From: Malacoraja senta
Lineage: Eukaryota
DNA: 64,000 nucleotides
Assembly (NCBI GenBank): GCA_038087875.1
Contig: CM075987.1
Span: forward strand, 22,880,001-22,944,000
Reading direction: 5' to 3'
Shown: one piece after another, positions 1 to 64,000 of the stretch
Position numbering within the stretch: the first letter of the stretch is position 1
Layout: every line of letters starts with the position of its first letter
Notes under the pieces: generated by a model
What the model was told of the DNA's origin: nothing
Database searches by the model: none
The model's input: the letters and a program-made list of their open reading frames with translations, nothing else
Made by a program: the position numbers and the translations under genes

Positions 1-587
1 GCGGAGGGGTATGTGGTTGTGAGCGACATCGCGCGGGGCTCCGAAATTTTTGTAGCGAACAAAATCTTCGCGCGCCAACGGCCTGTCGCGGAACTGACGG
101 CCAAAGTGGGACAGGCCCAGGACCCTGGCACGACGCAACGTCTCACCTTCAACAGCAGCAGAAGCAGGCAAACGATCGCCGAACTCGGCCTGGGGCTCAC
201 GGCCGTTGCTGATCCAGATCCTCCCCCACTTCTACTCCCAGAGCGGGGCCAAGAAAATTGAAGATGGAAACAAAATGCAGGAGTAACTCAGCGGGACCGG
301 CAGCATCTCTGGAGAGAAGCAATGGGTGACGTTTCGGGTCAAGACCCTTCTTTTCAGACTGAAGAAGAGTCTCGACATGAAACATCACCCATTGCTTCTC
401 TCCAGAGATGCTGCTGGTCTCGCTGAGTTACTCCAGCTTTGTGTCCATCTTCAAATGACGTCACGTGCTCCAGACGGCTGTGCGGGCGCATGAAATCGCA
501 CCCGACCTTTGCGGGACCGTCGCGGCTCAACGCGACCACGAGGTCGCGGAATTTGCGTGGCAAGGACACGTAAGTGGGACAGGCCCT
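1..587. mobile_element. Harbinger-like MITE, right part (left end outside the window); hosts a Penelope-derived palindrome at ~268-450
   Basis: Terminal aagtgggacaggccct shared with the other copies. Confidence 0.6.
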
Positions 588-680
588 TGACTGATATTAT
601 AAACACTCACTATTTGGGCATTCGCCCATGAAGATTGACCATGTGGCTGACACTGAAACCTTGATGTAAATGAACACTGA

Positions 681-2128
681 TCTTCTTCTTCTTGCGTATG
701 GCGTGCACAGCCTAAAGTTGTAGGTCCAGGGTGGACATCCAGGCCAGGACAGCATCAGTTGCTGGGTGGATGGGCTTTGATGCCACCAGGGAAAAGCCTC
801 AGTGGGCAGTCATTCGCGATGTGTGGGATGGTCTGGTCTGGATGTCCGCAGTCACAAGCAGGGCTGTCTGTCATCACCCACATGCAGGTGATGGTCTGGT
901 CTGGATGTCCGCAGTCACAAGCAGGGCTGTCTGTCATCCCCCACTTATGCAGGTGATGGGCTGCATTGGGGGGGTGCGGATTCTGTTCAGGGTTAGCCAT
1001 TGCTTGCGATGGAGGTCAAATCCTGGTGGTTTCACTGTGGGGTCTGGGATGACCTCTCCGTTGTTGGTGTTGGCATCTTTCCAGGCTCTGCGCCACTCAG
1101 TCTTGGAGTCAAAGTCTACCAGGGATTTAACGGAAGACCAGAAGGGTTTGTGGGGCTTCAGGCGCATGTTGGGCAGATTGTTCAAGTCAGCATGGATGGG
1201 AAGGTGAGGGCTAACCTCGATGGGGCACCAATCTTTCAACATCCTCTCCCTTCTGCGTATGCTGGGAGGGCCGATATGAGAGAGGACAGGGAGCCACTGC
1301 AAAGGTGTTGACTTAAGCGTCCCTGTGATGACCCACATTGCAGAGTTAAGGACAGTGTCAACTCTTTGATGTGGTAGCTATTGGCCCAAGCTGTTGAGCA
1401 AAACTCAGCTGTTGAGTAGACTAGGGCGAAGCTTGCGGTACGGGGGGTGTGTGCATTGGATCCCCAGCTGTTGCCTGCAGGTTTCCTGATGAAGTTGACC
1501 CTTGCTTTCAGTTTATCAGCCACCCTCTTCAGGTGTTCACGATATGCGAGGGTACGATCCAGGGTGACTCCGAGCTACTTGGGGAATTCTTTATTCTTCA
1601 CCGGCTTACCACAAAAGGACACTCGGAGCTTTGCATTGGCGAGCCGATTGCTGAGGTGAAGGGCAGTGACAGTTGTCTTAGATGGGTTAGGGCAAAGTCG
1701 CCAGAAGGTGAAGTACTCCTCCATCCCCCTTCAAGTCTTGGGTTAGCACTCTGCTGATATCCTCAAGGGCAGCTACCTGGTAGGCGAGGGCAAGGTCATC
1801 TGCATATGCAAACTTCCTGGACGAGGTGGTTGGGCATGTCACTCACATCAATGTTGAAGAGTAGGGGAGCTAGGACAGAGCCCTGGGGGAGACCATCATG
1901 CAGGGTCCTGACAGAGGTGGTCTGGTTCCCAAGCGTGACACTAAGTCTCCAGGGGCTGAGGGTGGATGAGAGGGCACGCATGCTGGTTTGGCACTTCAAG
2001 ATTCTGGAAGCTTTCAGCAACAGACCATGTTTCCACAGGGTGTCATAAGCTGATGACAGATCGATGAGAGCAACACCAGTTTTCAGGGCAGGTTGAAAGC
2101 CAGCCTCTATATTGGTAGTGAGGGCAAA
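681..2128 (-). mobile_element. Degenerate 5'-truncated non-LTR retrotransposon, RTE-X-like (RT plus C-terminal Cys/His motif, (GAA)n tail)
   Basis: Minus-strand peptides GLPQGSVLAPLLFNI, FAYADDL, YLGVTLDRTL and CDCGHPDQTIPHIANDC; frameshifted; internal ~63-bp tandem duplication at ~828-955; tail at 681-693. Confidence 0.8.
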
Positions 2129-2341
2129 GAAATGAGAAATGCAATTTCATGCATGGATATGCCTTAAAGGTGGACTGAGGAATCTCTGGAATTGGAGGCA
2201 ACGATACCAATTAATGTATAAGTATCATTGAATGGATAACCACAACGTTGTGAGTTCTGAGCTATGAATGTCTGGCTGCTGCTCCACGTTGGAACTGCCC
2301 TGAACTGAAATGTTAACTTTTTATTAATTTCCTCTGTTCAG

Positions 2342-2458
2342 TGTACATGGCCAGTGCCCGGATCATTCCAGTCCTCATCACTTTGCTGAACGTCCATCCG
2401 AAATGCTTGGAAATACAGGCTCAGGTGTGCCAGATTTTCCTTAAATTTGCAATTAAAG
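2342..2458 (+). CDS. STKLD1: STKLD1 exon (YMASARIIPVLITLLNVHPKCLEIQAQVCQIFLKFAIK)
   Basis: Acceptor ttcctctgttcag, donor gtaaga; 117 nt, phase 1-1. Confidence 0.8.
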
Positions 2459-5400
2459 GTAAGACAATTTCGCCACTTGAGCCCAACCTTGCAGTGTTTC
2501 TCGACTGTTGTATCTGTGCCAAAGGTTAGATGGCAATTTGAGCGTATGCTCCAAGCTGACTCTCCCATGTAGCACTGAGGGAGAGCTGGACTGTTGTGTA
2601 ATGAAGTCTGAGGGAAGCCTGCACTGTTGGCACTATTTAATTTTTTTTTAAACAAAAATAAATGTAATCAATTATTGCAAATATATATAATCCAAAACAA
2701 TACCAAACAATCAACCACCATCACCCAATTATCTAAACACATATTTTTAGTTTTAGTTTTTAGTTTTAATTAAGAGATACAGCACGGAAACAGGCCCTTC
2801 GGCCCACCGGGTCTGCACCGACCAGCGATCCCCGCACATTAACACTATCCTACACCCACTAGGGACAACTTTTACATTTACACCAAGCCAATTAACCTAC
2901 AAACCTGTATGTCTTTGGAGTGTGGGAGGAATCCGAAGATCTCTGAGAAAACCGTCACGGGGAGAACGTACAAACTCCGTGCAGACAGCACCCGTAGTCG
3001 GGATCGAACCCGGGTCTCCAGCGCTGCATTCGCTGTAAGGCGGCAACTCTACCGCTGCGCCACCGTGTCTGCCCGGTTCTTGTCAAGGATACATTCCACC
3101 CCCATGCGGTGCCCAGCGGTCCTGGAAACCCCCAGGGTGCCTGTGGACAGCGCGTAGTCCCTTTATAATACCACACGGGTGCAGACATAACCCCGGAAAA
3201 GGGGCTTGGGCAACTGTTGGCACTGTTGCAGAGGCAGTATTGAGGGAGTTCTGCATAGTCATTGGCATTACTGAGAGAGTACTGCCTTTTCAGTGCAATG
3301 TTACACTGTGGTCGGCACTAAAGGAGCTCCGTAATATCAAAAGGACATCATTGAGAGGATGCTGCACTATCATTAGATCAGTACTGCTGTGTCGAATTAG
3401 GCAGTATTGGCAAAGTGATGCTGAACTTCAGCGAGAGGCGGCAAAAAAAATCGCAGCCTGAATTTAAAGGAGAGGTGATTTCTTGAGTTTCCTGATCAGT
3501 ATATCTTGAACAACTAACAGAAAATTTGCAACAACTTCACAGGAATTTTGCTCCGATTTTTCTTTGATTTTTGTTCTCCTGCAGCCACGGAGCTCAGTGT
3601 GGAGGATAGCATTCTGTACAGTGAGCCTGTGATCAACGTTGTTCTGTCACTGATGGAGTCACAGCGCAAGTTCCTGGAGCTCCAGATGCTCATTTGCAAA
3701 CTTCTCATGGTGCTGTCAGGCAGCGGTAAGTCTGGATGCTGACATGTTTCGAGCAGTGTTGCATGAGTCCACCTGGCGATTTGATACCTGCATCGCTAAC
3801 ACTTTCTAAAGGGCCTTGTCCCACTTTCACGACCTCTACCGAGTTTGCCCTTGACTCATACTCGCAGCATGGTCGACACGAGGTTGTAGGCAGGTCATAG
3901 GAGGTCGTAGTTAGGGCGTAGCAGGTCGTGATGCTAGTCGTAGGTACTTGTGGCATCAAGTAGGTCGGGGCGTTTTTTTTCAACATGATGAAAAATGTCC
4001 ACGAGTAAAAAAGGTCGTGAATTAGGTCGTGAAAGTGGGACAGGCCCTTAAGTCTGTACTCATGTTTAATGATACAATTTATTTGTTGTCATTTGAACCT
4101 CATTGAGGTTCAAACGAAATTTGGTTTCTGCAGTCATACAAACAAGTAGAAGAACCAAGACACAACACAATTTACACAAACATCCATCACAGCGAATCTC
4201 CTCCTCGCTGTGATGGAAGGCAAAGTCTTGTCTCTCCCCTGCACTCCCCATTCTCCTCCCGATGTCAAAGTCAAAGCCCCCGGCGGGCGAAGTAAGTCCC
4301 GCGGCCATTCAGGCCGCGCCGGGCAATGCAAGGCCGCCCTCCGGGTCTTGATGTTGGAGCCCCCGGTAGCGCTAGCAAGTCCCGCGGCCATTAAAGCCGC
4401 GCTAGGCGATGTTAGACCCAGCTCCAGGTCATCTTCAACCCCGCAACTCGGGCGGGAGAAGTCGCCGTTGCGGGAGCCCCGAAAAGCGGTCTCCCACCAG
4501 GGACCCGCGAGCTCCCGATGTTACCGTCCACCAGATCTGCGGCTGGAGCCTCTGAATCTCCGGGGCCGGGTCACAGCCGCGCGCCACCGCAGCTCTCCAC
4601 GCTCCGAACTCGGCCAGCTCCGCTATAGTCCGCAGGCTCCGCGACTGGAGCCCCAGGTCGTTCTGGTTGGAGGCCGCTCCACGGTGCTAGGCCCCAACGA
4701 CAACGGAGACCCGACAGAGAAAGGTCGGGTCCTCCATACAGGGACAAGATTTTAAACGTTTCCCCACCCACCCCCCACCCATACATACCCAGTTTAAAAA
4801 AAACACTATACACTACACTCAAACGAGACAAAAAATTAAAAAAAGACAGACGGACTGCAGAGGCCGCTGTGACGTGAGTCGTGCCGCCCAACATGTACTC
4901 ATCATCTGGGGAACAAGAGGCACATTTGTCTTATTTTGTCCACTCATTATTAACAAGGACCTTTCCTCCTTATCTGTACTGCACCAGGCTGGAGAGCGTT
5001 TGATGGAACCTTTTCTGAGTGGATTTATCCTAGCAATGCTTAATCGGTGCCTCTGGTTCAGGGGGGGTGGGGGTCGTGTGTCGGCACCTGATAGCAACCC
5101 AAGGTCACGACGAACCATCGGCTCTAGAGGGCGGCGTCTTGGTGGGGGAGGCGCGAGTCACAGGGTCGGTACCTGAGTTGTTATTTAAGGCCGGGCAACA
5201 CCCGTGTCAGCTGAGGAGTAGGGAGCTGTAAGCAGAAGAGTAAACACGTCTAGAGCACACAACTTGTGTCCGACTAGTTTTTGGCTGGACTCCTGCCAGT
5301 CCCCGCCACAACAGCTCTTCGTTACGCTGCGCTGATCTGGGAGATGCTCACGGGTGAAATAGTGTGAACTTAAATCTCTCTCCTGTGCTGCCCTTGGGTA

Positions 5401-8400
5401 GAGAGAGCTTTACCCACTGAGAGAGTGATTGGGCAATGTAGAATGTATGGTCTATATCTAACCCATGTTGTTCCCGTTGTGGATATAATTGATGGGGAAG
5501 AGTAATGGGAGCTTTACTCTTATCTAATTCATGCTCATTGTCCCTGGAAGATTTTAATATGACTGTGTGGAGGAAGCCTGTTCAGTTAGACAAAAATGCT
5601 GGAGAAACTCAGCGGGTGAGGCGGCATCTACGGAGCGAAGGAATATATTCCTTCGCTCCATAGATGCTGCCTCACCTGCTGAGTTTCTCCAGCATTTTTG
5701 TCTACCTTCGATTTTTCCAGCATCTGCAGTTCTTTCTTAATCAAGCCAGTTTAGTTATGCTTGTGTGACCTGGATCTAAACCCAACTGTGATTGGATTGT
5801 TATGAGGTCAAAATAGGAACATGATGTCTGATCTGGTGTGTTATTATCCGAACCCAATGAAAACCGTGGCACTTCCTTACAGAGTCGTCTGGAAAGCTAA
5901 TCGGACGAGCTAAAGGGATCCAGTCAATCCTGATGACATTGAGAATGTACATTGATTCCAGTCACATCTGCATCCCCTGCTGCGGTGCCATCTGGAGTCT
6001 CGTCACCAACAGTGAGTCCTCGCTCGTTCTCCTCCTTCCGGTTGTAATTTGGGATAGGAAAGGGAAAGATAAGTATATACAATTTAGGTTACAATGATAA
6101 AGGAGATTTAGAGAATCTTCACTTTAGAGAAACAGGCCCTTCGGCCCACCGAGTCCGCGCCAACCAGCGATCACCCCGTACACTAACACTCGTCCTACAC
6201 ACACTCGGGACAATTTACAATTTTACAGAAGCCAATTAACCTGCAAACTTGGAGTGTGGGAGGAAACCGGAGCACCTGGGGAAAACCCACGCAGGTCACA
6301 GGGAGAACGTACAAACTCCTTAAAGACTGCACCATTAGTCGGGATCGAACCAGGGTCTCTGGCGCTGTAAGACAGCAGCTCTACTGCTGCGCCACTGTGC
6401 CGCCCCCATGCTGGTGGGAGAATAAACACTGACTTGGACCTGATGTGTAAATCACATCAATTTGGTACATTCTACGTGCTATATGGTCAATATGGAATAG
6501 GAGTAAGGAATGGATCTAAGGTCCACTAAGCTTTTCGTAGGATTATGGAGTAAGACATTCAAAGACCCAAACTGCTGGAGTAACTCATCTGGTCAGGCAG
6601 TATGTCAGAAAAACATGGATAGGTGACATTTTTGGTCGTGACTACTTCTTCAGAGTAAGGCATTCAGTTCCTTTAAGTCTTTTCTGCTTTTTAATTAGTG
6701 GACATTTTGTAACTTAGTTCCCACCTATTTGCTTGGTTGCTTGCTCTTATTTCCCCTACCCAACAAAAATCATCGATCCCAGACCATAAGCACACTTTGC
6801 AGGGGATGATCTAACATTTTAATTATTCTTGTGGAGTCGTGCTCTAAGTGACCAAGCTCTGATATCAGAGCATTAGATCATGCCCTTTGCCTTAGCCTCA
6901 TACACTTGGGGCAAATAATTTCTGCCCATTTACATCGTCCCTTAACTATCTTAACTATAAAAATGATCTTTTTACCACAATTATTATACATATTTCAATC
7001 TATACCATTATATATACCAATTTTTTTTTTTTTTTAAACTAGACTCTAATATTACTAATTTTATTTGGGACTATAAATCACACAGAATTAAAAAAAAACA
7101 CTTATGTAAACCAAAAGTTGTCGGGGGACTTTCACTTCCGAACTTTTTGTATTACTATTGGGCAGTGCATATTAAGAATATAATTTACTGGTTAGACAGT
7201 TCTACCCAACAGACAGAATGGATAAGAAAGGAGAAAGAGGATTGTTCCGCTTGTAACATAGGAGCGATCCTCTTCTCCCCGATAAAACTGAACAACATAA
7301 TATATAAGAATAACCCAATTATACACGATACAATAAGAATTTGGAAACAAATAAAATTATCTTTAAAATTGAGAAATCTATCATTGTTAATGCCAATAGT
7401 GAATAATCCTTCATTTAAACCATCTCTTATTGATAAAACATATAACCAATGGGAAAGAATGGGAATTAAAAGGATCGGTGATAGGTATGAAATGGGAAAC
7501 TTGTTACCATTCCAACAATTACAATTACAATTTAAACGAAAAAATAACCAATATTTTAAATATCTTCAGATTTGCGACATCATGAAGAAATACATACAAA
7601 GATATCAAAACATTTATATAGGCAAACATGGGAAAATGAACTAAACCAAACAATAACGAAAGATACTTGGGATGAAAGTTTACAACATATACATCAATGT
7701 TCATTAAATGCCAGACACCCTCTAATACAATTCAAAGTACTACATAGATTACATTATTCTAAAACAAAACTAAACAGAATCTTCCCACATATCTCCCCTA
7801 TTTGTGATAAATGTCAACATTTAGATGCTAACCTAACTCATACATTCGCGAATTGTATAAAAATCAAAACATTTTGGGCAGACATTTTTAGAATAATATC
7901 TATAGTTGTCAACACTCAATTGGATCCTGATTCAAAATTAATACAACTAGGAATATTAGAACAAAGTCAAACACTTACAACAACTCAAAGAAACTTTATC
8001 GATTATAGTATAATAACTGGAAAAAAATTAATATTAAAATTTTGGAAAGGTCCTATAACCCCCACAATTAAAATGTGGATTATGGAAATGTCGGAGACCT
8101 TATATTTGGAAAGAATTAGATTTGTCCTAATGGACAAACAAGAACTATTTATCAGAACATGGTCTCCATTTATTGACTACTTGAAGGGACAGACTGGTTC
8201 GACACGAGAACCTGACTGAAACTCGAATCAAGGATTAGATGAAAAGTTATATTTTAAAATGTACGAATATATCTCCAATGTTGTACTTTTAGTAAGTTAT
8301 TCCATTCTTCTTTATTATCCCTTTTTTTCTTTTTCTGCTATTCTCTTATTTTCTATCTATATAAAAAAAAACTACTAGAGGCAGCGCGAATATCGATCGA

Positions 8401-11400
8401 TAATATTAGTAATTTAGGAATGAAATACATGAAATGTTTTCAATATGATATGTACCTGCTTCTAATAAAAATATTATTAAAAAAAAATAAAAAAAGATAT
8501 CAAAACATAATTTTTGATCCACTGGAAGAAGCAATGAATATTAAGGCTGACTCACAGAAATTAATATCATATTTATATAATAGTATTTTAAATATAGACC
8601 TACCATCGACAGAGGTACTTAGAGAAGAGTGGGAACGGGAATTAATGATAACAATTCCGAAGGAAACATGGGAAAAGTATTTGATATACATACACAAATG
8701 TTCGATTAATGTAAGACATAATTTAATTCAATTTCAAATTTTACATAGATTATATTATTCAAAAACTAGATTGAATAAATTCTATCCAAATATGTCCCCC
8801 ATTTGTGATAAATGTCTATCCCAAAACGCAACTATAACACACTCTTTTGTTTCCTGCATAAAACTTTATAAATTTTGGAGTGATATTTTTGAAATATTTA
8901 CAAAATTATTTAAGATAAAAATGGAACCTAATACTGAAATGATTATATTTGGAGTAATGGAAGACGGGAATAAATTGAACTCATCTCAAATTTTTTTTTT
9001 TAATTATGGTTTAATAACGGCAAAAAAACGAATCCTTAAATTTTGGAAAAATACACCAATACCAACGCTTAAAATGTGGATTTCAAGCATGTTGGACACC
9101 GCACATCTTGAGGAAATGCGATTCCTCCTAATAGATAAATCAGACCAATTCTTAACGGGTTGGTCTCCATTTGTCGTCTTTTTGGAAGCCTATGGTGCAA
9201 CAGAATCGTAGAAGCTAACTGTTCCAGGACTGGGTGAGGGATGGTCAAGATTATAAATAACGATCTCCTTAATCTCTTACTTGCTACTCTTTTTCTTTCT
9301 ATCTTCTTTTCTTCACTTTTCTTCTTTCACCCTTTTTTCTTTCTCACACACTATATATCACACGTTTTTCTATCTTTAATTATCTATTCTCTCTTTTTCT
9401 TTTTCATTATAAAAAAAATAAGAAGAAGAAGCTGTACATAAAATGTATGATGTCAATATATATTAGGCACTTTGGTGACATATGATTGTACTTACTTCTA
9501 ATAAAATAAAAATATTTTAAAAAAACAAAAAACTATCTGCAGCTCTTTCATTAAGCCGTCTTAACTCAGGAGAATACAAACCTGGTCTTCACAATCCATC
9601 TTTAAAACATAACCGTTAGTCCTAATGACATTTGGTAAATCTCCATTCCTGCTACTCCAGACCAAAACTGCATAACCCAGACATGAGGATTTTGTGTTGT
9701 TAGGTTGCAGTGAAGTTCAACATTCCTCTAGTCTTTTCTACCTACGCACTAACTTTTAAAGGTTTTTGGACTCGTAAATCCCTCTATTCATCACAGTTCC
9801 TAGCTCTTGGCTACTTGGAAAACACGCTGATCTTTCATCCTTTGATTTACATTCACCAAACACAATTCAATCCGCCTGAATATTGCCCCTTCGTTTAATC
9901 TATCAATATGTAGAGTGGAGTGTAGATGATGATCGAGCTAGGCCAATACTGGGCCCTACTGCAGTGGCATAGTGAATGAAAGGCCATCCAGCGTGCACTG
10001 TGCAACTCAGCAGCCTGGGGTATCAGGAAAGGAGGTCGGTTGTGGATCCAACACTGTACAAGAGTCAGAGGCTTTATATATTTATTCACTCCTTTCAGGA
10101 CAACCTAAAGCACTTTACTAGATGATAGTGATCATATTACTTGCTTTCCTGTGATCCCCAATTGACGGGAATTGTGCAGGTCCAGGGAAAAATACCAAAC
10201 TCTTCTTCAAAATCCAACACCTCCTACAACACAGGGAGACTTTTTGATGCATCAGATTAATGCCAGGTCGATTATGCACCATTGCAAATGAAGGCAGGCT
10301 TTGGCTTCAAAAATAGTATCTACAATAATAGCCTGTTCCAACGTTAGCCTTGGTTATACAAACACATCTCAACTGAAGCAAAACACATAATGCTGTGGAA
10401 TCTCAGTGGGTCAGGCACCTGTAGTGGAGGGAATGGACTGACGATGTTTAGGGTCTGGACTCCTTCTTCAGATCCTTGTGTCTCCAAATCTCAAGAGAGG
10501 TAGTTGTACCCATGACCTCTGATGCAAGGGCAACGGGACTGCTCACTGAACAGTGGCCAGCACTATCTCAGGAAAGAAGCGGGGCTCGCCTGCTGTCCGC
10601 TCTCAAGTGAATTATTTGGAGAGATCGTGGAATAGAATTACCGTGTTGACTGTGTCCTTGTTTCCCCGTTTCCCCCGTAGAAATGAATGCACGGACAGCA
10701 CATTTGGAAGGAGCCCTGGAGACCGTTTGGCAGGTTCTGGAGATTCATCTTCAGAATGGTGACGTGGTGGAGACGGCCTGCTTAGCTCTGTGGACTTTAT
10801 CCTTGGAGGGTTAGTCCCGAATCCTTGTCACCACAAAGCATATACACTTGATCAAAAAAGCTTAAAAAACACGTGATGTAGAGATCCAAAGAAAGGCACA
10901 CCATGTCAAACAGTGTCTGCACACATGACGTACTAAACATGTGGCAAATCTCATCATGGATGCACACCAAATGATTTGTGCTATCACTCTTCTTGCATGT
11001 CATGTACTGTTATCTGGGTGAATGTAGGCCATAGACATTGCGTGCTGGATTTTGTGTTGTACTCAGTAACTCAGTCCATTGAGCTTTTCTCAATCTGTAT
11101 CTCAATACCTTCCAGTCTATGTGTGGAGTCATCATGGGAGAGGGTCACATTCCATGTCTAGCCAATGTCCACTCACGCCCATGTCCATCTCTCCCTTGGG
11201 CTTCAACCAGCTACATCCACGTATTCACCCAATCCCCACTCTGCCCCACAGATTGCATGACTTCCTCAGCTTTACAACTGCTGTCATACTTTCTCTTCAG
11301 AGACGCTGTCTGATGCACAGTTTGAAGATATCACTCTACTCCTGCTTGGGGCATTTGAGCTCCATAAACGAAAAGAAAATAGCGTCAGAAACATCTGCCT

Positions 11401-14400
11401 TTGCCTATCCAGCCTGATTCGATTATCAGGTAAGATTTAGAGATGAGTTCTTCGTGCAGTGCTATTTAATACTCGGCCCAGCTATGCTTTCCCTTTGATT
11501 TTTCGTATGCTATCCTGTCCAAGAGAACTGCAGGTGCTTCATCAATCCTATTGCATTGAATTTGCAAGCTACCCAGCTTCTCTTCCTGGATATCTTCAGG
11601 TTCTCAGGTTTGCTGCGAATGTTTCTGTGTCTTCAGGTGGTATCACCTTCCACTGTATCTACATTGTCAGACTCTTAGCCAGTGTCAGGCAAGTTGATGG
11701 ACAGAAATTTCCCCCAGCTAAATACCGAGAAGACTGAAGACATCGTGTTTGGTCACAGTTACAGATTATGTTCACCAGTCACTGACTCTGTCCTACACCC
11801 TGGCAATTATAGAAACGTAGAAAATAGGTGCAGGAGTAGGCCATTCGGCCCTTCAGGCCAGCACCGCCATTCAACATGATCACGGCTGATCATCCCAAAT
11901 CAGTACCCTGTTCCTGCTTTCTCTCCATATCCCCCGATTCCGTTAGCCCGGAGAGCTCTATCTAACTCCCTCGTGAAAACATCCAGTGAATTGGCCTCCA
12001 CTGCCTTCTGTGGCAGAGAATTCCACAGATTCACAACTCTCTGTGTGAAAAAGTTTTTCCTCATCTCAGTTCTAAATAGCCTACCCCTTATTCTTAAACT
12101 GTGACCCCTGGTTCTGGACTCCCCCAACATCGGGAACATTTTTCCTGCATCTAGTCTGTAGAATTTTATATGTTTCTATAAGATCCCCTTTAAATTCCAG
12201 TGAGTATAAGCCCAGTTGATCCATTCTTTCATCATATGTCAGTCCCGCCATCCTGGGAATAAACCTGGCGAACCTACACTGCACTCCCTCAATAGCAAGA
12301 ATGTCCTTCTTCAAATTAGGAGATCAAAACTGCACACAATACTCCAGGTGTGGTCTCACCAGGGGCCCTGTACAACTGCAGAAGAACCTCTTTGCTCCTA
12401 TACTTCAAATGCTCTCACTATGAAGGCAAACACGGCATTTGCTTTCTTCACTGCCTACTGTACCTGCATGCTTACCTATTCATGGACTTGTTGTATTTAA
12501 CCTCAAGTTGGACCTCTGGTCACCTATCCATGCCAGTTTCCACCACACTGGAACAACCTGCCATCCATAAACATCTGTTCATCCTCAGCTCTAACCCTCT
12601 TACATACCGTTAAATGAACCACTCCAGTTATTTGTCTCCTTTTTTTGAGCCTATGTCAGCGGGATTATCCAGCACTGCTTGAGCCTTTTCATAAACTGGA
12701 CCAAATTCCTCTACAAAGGTCAGCCATCGTTCTCCGCCTGTTCCACCGTTGAGGTCTTGGTTGGATTGCTCTTTGTCTGGGACCTCCCCCTCGACCTTAC
12801 TGCCATGGGTGGCCCTACCAGGAGCATAGCTCCAGACGGCATCGCTCTCAGGACCACACAAGCTTCTCCACCACGACAAGGTGACAATCCAGGGAGAAGC
12901 ATTTTATGCCTATCTTTGGTGCAAACAGGCATCTGCAGTTCCTTCGTAACAACTAATACCAAGACTGAATTTTGAAATCTTTAAGATTACCAGGAAGACC
13001 ACAGGAACAAAGGGTCAGTTAATGCACTGAGTCTAGATGTAAAGGTCAGGAAGGGAGGTGATGTGGGGTTGTGTCTAAGACACCCATTCTGGATCCTTTA
13101 CTCTCTTCCTTTCAGAGCTGGTGGCCTTCCGAATTCTGGTGCCGGACATGCAGTATGATGGGCTGAAAGTGCTGGTGCGGAGTTACTACTTCCACCAGAA
13201 TGACTCTGAAGTGGTACAGACTATCTGCATGGTGTTTCAAGACATGGCGCAGTACGGTGGGTTCAAATATATGGCTAGTTGCAAGGGAGGAGAGAGTGAA
13301 AGATGACGTTGGGAACAGGACAGTACGGAGGGAGTGGGTGGAGGGATGGAGGGGAGTATGGGGGCAATTGGCTGAGATCAGGTTTACGAGAGAGAGAGAG
13401 AGAGGGAGGAATGGAGAGGAGAATATACTTCCCAAATGGTAGCTGTATAATTCCCTGGCTAATAATTGACTGGGATAACTTCTACTGTAAGTCCTGTTGC
13501 AGGTGCAGAACCCACTTCCCTGCTGCAGGCCCCTGAGGCTTGAAACAAGGTGAAGACCACACTGGGGGGGCAAGGTTTAGTTTCTCCTCGTCCCTGATGC
13601 CAGAGTAAATCTTCACAAAGTACGGTGCTGAATTACTAGAACTGTTTGAGTATTTATCCTCCTATTAGCTGTCATTGGGAGCGGTGAATCAAAGCACTGG
13701 TAAGTTTGTTGGATACCTTGTCCAGACAAATACTACAAGGGCAACACTGAGGGAAAGTTGCACTGTCAGAGGTTCCAATTCTTTGAACGAACTGCTACTG
13801 AAGGGCCTGTCCCACTGTACGAGGTAATTCAAGAGTTCTCCCGAGTTTCCCCTGATTCGAACTCGGAGAATGACGGTAATACCCGCTCGTAGGTACTCGG
13901 GGCTCTCGTGGACATTTTTCAACATGTTGAAAAAACCTCACGAGCTTACCGCGTTTCCCGAGTACCTGCCTTTAGCGTTACGAGCCGCTAAGAGACGTCC
14001 CGAGCTCCTACGTACCCTCTACGTACTTACCACGAGCTTGATTTTTTTTTAAACTCGGGAGAGCTCTTGCGTAAACTCGTATAGTGAGACAGGCCCTTAA
14101 CATGACCATTCCCATGGAGTGACAAGATCCCAATGTACTATTTTGAAGTGCAGGTAAGTTATTCCTGGTCTCTTTGGCGAACATTTATCCTTCAGTCAAC
14201 AATCACAAATATTTTTGCAGGGCGTGGGAGCTTGCTGCTTTTCCAGACATTACCGTAACACTTCAAAACACACACACAGGCACAGCCTATGAGGCAGCAG
14301 CCACACAGGGTTCAGGGACTTGTTCTCCCTGTAAAGGGGCTGTCCCACTGCGGCGACCTAATCCGCGAGTTATGAAGAGTGCCTTCGACCTTCAAACTCG

Positions 14401-17171
14401 AGGGCACTCGCCTGGAAAACCTCGAGCTGGATCGACCGTCCGCGTTGAAACGGCGAGCTGGATCGACTGACCGCACACACACACAAACACATCTCAAAGG
14501 CGGGGGCCAGGGAAAGCGGGGGAGCGCTGTCTGAAATTCACACCCGCGATGAAGAGGAAGGTAAACGGCTGCCACAGTGTACGGTAAGTCCTTTAGAGAA
14601 TGTGGAGAGAGGGGGGGAGGGGGAGAGAAGGAGTGGAGACACTTTTAAGAAGTATAATAAAGTTTAGCGGGCATTTTACCTACAGGTCGGTTTTCCCTGG
14701 TCCTGAAAACTCCAATGAGCCAATTAAAATGCCCGGTCAGCGAAGGAGATTGCCTGTAACTAAATAGCGCCCCCACTCCACTGCACGAGGAGTCAAAAAG
14801 AACCATGCCGACCACATTTTCAACATGCTGAACATTTTTCCGCGACCTAGCTGAGGCCGCGAATATTCGGGAACTTCCCTCGAGCATGAAGGAGAGTTCC
14901 AGTGACCTCATAGGACCTCCTAGGACCTCGTGTCGCCCATGCTGCGAGTTTGAGTCGAGGGCAAACTCGTCTAAACTGGCAGATTAGGTCCCCGCAGTGG
15001 GACAGCCCCTTAACTGTGTGCGTTTCTCTGGATAGTCTTCGGAGTTTCGTTACGCATCCTAAAGATGTGACGTTTGGTAGGTTAATTGGAGACTAAATTC
15101 CCCCAAGTGTGGAGGGGTGAATAAAATGGGTGGTTTGTGGCTAGCATGAGTTCAGTGGGCCAAAGGGCCTGTTTCTGTGCTCCATGATTGCAATCAACTG
15201 GATGTTTTGGAATGTCCTGAAGTTGGGAGATTTTTTTATTTTTATTTATTTTATTAATGAATATATCTGTTATTTCCTTTAATTAATAAACCTGAATACT
15301 GATGATGCTGCCCCAGAGGATGTGTTGCCTTGTCTACTCTCTGAAAATATAGACAAGCTGCTGAATGAAATCAAAATCAAGTTTGCATCAAATGAGGTGA
15401 GTGGAATAGACTAAATATTGGCCTCCTGCACCGCCCTCCGCTCCATAAAGCAGCCATATGGATGGGCAAACCCAACACCTATTAAACCTCAGATATAGGG
15501 TAGATTTAACCATGTTTATTGTGGCTGTTCACCTTTGAGCAGAGAATATCAATAAGATTTCAAAATAATAAAATAAATAAATAAACACACGAGAATAATT
15601 TAAAAAATGAGTGTTCAAAATCGCAAGGAGTTCTGATGAAGGAAATTATTAGTTATCTGCACCATCAACGGACAGTAACCAGGGAACACAAGATAATCAG
15701 CAAAAGATTTGGAGAAGTGAACTTTTTTTTGTAAACAGTAAATTCCGATCCAGAATCATGTGTCAGACAGGATAGCTAATACCAGATTAAAAACTAGTGT
15801 TCCAGGGGCTGTGGCAATATATACTCAAATTGTGCAATATATACACTCAAGAGTTGAAGCGGATGATCCCATGAAGTGCTATTTGATTTTTCCACATTAT
15901 TAACCATGACTGTCTGACATGATTATGGATCAAAATTCGTTGTTTACAAAACAAAGTGGGGGGGGGGAGGGGGGGGGTCGTTAAAACGAGGCTTTACTGT
16001 GTTATTATCTTTGCGAAAAAGTTAGGAGAGAAGATTAAGGACGTATTAGATTCTTTCACGGCAGAGGGACACAACTGGAATGAGCTCTTGCCACTCACAA
16101 CACCATCCGTGGCCGCTCAGGGGATTTCAACTGAACTCTCTGAATTTTGTCCAGATTGTAGAGGCAGACGGGCCACCAGTTGCTGGGAAAATCAGTGTTT
16201 AGCCTATAATTAAAGTTGCAGTTACATCCCATCTGGATTATTTATTACAATCAGTGTGGGCTCATCACAGAACAGTTGTTATTGATGCTGGGAAGGGAAT
16301 TCACAAGGGAAATCATATTGAAGCTAAAACAGTAACATTGTTTTACGTGTTGTAAGGCTTCATTGCCTTAAATATTTAACATTAATTGGGATCTAATTAA
16401 CAATACTGAAGATGACTGAAGGATTCAGATAAAAACTAATACAGGCACTCCCCGACTTACGTAATAGGCGATTTATGTAAACTCACACTTACGTAAACAA
16501 TTCTTTAAGGCCACTGATTTATTTCTGATCAGCATGTCATGTCTCTGTAGTCTCAATAGCATGGAGTGCTGTTGCCATCGCATGCAGCCCTTTCTGCCAG
16601 TCAGCTATTCTCGCAGATGCTCCTAAGTGGTCTTCTGTCTTCCACAAGGGTCTGCTGGACATAACCCTTCCGCAAGTCGGGGAGCGTCTGTAATGCTCTC
16701 TTCAGGGATGATGCAAGAAAAGACCTCTTCCACCAGGGATGAATGGAAATCCTCGACCCAAAGAAACATAAACATTTCGGACCAACTGAGATACTGGAGG
16801 AATTGATCTATTTCTGGTGGTCAGGGATATCAACAAAATACATAAAAATAGGTCAATGGAACTGAAGATTAGCCACGATCTTCACCATGGGTTGAATAAT
16901 TACGCATTATTTTTTATTGTCCAATTGGTGCTGAAGTTAGGAGAGGGAAGACATTTGGTCACATCCGCCTCAGCATTTACAACAAAGGGAGAAAGTTTGT
17001 GCAAGAAATAGATAACGCAGGAGAGAAACACATGAAATGTTAATTTTCTTCCTTTCATTCTCCCTTCAGGATATCATCACCATAGTCAATCCTACAATTC
17101 TAAAATTTCAGAAAATGGATAGAAAGTCTGAGAATGAAGACAGCAATCCATCTGTACATGTCCACAATTAA
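2342..17171 (+). CDS. STKLD1: STKLD1 (serine/threonine kinase-like domain containing 1), 3' part: 8 exons encoding the armadillo-like C-terminal region; kinase-like exons lie upstream of the window
   Basis: Exons 2342-2458, 3585-3725, 5883-6011, 10681-10809, 11301-11429, 13116-13256, 15317-15396 and 17070-17171 all have AG/GT boundaries and join in frame. The peptide ...CLALWTLSLE-ETLSDAQFEDITLLLL...LSSLIRLS-ELVAFRILV...HQNDSEVVQTICMVFQDMAQY-EDVLPCLLS...LLNEIKIKFASNE resembles the recalled human STKLD1 C-terminus. Tail-to-tail with REXO4, as in human. Confidence 0.88.
2745..3066 (-). mobile_element. tRNA-derived SINE, HE1/V-SINE-like, with CR1-type tail (representative; similar at ~6120, 24785, 28511, 39920, 43755, 44500, 49545, 55880 on - and ~36345, 59677, 61332, 62817 on +)
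   Basis: Head with Pol III A box (tggcgcagcgg) and B box (ggttcgatcc), conserved core gtacgttctccccgtgac...ctcccaca, tail (aaact)n. Confidence 0.85.
3585..3725 (+). CDS. STKLD1: STKLD1 exon (ATELSVEDSILYSEPVINVVLSLMESQRKFLELQMLICKLLMVLSGS)
   Basis: Acceptor ttgttctcctgcag, donor gtaagt; 141 nt, phase 1-1. Confidence 0.85.
3810..4048. mobile_element. PIF/Harbinger-like MITE
   Basis: TIR agggcc(t)tgtcccactttcacgacct / aggtcgtgaaagtgggacaggccct; 3-bp TSD taa/taa. Confidence 0.75.
4064..4893 (-). mobile_element. ~830-bp CpG-rich non-autonomous retroelement (copy 1)
   Basis: Collinear with 27290-28048; TSD tgtactcat at 4055-4063 and 4894-4902; minus-strand tail ...tgacaacaaataaa. Confidence 0.75.
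5054..5313 (+). mobile_element. Possible solo LTR
   Basis: TATA-like tatttaa, agtaaa poly-A variant and terminal ...acaaca; the 5' TG and TSD (cctc/gctc) are imperfect. Confidence 0.3.
5883..6011 (+). CDS. STKLD1: STKLD1 exon (ESSGKLIGRAKGIQSILMTLRMYIDSSHICIPCCGAIWSLVTN)
   Basis: Acceptor cttccttacag, donor gtgagt; 129 nt, phase 1-1; ARM-like C-x-A-I-W-x-L motif. Confidence 0.87.
6952..9530 (+). mobile_element. L1-clade LINE 3' fragment (ORF2 C-terminus, 3' UTR, poly-A), interrupted by a second L1
   Basis: YYYWA...YFKYLQI and FQILHRLYYSKTRL...CDKC...HSFVSC peptides; aataaa plus A-tail at ~9500-9530; candidate TSD aactatct at 6944-6951 and 9531-9538. Confidence 0.85.
7614..8492 (+). mobile_element. 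Nested 5'-truncated L1-clade LINE
   Basis: FKVLHRLHYSKTKL...CDKC...HTFANC peptide; aataaa at 8464-8469 plus A-tail; 16-bp TSD aaagatatcaaaacat at 7598-7613 and 8493-8508. Confidence 0.88.
10681..10809 (+). CDS. STKLD1: STKLD1 exon (KMNARTAHLEGALETVWQVLEIHLQNGDVVETACLALWTLSLE)
   Basis: Acceptor tttcccccgtag, donor gttagt; 129 nt, phase 1-1. Confidence 0.87.
11301..11429 (+). CDS. STKLD1: STKLD1 exon (ETLSDAQFEDITLLLLGAFELHKRKENSVRNICLCLSSLIRLS)
   Basis: Acceptor tttctcttcag, donor gtaaga; 129 nt, phase 1-1. Confidence 0.88.
11808..12480 (-). mobile_element. CR1 LINE 3' fragment
   Basis: Peptides [10 protein letters not shown] and [11 protein letters not shown]...[14 protein letters not shown]. 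Confidence 0.88.
13116..13256 (+). CDS. STKLD1: STKLD1 exon (ELVAFRILVPDMQYDGLKVLVRSYYFHQNDSEVVQTICMVFQDMAQY)
   Basis: Acceptor ctcttcctttcag, donor gtgggt; 141 nt, phase 1-1. Confidence 0.88.
13802..14097. mobile_element. PIF/Harbinger-like MITE
   Basis: TIR agggcctgtcccact / agtgagacaggccct; flanks tga/taa; interior shared with the 36527 and 39588 copies. Confidence 0.72.
14120..14270 (+). mobile_element. Old DeuSINE (SacSINE1/AmnSINE1-like) fragment
   Basis: gatccca...tattttgaag...catttatccttca...gtgggagcttgctg...acacttcaaaa resembles the recalled Deu domain. Confidence 0.5.
14335..15010. mobile_element. PIF/Harbinger-like non-autonomous element
   Basis: TIR aggggctgtcccactgcgg / ccgcagtgggacagcccct; TSD taa/taa. 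Confidence 0.75.
15317..15396 (+). CDS. STKLD1: STKLD1 exon (EDVLPCLLSENIDKLLNEIKIKFASNE)
   Basis: Acceptor ctgccccag, donor gtgagt; 80 nt, phase 1-0. Confidence 0.86.
16442..16690. mobile_element. Tc1/mariner (pogo/Tigger-like) MITE
   Basis: TIR caggcactccccgacttacg / cgcaagtcggggagcgtctg; TA TSD on both sides. Confidence 0.78.
17070..17171 (+). CDS. STKLD1: STKLD1 terminal coding exon (DIITIVNPTILKFQKMDRKSENEDSNPSVHVHN*)
   Basis: Strong polypyrimidine acceptor ttctcccttcag; phase 0; TAA at 17169-17171. Confidence 0.78.
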   Translation, partial: DIITIVNPTILKFQKMDRKSENEDSNPSVHVHN

Positions 17172-18072
17172 ACGGACAAATTGACACCAGCCTCTTGTTT
17201 GTACTGATTAAGTTCCTCTTCCCCACAGCACCTGACATAGCAGTAACACCAGCAGCTTCTCCCACGGGCGCTCTCAGTCAATGATGCGACACTCTACAAA
17301 CCATCTCCTGCCTCTACCCTTCCAAACTGTGCTCTATACCAATTGCATTGTCCTGAAATCTGTAGGTTCGACTTCCTCCCCCTGGCTTCACAAACCACGT
17401 CCAACTCCAGGTAATGCAACCCAAGAAAGGCGATTGATTCAAATGCTGCATCAGAGATTTGGGGTGTTAGCTCCACCTGCTAAATTCCAGGGAGAAATGG
17501 CACAACCCTGCGGTTGAAGACAACGGACAAGTTAATTTGTTTAAGACATGAGGAGGAATAACGGAGAGAAGATGTAGGGAAACACTCCTTTTGCTGGTTC
17601 AGGAAGGGTGTCGTCTAAAAATTGATGTCAAGAGCTAAAAACAAACTGCTGGAGGAGCTCAGCGAGTCAGGCAGCATCTGTGGAAAGAACTGAACAGACA
17701 TGTTTTTGGGTTGATGCCTTCCTTGAGATGCGCTCTGACCTGAAATATCATGTGTCCATATCCTTCCACACATACTGCCTGACCCGCTGAGTTCCTCCAG
17801 CAGTTTTTTGCTGAAGGTTCCAGCATCTGCAGTCTATTATCTCCTTTTAAGAACAAAATTGGAAAGGTGCCAGAAATGTTGAACTCTTCCGAAATGAATG
17901 CTGGGTCAGTTGTAAATTGATGGACTTAAGTTAACAAGATACTCGGGTGTCTGTGAGAAATACCAGACAGATAAGTCACTGATCTAATCTTATTGGAAGC
18001 CAGAACAGGATAGAGGATCTAATTAGATAATCCTTCCTCATGTGTTCTTTGCTTTTGATAGATATTCTAGAG

Positions 18073-18268
18073 CAAGGGTTCCCAACTCGCGGTAAATTTT
18101 CCCTACCCAGGGGGGTAAATTTGTTGATTCTGGATTTGTACATATTTTTTCTCATTGACTGACTGTGTTTGCTTCATCATTAGTTGTTCATAAATAAGTG
18201 AAATAACATTGTTATGTGCTATTAAAGTTGCCTGGGGTAAACGGGACGAAAAAGGTTGGGGACCCCTG
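18073..18268. mobile_element. hAT (Charlie-like) MITE
   Basis: TIR caagggttcccaac / gttggggacccctg; perfect 8-bp TSD ttctagag at 18065-18072 and 18269-18276. Confidence 0.85.
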
Positions 18269-18913
18269 TTCTAGAGGGGAGCTCTGTTCTGAGAATGTAT
18301 GATACTAAACCAGGGTACACAGATTTTCTAGACACAAGGAACTGAAGATGCTGGTTTACAAAAAAAGGTACAAAGTGCTGGAGTAACTCAGCCGGCCAGG
18401 CAGCGTCTCTCGGCAATATGGAATGGCATTGTTTTGGTTTGTGACCCCTCTTCAGTCTGAAGGGTCCCGACCCGAAACGTCAACCTATCATGTTCTCGAG
18501 AGATGCTGCCTGACCAGCTGTTACCCCACCCAGCACCCTGGGCCTTCTGTGTTTCTCCCAGTCACCAGCTTGCGCCACTCAATGTTAAAGCTTGACAAAT
18601 TTAATTTTCTTAAAAATTCCTAGGATTAGATGCAGAATATCTGCAAAATGTACAGATTTCAGTATCAGTCCAAACCATCGAGTTGCTACATGAACAACTT
18701 TGAGGAGATTGCAGCAGCCTTACTCTTTCTGTTTGCATCCACAGTGTATTGTGCTCTTCACTGCATTATCCCTTGATGTTTCGCAAATACCACTGTTGTC
18801 ACAAGGACTTTCCCCACACAACCACATGTGTTCCTCTGTCAAATTTAAATTGCAGTGCAAGGGTGGCATGGATTGACCTCGGAGAAGCATTGGGAGTACA
18901 TGTTCCCTCACTG

Positions 18914-19063
18914 TCACTTTCTTGTGCTCCCCTCCTCTTTCACATGAGCTTTGGTTTTCTTTTTAATGGCTTCTTTCTTCTCTTTGTGCTTTGCCTTTAA
19001 CTCAGCTTCCCACTCTTTTCGTGACATCGTGTAAAGTCTCATTGTTGCCTGTGCGTCCTGCAC
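18914..19063 (-). CDS. REXO4: REXO4 last coding exon ([22 protein letters not shown]...EEGSTRK*)
   Basis: Acceptor cctatag; ExoIII Asp in QDA; TGA at 18916-18914. Confidence 0.93.
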   Translation of the reverse strand: MQDAQATMRLYTMSRKEWEAELKAKHKEKKEAIKKKTKAHVKEEGSTRK

Positions 19064-22000
19064 CTATAGGTAAGAGACATAGAGAGCAGGTTATGCACAG
19101 TTAAGATCAGTCAGTGCTGAAACACAGGGCTTCTGCCAGTCCAAATACTGTCATGCACTCAGGTGAGGACCCGGAAGAGAGAATTTCTTATCGGGGAATG
19201 ACATCAACACCAGGGAAGACTTCTGCCTAATGACAACTGATATAATCAGTGTTTAAAGGTGAAAGAAGCTGCAACTCTGAGCGTTTCCAGGCTTGGACAC
19301 CAAAGTGTGAGCAGTTAGTTCACTCGGCTAGATGTTCCCCATACCAGGCCATTCTCACACAGGAGGGTGTTCATGCAGCCCATGCCCTGGTATCCACACT
19401 CCAGTGGATGGAGAGAGATTAACTGAAAAACTGGAGTGTTCCAGCACATCACTGATATTAATTTGCACAGGCTATCGCATGTCTTCAGTGAATATACTCA
19501 CCGAAGAATGTTCAGTCTCTTGCACTTTAATCTTTAGGATCTCTCGACACAGATGTTTGAGAGAAGGTCGACCACACTGCAAAGAAGAAAATAAATCCAG
19601 GGATAAAAGAGCTCATTTAAAAATCCTGTGAATCTTAAAATAGTGCCGTGCGCGTCATTCCAAACCCTTCGTTCAGCTGTGCCCCGCACAGAATCTCCCT
19701 GCTTCAGTCTAGCTCACTGCAATTAACAATGATTTCCGTGATGCAAGCGTGGACAAGGAGTTCCTGTATCTGACAGGATCAAAGGGAGACGCAAAATGCT
19801 GGAGTAACTCTGCGGGGCAGGCAGCATCTCTGGAGAGAAGGAATGGGTGACGTTTCGGGTCGGGACCCTTCTTCAGACTCGACCCAAAACGTCACCCATT
19901 CCTTCTCTCCAGAGATGCTGCCTGTCCCGCTGAGTTACTCCAGCATTTTGTGTCTACCTTCGATTTAAACCAGCATCTGCAGTTCCTTTCTACACATTCT
20001 GACAGGATCAATCCTGGTACAGAGCTCTCAGAAACATCACCAGAGGATACAAATTCTCAGAGCAGCTTTTAGTAACACAAACAGATGCAATGCATAATAC
20101 TGCACATTTCAGAAATGCACACCACTCACCCATTCCACAATGATTAAAAATGACATTATTCACAACCATCTTAGCACAAGACCTTAGATTAAGAATGTAT
20201 TTGAGTCCCACACTCATTAGCTGGAGAGGACTCTTTACTGCTTGGCGATGGCACGCTGTATTTAAACTTTACTTACCTTGGTAACTGCTTTGAATGGTTT
20301 GTATTTCTGCGTGTCACGAATTCTCTTCTTTGGATGATCCAAAAGCAGGATCTGTAGGAAATTATATCGTGGGTACCAGAGAATTAAATACTTTTATTAA
20401 AACATGTTTACTTATGCCAAGTAGTAAATTCTGTGCCCAAGAAAACAAAGAGTCATTAAGTTGTATCCCAGACTCATGTCATTTGTAGAATCCTCTAGTT
20501 TGGATCTGGGATCATGGGTAGTTTGTATGGGTGGGTGCTGATTCATCAAAATGAACCCTGAACTTGTGGAAATCAGGAATGCAAGTGGTTCCAGGTGGAC
20601 GTAGGTGAAATCGTTCACATTGGCTCAAATCGCCTGAAAACTCAACCCAATTGTGCCAAAACCTTCGTATATGCTAAATATCGTTATGTCTTCAGTAAGC
20701 TGGATTTAAGTTTGAGAATTTGATCTACGCCTTCTCCTACCCTACTTCCTTTCAGGAAACCTTTCCCCCATTTGTTTCCAGCCAATAGACAATAGGTGCA
20801 GGAGTAGGCCATTTGGCCCTTCGAGCCAGCACCGCCATTCAATGTGATCATGGCTGATCATCCCCAATCAGTACCCCGCTCCTGCCTTCTCCCCATATCC
20901 CCTGCCTCTGCTATTTTTAAGAGCCCTATCTAGCTCTCTCTTGAAAGCATCCAGAGAACCTGCCTCCACGGCCCTCTGAGGCAGAGAATTCCACAGACTC
21001 ACCACTCTCTGTGAGAATGTCCTCACCTATTCTGATGGTGACAGCGTTTCTGAGACGTCTTCCTTTTAGTTTGACCATGGTTATCATTGCACCAACAACG
21101 ACAGGGCTTTCAACTGTGTCTGCTCCATTCCCCCCACACTTTCCCTTCACCCTCCCACCCATTACAAGGATAGACGTCCCCTTTCCCTCACCACCCCCTT
21201 AGCCTCCACAACATCTGCCAGCTTCAGCACAACGCTACATCTTCCTCTCCCTTCTCCTGCCACTACTCCAAGGGGACCATTCACTCCATTATCACTGGTT
21301 CATTCTTCCATCTTCATATCACGAAGAAGGATTGCCTATTTCCTTCGCTCCATAGATGCTGCCGCACCCGCTGAGTTTCTCCAGCACTGTTGTCTACCTC
21401 CTCCTTTACTACACTTGTCCATCTCCATCTTCACTTTTCATCGCCCAGGTGAAACGGCGATTTACTCAGTCACAGTCCATGACATTATGTACTTCTTACA
21501 ATTTAAGGTTCTAAATTTAATGCCCACGGCGCGATCTCCATTTTTGAGAAGATGGGGGTAACCACTTTGCAGAATGTCTCCATTCACTCACGTCAAAGGT
21601 GATCCTGAGCCCCTTACACTATTGCAAAGGGCCTGAAGTGAACTCGAGGAACACGTCTTGCCTTCTGATTAGGCGCGGTAAAGTTCTGAGGACGTCACAA
21701 TGAATTCACTGATTTTAGATAACCAGTCTTTCCAGTTTTGAGCACTAAACCAATAATGTCAACTCAATTTCTCTCTCCAGGGATGCTGCCTGACCAGCTG
21801 AGTATTTCCAGAACTTCTTTTGATTTCCAGCAACTGTAGTGTTTTGTATCGCAGTCCCAGCATTGATATTCCTCATTCTTTTCTCACTCATCTACTCCAT
21901 TTGTATCTACTCCTGACAGATCAATATGCCTTCAGAACATTCTCGGCTGACAAACACCGCATGCGTGTTATTCTGGCGCTCTTGGTTGCTGCCCTATCTC

Positions 22001-25000
22001 ATCTCACTTTGTTTTCTCCATCCCCGTCCTACAACTTCAAACATGCTTGATTTTTAACCGCTAGTGCAGATGAAAATCAGTAATCTAAAATGTTAACTCA
22101 TTAATTCTCCATAGATGCTGCCTGACCTGCTGAGTATTTCCAGCATTTTCTACTGATGATGAAAAAGAGTGAGTTTTAGTACACAGAGCAAAGACGTGCA
22201 AGTTTGTAGGTTAGACACAAAATGCTGGAGTAACTCAGCGGGACAGGCAGCATCTCTGGAGAGAAGGAATGGGTGACGTTTCGGGTTGAGACCCTTCTTC
22301 AGACAAAACGTCATCCATTCTTTCTCTCCAGAGATGCTGTCTGTCCCGCTGAGTTACTCCAGCAATTTTGTGTCCCTTCGGTGTAAACCAGCATCTGCAG
22401 TTCTTTCCCACACTATTGTAGGTTAATTAGCTTCTGTAAATCGCCCCTAGTGTGTAGGATGCAAAGGTGGGACAGCATAAAGCTAGTGTTGGTCGGCACG
22501 GACTCGGTAGGCTGAAGAGCCTGTTTTCACGCTGTATCTTTAAACTTAAAAAACTAGAACCGAAACCTCCAGTTGTATTTAGAATCCACATAATGTTTTT
22601 TTCTAATATAAAAAAAACTGTTCATATTAATGAAGAGTTTTGATTAAGTAAATGAGGAGAAACTAATTCCAGGAGAGCTGGTAACCAAAAGACACTGATC
22701 TAAAAACCAGAACCTGGCATAAGATGAAGAAACTCCTTTTTAAACAAAGCACCAAATGCAGACTTCAAGCCAACAAATTCCACACCAGTGTGGTCACATG
22801 TACATCAACACTAGGAAGGACATTTGGTTTAGTAAAGGGACAATAATGGTACGGCTGAATTTTTATAATCTGCAGCATCAAGGTCACTATTAAAGTTTCC
22901 AGATTTTCCTAATTAATTCAGGTCCACAAACAATGCAAATGAATGGGAATGTAACGCGCATTCTCAAGATTAGTAGCAACAGTGCATAGTCTTTTGATAT
23001 GTCACGTACAAATCCTATTTGGATGCAGTTTTCAGGGAATGGCCAGCAAACGTCAGTTTAGTTTGTCACATGTACTGAGGTGCAGTGAGAAGCTTCCATC
23101 TCTTGCACTCTTAAATTTGGAGGAAGATGCATATGGTGCAGGTGTTAACTATGTCCCACTATCTCTCTTAGAATTAAGTAGCATCTATTTCTATTCAGTT
23201 CAGCCTTCTCTTCTACAAAGTTCACATGGATCCAAACCCACACAGAGCATCTTGGTGTTCGGGAACCGGTCAGACTGAGTGACGGTGGAGAACTGACCTT
23301 GAGATCGTTGTGTATCGCGTGGCCGACTAGCGTCCTGCCTTTCAAGATGTCTGCCACCTCCTTCTGCACCACTTTGAAGGCTTCACCTGAAAATAGCCAA
23401 GCCAGTCATATAGTGGAATCAATTTACGTGCAAAAACCGCGTGCAATTCAAATTCTTTACTGTGGAGCAACGGTCCCACTCTGGCCCACTGAGGCACACA
23501 ACTATTTACATTCCTCAAATACAAAAAGCCATTAGCTGTTTTTTCCACTCTACCCAATTTCCTATTCACTCTGATGCCTTTGGAATATCCATTTAGGCAA
23601 CGCACAGTATACTTCCTTCATCACTAAACTCCCATTATTTCCTCACACAGCACCAGTCTTGCCTTGAACAACTCTACGATGACTGGTTAATTAACCAACA
23701 TCCTTCCACACATTATGTCGTCCCATTCTCTGGACTCAACAACTAGCTATTTAGTTTATGGTCATTTAGTTCATATTTTTATGAACTGTTCATATTTGTT
23801 TAGTTCATATTTCAACTATAGTTCATATATTTGCACCGACCATCTCTAATTCATTGAAGACTATTTATGTACCCAAGAAGTTATGAAAGATTGCCTTAAG
23901 TAATGTTCCAGTATTCCAGGAGAGAGATCAGCATTTATGGCCCTTTCCACTTCGGCCATAGGGAGACGCATGCCTCTATTTCCCCCCCAAACAAGCCTGT
24001 CACGATCTTGTTTACCTATCAGCTCTCCTCTCAGTCTCCTACACTATATGAAAAACATTCCTAGCCTATCCAATCTCTTTCATATCTGAGATGATCCATC
24101 CCAGGCAGCATCCTATGAATCTCCTCCATAACTTGGGATTGGGATTAGGACCGTGTTGGTTTAGGGTAAATACAAATGTCTGCATGGACCTAATGGTCAA
24201 TTGGCTACAGTCATTTTGCTGAAATTCATGTTCTAAGAGTAGAATAAGGCCATTCGGCCCATCAAGTCCAACCCACCATTCAATCGTGGCTTTCCCTCTC
24301 AACCCCATTCTACTCATAATCCCTGACGCCCGTACTAATCAAGAATCTGTCAATCCCTGCCTAAAAAATATCCATTGACTTGACCTCCAAAACCGTCGAT
24401 GTCAATGAATTCCACAGATTCACCACCCTCTGACTTTGCACCCCATGCACTAGTTTTACACACAAGTTCTATGCACTTCTTAATCTTTTCTCCAAAAAAA
24501 ATCACCGAGTCAGAGAGTCTCTTACCGTCCTTAATGTTCTCTGGCCGGATGCCACTCACCCAGGTCCTGTAATCGGTCACCTTCTCCGTTGGTTTCACAT
24601 ATTTGTCATAGACACATTTGCCAAACTGGTTCACAATGGAGACCCTTGCCAGGATACTGTCCACTTTGTCTGGCCCCACACCGACCATCTCGCAGTCCAT
24701 CGCCACAGCTTTGGTCAGTCTGAGAAAGCAACCGGCACAGCGAAGCAGACTGTCACCAAGGATTTATGTGAGATATGTATTTAGATTTTAGTTTGGAGAG
24801 ACAGCGCCCTTCGATCCACAGAGTGGGGTGGGAGATTGCAACCTTCACGTGGTCCGCCCTGTTTCGACGAATGCAATCAACCTGGCGTGCACAATCAAGT
24901 AAGATCAAATAGAACAAGTTCTCCTACAACTTTAGGCTGCGCACGCCATACGACTAGTGATCCCTGTACACTAGCACACACGAGGGACAATTTACAATCT

Positions 25001-28000
25001 GTACCGAAGCCAATTAACCTACAAACCTGTATGTCATTGGAGCATGGGAGGAAACCGGAGCACCCAGGGAAAACCCACGCCGTCACAGGGAAAACGTACA
25101 AACTCCATACAGACAGCACCCGTAGTCAGGATCGAACTCGGGTCTCTGGCGCTGTAAGGCAGCAACTCTACCGCTGTGCCGCCCAAGAAAATCTTGCAAA
25201 GGATAGACAATATTTCACTAAAAACTAAACACTGGGCCATCATGGTGGAGTCACCCAGGGGTTCCACGCCCTCCTCGGGTCTGACACAAGAGGTACACAG
25301 TGAAGCATTCTCCATGCTGCCCCATTAATTCATATCATTGTGGCTTAAGTTAGGGGTTCTACCCATAGCTCGGTACCCACCCTTCAAAAGCTCCATCTTT
25401 AACCAGCGCCTTTTCCAAGCCTTGTTCTGTCGGGTTTGGATTTCCCGACGCTGCACCTTCCTGCCGCCGAGCAATGTTTCCAGCTTCTGGCCCCATCGCG
25501 GCTTCGATATCATCGGGGTCTACGTCATCAAACCAGATGTCAGGCCTGTCGGGAAAGAGAGTAAAGGCATGGAAATAAGATCAGTGCTGGGTTCCCTCAA
25601 CAGATGCTGCCTGACCCACTGAGTTCCTCCAGCAGATCTTTTACTCAAGGTTGCAGCATCTGCAGTCGTCCGTGTGTCCTGTACTGGCTTCTGCCTAGGG
25701 ACTACTCTACTTTCAGCCCCACTATTGGGGCAGCAGAGAAAATACAGAAGGGACAATTTGTACAATTAACCTAAAAGCAGGAAGAAACCGGAGCACCCAC
25801 ACGGTCACAAGAGAATGTGCAAACACCACACAGGCAGCACACATGGTCAGGATCGAACCTGGGTCTCTGGCGCTGTGAGGCTGCAGCTCTACCTGCTGCA
25901 CCGCCCATTTTAATCGGCGAGAACAACGTCACCATCATTTTCATCCCAGCACTTGAAATGACCGTCTCATCACTCTTTAACCTGTTCTATTCAAAGGGAA
26001 CCAAGTCGGGAAGATAGAGGTTGATCACTTTGCAAATACTCACGCAGGTGGTTTCTCAACTTCTGGTTCCACCTTTCTTCGTTTTCTCTGTTGAGGGCCA
26101 TAACCTTCCTCTGCCAGGCAATGGCCGTTCCTAACCCGCTTATTTTCCCTACGGTTAGTCCCCTGTTGTGCGTTCTTATCTAGTTTCAGTCCGTTTTCTC
26201 GCACTGGTGCACTTGTTGAAGAGGGTGGCTGGGTCTTCCTTTCTGCCCCTTTCTCAGGTTTGACCTGTTGACAATGTTTCTTTTCCTCCTTGGTGCTCGT
26301 CGGGTTTTTGCCGTCTGGAACTTTGTTCTCGTTTTCTGTCTTCTGATTCAGCAGCTAAAAAATTACAGGCAGTTACATGAATCGGTTGCCAGAGTTCGGG
26401 CTATCAGGGGTTATGGGGAGAAGGCAGGAGAATGGGGTTGAGAGGGACAGATAGATAGATACATAGATACATAGAAAATAGGTGCAGGAGTAGGCCATTT
26501 GGCTGATCATCCAACTCAGTATCCCGTACCTGCCTTCTCTCCATACCCCCTGATCCCTTTAGCCACAAGGGCCACATCTAACTCCCTCTTAAATATAGCC
26601 AATGAACTGGCCTCAACTACCCTCTGTGGCAGAGAGTTCCAGAGATTCACCACTCTCTGTGTGAAAAAGTTTTTCCTCATCTCGGTCTTAAAGGATTTCC
26701 CCCTTATCCTTAAGCTGTGACCCCTTGTCCTGGACTTCCCCAACATCGGGAACAATCTTCCTGCATCTAGCCTGTCCAACCCCATAAGAATTTTGAACGT
26801 TTCTATAAGATCCCCTCTCAATCTCCTAAATTCTAGCGAGTATAAGCCAAGTCTATCCAGTCTTTCTTCATATGAAAGTCCTGACATCCCAGGAATCAGT
26901 CTGGTGAACCTTCTCTGCACTCCCTCTATGGCTATAATGTCCATGATCAGCCATGATTGAATGGCAGAGTAGACTCGATGGGCCGAATGGCCCAATTCGG
27001 CTCCGATGTCTCATAAACTACCAACAGAGACATGCCACACTCCACTCAAATCCATAGTGTGACGGCGAAGTCTATTCATAGAACATAGAAAAGTAAAGCA
27101 CGGGGACAGGCCCTGTGCCCCTAAATGTCTGTGCGGAACATGATCCCAAGTTAGACTAATCTCGTATGCCTGTACTTGATACATATCCCCGCATAACCAA
27201 GTGACTCTCTAAAAGCCTCTTCAATACCACTATCGTATCTGCCTCCATCCACCACCCCCTTTTCAAACAAAAAGGCGGAACTTTTCTTGATAATACAATA
27301 CAATACAATACCGTTTATTGTCATTTAAACCTCAAATGAAGTTCAAACGAAATTTGGTTTCTGCCGTCATACAACAGGAAGAAACCCCAAGACACACAAT
27401 TAACCCAATTTACACAAACATCCATCACAGTGAATCTCCTCCTCACTGTGATGGAAGGCAAAGTCATTGTCTCTCCCCTGTTTTCCATTCTTCTCCCGAT
27501 GTTAAAGCCCCCGGTGGGTGATGGCAAGTCCCGCGGCCGTTAAAGCCGCGCTGGGCGATGTAAGGCCCCGCTCCGGGTCGTTTTCAACCCCGCAATTCGG
27601 GCGGGAGAAGTTGCCGTTGCGGGAGCTCCGAAAGGCGGTCTCCCACCAGGGACCCGCGAGCTCCTGATGTCACTGTCCACCGGGCCTGCGGCTGGAGCCT
27701 CCGAAGCTCCGAAGTCGGGCCGCAGCCGCACGCCACCACAGCTCTCCACGCTCCGAAGCCAGCCAGCTCCACGATGGTGAGTCCGCAGGCTCCGCGACTG
27801 GAGCCCCCAGGTCGTTCGGGTTGGAGGCCGCTCCACGGTGCTAGGCCCCAACGACAACGGAGACCCGACAGGGAAAAGGTCGGGTCCCCGTACAGGGAAG
27901 AGATTTAAACGTTCTACCCCCCCCGCCCCCCACATATACACAGCTAAAAACAATATATAAACTACAACCAAACTATACACCCAACAGGACAAAAATTTAA

Positions 28001-28438
28001 AAAAAGACAGACGGACTGCAGAGGCCGCTGCCGCGAGGCGCCGCCATCACAGACACATTTTGTCAACAATCCATGCACAAGTCCATACAACCTCCCTACA
28101 GCCATAGTAGTAAGCTCCCAAGATTGGCTCAGGGCCACAGTTTTAGCCAAAGGTTTTATTTGGATGAAAGTTAATGTTTGGCATGATGTTTCTTAATTCA
28201 GTTTCTGACACTTGCAGTGTTCTGCATCTTTGTATATTTATTTAACCCATACCTGCTGCAGTGCCTTCCAGTTGGTGGAGTAATCAGCACCATCTCCCGG
28301 AGGCAATATTGGTTCAGTCTTTTTGGTAGCACCTTTCTCCTTGGCCCAGAATTTCTTCCTCTTCTTGTTCTTCTTTTGGTGACCCTGGGCAGATCCAGTA
28401 GGGACCACGCTGTCCGCCTGCAGATCAGTCTTTGCCAT
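18914..28438 (-). CDS. REXO4: REXO4 (RNA exonuclease 4, DEDDh 3'-5' exonuclease), complete CDS in 8 exons, 1245 nt / 414 aa
   Basis: Exons 28438-28253, 26354-26044, 25545-25381, 24719-24526, 23386-23298, 20351-20277, 19576-19502 and 19063-18914 join in frame. Diagnostic motifs: [77 protein letters not shown]. Catalytic D-E-D-H-D residues are intact. Confidence 0.96.
19502..19576 (-). CDS. REXO4: REXO4 exon ([25 protein letters not shown])
   Basis: Acceptor ttctttgcag, donor gtgagt; 75 nt, phase 0-0. Confidence 0.95.
19783..19997. mobile_element. Short palindromic Penelope-derived element (representative; similar copies at ~268, 5590, 18330, 22213, 29210, 35346, 37381, 40685, 47272, 48803, 49440, 51715)
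   Basis: Inverted arms tgctggagtaactc...ggaatgggtgacgtttcgggtcg; 14-bp TSD tctgacaggatcaa at 19769-19782 and 19998-20011. Confidence 0.78.
19849..19876 (-). ncRNA. Minimal hammerhead-ribozyme-like core in a Penelope pLTR
   Basis: Minus strand reads CUGAAGA-A-GGGUC-CC-GACCC-GAAAC-GUC: conserved boxes, stem II and a palindromic ACGU minimal stem III; stem I is not evident. Confidence 0.5.
20277..20351 (-). CDS. REXO4: REXO4 exon ([25 protein letters not shown])
   Basis: Acceptor tttcctacag, donor gtaagt; 75 nt, phase 0-0. Confidence 0.95.
20785..21017 (-). mobile_element. CR1 3' tail fragment
   Basis: Same tail sequence as the 11808 element. Confidence 0.8.
21040..21720 (+). mobile_element. 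Highly decayed Penelope-like ORF fragment
   Basis: Degenerate similarity to 51975-52170 near 21600-21720; DRVP-like linker near 21170. Confidence 0.45.
23298..23386 (-). CDS. REXO4: REXO4 exon with ExoII motif ([30 protein letters not shown])
   Basis: Acceptor attttcag, donor gtcagt; 89 nt, phase 1-0. Confidence 0.96.
24526..24719 (-). CDS. REXO4: REXO4 exon with ExoI motif ([15 protein letters not shown]...[10 protein letters not shown])
   Basis: Acceptor ctttctcag, donor gtaaga; 194 nt, phase 2-1. Confidence 0.97.
25381..25545 (-). CDS. REXO4: REXO4 exon ([21 protein letters not shown]...LVKDGAFEG)
   Basis: Acceptor ctttcccgacag, donor gtgggt; 165 nt, phase 2-2. Confidence 0.95.
26044..26354 (-). 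CDS. REXO4: REXO4 exon (LLNQKTENE...[15 protein letters not shown]), low-complexity basic linker
   Basis: Acceptor tttttag, donor gtgagt; 311 nt open in frame, phase 0-2. Confidence 0.9.
26455..26943 (-). mobile_element. CR1 LINE 3' fragment nested in an older, opposite-strand CR1 tail
   Basis: [11 protein letters not shown]...[11 protein letters not shown]...[10 protein letters not shown]. Confidence 0.88.
27290..28048 (-). mobile_element. CpG-rich non-autonomous retroelement (copy 2)
   Basis: High similarity to 4064-4893; (tattg)n tail on the minus strand. Confidence 0.75.
28253..28438 (-). CDS. REXO4: REXO4 first coding exon (MAKTDLQ...[10 protein letters not shown]...NWKALQQ)
   Basis: ATG at 28438-28436; donor gtatgg; 186 nt, phase 0 end. 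Confidence 0.88.
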
Positions 28439-28510
28439 AGTGTACAGGCCAGGCACTTGTCCTCAAAGCCAGGGTGTTGTCTCTACACACAGGACATTGC
28501 ACATTATTCT

Positions 28511-28805
28511 TAGTTTAGTTTAGAGATACAGCGCGGAAACAGGCCCTTCGGCCCACCGAGTCCGCACTGACCCGCACACTAACACTATCCTATACACCAG
28601 GGAAAATTTACAATTTCACTGAAGCCAATTAGCCTACAAACCTGTACGTCTTTAGAGCGTGGGAGGAAACCGGAGCACCCGGAGAAAACCCACGCAGGTC
28701 ACAGGGAGAACATACAAACTCCATACAGACAGCATCCATAGTCAGGATTGAACCCGGGTCTCTGGCGCTGCAAGACAGCAACTCTACCGCTACGCCACTG
28801 TGCCA
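28511..28805 (-). mobile_element. HE1/V-SINE-like SINE just upstream of the REXO4 first coding exon
   Basis: Same consensus as 2745-3066. Confidence 0.85.
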
Positions 28806-30079
28806 ACCTAATATTCATTTTATGAATCACACTTATCCATGTGGGCACTCTATCTAAATAGTCCAAATGTTGCCTCACTCTCTTTCCTCTTATCCCTTCA
28901 TATTGTTCTTTCTTACGTATTTTTTATAATTCCCTTCCATTTAAAAAGCTGTAACCGATTCATTTTTCTCCTGTCTTTCAGGCAGAGCATGCCAGATCAG
29001 AGCCACACAAAACAATTCTTAGCTGCTCTCTGGCAATTTTTGCTAACTATAAACTAACTAACTGAAATCCATGCCTTCCGATTATCTAAAAAGACACAAA
29101 GTGCTGGAGGAACTCAGTGGTCAGGCAGCATCTCTGCAGAACATGGATAGGCAATGTTTCTGGATGGGACCCTTATTCGGACTCCTAAGCCACCCCTTGT
29201 TTAATGTAAGATAGACACAAAATGCTGGAGTAACTCAGCGGGACAGGCAGCATCTCTGGATAGAAATATGTGACATTTCAGATCGAGACCCTTCTTCTGA
29301 CTGAGAGTCAGGGGAGAGGGAGACACCGTGATAAGGAAGGGTAATGTGTGTGAAAACTAGACATCAAAAGAGATGAAGTTCAAGCTATCTGTGTTCTCCG
29401 GAGATATTGCCTGACCCGCTGATGTGCTCCAGCACTTTGTGCCCTATTTTGTAAATGAGCATCTGCAGTTCCTTGTCTCCTTCAGATTATCAATCTTTGT
29501 GTGTGTTTTTATGTTTATTCTATAGAAGCACTTGGTTGGAATTGGTTTGATTATATTTCTCCGATCTGTATGGATAGCCTGGCAAAACAAAGCTTTTCAC
29601 TGTACCTCAGTACATGTGACAATAATCAATTTAAACCTTGCTGCGGTTTACAAAAAAGGCACAAAGCGCTGGAGTAACTCAGCGTGTCAGGCAGCATCGG
29701 AGAACATGGATGGGTGATGTGTAGAAAGGAACAGCAGATGATGGTTTAAACCGAAGATAGACTCAAAACGCTGAGACCCCTTCTTGCTCTGGGACATCTG
29801 GGCAAACCAGAGGGCAGTGGGCTGACAGTTGTCCAGCAGTTTCAGTCCGTGCATCCCCTGGAATAACACAGACACACACACATTCCCGTGGTGGGCTACA
29901 GCTGTCACGGACAAGCCTCCACATGGACGCCTGCACTTCTTACACGGAGCTGCTGGGCTTGAGGAGAGGCAACGGACACCACGCGCTGCCCTTCACCCCA
30001 TTAGCCATTCGCTGCCTCAGCCCCTTTCCCCCACACCCCCAGCTCCCACATTCCGCCCGCTGCCCCCACCCCACAACTT

Positions 30080-33000
30080 CAGCCTCCTGCTCCCAGCCCC
30101 TTGCTCTCTTCCCAGCCCCCTGTCCCCTGCTCCTTTCCCAGCCCCAACTCCCTGCCCCCAGCTCCCTGCCCCGTTCCCAGCTCCCTGCCCCCTGTTCCCA
30201 GCTCCCTGCCCCAGCTCCCTGCCCCCTGCTCCCTGACCCAGCTCCCTGCCCCCAGCTCCCTGCCCCCAGCTCCCTGTCCCCTGCTCCCTGCCCCCAGCTC
30301 CCTGACCCCTACTCCCTGTTCCCTGACCCCTGCTCCCAGCTCCCTGCCCCCTGCTCCCAGCTCCCTGCCCCCTACTCCCAGCTCCCTGACCCCTACTCCC
30401 TGTTCCCTGACCCCTGCTCCCAGCTCCCTGCCCCCCTACTCCCAGCTCCCTGCCCCCTGCTCCCCAGCTCCCTGCCCCCTGCTCCCAGCTCCCTGCCCCC
30501 TACTCCCAGCTCCCTGCCCCCTACTCCCAGCTCCTGCCCCCTACTCCCAGCTCCCTGCCCCCTACTCCCAGCTCCCTGCCCTGCTCCCAGCTCCCTGCCC
30601 CCTGCTCCCAGCTCCCTGCCCCCTACTCCCAGCTCCCTGCCTCCTACTCCCAGCTCCCTGCCCCCTACTCCCAGCTCCCTGCCCCCAGCTCCCTGCCCCC
30701 TGCTCCCAGCTCCCTGCCCCCTGCTCCCAGCTCCCTGCCCCCTACTCCCAGCTCCCTGCCCCCTACTCCCAGCTCCCTGCCCCCTACTCCCAGCTCCCTG
30801 CCCCCTACTCCCAGCTCCCTGCTCCCTGCCCCCTACTCCCAGCTCCCTGACCCCTGCTCCCAGCTCCCTGCCCCTGCTCCCAGCTCCCTGCCCCCTACTC
30901 CCAGCTCCCTGCCCCCTACTCCCAGCTCCCTGCCCCCTACTCCCAGCTCCCTGCCCCCTACTCCCAGCTCCCTGCCCCCTACTCCCAGCTCCCTGCCCCC
31001 TACTCCCAGCTCCCTGCCCCCTACTCCCAGCTCCCTGACCCCTGCTCCCAGCTCCCTGACCCCTGCTCCCAGCTCCCTGCCCCCTGCTCCCTGCCCCTGC
31101 TCCCAGCTCCCTGCCCCCTGCTCCCAGCTCCCTGCCCCCTGCTCCCAGCCCCCTACTCCCAGCTCCCTGCCCCCTACTCCCAGCTCCCTGCCCCCTACTC
31201 CCAGCTCCCTGCCCCCTACTCCCAGCTCCCTGCCCCCTGCTCCCAGCTCCCTGCCCCCTACTCCCAGCTCCCTGCCCCCTACTCCCAGCTCCCTGCCCCC
31301 TACTCCCAGCTCCCTGCCCCCTACTCCCAGCTCCCTGCCCCCTACTCCCAGCTCCCTGCCCCCTGCTCCCAGCTCCCTGCCCCCCACTCCCAGCTCCCTG
31401 CCCCCTACTCCCAGCTCCCTGCCCCCTACTCCCAGCTCCCTGCCCCCTACTCCCAGCCCCCTACTCCCAGCTCCCTGCCCCCTGCTCCCAGCTCCCTGCC
31501 CCCTACTCCCAGCTCCCTGCCCCCTACTCCCAGCTCCCTGCCCCCTACTCCCAGCTCCCTGCCCCCTACTCCCAGCTCCCTGCCCCCTACTCCCAGCTCC
31601 CTGCCCCCTACTCCCAGCTCCCTGCCCCCTACTCCCAGCTCCCTGCCCCCTACTCCCAGCCCCCTACTCCCAGCTCCCTGCCCCCTACTCCCAGCCCCCT
31701 ACTCCCAGCTCCCTGCCCCCTACTCCCAGCTCCCTGCCCCCTACTCCCAGCTCCCTACTCCCAGCTCCCTGCCCCTACTCCCAGCCCCCTACTCCCAGCT
31801 CCCTGCCCCCTACTCCCAGCTCCCTGCCCCCTACTCCCAGCCCCCTACTCCCAGCTCCCTGCCCCCTACTCCCAGCCCCCTACTCCCAGCTCCCTGCCCC
31901 CTACTCCCAGCTCCCTGCCCCCTACTCCCTGCTCCCTGCCCCCTACTCCCAGCTCCCTGCCCCCTACTCCCAGCCCCCTACTCCCAGCTCCCTGCCCCCT
32001 ACTCCCAGCCCCCTACTCCCAGCTCCCTGCCCCCTACTCCCAGCTCCCTGCCCCCTACTCCCAGCTCCCTGCCCCCTACTCCCAGCTCCCTGCCCCCTAC
32101 TCCCAGCCCCCTACTCCCAGCTCCCTGCCCCCTACTCCCAGCTCCCTGCCCCCTACTCCCAGCCCCCTACTCCCAGCTCCCTGCCCCCTACTCCCAGCCC
32201 CCTACTCCCAGCTCCCTGCCCCCTACTCCCAGCCCCCTACTCCCAGCTCCCTGCCCCCTACTCCCAGCTCCCTGCCCCCTACTCCCAGCTCCCTGCCCCC
32301 TACTCCCAGCTCCCTGCCCCCTACTCCCAGCTCCCTGACCCTGCTCCCAGCTCCCTGCCCCCTACTCCAGCTCCCTGACCCCTGCTCCCAGCTCCCTGCC
32401 CCCTACTCCCGCCCCCTACTCCCTGCCCCTACTCCCAGCTCCCTGACCCCTGCTCCCAGCTCCCTGCCCCCTACTACCTGCCCCCTACTCCCAGCTCCCT
32501 GCCCCCTACTACCTGACCCCTGCTCCCAGCTCCCTGCCCCCTACTACCAGCCCCCTACTCCCTGCCCCCTACTCCCAGCTCCCTGACCCCTGCTCCCAGC
32601 TCCCTGCCCCCTACTCCCAGCCCCCTACTCCCAGCCCCCTACTCCCAGCTCCCTGCCCCCTACTCCCAGCCCCCTACTCCCAGCTCCCTGCCCCCTACTC
32701 CCAGCTCCCTACTCCCAGCTCCCTGCCCCCTACTCCCAGCCCCCTACTCCCAGCCCCCTACTCCCAGCTCCCTGCCCCCTACTCCCAGCCCCCTACTCCC
32801 AGCTCCCTGCCCCCTACTCCCAGCCCCCTACTCCCAGCCCCCTACTCCCAGCTCCCTGCCCCCTACTCCCAGCCCCCTACTCCCAGCCCCCTACTCCCAG
32901 CCCCCTACTCCCAGCTCCCTGCCCCCCTACTCCCAGCCCCCTACTCCCAGCTCCCTGCCCCCTACTCCCAGCCCCCTACTCCCAGCCCCCTACTCCCAGC

Positions 33001-35082
33001 TCCTGCCCCCTACTCCCAGCCCCCTACTCCCAGCCCCCTACTCCCAGCTCCCTGCCCCCTACTCCAGCTCCCTACTCCCAGCTCCCTGCCCCTACTCCCA
33101 GCCCCCTACTCCCAGCCCCCTACTCCCAGCTCCCTGCCCCCTACTCCCAGCCCCCTACTCCCAGCTCCCTGCCCCCTACTCCCAGCTCCCTACTCCCAGC
33201 TCCCTGCCCCCTACTCCCAGCCCCCTACTCCCAGCCCCCTACTCCCAGCTCCCTGCCCCCTACTCCCAGCCCCCTACTCCCAGCTCCCTGCCCCCTACTC
33301 CCAGCCCCCTACTCCCAGCCCCCTACTCCCAGCCCCCTACTCCCAGCCCCCTACTCCCAGCTCCCTGCCCCCTACTCCCAGCCCCCTACTCCCAGCTCCC
33401 TGCCCCCTACTCCCAGCTCCCTGCCCCCTACTTCCAGCTCCCTGCCCCCTACTCCCAGCCCCCTACTCCCAGCCCCCTACTCCCAGCTCCCTGCCCCCTA
33501 CTCCCAGCCCCCTGCCCCCTACTCCCAGCTCCCTACTCCCAGCTCCCTGCCCCCTACTCCCAGCCCCCTACTCCCAGCCCCCTACTCCCAGCTCCCTGCC
33601 CCCTACTCCCAGCCCCCTACTCCCAGCTCCCTGCCCCCTACTCCCAGCTCCCTACTCCCAGCTCCCTGCCCCCTACTCCCAGCTCCCTACTCCCAGCTCC
33701 CTGCCCCCTACTCCCAGCTCCCTACTCCCAGCCCCCTACTCCCTACTCCCAGCCCCCTACTCCCAGCCCCCTACTCCCAGCCCCCTACTCCCAGCCCCCT
33801 ACTCCCAGCTCCCTGCCCCCTACTCCCAGCCCCCTACTCCCAGCTCCCTGCCCCCTACTCCCAGCTCCCTACTCCCAGCTCCCTGCCCCCTACTCCCAGC
33901 CCCCTACTCCCAGCTCCCTGCCCCCTACTCCCAGCTCCCTACTCCCAGCTCCCTGCCCCTACTCCCAGCCCCCTACTCCCAGCCCCCTACTCCCAGCTCC
34001 CTACTCCCAGCTCCCTGCCCCCTACTCCCAGCCCCCTACTCACAGCCCCTACTCCCAGCCCCCTACTCCCAGCCCCCTACTCCCAGCTCCCTGCCCCCTA
34101 CTCCCAGCCCCCTACTCCCTGCCCCCTACTCCCTACTCCCTGACCCCTACTCCCAGCCCCCTACTCCAGCTCCCTACTCCCAGCTCCCTACTCCCAGCCC
34201 CCTACTCCCAGCCCCCTACTCCCAGCCCCCTACTCCCTACTCCCAGCCCCCTACTCCCAGCCCCCTACTCCCAGCCCCCTACTCCCAGCTCCCTGCCCCC
34301 TACTCCCAGCCCCCTACTCCCCAGCTCCCTGCCCCCTACTCCCAGCTCCCTACTCCCAGCTCCCTGCCCCCTACTCCCAGCCCCCTACTCCCAGCTCCCT
34401 GCCCCCTACTCCCAGCTCCCTACTCCCAGCTCCCTGCCCCCTACTCCCAGCCCCCTACTCCCAGCCCCCTACTCCCAGCTCCCTACTCCCAGCTCCCTGC
34501 CCCCTACTCCCAGCCCCCTACTCCCTGCCCCCTACTCCCAGCCCCCTACTCCCAGCTCCCTGCCCCCTACTCCCAGCTCCCTGCCCCTACTCCAGCTCCC
34601 TGCCCCTGCCCCCTACTCCCAGCTCCCTGCCCCCTACTCCCAGCTCCCTGCCCCCTACTCCCAGCTCCCTGCCCCCTGCCCCCTACTCCCAGCTCCCTGC
34701 CCCCTACTCCCAGCTCCCTGCCCCCTGCCCCCTACTCCCAGCTCCCTGCCCCCTCTCCCAGCTCCCTACTCCCAGCTCCCTGCCCCCTACTCCCTGCCCC
34801 CTACTCCCAGCCCCCTACTCCCAGCCCCCTACTCCCTGCCCCCCCCCTACTCCCAGCCCCCTACTCCCAGCCCCCTACTCCCTGCCCCCTACTCCCTGCC
34901 CCCTACTCCCTGCCCCCTACTCCCAGCCCCCTACTCCCTGCCCCCTACTCCCTGCCCCCTACTCCCAGCCCCCTACTCCCAGCCCCTACTCCCAGCCCCC
35001 TACTCCCTGCCCCCTACTCCCTGCCCCCTACTCCCAGCCCCTACTCCCAGCCCCCCTACTCCCAGCCCCCTACTCCCAGCTC
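30080..35082. repeat. ~5-kb C-rich minisatellite built from 7-mers (cccccta / ctcccag / ctccctg); main units 21 and 14 bp
   Basis: Directly visible tandem array running into the gap. Confidence 0.97.
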
Positions 35083-35282
35083 NNNNNNNNNNNNNNNNNN
35101 NNNNNNNNNNNNNNNNNNNNNNNNNNNNNNNNNNNNNNNNNNNNNNNNNNNNNNNNNNNNNNNNNNNNNNNNNNNNNNNNNNNNNNNNNNNNNNNNNNNN
35201 NNNNNNNNNNNNNNNNNNNNNNNNNNNNNNNNNNNNNNNNNNNNNNNNNNNNNNNNNNNNNNNNNNNNNNNNNNNNNNNNNN
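35083..35282. other. Assembly gap (200 N)
   Basis: Run of exactly 200 N, probably a placeholder of unknown true size. Confidence 0.99.
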
Positions 35283-36526
35283 GCTCGGCCCTTCGAGCCA
35301 GCACCGCCATTCAATATGTTCATGGCTGATCATCCAGAATCAGTAGTTAGACAAAATTGCTGGAGAAACTCAGCGGGTGCGGCAGCATCTCTGGAGCGGA
35401 GGAAATAGGCAACGTTTCGGGCCGAAACCCTTGGGTTTCGGCCCGAAACGTTGCCTATTTCCTTAAGGGTTATTTCCTTAAGGGTTGCCTATTCCCTTAA
35501 GGGTTTAGGCCCAAAACGTTGCCTATTTCCTTCGCTCCATAGATGCTGCCTCACCCGCTGAGTTTCTCCAGCAATTTTGTCTACCTTCGATTTTCCAGCA
35601 TCAGCATTTTCCTTCTTGAACATCCAGAATCAGTAACCCCGTTCCTGCTTTCTCCCATATCCCTTGATTCCGTTAGCCCTAAGAGCTATACATATCTAAC
35701 TCTCTCTTGAATACATCCAATGAATCGGCCTCCTGCGGCAGAGAATTCCACATATTCACAACTCCCTGGGTGAAAAAGGCTTTTCCTCATCTCGGTCCTG
35801 AACGGCCTACCCCTTATTCTTAAACTGTGACCCCCCTGGTTCTGGACTCCCCCAACATAGGCAGGTCATGGTCTATGGGCCAGGAGTCATGCTGAGGCAA
35901 GGATGTTGTCGTCACAAGGCCGGGTGGACAACTGCGGTCGCGCCCATGGTCCATGGAGACACTTTTGGTGGGATTTTGAAGGAGAGCTGAAGAGTGAGAG
36001 GGACATTCCTCAACGAACACTCCACGTATGTTGAACCAGTCGTAAAGGTTGGAGGCTCAAATTGGTTGGTCTGTACCGAGGTAGCTTTGTGTTGTCAATC
36101 GGGCGGTACCAAAGAAACGCTGATACTTTCTTTAACTTGTGTTCCTGTCTGTCCTCACCTCAAAAAAAAAGATTCCACATTGGTACCTTGCGAAAGGCCA
36201 TCTCCCTGACTTTTTGGGCTATTATCTTTAATCTTTCAATCAACAGCACTAAAGTCGATGGCCATCTCCATTTATCTCATCACTGTTTCTATGAGTTTCC
36301 AAGGCACAATTCTCTGCCTGATTTTGATATGTGACCATTATTTGTGGCACTGTGGCTCAGATGCTAGAGTTGCTGCTTTTACAGCGCCAGAGACCCTGGT
36401 TTGATCCTGACCACAGAGTTTGTACGTTCTCCCTGTGACCGCGTGGGTTTTCTCCAGTTTCCTCCCGCGCTCCAAAGACGTACTTGGAGGTTTGTAGGTT
36501 AATGGTCTTCGGTAAAAATTGTGTTA

Positions 36527-36810
36527 AGGCCCTGTCCCACGATGCGAGTTTACCCAAGAGCTCTCCCGAGTTTAAAAAAAATAATCAAAACTCGTGGTAA
36601 GTACGTGGAATGTACGTAGTGGCTACGTCGAAGCTCGTGGATGTCTCGTAGCGACTCGTAATGCTAACGGCAGGTACTCGGGAGACGCGGAAACTCGTGA
36701 AGTTTATTCAACAGTGTGAAAAATGTCCAAGAGTAAAAAAATACTCGTGATGAAGTACCACGAGATTGATTTTTTTTTTGGGTTGAACTCGCATCGTGGG
36801 ACATGGGGCG
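36527..36810. mobile_element. PIF/Harbinger-like MITE inserted into a SINE
   Basis: TIR tgtcccacgatgcgagtt / aactcgcatcgtgggaca; SINE sequence continues on both sides. Confidence 0.7.
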
Positions 36811-37187
36811 TTAGTGTGCTAGTGTGCAGGGATGGATGGTCGGCGGACTCGGTGGGCCGAAGAGCCTGTTTGCGCGCTGTATCTCTGCACTAAACTAAAC
36901 CATTGTAATTACAGCCTGAAACTACTTATTTGGCTCAACGGACTGTCTGCTGGAGGAACTCAGCGGGTCGGGCGATATTCTACCCACAGATGCTGCTCGA
37001 CACACAGATGCTGTTCCTCCAGGAGATTGTTTGTGGGCCCCAGTGTCCAGCATCTGCAGTCTCCTGTGTCTCCATTTTCACAACTTCTTTTGGCCTGTTC
37101 GAAAAGCTTCATGTCAAAAACAAATCCTATCCCCGCGCTGAATCTCGCAAGTGAGGAATGATTCTAACCGGTGTTCTTTCTTTCCAG

Positions 37188-37339
37188 TGGTGTTTAAGGA
37201 GGAGTTGCATGTCTCTCGGGGACCTGAAAATGATCGGGGCTGTCCATGGGGCCTGGTCAAGTTGGAGCCCATTCAGCGGCTGTTCGCGGAGTTGTGGGGG
37301 TGGGGTCACGTCGAGGCACAGATATTGCAACAATCCAAG
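37188..37339 (+). CDS. ADAMTS13: ADAMTS13 exon (human exon 10 equivalent): disintegrin end plus TSP1-1
   Basis: [10 protein letters not shown]...[31 protein letters not shown]; acceptor tttccag, donor gtgggt; 152 nt. Confidence 0.95.
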
Positions 37340-40300
37340 GTGGGTGGACAACCGCGAAGAGCAAATTATCTGAATGTAGGGTAGACAAAATTGCTGGAGA
37401 AACCCGCTGAGTTTCTCCAGCAATTTTGTCTACCTTCAATTCTCCAGCATCTGCAGTTCCTTCTTGAACATCTGAATGTAGGAGTGGAACTGAGGGAGCC
37501 AAACCTTGTCCTCCACTCACTTCAACCACGGTTGATCAGTGACCACTATCTTAACTCCATTTGCCTGCCCAGTTTCTTCCTTTTTAGAGATATAGCAAGG
37601 AAACAGGCCTTTCGGCCCACTGAGTCACCATTGGCCACCCATTCAAACTACTTCTATCTTATCCTACTATGTAGGAAGGAACTGCAGATGCTAGTTTTCG
37701 CCGAAAAATGGTCATCGTCTACTCCGCCATTCACTCATGTCTGACCTATCTTTCCTTCCAAACCCCATAGCCTTCTCCCCATAACCTCTGACACCTGTAC
37801 TCATCAAGAATCTACCTATATCTGCCTTAAAAATATCCACTGACTTGGCCTTTACAGCCTCCTGTGAATTCCACAGATTCACCACCCTCTGACGAATGGG
37901 GTTCTCCCTATCCATGGGACTCAGCACCACTCCGCCTTCGTTATTGAAGCATGCTGGGATCTTCCGCCCTCTTGAAAGATGTGATGATTCACACTGTGTT
38001 TGGATTTTTCTAGGCCTGGCTTTGGCGGCCGTAAGTGCGAGGGAACAGATCTGGAGGCAAAAATGTGTAACGCACAGGTAAGGGTGAGTGTGTGCGTCAG
38101 ATGAACCGGGAACACTCGATCTAGGGGAAGTGCACATCGGCAGTGAAGCAGCCCCATATTGTACAGGCACATTATACTAACATAGGCAGAGAATGGATGA
38201 AGGCATTTGGAGAGAGGTACAAGAGGCAATAGACAATAGACAATAGGTGCAGGAGCAGGCCATTCGGCCCTTCAAGCCAGAACGCCATTCACTGTGATCA
38301 CTGCCTATGAGGCCAATTCTGGAGTATGGTGTACAATTTTGGTTGCCAAATTATAGGAAAGATGTCAACAAAATAGAGAGAGTACAGAGGAGATTTACTA
38401 GAATGTTGCCTGGGTTTCAGCAACTAAGTTACTGAGAAAGGCTGAACAAGATAGGTCTTTATTCTTCGGAGCGCAGAAGGTTAAGGGGGGACTTGATAGA
38501 GGTCTTTAAAATTATGAGAGGGATAGACAGAGTTGACGTGGATAAGCTTTTTCCATTGAGAGTAGGGAAGATTCAAACAAGAGGACATGATTTGAGAATT
38601 ATGGGACAAAAGTTTAGGGGTAACATTAGGGGAACTTCTTTACTCAGAGTGGTAGCTGTGTGGAATGAGCTTCCAGTGGAAGTGGTGGAGGCAGGTTCGA
38701 TTTTTATCATTTAAAAATATATTGGATAGGTATATGGACGGGAAAGGAATGGAGGGTTATGGTCTGAGTGCAGGTGGATGGGACTAGGTGGGAGTAAGTG
38801 TTCGGCACGGACTAGAAGGGCCGAGATGGCCTGTTCCTGTGCAGTAATTGTTATATGGTTATATGTTATATGATCATGGCTGATCATCCACATTCAGTAC
38901 CCCGTTCCTGCCTTCTCACCATATCCCTTGATTCTGCTATCTTTAAGAGCTCTATCTAACTCTCTCTTGAAAGCATCCAGAGAATTGGCCTCCACTGCCT
39001 TCTGAGGCAGAGAATTCCACAGATTCACAACTCTCTGGGTGAAAAAGTGTTTCCTAATCTCCGTTCTAAATGGCCCACCCCTTATTCCTAAACTGTGGCC
39101 CCTGGGTCTGGACTCGCCCAACATCGGGAACATGTTTCCTGCGTGTCCAATCCCTTAATAATCTTATATGTTTCAATGAGATCCCCTCTCGTCCTTCTAA
39201 ACCCAGCCGCTCCACTCTATCAACATATGGCATGGCAGGCGTACGGGATTTAGTTTATGTACACTCCATCAGAAATTTGATGTTATTTGATTGGCGAGGG
39301 GAAGTTTTAATTGTAATGGAACCATTTAACACCCTTCAGGTAAATAACAAAGTTGAGCTGGACAAATCCCTCTCTCTGTGTGGAGTGGTTCCCAATCCTG
39401 AGCACGATGTAGGTGTTGAGGGGAAGAAGGAAGGGCAGAGATTTTTTTCCATCCAAATAGAAATAGTTAAGCATTGAGATCCCAGAAAGAATATTCCATG
39501 AAAATTCCATGTGCCATTATTCCACGAACACTGTTTCAAAAAGCTCAGAAGAGTGCAATCTGTAGCACCTTTCCCCATAGCCCTTAAAGCCCTGTCCCAC
39601 GGTACGAGTTCATTCTAAGAGTTCTCCCGAGTTTGCCCTGATTCGAACTCGGAGATTTACGGTAATGGCCGCTCGTCGGTACTCGGGGCTCTCGTGGACA
39701 TTTTTCAACATGTTGAAAAATCTTCACGCGTCTTCCCGTGCTTACCTGCCGTTAGCGAGTCTTCCCGAGTACCTGCTGTTAGCGTTATGAGCCGCTAAGA
39801 GACGTCCCCGAGCTCTGGCGTACCCGCTACGTTCATTCTCCGTGCTTACCACGAGGTCGATTTTTTAAAAACTCGGGAGAGCTCTTGGAATGAACTCGTA
39901 CCGTGGGACAGGGATAATAGTTTAGTTTAGTTTAAATTATTTTAGTTTAGTTTCGAGTTACAGCACACAAACAGGCCCTTCAGCCCATCGAGTCTGCGCC
40001 AACCAGCGATCACCCCATACATTAGCACCATCCAACTCATAAGGGACAATTTTATAATTTTTCACCAAATCCAATTAATCCTACTTACCAAATTAAAATA
40101 TTTACCAAAACCAATCAATGTCGGTCTTTGAGATGTGGGAGGAAACCGCAGCACCCGGAGAAAACCCACGCAGTCACAGGGAGAACATAAACGCCATACA
40201 GGCAGCACCTGTAGTCAGGGTTGAACCCCGGTCTGTGGCGCGGAAGGCAGCAACTCTACCGCTGCTCCACTGTACCCCCCCCCCTCACCTTGCCACAATG

Positions 40301-41068
40301 TCGTCAGCAATGCCAACGGCTGCAGTGTCTGTACCTAGATTTTGTCACCTGCTGTTTAAAAAAAAAATATTTTTGCTCTTTGTGCAGCTTTGCCAGGACA
40401 GTCAGCTGGACTTCATGGCTTTACAGTGTTCGGAGACCAATTCTCAGCCTCTCGAACTGACACCCAGGGTCCCAGCTTACTACAAGTGGCTGCCTGCTGT
40501 TGGTTACGCAAAAGGTAAAATATGATTGAACATAGAGCCTAGCTCCATGATAAATAGTTAGGGGTGGGGATTCAATGTGTGACAGCATAGAACACAGGTA
40601 ACCATTGTGTAGGAAGGAACTGCAGGTGCTGCTTTAAACCGAAGAGAGATAAAATCCTGGAGTAACCCAGCATGAATATCCACAAGGTACACAAAAATGA
40701 TGGAGAAACTCAGCGGGTGCAGCAGCATCTATGGAGCAAAGGAAATAGGCAACGTTTCGGGCCGAAACCCTTCTTCAGACACTTCTTAAACACACGAATA
40801 TCCACAATCCTGCCCTTCCCTCATTTTTCTCCTCAAAGTTATTACTCAATTTCCTTTCAAATTATATTTTTTAATCTACTTCCACCAACATTTAGGCATC
40901 AAAATAATTTGCTGTACTTAAACGGACTTTCTCTTCATCTCTGGTGCTGGTATACATTGCCTTTAATCCTATGCAGCAATCCAGTGTCCAGGTGTCTCCA
41001 GGTATCCCCACTCCCCCGCCCTCTCACACTCCCTCCAACTCTTCCTCAATGAGTACAAATGCACCCAG

Positions 41069-41100
<32 letters not shown>

Positions 41101-44100
41101 CCCTCACGCTCCTGTCAATACATTGATACCATATGATAGAACTTTATTTATCCCAGGAGGGAAATGGGTCTGTCATAAAACACAAAATACATGAAACATG
41201 AAATTAAAGTGACGAGTGGAAAGGATCCCTCTCTCTCCCTCTCCCTTTCTCTCTCCCTCTCTCTCCCTCTCTCTCCCTCTCTCTCCCTCCCTCTCCCTCT
41301 CTCTCCCTCTCTCTCTCTCTCCCTCTCTCCTTCCCTCTCCCTCTCTCCCCATCTCTCCCCTCTCTCCCCCTCTCTCCCTCTCTCTCTCCCTCTCTCTCCC
41401 TCTCTCTCCCTCTTCCTCTCTCTCCCTCTCTCCCCCCTCTCTCCCCCTCTCTCTCCCTCTCTCTCCCTCTCTCGTTCCCTCTCCCCACCCATCACATCTA
41501 CTCCGCCACTCAATCAATCTTTCCCTCTCAGCCCCATTCTCCTGCCTTCTCCCCATGACCCTTACTAATCAAGAACTTATCAATCTCCACCTTAAAAATA
41601 TCCATTGACTTGGCCTCCACAACCCTCTGTGGCGATGAATTCCACAAAGTCACCACCCTCTAACTAAATAAATTACTCCTCATCTCCTTCCTAAAGGTAA
41701 GTTCTTTTATTCTGAGGCTGTGACCTCTGGTCCTAGACTCTCCCACTAGTGGAAACATCCTCTCCACATCCACTCTATCCAGGCCTTTCAATATGAGGGA
41801 AGTTTCAATGTCCCCGTCCCCCATCCTTCTAAACTCCAGCAAGTAAAGGCCCAGTGCCTTCATATGTTAACCCGATCATCCCTGGGATTGGTGCCAGTGT
41901 ATGGTCTGAGTGCCCTGCAGTAATGCTGTGCCTTTGCCCATTGCCAGGGAGTGTGCTGTGTAAGTACATGTGTCGTGTGGAGGGGATGAGCTTCATGTTG
42001 CGTCGGGGGGACAGTTTTGTGGATGGAACCAGATGTGAGTCGAGTAACTTGGAGACAACGTCGCTGCACAATCTGTGTGTTAAAGGAAATTGCAGGGTAA
42101 TGATCACGCACCCCTCTTCCCCCATCTACTGTCACCAGGCTCCCGATGATGGATACTCGCGTCCACTGGCCCTCACACCACCGTCTGTCCTCATTCACTG
42201 TCGACCCAACCCCTCCCTTCACCTTCCCCTCAATCCCAGTGCTTCCACTCTTCACTGCCTCCCCCTTTGGGTATTCCAGATGTTCCTAACCCCCTCCTTC
42301 CACGGACACCCAACTCCGCACTCCATTCTTCTTCTTCTTTCGTGTGGCGTGCTCAGCCTAAAGTTGTTGGACAACTTGTTCTATTTGATCTTCTGTTTGT
42401 GCACGTCGAGTTGATTGCATTAGTCGAAGCAGGGCGGACCACATGAAGGTTGCAATCTTCCACCCCCCCCCCCCCCACCCGCTCTCCCTCATCCTCATAG
42501 ACTCTCACTCCCCTGACCCACCCGGTCCTGTCACCCCACTGCCTCACCCTGCACATCCCCTCAGCCCCCCCTGTCTCTCACCTCCCCCACCTTCCCTCAG
42601 CCCCCCTCACCCACCCACTGTCATTCACCCCCCCTCCCCCCCAAACCTCCCCCATCCCACAAGGGCCTGTCCCACTATGGCCAGTTTATTTGCGAGTTTA
42701 GGAGAGTGTCATGGTCGTGTTGTATCGCCGAAAATTTGGCATCCTTCGACTAAGTAGAACACCTCCTACGACTTCCTTCGACTATGTAGAGAACCTCCTA
42801 CGAATATGTAGACGACCTCCTTCGACTAAGTCGAAGACTAGCTTCGACCAGCTTTGATTTAATCGCCGATGCTCTCGGGAAAATTGGACTCGACTACCTT
42901 CGATTACCTTCGATTACCTTTGATTACCTCCAATAACCTTCGATTACCTCCGATTACCTTCGATTACCTTTGATTACCTCCAATAACCTTCGATTACCTC
43001 CGATTACCTCCGATTACCTCCGATTACCTTCGATTACCTCCGATAACCTTCGATTACCTACGATAACATGCCGACCTACTACGACCTACTTCGACTAAAC
43101 CTACGAGTAAAAAAGTATAGTTTTTTCCATGCCGACCAATTTTTACTCGCAGAAAGTTTTTCAGCCTGCTGAAACATTTTCCTCGACCAAACTGAGGCCG
43201 CGAGTAGTAACCACTATGCAGGAACCCCTCTAGACCACGAAGGAGACTTACCAGTGACCACCTACGACCACGTGTCGACCATGCTGCGAGCTTGTAGCGA
43301 GTGCAAACTCTCCTAAACTCGCAGATAAACTCGCCATAGTGGGACAGGCCCTTTACTCTCCCTCGCTCTCCCTCGCTCTCCCCTCGCTCTCCTTCACTCT
43401 CTGTGTAATTTACCCAATTGTCCTCAGTCTTATTTTGCTGATCGAGGGCAGTTTTTTTCCTGTGTTGTTGGTTTTGTTTTGCTCGTAGGTGTTCGGCTGC
43501 GATGGAAGGATGGACTCTGGCCAGATGTGGGACAGCTGCAGGGTTTGTGGTGGCGACAACTCCAGATGCCAGAAGACGGTTGGCTCCTACACGGAGGGCA
43601 CTGTCCAGGGTAACTCGGACTTGCGGAGGAAGCTTCGTGGCACCTGTTAAAGCTGCGGAATACTGCTGTTTCCTCATTAGATTGGAAGCTCCACAGATAC
43701 TCATCAGAGCCCAAGGCCTTGCGTTCATCCCTTGGACAATGCTATGTCCACATGAGTTAGTTTAGACTTTAGAGATATAGCGTGGAAACAGGCCCTTCGG
43801 CCGACCGAGTCCGTTCCGACCATAATCAGTACACTAACACTATCCGACACACACACTCGGGACAATTTACAATTTTACCAAAGCCAATTAATCTACAAAC
43901 CTGTACGTCTTTGGGGTGTGGGAGGAATCCGGAGCACGCGGTCACAGGGAGAACGTACAGACTCCGTACAGACAGCACTCGTAGTCTGGTTCGAACCAGG
44001 GTGTCTGGCGCTGTGAGGCAGATACTCTACCGCTGCGCCGCCATGCTGCCCTTAACTTAGTCTAGTTTAGTTTACTTTACTGTCACGTGTACCGAGGTAA

Positions 44101-47100
44101 CAGTGAAAAGCTTTTGTTGCGTGCTAACCAGCCAGCGGAAAGACAATACATGATTACAATCGAGCCATTCGCAGTGTACAGATACATGATAAAGGGAATG
44201 ACATGAATAACGTTTAGCGTAAGATGAAGTCAGTAAAGTTCAATCAAAGATAGTCGATAGCAGTGCAGGATTGCTCTCTAGTTGTGGTAGGATGGTTCAG
44301 TTGCCTGATAACAGCTGGGAAGAAACTGTCCCTGAATCTGGAGGTGTGTGTTTTCACACTTCTACACCTGATGGGATTGCCCGATGGGAGAGGGAGAAGA
44401 GGTAGAATGGCCAAGGTGCGACTCGTCCTTGATAATGTTGATGGCCTTGCTGAGGCAGTGTGAGGTGTAAAAGGAGTCAATGGGATGGATGTTGGGTTTT
44501 AATTTAGTTTAGTTTAGAGATACAGCGTGGAAACAGGCCCTTCGGCCCACCGGGTCTGTGCCGACCAGCGATCCCCTCATATTAACACTATCCTACACAC
44601 CACCAGGGACAATTTTTACATTTACACCAAGCCAATTAACCTACAAACCTGTACGTCTTTGGAGTGTGGGAGGAAACCGGAGATCTCAGAGAAAACCCAC
44701 GCAGGTCACGTGGAGAACGTACAATCCCCGTAGTCGGGATCGAACCCGGGTCTCTGGCGCTGCAAGCGCTGTAAGGCAACAACTCTACCGCTGCGCCACC
44801 GTGCCGTCCTTAGTTATGGTCTGGGCGGTGTCCACAAAGCTGCGTAATTTCTCGCGGTCTTGGAATGGGGCTGTTCCCAAACCGTGCTGTGATGCATCCC
44901 GAGGGAACCAAACCTCGAGGGCAGCTGACCATCCAGTGATGGGGGCCAACAATCCCTCCCTCATCCAACCCAATCCTTACGGCACAGAGCATACAGACAG
45001 GGATTGCAACAGGAATCAATCGGTGGCAAGCACGAGCAGGAAGACAACAGATGTAGGTCACCAAGCCCCTTGAGTCTGTGTTCAGTTCGTTTACGGCTGA
45101 TTTATTTCCCTTTGCCAAGTAACGGCAGCGTGGTGATTAAGTCGTGGGCTGATATGCGGGGACGTGCACTATTAATCTGCAGGCACATGTTCAGCAGCAG
45201 AGAGAGAATTTAAGATCACATTAATAAATCAGGAAGAAAAAAATAGGCACGGTGTTGCTGACTGAGAAAGTCTCGGCTCGCTAGGCAGCGCTTCTCTTGT
45301 TCACTGAGGTCGTCCAGGTGAAGGAAGTCTGTGCACTCACCACCGTCTGGTCTCTCTACGCACCAGGCATTGGGCCTCCAGTGTCACTCCACCCTCGCCA
45401 ACATCCCTCATCTACACACACCCTCGCTCATCCCTCCGCCCCTCTGCACCCTCCCTCATCCTTGTAGTTCCTCCCTCATCCCTCCCCTCTCTCCATCCCT
45501 CCACTCTCCCTCATCCCTCTACCTCCGCCACCCTCCCCACTTATCCCTCCACCCCTCTCACCACCCCTTCTCATCCCTCCACTCTCTCTCATTCCTTCAC
45601 CCCCCCCTCCACCCTACAAGACCTCAATGGGTTTAGTGTGTGGGTCAGTGTGGCATGGGTTAGTGTGGGTCAGTGTGGGATGGGTTTAGTGTGGGTCAGT
45701 GTGGGATGGGTTTAGTGTGGGTCAGTGTGGGATGGGTTTAGTGTGTGGGTCAGTGTGGATGGGTTTAGTGTGTGGGTCAGTATGGGATGGGTTTAGAGTG
45801 TGGGTCAGTGTGGGATGGGTTTAGTGTGGGTCAGTGTGGGATGGGTTTAGTGTGTGGGTCAGTATGGGATGGGTTTAGTGTGGGTCAGTGTGGGATGGGT
45901 TTAGTGTGGGTCAGTGTGGGATGGGTTTAGTGTGGGTCAGTGTGGGATGGGTTTAGTGTGTGGGTCAGTGTGGGATGGGTTTAGTGTGCGGGTCAGTGTG
46001 GGATGGGTTAGTGTGGGTCAGTGTGGGATGGGTTTAGTGTGGGTCAGTGTGGGATGGGTTTAGTGTGGGTCAGTGTGGGATGGGTTTAGTGTGTGGGTCA
46101 GTGTGGGATGGGTTTAGTGTGTGGGTCAGTGTGGGATGGGTTTAGTTGAAGTCGAGTGGGGTTGTGCTGAGCACAGAATGGAGTTATGGTTAAACTAGCT
46201 TGACTGGTCTAAGAGTGGGATGGAGTAGATGTTCAGATGGGTTGTAGTTGGAGCTGGCCATGAGTTGATGTTGACTTATGGTTCCAGTTGGAGCAGTGAT
46301 TTCACTTGCATTAGGGCCGACGCTATGATTTGTTCAGTGTTGGTGTTGGATTGTAGTTGGAACTATGATTTATATCTGGACTTGGGTTCCTCTCAGACTG
46401 CAGTTGGATTGAGTGAGGTTTGTAATCGGGTTGACCTTGTCGTGGTGAAGAGGCTTGCGTGTCCCCATGATTCCGAGATCGATGCCGTCGGAAGCACCAG
46501 CTTCTGGTAGGGTCACCCATGGCGGTAAGGTCGAGGATGAGGGTCCAGACTAAGAACGATCCAACCTACAAAGACCTCAACGGCGGACAAAGTTATCTTG
46601 AACACAACGGCTGTGAAGGCGGATGAAGGCTGCGACAGATCCGTCAGCTCCAATCGTCTTGGTTCCCTTGCCATTGGAATGAGTTGATTGATTTGTGACG
46701 GACCGCGTGCTTCTTGGAGTGCAACATCAAGTACACGTTAAACACACACACGCACCTGGGGCCTCTTCGTTCTGTGAGCTGCAAAGCCAGGATTGGACTC
46801 ATAAGCCACCTGAGAGTCCGTAAAAACAACAGAACGTAGACCATCATCCCTCCACCTCGAGGGATCGCCACGACGATCCCCCTTCCACAGTCCCTCATCC
46901 CTACCACTCCCTCCACCCTCTCGCGTCTCTGCCACCGCCTCCACCCTCCCTCTTGAGCTGATTCAATCCTCTTTGTATCTTGCACGTTACAGAAATGCCA
47001 CCTTTACTGAGCGCCCGTGAGCTCTTCTAATTGAAGCAAAGTTTGCTGGCTCTCCAGTTTGTGGGCATCGCTGCACGCAACAGTGCGCAGCTGATAATTA

Positions 47101-50100
47101 ATTTACTTTTGATTTGCAGAGTATGTCACTTTCCTGACGATCCCACCACATTCCACCAATGTCCGCGTTTCCAACGCCCAGGCTGTATTCTCTCATCTAG
47201 GTAAGTTATTGATGAAAGGTTTCAGTCATGTTATTGAATGGCCTTCATCAGTCAGGGGATTGGGTATAGACGGTAGATACAAAATGCTGGAGAAACTCAG
47301 CGGGTGAGGCAGCATCTATGGAGAGAAGGAATAGGCGACGTTTCGACCCGAAACGTCGCCTATTCCTTCTCTCCATAGATGCCGCCTCACCCGCTGAGTT
47401 TCTCCAGCATTTTGTATCAACCTTCGATTTTACCAGCATCTGCAGTTCTTTCTTAAACAAAATATTGAGTATAGAAGTTGGGGCATTATGTTTCATCGTA
47501 CAAAATGCTGGTGAGGCCACACTTGTGGAGTATTGTGTTCAGCTGTGGTCACCCTGGAGATAGTATGGATGTCATTGAGCTAGCAAGAGTGCTGAGAAAG
47601 TTTACACGGATGTTGCCAGGAATTGAGGGTCTGAGCTACAGAGAAAGGTTGGTTTCAGGCCAGGACCTTATTCCTTGGAGCGCAGGAGGCTGAGGGGTGA
47701 CCTCAGAGAGGAGTATAAAATCACGAGGGGAATAGATAGAGTGAATGCATAGTCTTTTACCAAAAGTCTTTTATCAAAAACCAAATGACATAGGTTTAGG
47801 GTGAGGTGGCAAGAATTATTATGAAGCTGAGGGGCAACCTTTTCACTCAGAGAGGGGTGGGGGGGTGGGAGATTGCAACCTTCACGTGGTCTACCCTGTT
47901 TCAACGAATGCAATCAACCTGGCGTGCACAAACAGAAGATCAAACAGAACAAGTCGTCTTGCAACTTTAGGCTGTGCACGCCATACGCAAGAAGAAGAAG
48001 AGAGGGGTGGGTGTATGGAATTAATGCTGGCTTTGCTAATGTGGCCTTGCCCACGTCCTGTTATTAAGTACGTTTTCAAAAAGGACCTCCATTTTATCCT
48101 CTTTTTTAAAATTCAGAGACCAGGGCCGTAATCTGTCCTGGGCTGTGTTTGAGAACAGAGGAGGAACATAACCGACTGGTTATGTTATTCCCATACAAGT
48201 TTTAATGTTGCAATGGCAAACCTGCTTACGTAAAGGAGATATAGCAAGCTTGGAGTGTAGCTTTTGCGAATTGGAGATAGACACAAAGTGCCTGGGTAAC
48301 TCAGCGGGTCAGGCAGTGTCTCTGGAGAAAAAGGGATGGGTGGCGTTTCGGGTCGGGACCTTTCTTCAGACACGAATTGGAATCTTATTGGATCAGAATA
48401 GGTGGGAAAGGAAGTGGACAAATCTTCCATCTCCACTATCTCCGTGACCTTCTCCTGCTGTTCAACCTCTCCTCCAGAACCCACTTTTATCAACTGAGTT
48501 TAAAACTCTCTCCGTCTCTCTGAAACTATACACAGCTCTTTCTTTTAAGATGCTTTTTGAAACGGTTGTTTCTTTCACCAAGATTTTAGGCCCAATGTTT
48601 TTATTACATCATCCAGTGTCAAAAAATTGCATTTCCATGTAGTTGGGTTTCAGTGTCATAATTCAGTGACAGTTTAGTTTATTGTCACGTGTGTCGAGGT
48701 ACAGTGAATAGCTTTTGTTAGCTGTGCTAACCAGTCAGCGGAAAGGCCCAACATGATTACAATCGAGCCGTTTACAGTGTACAGATACATGATAAGGGAA
48801 TACCGGAGAAACTCAGCGGGTGAGGCAGCATCTATGGAGCGAAGGAATAAAATCGAAGGTAGACAAAAATGCTGGAGAAACTCAGCGGGTGAGGCAGCAT
48901 CTATGGAGCGAAGGAATAAAATTCCTTCGCTCCACAGATGCTGCCTCACCCGCTGAGTTTCTCCAGCATTTTTTGTCTACCTTCGATTTCTCCAACATCT
49001 GCAGTTCTTTCTTAAACATGATAAGGGAATAACGTTTAGTGCAAGGCAAGTGTTTATATAAATGGAAGTTTTTATTGCAGGGGTGAAGGTTAACGGGCAG
49101 TATGTTGTTGCTGGTGCCAAGAAGCTTTCGCTCAACACATCATATCCCAGCAACCTGGAGGACAATAGAGTTGTGTACAGGTTGTATCTGACCCAGCAGA
49201 ACTTGCCGGCCTCTGAGGAGATCATCATCAATGGACCCACACGTGAAGCCATTGAAGTACAGGTGAGGCTGGGGAGAAAATAACTTCATTCGGAAATGTC
49301 TCCCAATGCTTTATGGGAATATGGGAATATGGAAATGCACAACACAGCTTCTGCAGTTCTGCGCCTTCATCCCACTCATTGAATTACTCCAGCAATTTGT
49401 GCTTTGATCAAGATTACAACAACTGCAGTTCCTTCGAAGATAGACACAAAATGCTGGAGTAACTCAGCAGGACAGGCAGCATTTCTGGAGAGAAGGAATG
49501 GGTGACGTTTCGGGTCGAGACCCTTCTCCGGTTCATTGTTTGGTTTAGTTTAGAGATACAGCGCGGAAACAGGCCCTATGGACCAGAGGGTCCGTGCCGA
49601 CCAGCGTTGCCCGCACTCTAACACCATCCTACTACACACACTAGGAGCAATTTACAATTTTACCGAAGCCAATTAGCGTACTATCTTCGAAGGAACTGCA
49701 GATGTTGGAATCTTGATCAAAGCACAAAGTGCTGGAGTAATTCAGCGAGTGGGATGAAGGCACAGAACTGCAGAACTGTAAGCCTTTGGAGTGTGGGAAG
49801 AAACCGGAGCTCCCGGAGAAAACCCACGCAGGTCACAGGGAGAACGTACAAACTTCGTACAGACAGGACCCATAGTCAGGATCGAACCCGGGTCTCTGGC
49901 GGTGTAAGGCAGCAACGCCATTTTTTCGCCACAGTTCCTTGTGTCATCATTTATTTTCATAGTTCAAATTAGGATGGGGGCTGTCCATATATTGTGTAGA
50001 AGGTGTGGTGTCAAATAAAGCCTCCCTAATTATGTATTGTGGACAGTTTTTAAATTATAATTGTATTATAATTTACAGTGGTGAGCCTGACCAAGGAAGG

Positions 50101-53100
50101 TTTAATCAACAATAAAGTTACGATGCAAGCTCTACCTCTGCCTGTTATTTCTATTAACTGTGATAAAGATCGCTAGTTTTGTCATTAGCTGAGCAGATGC
50201 TGCATTAGAATAGGCAGCAATGCTACATGAAAACCAGAGGCCAGAGTATACATTATTGATTAAACCTGCTGTAAAATTAATGAGCTGTGCACAACAATAT
50301 GCTAATGCATATGAGGAGAGTAACTGTGTGAGAATCAGGAGAAGCAAATTCTAAATCCAAAGATCAACAGTCTACCACATTGTATAATGCAGCAACAGCC
50401 CGTACAAAGAACATTTATTGTCACGTGTACCGAGGTACAGTGGAAAGCTTTTGTTGCGTGCTATCCAGTCAGTGGAACGCCAACACATGATTACAATCGA
50501 TCCATTTACAGTGTACAGATACATGATAATGGAATAAAGTTTAGTGCAAGGTAAAGCCAGCAAAGTCTGATCAAGTATAGTCTGCTGATCACCAAAGAGG
50601 TAGATAGTGGTTCAGCACTGCTCTCTGGATGTGGTAGGATGATTCGGTTGCCTGTTAACAGCTGAGAAGAAGCTGTCCCTGAATCTGGAGGTGTGTGTTT
50701 TCACACTTCTGTACCTTTTGCCTGATGGGAGAGTGGACAAGAGGGAGTGGGACAAGAGGGAGTGGGACATGAGGGTGCGACTCGACCTTGATTATGCTTC
50801 TGGCCTCGCCGAATGGGATTTTTATCTGACCCACAGCTTGTTGAACAAATCTCAGGGGCAGTACTGAGGGAGTGCCACACTGCCAGAGGGGCAGTACCAA
50901 AGACCCTATAGCGAGCAAGATAGACCACTCGTCGAAAAAGACGTAGTACGGTCACGGGCAGATTCACGGGTCATTTTCAGCCCCATTTCCGTAACCGGCT
51001 TCCGTCTCCGCACCAAAGATCCCATAGGATACTAGTGCGGAGACGGAAGCCGGTTACGGAAACATCCTCGTAAAAATAAAAGTTATTTGGGAAAAATCTT
51101 CTCCTCATTTTCAGAATTTTAATTTATTAACACAAACTGTTCCCCCGCAACGTTGATTACACTGCGGGTCGGGTCGGGTCGGGTCGGGTTACGGAAATGG
51201 ATGAAAAAAAGGCCCACGTTCCGCTCCGTTGCGTACTACACGTCAGCCCATTGCATTTAGAAGGAGTGGTCTATCTTGCTTGCTACAGGATCTTTGGGCA
51301 GTACTGAGGGAGTGCCCCACTGTCAGAGGGGCAGTACTGAGGAAGGGCCACACTGTTAGTGGGCATTAGGAAGGGCTGTCATCTTCGAAGTGCTGCATGG
51401 GGCTTCCACATCTCATGTTATTCTGTTGAATGTACCATTTATAGAGTTGTATCTGGACTCTCCAAATATTCTTAAAATGACCCATAATTTGTTTCCTCAG
51501 GTGTACCGGAAATATGGGAAGCAATATGGAGATGTTGTGAATCCCAACATCACTTACAGCCTCTACGTGCCCAAGCGAGGTTTTTACTATGACTGGCTCC
51601 CAGTTACTGGGGCATGTTCAACAACTTGTGGGCCAGGTCAGAACTCCATTAAAATTCATATTTAAGGACTTATTATTACACAGATATTAAGCAGAAATGA
51701 CAACAATTATTGTGTGGGAGGGAACTGCTGATGCTGGTTTAAACCGCATATAGACACAAAATGCTGGAGTAACTCAGCGGGACAGGCAGCATCTCTGGAG
51801 AGACGGAATGGGTGATGTTTCGGGTCGAGACACTTCTTCAGACTGAAAGCCCAGATTCCCCACGCCTCCAATTCTTCCACTCCAGCAACAACCACAAACA
51901 TTTTATTTATTTCCTCGAATGTTCTTCTCTCCTCCATGTGATGTGGTGTCTTGAGTGTGGTGCAGTGGTAGCGTACCATCTAACCAACCCGATCTCCCGC
52001 TTGCCCAGCGCTTCAACTCCCCATCCCATTCTGAATCTGACCTTTCTGTCCTGGGCCTCCTCCATTGCCAGAGTGAGGCCCAGCGTAAATTGGAGGAACA
52101 ACACCTCATATTTCGCTTGGGTAGTTTACACTCCAGCGGTATGAACATTGACTTCTCTAATTTCAGGTAGTCCTTGCTTTCTCCCTCCTTCTTCCCAGCT
52201 CTCCCACATAGCCCACTGTCTCCGCCTCTTCCTTTCTTTTTCCCGCCCCTCCCCGACATCAGTCTGAAGAAAGGTCTCGACCCGAATCGTCGCCTACTAC
52301 TTTTCTCCATAGATGCTGCTTCTCCAGCATTTTTTGTCTACAACAGGTATAGTCAGGTTTGCTCAGAGTACACTTTACTCAATTGTACAGAGCAGGTACC
52401 TATTCAACGAGATAAGGATTCAACCACAAAAGAACACAAAGTCAGGCAGAATCTCTGGAGAAAATGGATTGGTGACGTTTTGGCTCAAGACCCGAGACGT
52501 CATCTATTCATGTTCTCCACAAATGCTCAGTGTGTGGAGTTTGCACGTTCTCCCAGTGACCGCTTGGATTTTCTCCGGATGCTCCGGTTTCCTCCCATAT
52601 TCCAGACGTGCAGGTTTGTAGGTTAATTGGCTTCTGTAAATTGTCCCTAGTGTGTTGGATACAACTAGTGTAAGGGTGATCACTGGTTGGCATGGACTCG
52701 GTAGGCCAAAGGGCCTGTTTCCATGCTATATCTCTAAAACTAAAACTACAACTCCTTTGCAGTTCTTTGTTTCTACAAAGATTAAACCTTACATACAGTA
52801 ATGTCACTATATGTCACTCGTGAGCCTGTACAAATGTCAACCTTCCTAAGTGACCAAATATTTGAAGATCTGAGTGACTGTGGACATTATGGTTTGTTGT
52901 ACACTGCTGCAGGATCTACAAGCGTCTATTACGTGTGCAGAGACCAGAGCTCTGAGCAAGAGGTGGCACTACAGCACTGCTCCCAGTCAGTGAGGCCGGC
53001 AGATAGGTTGGAAGCTTGTAACATCGCATCGTGCCTCCCTTGGTAAGGCAGGGAAATCTCCCCAAAACAAAGTGCTATTTTCTCTCCCGTCACTTGAATG

Positions 53101-53174
53101 TGCAGATTCTCATTACGATCTACAGGCATTGTTCTGTGGGTCCCACACACACTGACCCTCACTGGGGTACGGGC

Positions 53175-53217
<43 letters not shown>

Positions 53218-53237
53218 ACCCTCACTGGGGTACGGGC

Positions 53238-53284
<47 letters not shown>

Positions 53285-56200
53285 ACCCTCACTGGCGTAC
53301 GGGCCCCACACACACACACACACACTGACCCTCACTGGGGTACGGGTCCCACACACACTGACCCTCACTGGGGTACGGGCCCCACACACACACACACACA
53401 CACACTGACCCTCACTGGGGTACGGGCCCCACACACACACTGACCTTAACCTTCCCTGCTCATAGAAGTCCAGACTTTCTCATTAATCTCAAAGCCCTAT
53501 AATTGTTGCCGTGGCAACTCAGTTGCATGAAGAAATTCTCCTGCTCTTCCTCAACTTTCTGAACTATCGAGATAAATGTTCCTGTTGTGGCCCTTTGCCG
53601 TGAGTGGGATATGCTGTGCAGTTGCAGAACCTCTCGCTACTCTTATTCCGGACCCACAGGTGGGAGGTGGGCGAGTTTGGTGCGTGCAACGCCTCATGTG
53701 GCGGTGGACAGCGGGAAAGGGACGTTCGTTGCCTGAAGCGGGAGGCACTGGAGACGCAGTGGACCTCTGACACCGACTGTGCTGACTCTCCCAGACCCCA
53801 GTCAATGGAAAGGTGCAACGAACACGGCTGCCCGGCCAGGTACATGATTCACACCTGTAAACTGTGGCGGGGAGGCACAGCAAAGACACCGTGACATTCA
53901 CAGTGTACAGATACAGGATAAAGGGAATAAGGGTTGGTGCAAGATAAAGGAAGGCAAGACCCCATCAAAGATATTGTATTGTATATCTTTATTGTCATTT
54001 CCTGAGTATTCGCATACCCAGAGGAAACAAAAAAACGTTCCTCAACCAGTGTCCATTTCAGTGTGCAGTAAAAAATAAATAGAAGTAAAAATACATATAT
54101 CATGAACAAATTAATACTCTACTCTACTAAACATCAACAGGCGTTCCGATCGGCAGCGGCACGACAGTGGCTCTGCTGCAGTGTGTCCAGGTTGGTGGTT
54201 GGTGCACGATACTTTGGCAGGGGACAAAGTCCGTTTATCAGTCTTATAACCTGCGGGAAGAAGCTGAGGAGCATCCTGCTGGTTTTGCACCTAATGCTCC
54301 GGTACCTCTTCCCAGATGGCTGGATGGAGAATATGTGATGGGATGGGTGGTAGGCGTCTTTGATGATGGAGATGGCTCTGCTGATACATCTCTTCCTGTA
54401 TATGTCCAGCAGGAAAGGGAGTGGAGCACCAATAATCCTGCTGGCGGTCTTCACAATCCTGTCTAGTTGGTGCCGTTCGTGCGCCTTGCAGCTCCCGAAC
54501 CAGGAAGTGATGCCGTAGGTTAATGTGCTCTCGATAGTCCGCGGGTCTCCAATGAAGTAGATAGTGGTGCAGGGATTGTTCTCTAGTTGTTGGGGTAGGA
54601 TGGGCCAAAGAAGACTCTGGCCGTAGGGTTTGAGGAAGCAGTCTGTTCAATGAGCTGCTGAGCTGTTCTTACTCCTTGGTCACTGCAGGTGGAATGTTTG
54701 GGAGACGAGCGCCTGCTCTGCATCGTGTGGAGTTGGAGCTGTTGAGCGGTCAGTTACCTGTGTCCAGTTCATCAACGGGGCGGATGTGGAAGTGAACCAG
54801 ACACGGTGTCCGGCAGTAACCCAGCCCCTGGACATCACTCCATGCATTGTCAGCATCTGCCCCTTCGTGCTGGATCAAGTACCCTGGTCTGAGGTAAATG
54901 CCCAGCAACTCCCTGTGTGAGTGAATGGCTGCATAACCCCGTGTCCATTTTGTACAAGCATGTATTTCCCTCGGAGCATCCAATACCTTCAAGATGACCG
55001 GACAGGTTGGTTCAAAGTAGCACATGGGTTTCATAAGATCATAAGTGATAGGAGCCATTCGGCCCATCAAGTCTACTCCGCCATTCATGGCTGATCCATC
55101 TCTCCTAACCCTATTCTCCTGCCTTCTCCCCACAACCTCTGACACCCGTGGGCTTACATTTTTAACTACAGATTATTAAAGCTAAGAGCCTCACGGCTCC
55201 AAGACCTGGTTTCGCATTGAAAGTTTTACAGGTAATGGTGTTCAAAATTAAGGTGAAACTTTCATCACTGGCATGTGAATGGGAAACCAGGCTGCACTGT
55301 AACGGGAAAATAGTCAGAGGGAATTAGAGGGGAAAATATATTACGGAATTTTCTTTTTCAATTGCATTGCTCTAGCTGCTGGCATTTCAAAAATATTTAT
55401 TGAAAAGGTATTTGATAAAGGATCAAGTAACACGGAGGCATGGGGAAAGAGCAGAGGACACAGGACTAATTGCAAAGCAGTTTTAAAGAGCTGGCATATG
55501 AAGGATGGGCTGAATCATCTCCTGCACTGTGTCATTGTGTTAAATAAGGTGATGTCCTTAGCAATGGAGTTTAAAAAAAAACTTTTTCTATTTCAGGTGT
55601 CCAATCAAGTGAGGAAGGAGATTGGAAAAGTCATGAATGTCACAGCCTTGGCAAGAATGCCAACACAGAGGGGCGGCTATCTCTGGGTTCCTATAAAGGG
55701 ACCCTGTTCTGTTAGCTGTGGCCAAGGTGAGTGTGCGGTGATGTTCAGAGTTCAAGTAATTGGTTTTGTTTGATTCATGCACCTGGTATTTAAACACTCA
55801 AGTGTTTTTCTTGGGGTAGAGGAGGCGCAGGGATTGAACTGTTGTTGAACTAACTAGTAGAAAAAACTTTTCTTTTTTTTAGTTTTAGTTTTAGAGATAC
55901 AACGCAGAAACAGGCCCTTCGGCCCACTGAGTCCGTGCCAACCAGCGATCCCCACACACAAACACTATCCTACACCTACTAGGGACAATTGACAATTTTA
56001 CCAAGACCATATAACCTACAAACCTGTACGTCTTTGGAGTGTGAGAGGAAACCAAATTAAAGTACATTTATTTATATAGCACTTTTCAATCAATTTCAAT
56101 CAAAGAAGCCAAAGTGCTTTACAGAGAAAATGATCCATATAAATAATAAAAAGAGGTAGAAAAAAAATGACACAACACACTATAAGAGATTCAACACGAA

Positions 56201-59200
56201 CATCCCCCCACAGCAGAATCGACACTCTCCACTGTGATGGAAGGCACTAAAACGTCCAAGAGCACCCAGAGAAAACCCACGCGGTCACAGGGAGAGCGTA
56301 CAAATTCTGTACCGAGAGCACCCGTAGTCAGGATTGAACCCGGCTCTACCGCTGCGTCACCGCGCCGCCCACGTCCACATGTGTTGTAAGGAATAGACTT
56401 TATCCCAATAGTTCATTCATAATTAAAGTCTGAAGGACTATCCATGTTCTTCAGGGATGCTGCTTGACCCGTTGACTTACTCCAGCACTTAGTGTCTTTT
56501 TGTTGTAAACCAGCATCTGCAGTTCCTTGTTTCTCCTCTCTAGAAGGCATAGTTCCACAGGGAGTCTGATATCCCCATGAAAAAACTCGAATAATGAACT
56601 GAAATCATCCAAAGCTGCTTCAGAGAAGCATAAATGTATCAACATTTGACGTCAAGCCATGTGTTGAGAAATTAGGATAATGACCAAAGGCTTGGTCAAG
56701 GAAGTATGGAGCAATGTAAGGGAGGTAAGGGAGGAAAGAGAGGTGTTTATTGAAGGAATTCTGATGTGCGAGCACTGTGTGGGTCAGCAACTTGTTTGAC
56801 CACAAGACATCGCAGGAAATTCATTCACACCTCTCCCTCTTTCAATCACGAACAACCATAACCTTATGCAGGAATCGATGAAGAGTAATTAAAATGGAGA
56901 GATAACCCGAGGCAGTCAGGTCAATTGGCAATCAACTCACTACGGTTAGACCAGATAATGCATCTGGGTCTTCCTGATTGATCTCTGTGGCTGCTCTTTC
57001 ATCAGACTCTGCACCGAACAAGGAGACACCAGAGGGAGCTCCTCTTCCTTATTTTGATTGTGTTTTATCTGATCGAGAGTCAAGAGTGTTCAACTGTCTT
57101 ATGCACTGGGACTGGAACGCTCAAATGCTTACTTGCTGCAACTATACAGGGCCATTAAATGCAACAACACAACAGATAAATATCTGATAACTTATCAGTT
57201 GTTCTGGGTAAAATAGTGCAAGCCAATGTATGTAGTGCAATCTTAATGCAAAAATCCACAATAGTTTGAGCTGTGGTAGGGTGGTGGTTATGGTTATGCA
57301 GGGGGGGGGGGGGGTTGATGGGAAGAAGCTGTTTTTGAACCTGGATGTAATGGTTCCCGGACTCCCGATGGTAGCTACAAGATGAGAGCATGGCCAGGGT
57401 AGTGTAGTCATAGATGATATTAGTTGCCTTACTGAAGCAGTGTGTCGTGTAGATCCCTTTGATGGTGGGGAGGTTCAATGCCTGAAGTGGATCAGGCAAT
57501 GACCAAAACTGAACATCTTACTCCAAATTGCACAAGATCAGTCCTATATGATAACTGTTTTTGGTTCACAGGGGTATCAGAGATCAGGTACGTGTGCATC
57601 AATGTTGAGACCAAGAAGGAATCACAACAAGAATATTGTGATCAGAGCTTCCAACCCCAGCTCCATTACATGGCATGTGCCAGTAAAACATGTCCCCCAT
57701 GGTAAGTCAGTTCAATATCATCAATTGACACCATTACTCTGATAACACTCCTAGTTTTTTTTATATCAAGTTCTGAAACATCGCAGGGAAGCATGGCTAT
57801 AGATCAGCTCCCACAGAAGGCAGGGTCTTCGTGCATCCTCTCGTTTCAGTATCAAACAATCCCAGGGAATATGCAACATAAGTCAGATACAAAGAACCCT
57901 TCAAAGCCACACTACAATTACACACTGTAATGGTAAGATGACACCAAGACTCATACAGCATGGAAACAGGCCCCTCGGCCCAGCTTACCCACGCCGACCA
58001 ACACGCCCCATCTACACTGGTCCAACTTGCCTGCTTTTGGCACATATCCCTCCAAACCTCTCCTTTCCATGTACCTGTCCAAACGTCTCTTCAACGTTGC
58101 AAAAGTACCTGCCTCAACTATCATCACCCTTTGTGTAAAAAGGTTAACTCTCAGCTTCCAATTAAAACGTTTCCCCCCCCTCACCTGAAACCTGTGTCCT
58201 CTGGTTCTCAATTCCCCAACTCTGGGCAAGAGACTCTGTGCGTTTACTCGATGTTCCTCTCATGATTTTGTACACCTCAAAATGATCACCCCTCATCCTC
58301 CTGTACTCCATGGAATAAAGCCCCAGCCTGCTTTACCACTGCCTATAGCTCACTCCCTTGAGTCCTGGCAGCATCCTGGTAAATCTTCCCTGAACCCTTT
58401 CAAGCTTGACAACATCTTTCCTACAACATGGTTCCCAAAAAGAGTGTTGTGTGTCGTTTTGATCTTCTTACCTAAGAAAGGAAATGCTTGCCATGGAGGG
58501 AAAACAAAGGCCTTTCGCCAAACCTTTCCTGGAATGTTGTGACTGTGGTGAGTGGAAGGATTCGTTCAACCAAGCCAACTCTAAGTTCAATTAAATTCAA
58601 CTCTAATTCATGAGATGGAATCTCATTGAAATGTACAAAATTCTAACAGGGCTAGACACACCAGATGTTTTTCCTGTCTACAGTGAATTTAGAACCAAGA
58701 GTTACAGTCTCAGAATATAGGGCAAGACTTTTAGGATAGAGATGATGAGAAATGCCATCACACTGATGGTGGCGAACTTATGCATTTCTCTATCACAGAA
58801 GACAACTATAACAATCTAAAATACATTTGGACAGTTACATGAATAGGAAACATTTCGAGGGGTTTGGGCCAAAAGCGGGCAGGTGGGACTAGTTTAGATG
58901 GGCATCTCAGTTGGCATGGACAAGTTGGGCCGAAGAGCCTGTTTCTGTACTGTACGACCCTATGACTCTAAGGCCCCTGTCCCACTTAGGTGATTTTTTT
59001 GGCGACTAGGCTGTTTTCAGAGGCTGACGCCTGTATGGTCGTGAGTCGTCTCCTCAAGCCGCCTAAAGAGTCGTAACGTTTTTCTGCTCGCTGCTGGATT
59101 TTGAAATGTTCAAAACCTTTCGGCGACTGTGGGCTTGACGTAGCTTGTCTTCTCCTGTCGTAGGTGCTGTCGCAGATTGTTGCCAGGGGTGATGCAGGTT

Positions 59201-62200
59201 GTCACCAGGTGACGTTGGTTGTCGCCGGGTGCTGACTTCGGTGAATTCCATTGGCGACTACCTACGTCAACTGGCGAGAGGTACCGGCGACTGAATTGTC
59301 TTCAGTTGTCGCCGACAGGGTATTTGTTGTTGTAGCTTGTCCCGGGTGGACGCAGGTTGACTTCGGTTGTCGTATGTTGTCGCCTGTGTGGTCGTAGGTT
59401 GTCGTCCTAAGTCGCAGCGATTGGGCCGCCGGTTGTCGGTAGCTTGCCGTAGCTTGACGTTGACTAGGTGGTAGGTTGTCGTAGGGGGGGGTCCAGTCGC
59501 TGCTTTTTCGGCAACCTGCTACGACTGTGACAGTCGCCGAAAAAAATCGCCTAAGTGGGACAGTGAGGGCAAAGTTGTTGAAATATATTTAAAAAGGGGG
59601 AGGCAGGTTTCTTGACACAAAAGGTATCAATGGATATATTCATAAATTGGGATTATCATATTGGAATGAAGGATCAGTGGCACAGTGGTAAAGTTGCTGC
59701 CTTACAGCACCAGAGACCCTGGTTCAATCCTGACTATAGGCACTGTCCGTACGGAGTTTGTATGTTCTCCCTGTGATCGCGTGGGTTTTCTCCGGGTGCT
59801 CCAGTTTCCTTCCACATCTCAAAGACGTGCAGATTTGTAGGTGAATTGGCTTCTATAAATTGTCCCTAGTGTGTAGGATAAAATTAGTGTACAGATGATC
59901 TATCGCTGGTCGTTGCAGACTCAGTAGGCCGAAGGGCCTGTTTCCATGCTGTATCTCTAAAAACTAAACTAAACTAAAACGATGTACTGAATGAAGGCGC
60001 AAAGTTAAATGGTCAGATGGGGTACTCCTGCTCTTGTTTTCAATGTTCAAAAATGCCACAAGTTAGGTAGAATAAACGCTCTTTCTTGGATCTGGAGAGA
60101 AGGCAGGTACGGGATACTGAGTTGGATGATCAGCCATGATCATATTGAATGGCGGTGCAGGCTCGAAGGGCCGAATGGCCTACTCCTGCACCTATTTTCT
60201 ATGTATCTATTTTCTATCTCCTGTCAAACGCATCCAGAAAGTAAAGGTCCAGGATTGGTAAAAGTGACCTTGAAGTTATGAAATAGCCACAAAATCTCAA
60301 GTGGTTTCCTAACATTCCTCAGGGAAGGAAATTGGATCTCCTTTGTGGGACTGATTGTATCTGCAGCCCTCCATCATTATCTCTGACTCCTAAATACCAT
60401 CTGATGTGACCCAGCAAGGCTCTCCGTTTCTCTTCAGAGATTGCATAGAAGAATGACACATTAAAAATCTGCACCAGCAATCTACATGCCTGTGAAGTTG
60501 AGCAGGGTGAGCGGATATTGAGTAAGACCTGATACCCTGGCTCAGTCCCACCAGGCCCCAGACCCTGGGGGACCCAACACAGACAGTGGAGCACATAGTC
60601 ACCAGTTGCCCCAAACACCGGCCACCGAATGGTGAACAAGGTCTGATTGACCTGGACGATGACACGTTGGCCTGGCTCGCCTCAACAGAGCTGCAGGTCT
60701 AAAAGACATATGACAGAAGAAGAAGTCCCACTCTCCTTAACCCAGGGTCCTTGATGTTAAGAGAGAGTTGCATAGAACTCTTAGGGCTAACGGGATCAAG
60801 GGATATGGGGAGAAAGCAGGAACGGACTACTGATTGTGGATAATCAGCCATTATCGTATTGTATGGCGGTGCTGCCTCGAAGGGCCGAATGACCTATTTT
60901 GTATGTTTCTGTTTATATGTTACTTTGTACTTTCTGTCATTTACTCTTTTAAAGGTGGGAAGTCCATGAGTATGGGTCCTGCAATGTAAGTTGCGGGGGT
61001 GGAGTACACGAGAGGGAAGTGCACTGCATAAAGAAAACGCGGTATTTGTACCAAAGGGTTCCTCCCTTGGAATGTGGCAACGCTCCAAGACCAATCTCCA
61101 TGGAGATGTGCAATTCTGATCCCTGTCCTGTAAGGTAACAACCCTTCATCCACGGATAAACATTTGTGTGCTTTCTCTCTAAGTGAGATTTCCTGTTATT
61201 ATTAACAAATGGACTTAAACATGAAGGCTAAGAATGGCCAACCAAAGACCATTCCTTCAGTATCCAGACACAGTTCTCCAATATCTAATGTTCTGAACAA
61301 AAAAAGACACAAAGTGCTGGAGTAACTGCAGGGCACGCGGTGGCACAGCGGTAGAGTTGCTGCCTTACAGTGCCAGAGTCCCGAGTTCGATCCTGACTAC
61401 GGGTGCTGTCTGTACGGAGTTCGTACATTCTCCCCGTGACCACGTGGGTTTTCTCCGGGTGCTCCGGTTTCCTCCCACATTCAAAAGACGTACAGTTTTG
61501 TAGGTTGATTGGCTTCGGTAAGAATTGTAAATTGTCCCTAGTGTGTAGGATAATGTTAGTGTACGGGCGATCGCCGGTTGGCGTGGACTTATTGAGCTAA
61601 AGGGCCTGTCTAATAATGTTTTAATATTAATGTTTAATGTTTTATATGTCATCCCTATCTGTCACTGTATGTCATATTGTCATATTGTCACTTGCGGGTG
61701 GGGCACCGAGGCAAATTCCTTGTATGTGAATACTTGGCCAATAAACTTATTCATACTTCCCGTGCTGTATCGCTAAACTAAACTAAACGGACCAGGCAAC
61801 ATCTCTGGAGAACATGTACAGGTGACATTTTGGTTTTGGGTCGGGACCTTCTTCAGCCTGACCTGAAAGGTCACCCATCCTTTTTCTCCAGAGATGTTGC
61901 CTGACCCGATGTGTTACTCCTGTACTTTGTATCTATCTTCAATTATTTAAAGTAGTTGCCACACGCCACCGTCTGATAGTTTTTCACTTGAACTATACTG
62001 TTTATTATACAGATTGATGTTGTTGCTTTTGTATGTCCATCCAACAATCTATACCCTGTCTGTTTTCTATCATGCGCTCTGTCTGAGTTTGGTTGGTTGG
62101 GCCACCGCTTGCCTCGTGCTGGCGTCTGACCGATTACACTGTTAAGTCTCCCATGACTCTCCCTAAACCTTTTCTGAAGATGGCGGTACAAGTCTGAATC

Positions 62201-63838
62201 GTGCAGCATGCCATGCGGAGGAGGGGTGAGGCGCAGGCTCCTGTATTGCACAAAGGTACTACCTGACCGAGAAGAGCTGACATCAGACCACGAATGTCTT
62301 CACTTGAACCGCCCCGAGGACCTTGAATTTTGCAATCTCCATCCTTGCCCGCCAAGGTTGGTGAACTGTGTACACTTTAACTTACCTTTTTCTTTGAAGA
62401 CTCTCATTCTCGCTAGGTTATAAATGCAGTGAACAATACAACACGGGAGCAGGCCCTTCAGCCCACTGTATCTGTGCCAACCGTCATCCCATCCTCATTC
62501 CATCTGCCCTTCCATGGTCTCTACCCTTCTACTCCCTGCCTGTCCATATGCTTCTCTAAATGCATTTCAAATGTTACTCCTGTGTTTAGCTTCTGCCACC
62601 TCCCCTTGTAATGCATTCCAAGCACCTACCGCCATTTTGATGTGATAAACCTGACTTCCCAAATCTCCTTCTCCGCTTCCCCTTCTCTCTTTAAACCTAT
62701 GTCCTTGAGTATTTGACATCTCCACCCTGGGGGGGGGGGGGGGAAGATTCTAACCATCTCCCTCTCATGATTTTATATACTTCTATCAGGTCGCCCCTCA
62801 GCTGCAGAGAAAGCTGGGCGGCACGGTGGCGCAGCGGTAGAGTTGCTGCCTTACAGCACCAGAGACCCGTGTTCGATCCTGATTATAGGTGCTGTCTGTA
62901 CGGAGTTTATACGTGTGGGTTTTCTCTGGGTGCTCCGGATTTCCCCCACACTCCAAAGACATATGTAGAGGTTTGTAGGTTAAATGGCTTGGTATAATTG
63001 TAAATTGGCCCTAGTGTGTGTGTGATAGTGTAAGTGTGCGTGGATCGCTGGTCGGCGCGGACTCGGTGGGACAAAGGGCCTGTTTCTGCGCTGTATCTAA
63101 AAAAAAAACAATCCAAATGTGTCCAATCTCTCGTTAAAGCGAATACCCTCCAATCCAGGAAACATCCCGTTGAACCTCTCTCTTCTGCATCCTCTCCAAA
63201 GCCTCCGCATCCTTCCTGCAGCGTAGTGACCAGAAATGCACACAATACTCCAAACCAAAGTTTTACACAGCTGCAGCATGAACTGAGTTGAAGGGAGACT
63301 AAATGTCATTGAGTGAGGAGTTCCACAGGCATTGATTCTAACAGCGATACAACATCCCTGAGCAATCACTGTCCCGTCACAACAAGCAAACCTCAGCCTG
63401 ATACGGAAGCTCCTGGTTAAAAGGAGTCTGGACAGCAATGCTCTCTGATCAAGAGGCTGGTTTCAACTAAGCCCTGCATGATGGACCAGAAATGTAATGT
63501 TACTTTGTGTATCAGAGCGATGGGTTGGTTAAGGGAGTTAGGAGGCACAGGTCTCGAAGTGCAACTATGAGATTCATAGTGAGAGGCAGAGGGCTGGAGT
63601 GGGGACGCTTTTTAAATCTGTGATTCTGGCTGACAGGTGGCAGGTTTCGGAGCCGGGTCGGTGCTCGGTGCTCTGTGGGGCCGGTCTGGCGGAGAGGAGG
63701 GTGATCTGCGTGCAGCTTCACAACGGGACGGATGTGGAGGTGAAGAGAGGCCGCTGCTCGGGACAGGAGGAGCCGATGACACTGGTCCCGTGCGTGGTCA
63801 GCTGCCCCTTTGGTTGGACTCCCCAGAACTGGTCCGAG
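37188..63838 (+). CDS. ADAMTS13: ADAMTS13 (von Willebrand factor-cleaving protease), partial: 16 exons, 2346 nt, from the disintegrin end through TSP1-1, Cys-rich, spacer and distal TSP1 repeats
   Basis: All exons have AG/GT boundaries and join in frame. Motifs [60 protein letters not shown] and [10 protein letters not shown] match recalled human ADAMTS13. The first nine exon sizes (152, 64, 127, 149, 121, 81, 182, 136, 130) match recalled human exons 10-18. Divergent from REXO4, as in human. Confidence 0.96.
38014..38077 (+). CDS. ADAMTS13: ADAMTS13 exon (exon 11 equivalent; [22 protein letters not shown])
   Basis: Acceptor tttttctag, donor gtaagg; 64 nt, phase 2-0. Confidence 0.94.
38301..38865 (+). 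mobile_element. CR1 LINE 3' fragment nested in a minus-strand CR1 (38228-38300 and 38868-39228)
   Basis: [12 protein letters not shown]...TRGHDL...WNELP; the host CR1 tail is split at tgatca. Confidence 0.82.
39588..39914. mobile_element. PIF/Harbinger-like MITE
   Basis: TIR ccctgtcccacggtacgagttcatt / aatgaactcgtaccgtgggacaggg; flanks taa/taa. Confidence 0.73.
40388..40514 (+). CDS. ADAMTS13: ADAMTS13 exon (exon 12 equivalent; Cys-rich, [14 protein letters not shown]...[12 protein letters not shown])
   Basis: Acceptor ctttgtgcag, donor gtaaaa; 127 nt. Confidence 0.94.
41228..41485. repeat. CT-rich polypyrimidine microsatellite
   Basis: (ctct/ccct)n array. Confidence 0.95.
41490..41888 (-). 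mobile_element. CR1 3' fragment
   Basis: [16 protein letters not shown] peptide. Confidence 0.8.
41948..42096 (+). CDS. ADAMTS13: ADAMTS13 exon (exon 13 equivalent; Cys-rich with RGDS)
   Basis: [30 protein letters not shown]...LCVKGNCR; acceptor ttgccag, donor gtaatg; 149 nt. Confidence 0.95.
42662..43352. mobile_element. PIF/Harbinger-like element with an internal 10-bp tandem array (ccttcgatta)n at ~42895-43060
   Basis: TIR agggcctgtcccactatggc / gccatagtgggacaggccct. Confidence 0.72.
43489..43609 (+). CDS. ADAMTS13: ADAMTS13 exon (exon 14 equivalent; [27 protein letters not shown]...)
   Basis: Acceptor ttttgctcgtag, donor gtaact; 121 nt. Confidence 0.95.
44070..44480 (-). mobile_element. 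Rex1-derived 3' fragment (similar at 50410-50800, 48675-48800 and 57100-57480)
   Basis: LPSG...[20 protein letters not shown]. Confidence 0.72.
45628..46145. repeat. 26/28-bp G-rich minisatellite (gtgtgggtcagtgtgggatgggttta)n
   Basis: Directly visible tandem array. Confidence 0.95.
46432..46780 (+). mobile_element. RTE (BovB/Expander-like) 5'-UTR-derived element; reverse copy at ~12720-12885
   Basis: ccttgtcgtggtg...ctggtagggtcacccatggc...ccagac...aagacctcaacgg in both copies, resembling the recalled RTE 5' end. Confidence 0.62.
47120..47200 (+). CDS. ADAMTS13: ADAMTS13 exon (exon 15 equivalent; spacer, [27 protein letters not shown])
   Basis: Acceptor gatttgcag, donor gtaagt; 81 nt. Confidence 0.94.
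47861..48000 (+). mobile_element. ~140-bp short element sharing the RTE-X 3' tail (other copies at 24825-24952 + and 42326-42466 -)
   Basis: Ends in caactttaggctgtgcacgccatacgcaagaagaagaag, matching the tail of the LINE at 681-725; TSD agaggggtgg(g) at 47851 and 48001. Confidence 0.75.
49081..49262 (+). CDS. ADAMTS13: ADAMTS13 exon (exon 16 equivalent; spacer)
   Basis: [12 protein letters not shown]...[17 protein letters not shown]...IEVQ; acceptor tttattgcag, donor gtgagg; 182 nt. Confidence 0.95.
50898..51296. mobile_element. Non-autonomous DNA transposon with 8-bp TSD (hAT- or P-type termini CA...TG)
   Basis: ~33-bp TIR caaagaccctatagcgagcaagatagaccactc; TSD ggcagtac at 50890-50897 and 51297-51304. 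Confidence 0.82.
51501..51636 (+). CDS. ADAMTS13: ADAMTS13 exon (exon 17 equivalent; spacer end plus start of TSP1-2)
   Basis: [19 protein letters not shown]...[14 protein letters not shown]; acceptor tttcctcag, donor gtcaga; 136 nt. Confidence 0.95.
51975..52345 (+). mobile_element. Penelope-like element 3' end (GIY-YIG C-terminus plus pLTR with hammerhead-like core)
   Basis: Peptide [45 protein letters not shown], followed by ctgaagaaaggtctcgacccgaatcgtc. Confidence 0.78.
52913..53042 (+). CDS. ADAMTS13: ADAMTS13 exon (exon 18 equivalent; TSP1-2 second half)
   Basis: [12 protein letters not shown]...[11 protein letters not shown]; acceptor ctgcag, donor gtaagg; 130 nt. Confidence 0.93.
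53146..53446. repeat. Compound VNTR: ctgaccctcactggggtacgggcccca followed by a variable (ca)n
   Basis: About six copies with different CA-run lengths. Confidence 0.93.
53660..53839 (+). CDS. ADAMTS13: ADAMTS13 exon, TSP1-3
   Basis: [24 protein letters not shown]...CNEHGCPAR; acceptor cccacag, donor gtacat; 180 nt, phase 2-2. Confidence 0.93.
53972..54535 (-). mobile_element. Rex1/Babar LINE 3' fragment
   Basis: KTASRIIG...HPSHHIF...[15 protein letters not shown]...[11 protein letters not shown]; tail tgacaataaa. Confidence 0.82.
54689..54893 (+). CDS. ADAMTS13: ADAMTS13 exon, TSP1-4 position (T4/T7-type repeat)
   Basis: [35 protein letters not shown]...[17 protein letters not shown]; acceptor cactgcag, donor gtaaat; 205 nt, phase 2-0. 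Confidence 0.92.
55597..55726 (+). CDS. ADAMTS13: ADAMTS13 exon, linker plus first half of TSP1-5-type repeat
   Basis: VSNQVRKE...[16 protein letters not shown]; acceptor ctatttcag, donor gtgagt; 130 nt, phase 0-1. Confidence 0.92.
57572..57701 (+). CDS. ADAMTS13: ADAMTS13 exon, second half of TSP1-5-type repeat
   Basis: [23 protein letters not shown]...CASKTCPPW; acceptor gttcacag, donor gtaagt; 130 nt, phase 1-2. Confidence 0.92.
57948..58430 (-). mobile_element. CR1 3' fragment
   Basis: RTRGHRF...FTQRV peptide and CR1 tail. Confidence 0.75.
58972..59563. mobile_element. PIF/Harbinger-like element
   Basis: TIR ctgtcccacttaggtgattttttt / aaaaaaatcgcctaagtgggacag. Confidence 0.7.
60500..60725 (+). 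mobile_element. RTE-X-like LINE extreme 3' end
   Basis: [11 protein letters not shown]...[11 protein letters not shown] followed by agaagaagaag. Confidence 0.6.
60955..61134 (+). CDS. ADAMTS13: ADAMTS13 exon, additional TSP1-3-like repeat (no counterpart at this position in human)
   Basis: [24 protein letters not shown]...[21 protein letters not shown]; acceptor ctcttttaaag, donor gtaaca; 180 nt, phase 2-2, six Cys. Confidence 0.9.
62180..62356 (+). CDS. ADAMTS13: ADAMTS13 exon, TSP1-6-type repeat
   Basis: [23 protein letters not shown]...CNLHPCPPR, resembling human WQYK...RRILYC; acceptor tttctgaag, donor gttggt; 177 nt. Confidence 0.92.
62817..63098 (+). mobile_element. HE1/V-SINE-like SINE
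   Basis: ggcacggtggcgcagcggtagagttgctgcc...gttcgatcc. Confidence 0.85.
63637..63838 (+). CDS. ADAMTS13: ADAMTS13 exon, T4/T7-type TSP1 repeat; gene continues beyond the window
   Basis: [35 protein letters not shown]...[16 protein letters not shown]; acceptor ctgacag, donor gttagt; 202 nt, phase 2-0. Confidence 0.92.
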
Positions 63839-64000
63839 GTTAGTGGCCTTGCCTGGGGAGAGGGTGGGCACGATAACAACATGGGAACACGGCGGGGGCA
63901 TTCTACGTGCTTGATATCTCATCAAAGTAATGTGGTGAATATCTGAAGTCACAGCGTATATCCTTGGAGTAATATCACTTATTCCTAGCATTTATCATTT

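What the first reader, a model, noticed from the sequence alone, without database searches (positions are those of the whole stretch)
60955..61134. ADAMTS13 carries an extra TSP1 repeat: a TSP1-3-like exon between the T5- and T6-type repeats
Seen: an intact 180-nt phase 2-2 exon with six Cys and a CxxSCG motif. By hand alignment it is 30/60 aa identical, without gaps, to the TSP1-3 exon at 53660-53839, which has the same length and phase. Each of the two follows a 130-nt phase 1-2 exon ending in C-x-P-W (52913-53042 and 57572-57701). Known: human goes directly from T5 to T6 (WQYK...RRILYC), and the T6-type exon here comes only afterwards (62180). The distal TSP1 and CUB domains mediate autoinhibition, and distal repeat number varies among vertebrates. 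Inference: this lineage has at least one more distal repeat than human, from exon duplication or from retention of an ancestral T2/5-T3-T6-T4/7 module.
Basis: partly seen in the sequence, partly recalled or inferred. Interest (0 to 1): 0.72.

Follow-up and report, generated by a model that had tools for sequence, protein, structure and literature searches.

The report
Ancestral ADAMTS13 repeat that humans lost
This skate's ADAMTS13 blood-clotting protease really has one more thrombospondin repeat than the human enzyme, but so do sharks, coelacanth, amphibians, many reptiles and many mammals, so it is most likely an ordinary ancient exon that humans lost rather than a skate novelty.

Summary
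The exon (60955-61134, 180 nt, phase 2-2, six Cys, 30/60 identical to T3) is real and in frame in a skate ADAMTS13. Close skates have 8 distal TSP1 repeats against 7 in human, and a skate transcript-type contig reads through T5-X-T6. It is not lineage-specific. A repeat in the same slot is in 87 of 120 vertebrate ADAMTS13 models (a sample biased towards it), including marmoset. Human, teleost, bird and monotreme models lack it. It is probably the 'T6a' of Muia 2019 (recalled; not read). This scan noted the same-slot exon earlier in a camelid. Bichirs, salamanders and caecilians have nine repeats, (T2 T3 Y T4)-linker-(T5 X T6 T7)-T8, and the offset-4 pairing ranks 1 of 105 in 7 of 7 proteins. 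Exon phases repeat, and the T4-T5 hinge exon resembles the spacer-end exon. Trees exclude neither shared ancestry with tetrapod X nor a chondrichthyan copy of T3. The likely role is a dispensable structural unit in the autoinhibitory hairpin. The exon is known; the cassette history may be less so.

The parts
51501..51636 (+). Exon: last strand of the spacer domain plus first half of TSP1-2 (phase 0-1); start of module 1
52913..53042 (+). Exon: second half of TSP1-2 (130 nt, phase 1-2)
53660..53839 (+). Exon: TSP1-3 (180 nt, phase 2-2), the module-1 paralogue of the finding
54689..54893 (+). Exon: TSP1-4 plus a W-S-E tail like the start of TSP1-8 (205 nt, phase 2-0); end of module 1
55597..55726 (+). 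Exon: T4-T5 hinge linker (resembles the spacer end) plus first half of TSP1-5 (130 nt, phase 0-1); start of module 2
57572..57701 (+). Exon: second half of TSP1-5 (130 nt, phase 1-2)
60955..61134 (+). The finding: T3-like TSP1 exon 'X' between T5 and T6 (180 nt, phase 2-2; probably T6a of the literature, recalled)
62180..62356 (+). Exon: TSP1-6 (177 nt, phase 2-2), orthologue of human T6
63637..63838 (+). Exon: TSP1-7 plus first residues of TSP1-8 (202 nt, phase 2-0); end of module 2

Best explanation
The exon codes for a normal TSP1 repeat of skate ADAMTS13 and is one member of an old internal duplication. Shown: it is intact, conserved in elasmobranch models and read in frame in a skate transcript-type contig. 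Nine-repeat vertebrate ADAMTS13 proteins pair as T2/T5, T3/X, Y/T6 and T4/T7. Inferred: a phase 0-0 cassette of exons (spacer end+A, B, C, D+start of T8) was tandemly duplicated before or near the origin of jawed vertebrates, giving (T2 T3 Y T4)-hinge-(T5 X T6 T7)-T8. The inner exons are symmetric (phase 2-2), so each can be dropped without a frameshift. Elasmobranchs kept X and lack Y; human lacks both; sturgeons kept Y and lost X; many rodents kept X and lost T6. Inferred function, from human and pigeon work seen through reviews: X is a disulfide-bonded, probably O-fucosylated spacing unit in the return arm of the T2-T8 hairpin that brings T8-CUB1/2 back to the spacer domain. It lies in the T3-T6 stretch that can be deleted without losing allosteric control, so it probably adjusts reach, stability or glycosylation rather than carrying an essential contact.
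For: Intact exon and frame. All 6 hits to the exon peptide are elasmobranch ADAMTS13 models, 70-90% identical. P0126, an 832-aa ORF on a 3271-nt Logan contig, runs T5-X-T6 in frame; those exons span over 12 kb here, so it is most likely a spliced assembly from a related skate. The same slot is filled in 87 of 120 listed proteins and in bichir and reedfish. The offset-4 pairing ranks 1 of 105 in 7 of 7 nine-repeat proteins, and T3/X, T2/T5 and T4/T7 are mutual best partners in 9 of 9 elasmobranch proteins. The exon phase series repeats in the window, and the linker resembles the spacer end (z 4.3, 3 of 5000 shuffles). Elasmobranch X is a supported clade from sevengill shark to skate (98/92). 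T3 vs X codons are largely saturated (11 of 28 identical), so the copy is old. Elasmobranch X is closer than elasmobranch T3 to lobe-finned X in all 4 groups (38-44% vs 32-36%). Reviews report that T3-T6 are dispensable and T7/T8 essential (passages).
Against: With elasmobranchs left out of training, elasmobranch X scores best with the T3 profile in 9 of 9 proteins (window: 76.0 vs 69.2 for X; the same). One tree joins it to chondrichthyan T3 (93/91). An Asn sequon at the CxxSC motif is shared by chondrichthyan X (9 of 10) and T3 (5 of 11) but is in 0 of 18 bony-vertebrate X. All 3 Callorhinchus models lack X. AU tests on 58 columns reject neither origin (orthology p 0.305 and 0.39; sister to elasmobranch T3 p 0.362 and 0.514), and the T2/T5 and T4/T7 trees do not date the duplication. 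The linker-spacer likeness is strong only in some chondrichthyans and absent in bichir, caecilian and human. No function was tested.
Confidence: 0.8

Rival explanations
1. The slot is old, but the elasmobranch exon itself is a chondrichthyan copy of T3: either a stem-elasmobranch exon duplication into the T5-T6 intron, or an old X overwritten by gene conversion from T3.
For: Best profile is T3 in 9 of 9 leave-out tests. Grouping with chondrichthyan T3 at 93/91, AU p 0.36-0.51. Shared Asn sequon. No X in 3 of 3 Callorhinchus models.
Against: It needs a loss and then a regain in the same intron that bichir, coelacanth and tetrapods fill. Bichir X is also T3-like (61.5 vs 60.7 bits), so T3-likeness is expected of a slowly evolving X. 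No intronic similarity flanks T3 and X (one 20-nt hit, E 0.91). The other tree leaves the node open.
Confidence: 0.15
2. The exon is intact in the genome but is a minor alternative or skipped exon, so the main protein has the human count.
For: Inner phase 2-2 exons are missing from some isoform models elsewhere (Narcine X2, Heterodontus X2, Equus, Callithrix). No reads from this species were laid.
Against: All 5 members of the skate cluster, including the Logan contig, contain X. Divergence from other skates (53-54/60) is like that of T3 (53-56/60).
Confidence: 0.04
3. X is the true T6 orthologue and the total count equals human.
For: One AU test does not reject X+T6 (p 0.113).
Against: A separate T6 exon follows and falls in the T6 clade with human T6 (99/97). 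X+T6 is rejected at p 0.036. Relatives have 8 distal repeats.
Confidence: 0.01

Closest known systems
ADAMTS13 RefSeq models of skates: Amblyraja radiata XP_032904626.1, Leucoraja erinacea XP_055516260.1, Rhinoraja longicauda XP_078281988.1
   Same: Same exon in the same slot, 53-54/60 identical; same 8 distal repeats.
   Different: Only species-level substitutions; the models do not flag the repeat as extra.
'T6a' repeat of Muia et al. 2019, Blood 133:1899 (PMC6484387; text not seen, name and content recalled; reviews seen as passages)
   Same: As recalled: a distal TSP1 repeat next to T6, absent from human and deleted several times in vertebrates, lying in the dispensable T3-T6 stretch. The distribution found here fits.
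   Different: Could not check which side of T6 the paper places it, whether elasmobranchs were included, or whether the ninth repeat (Y) and the four-repeat cassette are described.
Same-slot repeat of tetrapods and coelacanth (pig, horse, marmoset, gerbil, frogs; the sixth repeat in several rodents)
   Same: Same position after T5, same length class, T3 paralogue.
   Different: Only 38-44% identical. The tetrapod form has its own signature and lacks the Asn sequon, and one clade with elasmobranch X is neither shown nor rejected.
Human ADAMTS13 TSP1-3 and TSP1-6
   Same: X is a T3-class repeat with the same Cys spacing, followed by a T6 that groups with human T6.
   Different: Human models have no repeat between T5 and T6.

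Membership tests
TSP1 repeat, ADAMTS type (PF19030) | Profile score above the curated cut-off | tested here: met
   52.7 bits vs 23.8
TSP1 repeat, ADAMTS type (PF19030) | N-terminal Trp, six Cys, C-x-x-S/T-C-x-x-G motif (O-fucose consensus, recalled) | tested here: met
   W1, C9/13/24/40/52/57
ADAMTS13 | Flanking exons match ADAMTS13 T1-Cys-spacer and distal repeats | tested here: met
   tblastn 84-98% identity to P0004 residues 478-1274; the best PDB hit of P0004 is human ADAMTS13, E 1e-240
ADAMTS13 | Metalloprotease and disintegrin exons upstream | tested here: inconclusive
   Residues 1-477 not found in the window; an assembly gap at 35083-35282 lies just upstream of the first exon found
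ADAMTS13 | T8 and two CUB domains downstream | not testable with these tools
   The window ends after the T7 exon and no whole genome is held; the region is present in close relatives
Orthologue of bony-vertebrate X (probable T6a) | Position between T5 and T6, T3-class repeat | tested here: met
Orthologue of bony-vertebrate X (probable T6a) | One clade with bony-vertebrate X | tested here: inconclusive
   Not recovered in the free trees, not rejected (p-AU 0.305 and 0.39)
Orthologue of bony-vertebrate X (probable T6a) | Identity with T6a as defined by Muia 2019 | not testable with these tools
   Paper not in the library; 'ADAMTS13'+'T6a' gave 0 papers
Human-type TSP1-6 | Falls in the T6 clade and is the only repeat between T5 and T7 | tested here: not met
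Expressed coding exon | Included in spliced transcripts | tested here: inconclusive
   Met for a related skate by a Logan contig ORF; no reads for this species

The most novel reading that the evidence does not exclude
The ADAMTS13 distal arm arose by one tandem duplication of a four-repeat exon cassette, giving a nine-repeat ancestor still kept by bichirs, salamanders and caecilians. The ninth repeat (Y, between T3 and T4) is the T6 paralogue. What is numbered T3 in frogs is really Y (23 of 24 in a leave-out test). The T4-T5 hinge on which the autoinhibitory hairpin folds is a by-product of that duplication, made of a copy of the start of T8 joined to a copy of the last spacer strand, still recognisable in sharks and skates. 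This history is not in print.
Probability: 0.4. Interest if true: 0.45.

Novelty: already known. Interest (0 to 1): 0.25.

Why it matters
The exon itself matters little: it is in public gene models and sits in a region reported to be dispensable for allosteric control. It does correct the frame of reference. The human 7-repeat arm is a reduced state, and positional numbering misleads across species: the sixth repeat of several rodents is X rather than T6, and the frog third repeat looks like Y. That bears on comparing animal models and deletion constructs. Natural arm lengths either side of the hinge run 2+4 (birds), 3+4 (human), 3+5 (skate), 4+4 (sturgeon) and 4+5 (bichir, salamander). This gives a ready panel for testing whether the closed conformation needs any arm-length register.

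Tried and rejected
Whole-genome and downstream annotation: no genome is held for this window, so the count after T7 rests on relatives. Sequencing runs: no RNA holder listed (5 runs, 3 only guessed to be RNA, at shares 0.05-0.07); this is not used as evidence. Junction reads for this species were not obtained. Skate-specific recent duplication was rejected: the exon is in all 12 complete elasmobranch models of 13, synonymous sites are largely saturated, and no flanking DNA similarity was found. A larger expansion downstream was considered because the T7 exon ends in phase 0 like T4, and rejected: in relatives only T8 follows. A six-frame scan with the nine class profiles found no remnant of Y between T3 and T4, and no further TSP1 exon after position 36000. 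Single-repeat trees and AU tests could not settle orthology of X, monophyly of Y or the date of the duplication. Of 11 AU tests, only X+T6 fell below 0.05. Exon coordinates for T4, linker+T5a and T7 were off by one and were corrected; the window-level linker score and phase table are discarded. The species-collapsed tally (84 of 113) merged some labels wrongly, so the per-protein tally is used. Literature: 8 searches found no paper with 'T6a' or 'TSP6a' and none on the cassette, but the key paper is outside the library, so absence from print is not shown.

Full report
Observation. The exon is as described. It spans 60955-61134 (180 nt, AG/GT, phase 2-2) and is open for 60 codons, with Trp1 and six Cys at the same positions as the T3 exon at 53660-53839. 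It is 30/60 identical to T3 without gaps. It aligns much better to T3 (score 177) than to T6 (107) or to T4 and T7 (about 83), and Pfam calls it TSP1_ADAMTS at 52.7 bits. The nine exons from the spacer end to T7 give a 490-codon frame with no stop, 460/490 identical without gaps to Amblyraja and Leucoraja ADAMTS13 models. The Amblyraja protein's best solved relative is human ADAMTS13 (E 1e-240). The window is therefore a skate-type ADAMTS13 gene.

Count. No genome is held and the window ends after T7, so the total rests on relatives. All 5 members of the skate cluster have T2 T3 T4 | T5 X T6 T7 T8, which is 8 distal repeats. Six of 7 human isoform models have 7 and go straight from T5 to T6; the seventh stops after T2. 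One skate cluster member, P0126, is an 832-aa ORF on a 3271-nt Logan contig that reads through T5-X-T6. Those exons span more than 12 kb in the window, so it is most likely an assembled transcript (inference). No junction reads from this species were obtained.

Distribution. The sample is the best 120 of 720 hits to the skate distal region. It is biased towards proteins that have X and includes some isoform duplicates. In it, 87 proteins carry a repeat classed as X: elasmobranchs 12 of 13 (the miss is a truncated, fused model), holocephalan 0 of 3 (one species), sturgeon 0 of 1, holosteans 0 of 3, teleosts 0 of 14, coelacanth 1 of 1, caecilian 1 of 1, salamander 1 of 1, frogs 24 of 24, turtles 6 of 7, squamates 8 of 8, birds 0 of 4, monotreme 0 of 1, marsupials 5 of 5, placentals 27 of 31, unnamed 2 of 3. 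The profiles in that call included elasmobranch rows, so the elasmobranch label is by position and partly circular. A second search with the marmoset region added 59 proteins. Crocodile and bichir have the slot filled; many placental models lack X or T6; Apodemus, Lemmus, Onychomys, Cavia, Sciurus, bear and two pinnipeds have X where human has T6. Two gibbon models also have X in place of T6. Human is thus a reduced state, and the skate is not unusual.

Origin. Bichir, reedfish, three salamanders and two caecilians have nine distal repeats, with a further repeat Y between T3 and T4. Among the 105 ways to pair the first eight repeats, T2/T5, T3/X, Y/T6, T4/T7 scores best in 7 of 7 such proteins (three related lineages, so not seven independent tests). 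In 9 of 9 eight-repeat elasmobranch proteins, T2/T5, T3/X and T4/T7 are mutual best partners and T6 is left unpaired. The window shows the same at exon level: phases 0-1, 1-2, 2-2, 2-0 and then 0-1, 1-2, 2-2, 2-2, 2-0. The T4 and T7 exons both end in W-S-E, which after T7 is the start of T8. The part of the linker exon before T5 aligns with the part of the spacer-end exon before T2 (z 4.3, 3 of 5000 shuffles). A profile comparison of 10 chondrichthyan pairs gives E 5e-4 but a probability of only 31%, and the likeness is absent in bichir, caecilian and human. Sturgeons keep Y and lack X (7 of 7 full-length models). The second repeat of frogs scores as Y in 23 of 24 proteins with frogs left out of training and groups with amphibian Y (92/88), although an AU test does not reject its being T3-class (p 0.314).

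What is not settled. Trees on 58 columns place T3 and X together (98/98; 99/96) and apart from T6, but they do not resolve the inside of that group. Elasmobranch X is its own clade from sevengill shark to skate (98/92). One tree leaves its sister open and another joins it to chondrichthyan T3 (93/91). AU tests reject neither a clade of all X (p 0.305, 0.39) nor X with elasmobranch T3 (p 0.362, 0.514); X with T6 gives p 0.113 and 0.036. Left out of training, elasmobranch X scores best as T3 in 9 of 9 proteins, and it shares an Asn sequon with chondrichthyan T3 that bony-vertebrate X lacks. Against this, bichir X is just as T3-like, elasmobranch X is closer than elasmobranch T3 to lobe-finned X in all four groups, and an independent origin needs a loss and a regain in the same intron. 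The T2/T5 and T4/T7 trees do not date the duplication. I put shared ancestry at about 0.8 and a chondrichthyan copy or conversion at about 0.15.

How it works (inferred). Reviews describe a hairpin with a hinge between T4 and T5 that lets T8-CUB1/2 dock on the spacer. They report, citing Muia 2019, that T3-T6 can be removed (pigeon-like constructs) while T7 and T8 cannot (PMC8449270 and PMC9826392, passages). PMC12296723 (passages) names the three linkers. X lies in the dispensable stretch, has been lost or swapped for T6 many times, and is a symmetric exon. The likely role is a folded, glycosylated spacing unit. Its retention across elasmobranchs implies some selective value, which was not tested. 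Arm lengths either side of the hinge vary from 2+4 to 4+5 in the models above, which argues against a strict register.

What is known. The exon is in public RefSeq models of three skates and many other vertebrates. From memory, Muia et al. 2019 list a 'T6a' domain among those deleted several times across 264 vertebrates. That paper is not in the library; I saw neither its text nor its supplements, which may already show the cassette and Y. PMC4349717 and PMC11326488 (passages) do not discuss repeat number in ADAMTS13. Eight searches found no paper using 'T6a' or 'TSP6a' or describing the cassette. This scan noted the same-slot exon earlier in a camelid genome (e1-7856119). I confirmed that several rodent models use X as their sixth repeat. 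The one Camelus model I classified showed T6 and no X, so that note's camelid claim is not confirmed here.

Verdict. The exon is already known and ordinary (interest 0.25). The by-product, a nine-repeat ancestor built from a duplicated four-repeat cassette with a hinge derived from spacer and T8 sequence, is well supported as a pattern and may be partly unreported.

Noticed in passing
P0201, P0243, P0018, P0255, P0254, P0016, P0250 (bichir, reedfish, salamanders, caecilians): Nine distal TSP1 repeats, with an additional T6-like repeat (Y) between T3 and T4; the first eight pair at offset four.
   Followed up: yes
window 55597-55726 vs 51501-51636; 54689-54893 vs 63637-63838: The T4-T5 hinge linker looks like the start of T8 joined to the last spacer strand, a by-product of the module duplication; clear in some sharks and rays, faded elsewhere.
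   Followed up: partly
24 frog ADAMTS13 models: The repeat in the T3 position scores as Y in 23 of 24, suggesting frogs lost T3 and kept Y.
   Followed up: partly
P0027, P0152-P0157 (sturgeons): Eight distal repeats by the opposite route to skates: Y kept, X lost.
   Followed up: partly
P0174, P0263 (gibbon); P0096, P0134, P0130, P0127, P0165 (New World monkeys): Some primate models still contain X (in gibbon in place of T6), so the human loss or silencing may be recent; the human intron was not examined.
   Followed up: no
window 30005-35400 and 35083-35282: A roughly 5-kb minisatellite surrounds a 200-N gap. ADAMTS13 residues 1-477 (propeptide, protease, disintegrin) are not found in the window and probably fall in this gap.
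   Followed up: partly
window 24353-24763, minus strand: Exon of an RNase_T/ISG20-family exonuclease, probably REXO4, the neighbour of human ADAMTS13 (name and synteny recalled).
   Followed up: partly
window 60980-60994 and 53685-53699: An N-x-S sequon overlaps the CxxSC O-fucose motif in X (9 of 10 chondrichthyan rows) and T3 (5 of 11), so N- and O-glycosylation may compete there.
   Followed up: partly
P0021 (Scyliorhinus model): The model runs from T5 into a sugar-transporter domain (PF00083); probably a fused gene model.
   Followed up: no
window 6967-9208: LINE-type reverse-transcriptase fragments (zf-RVT, below cut-off).
   Followed up: no
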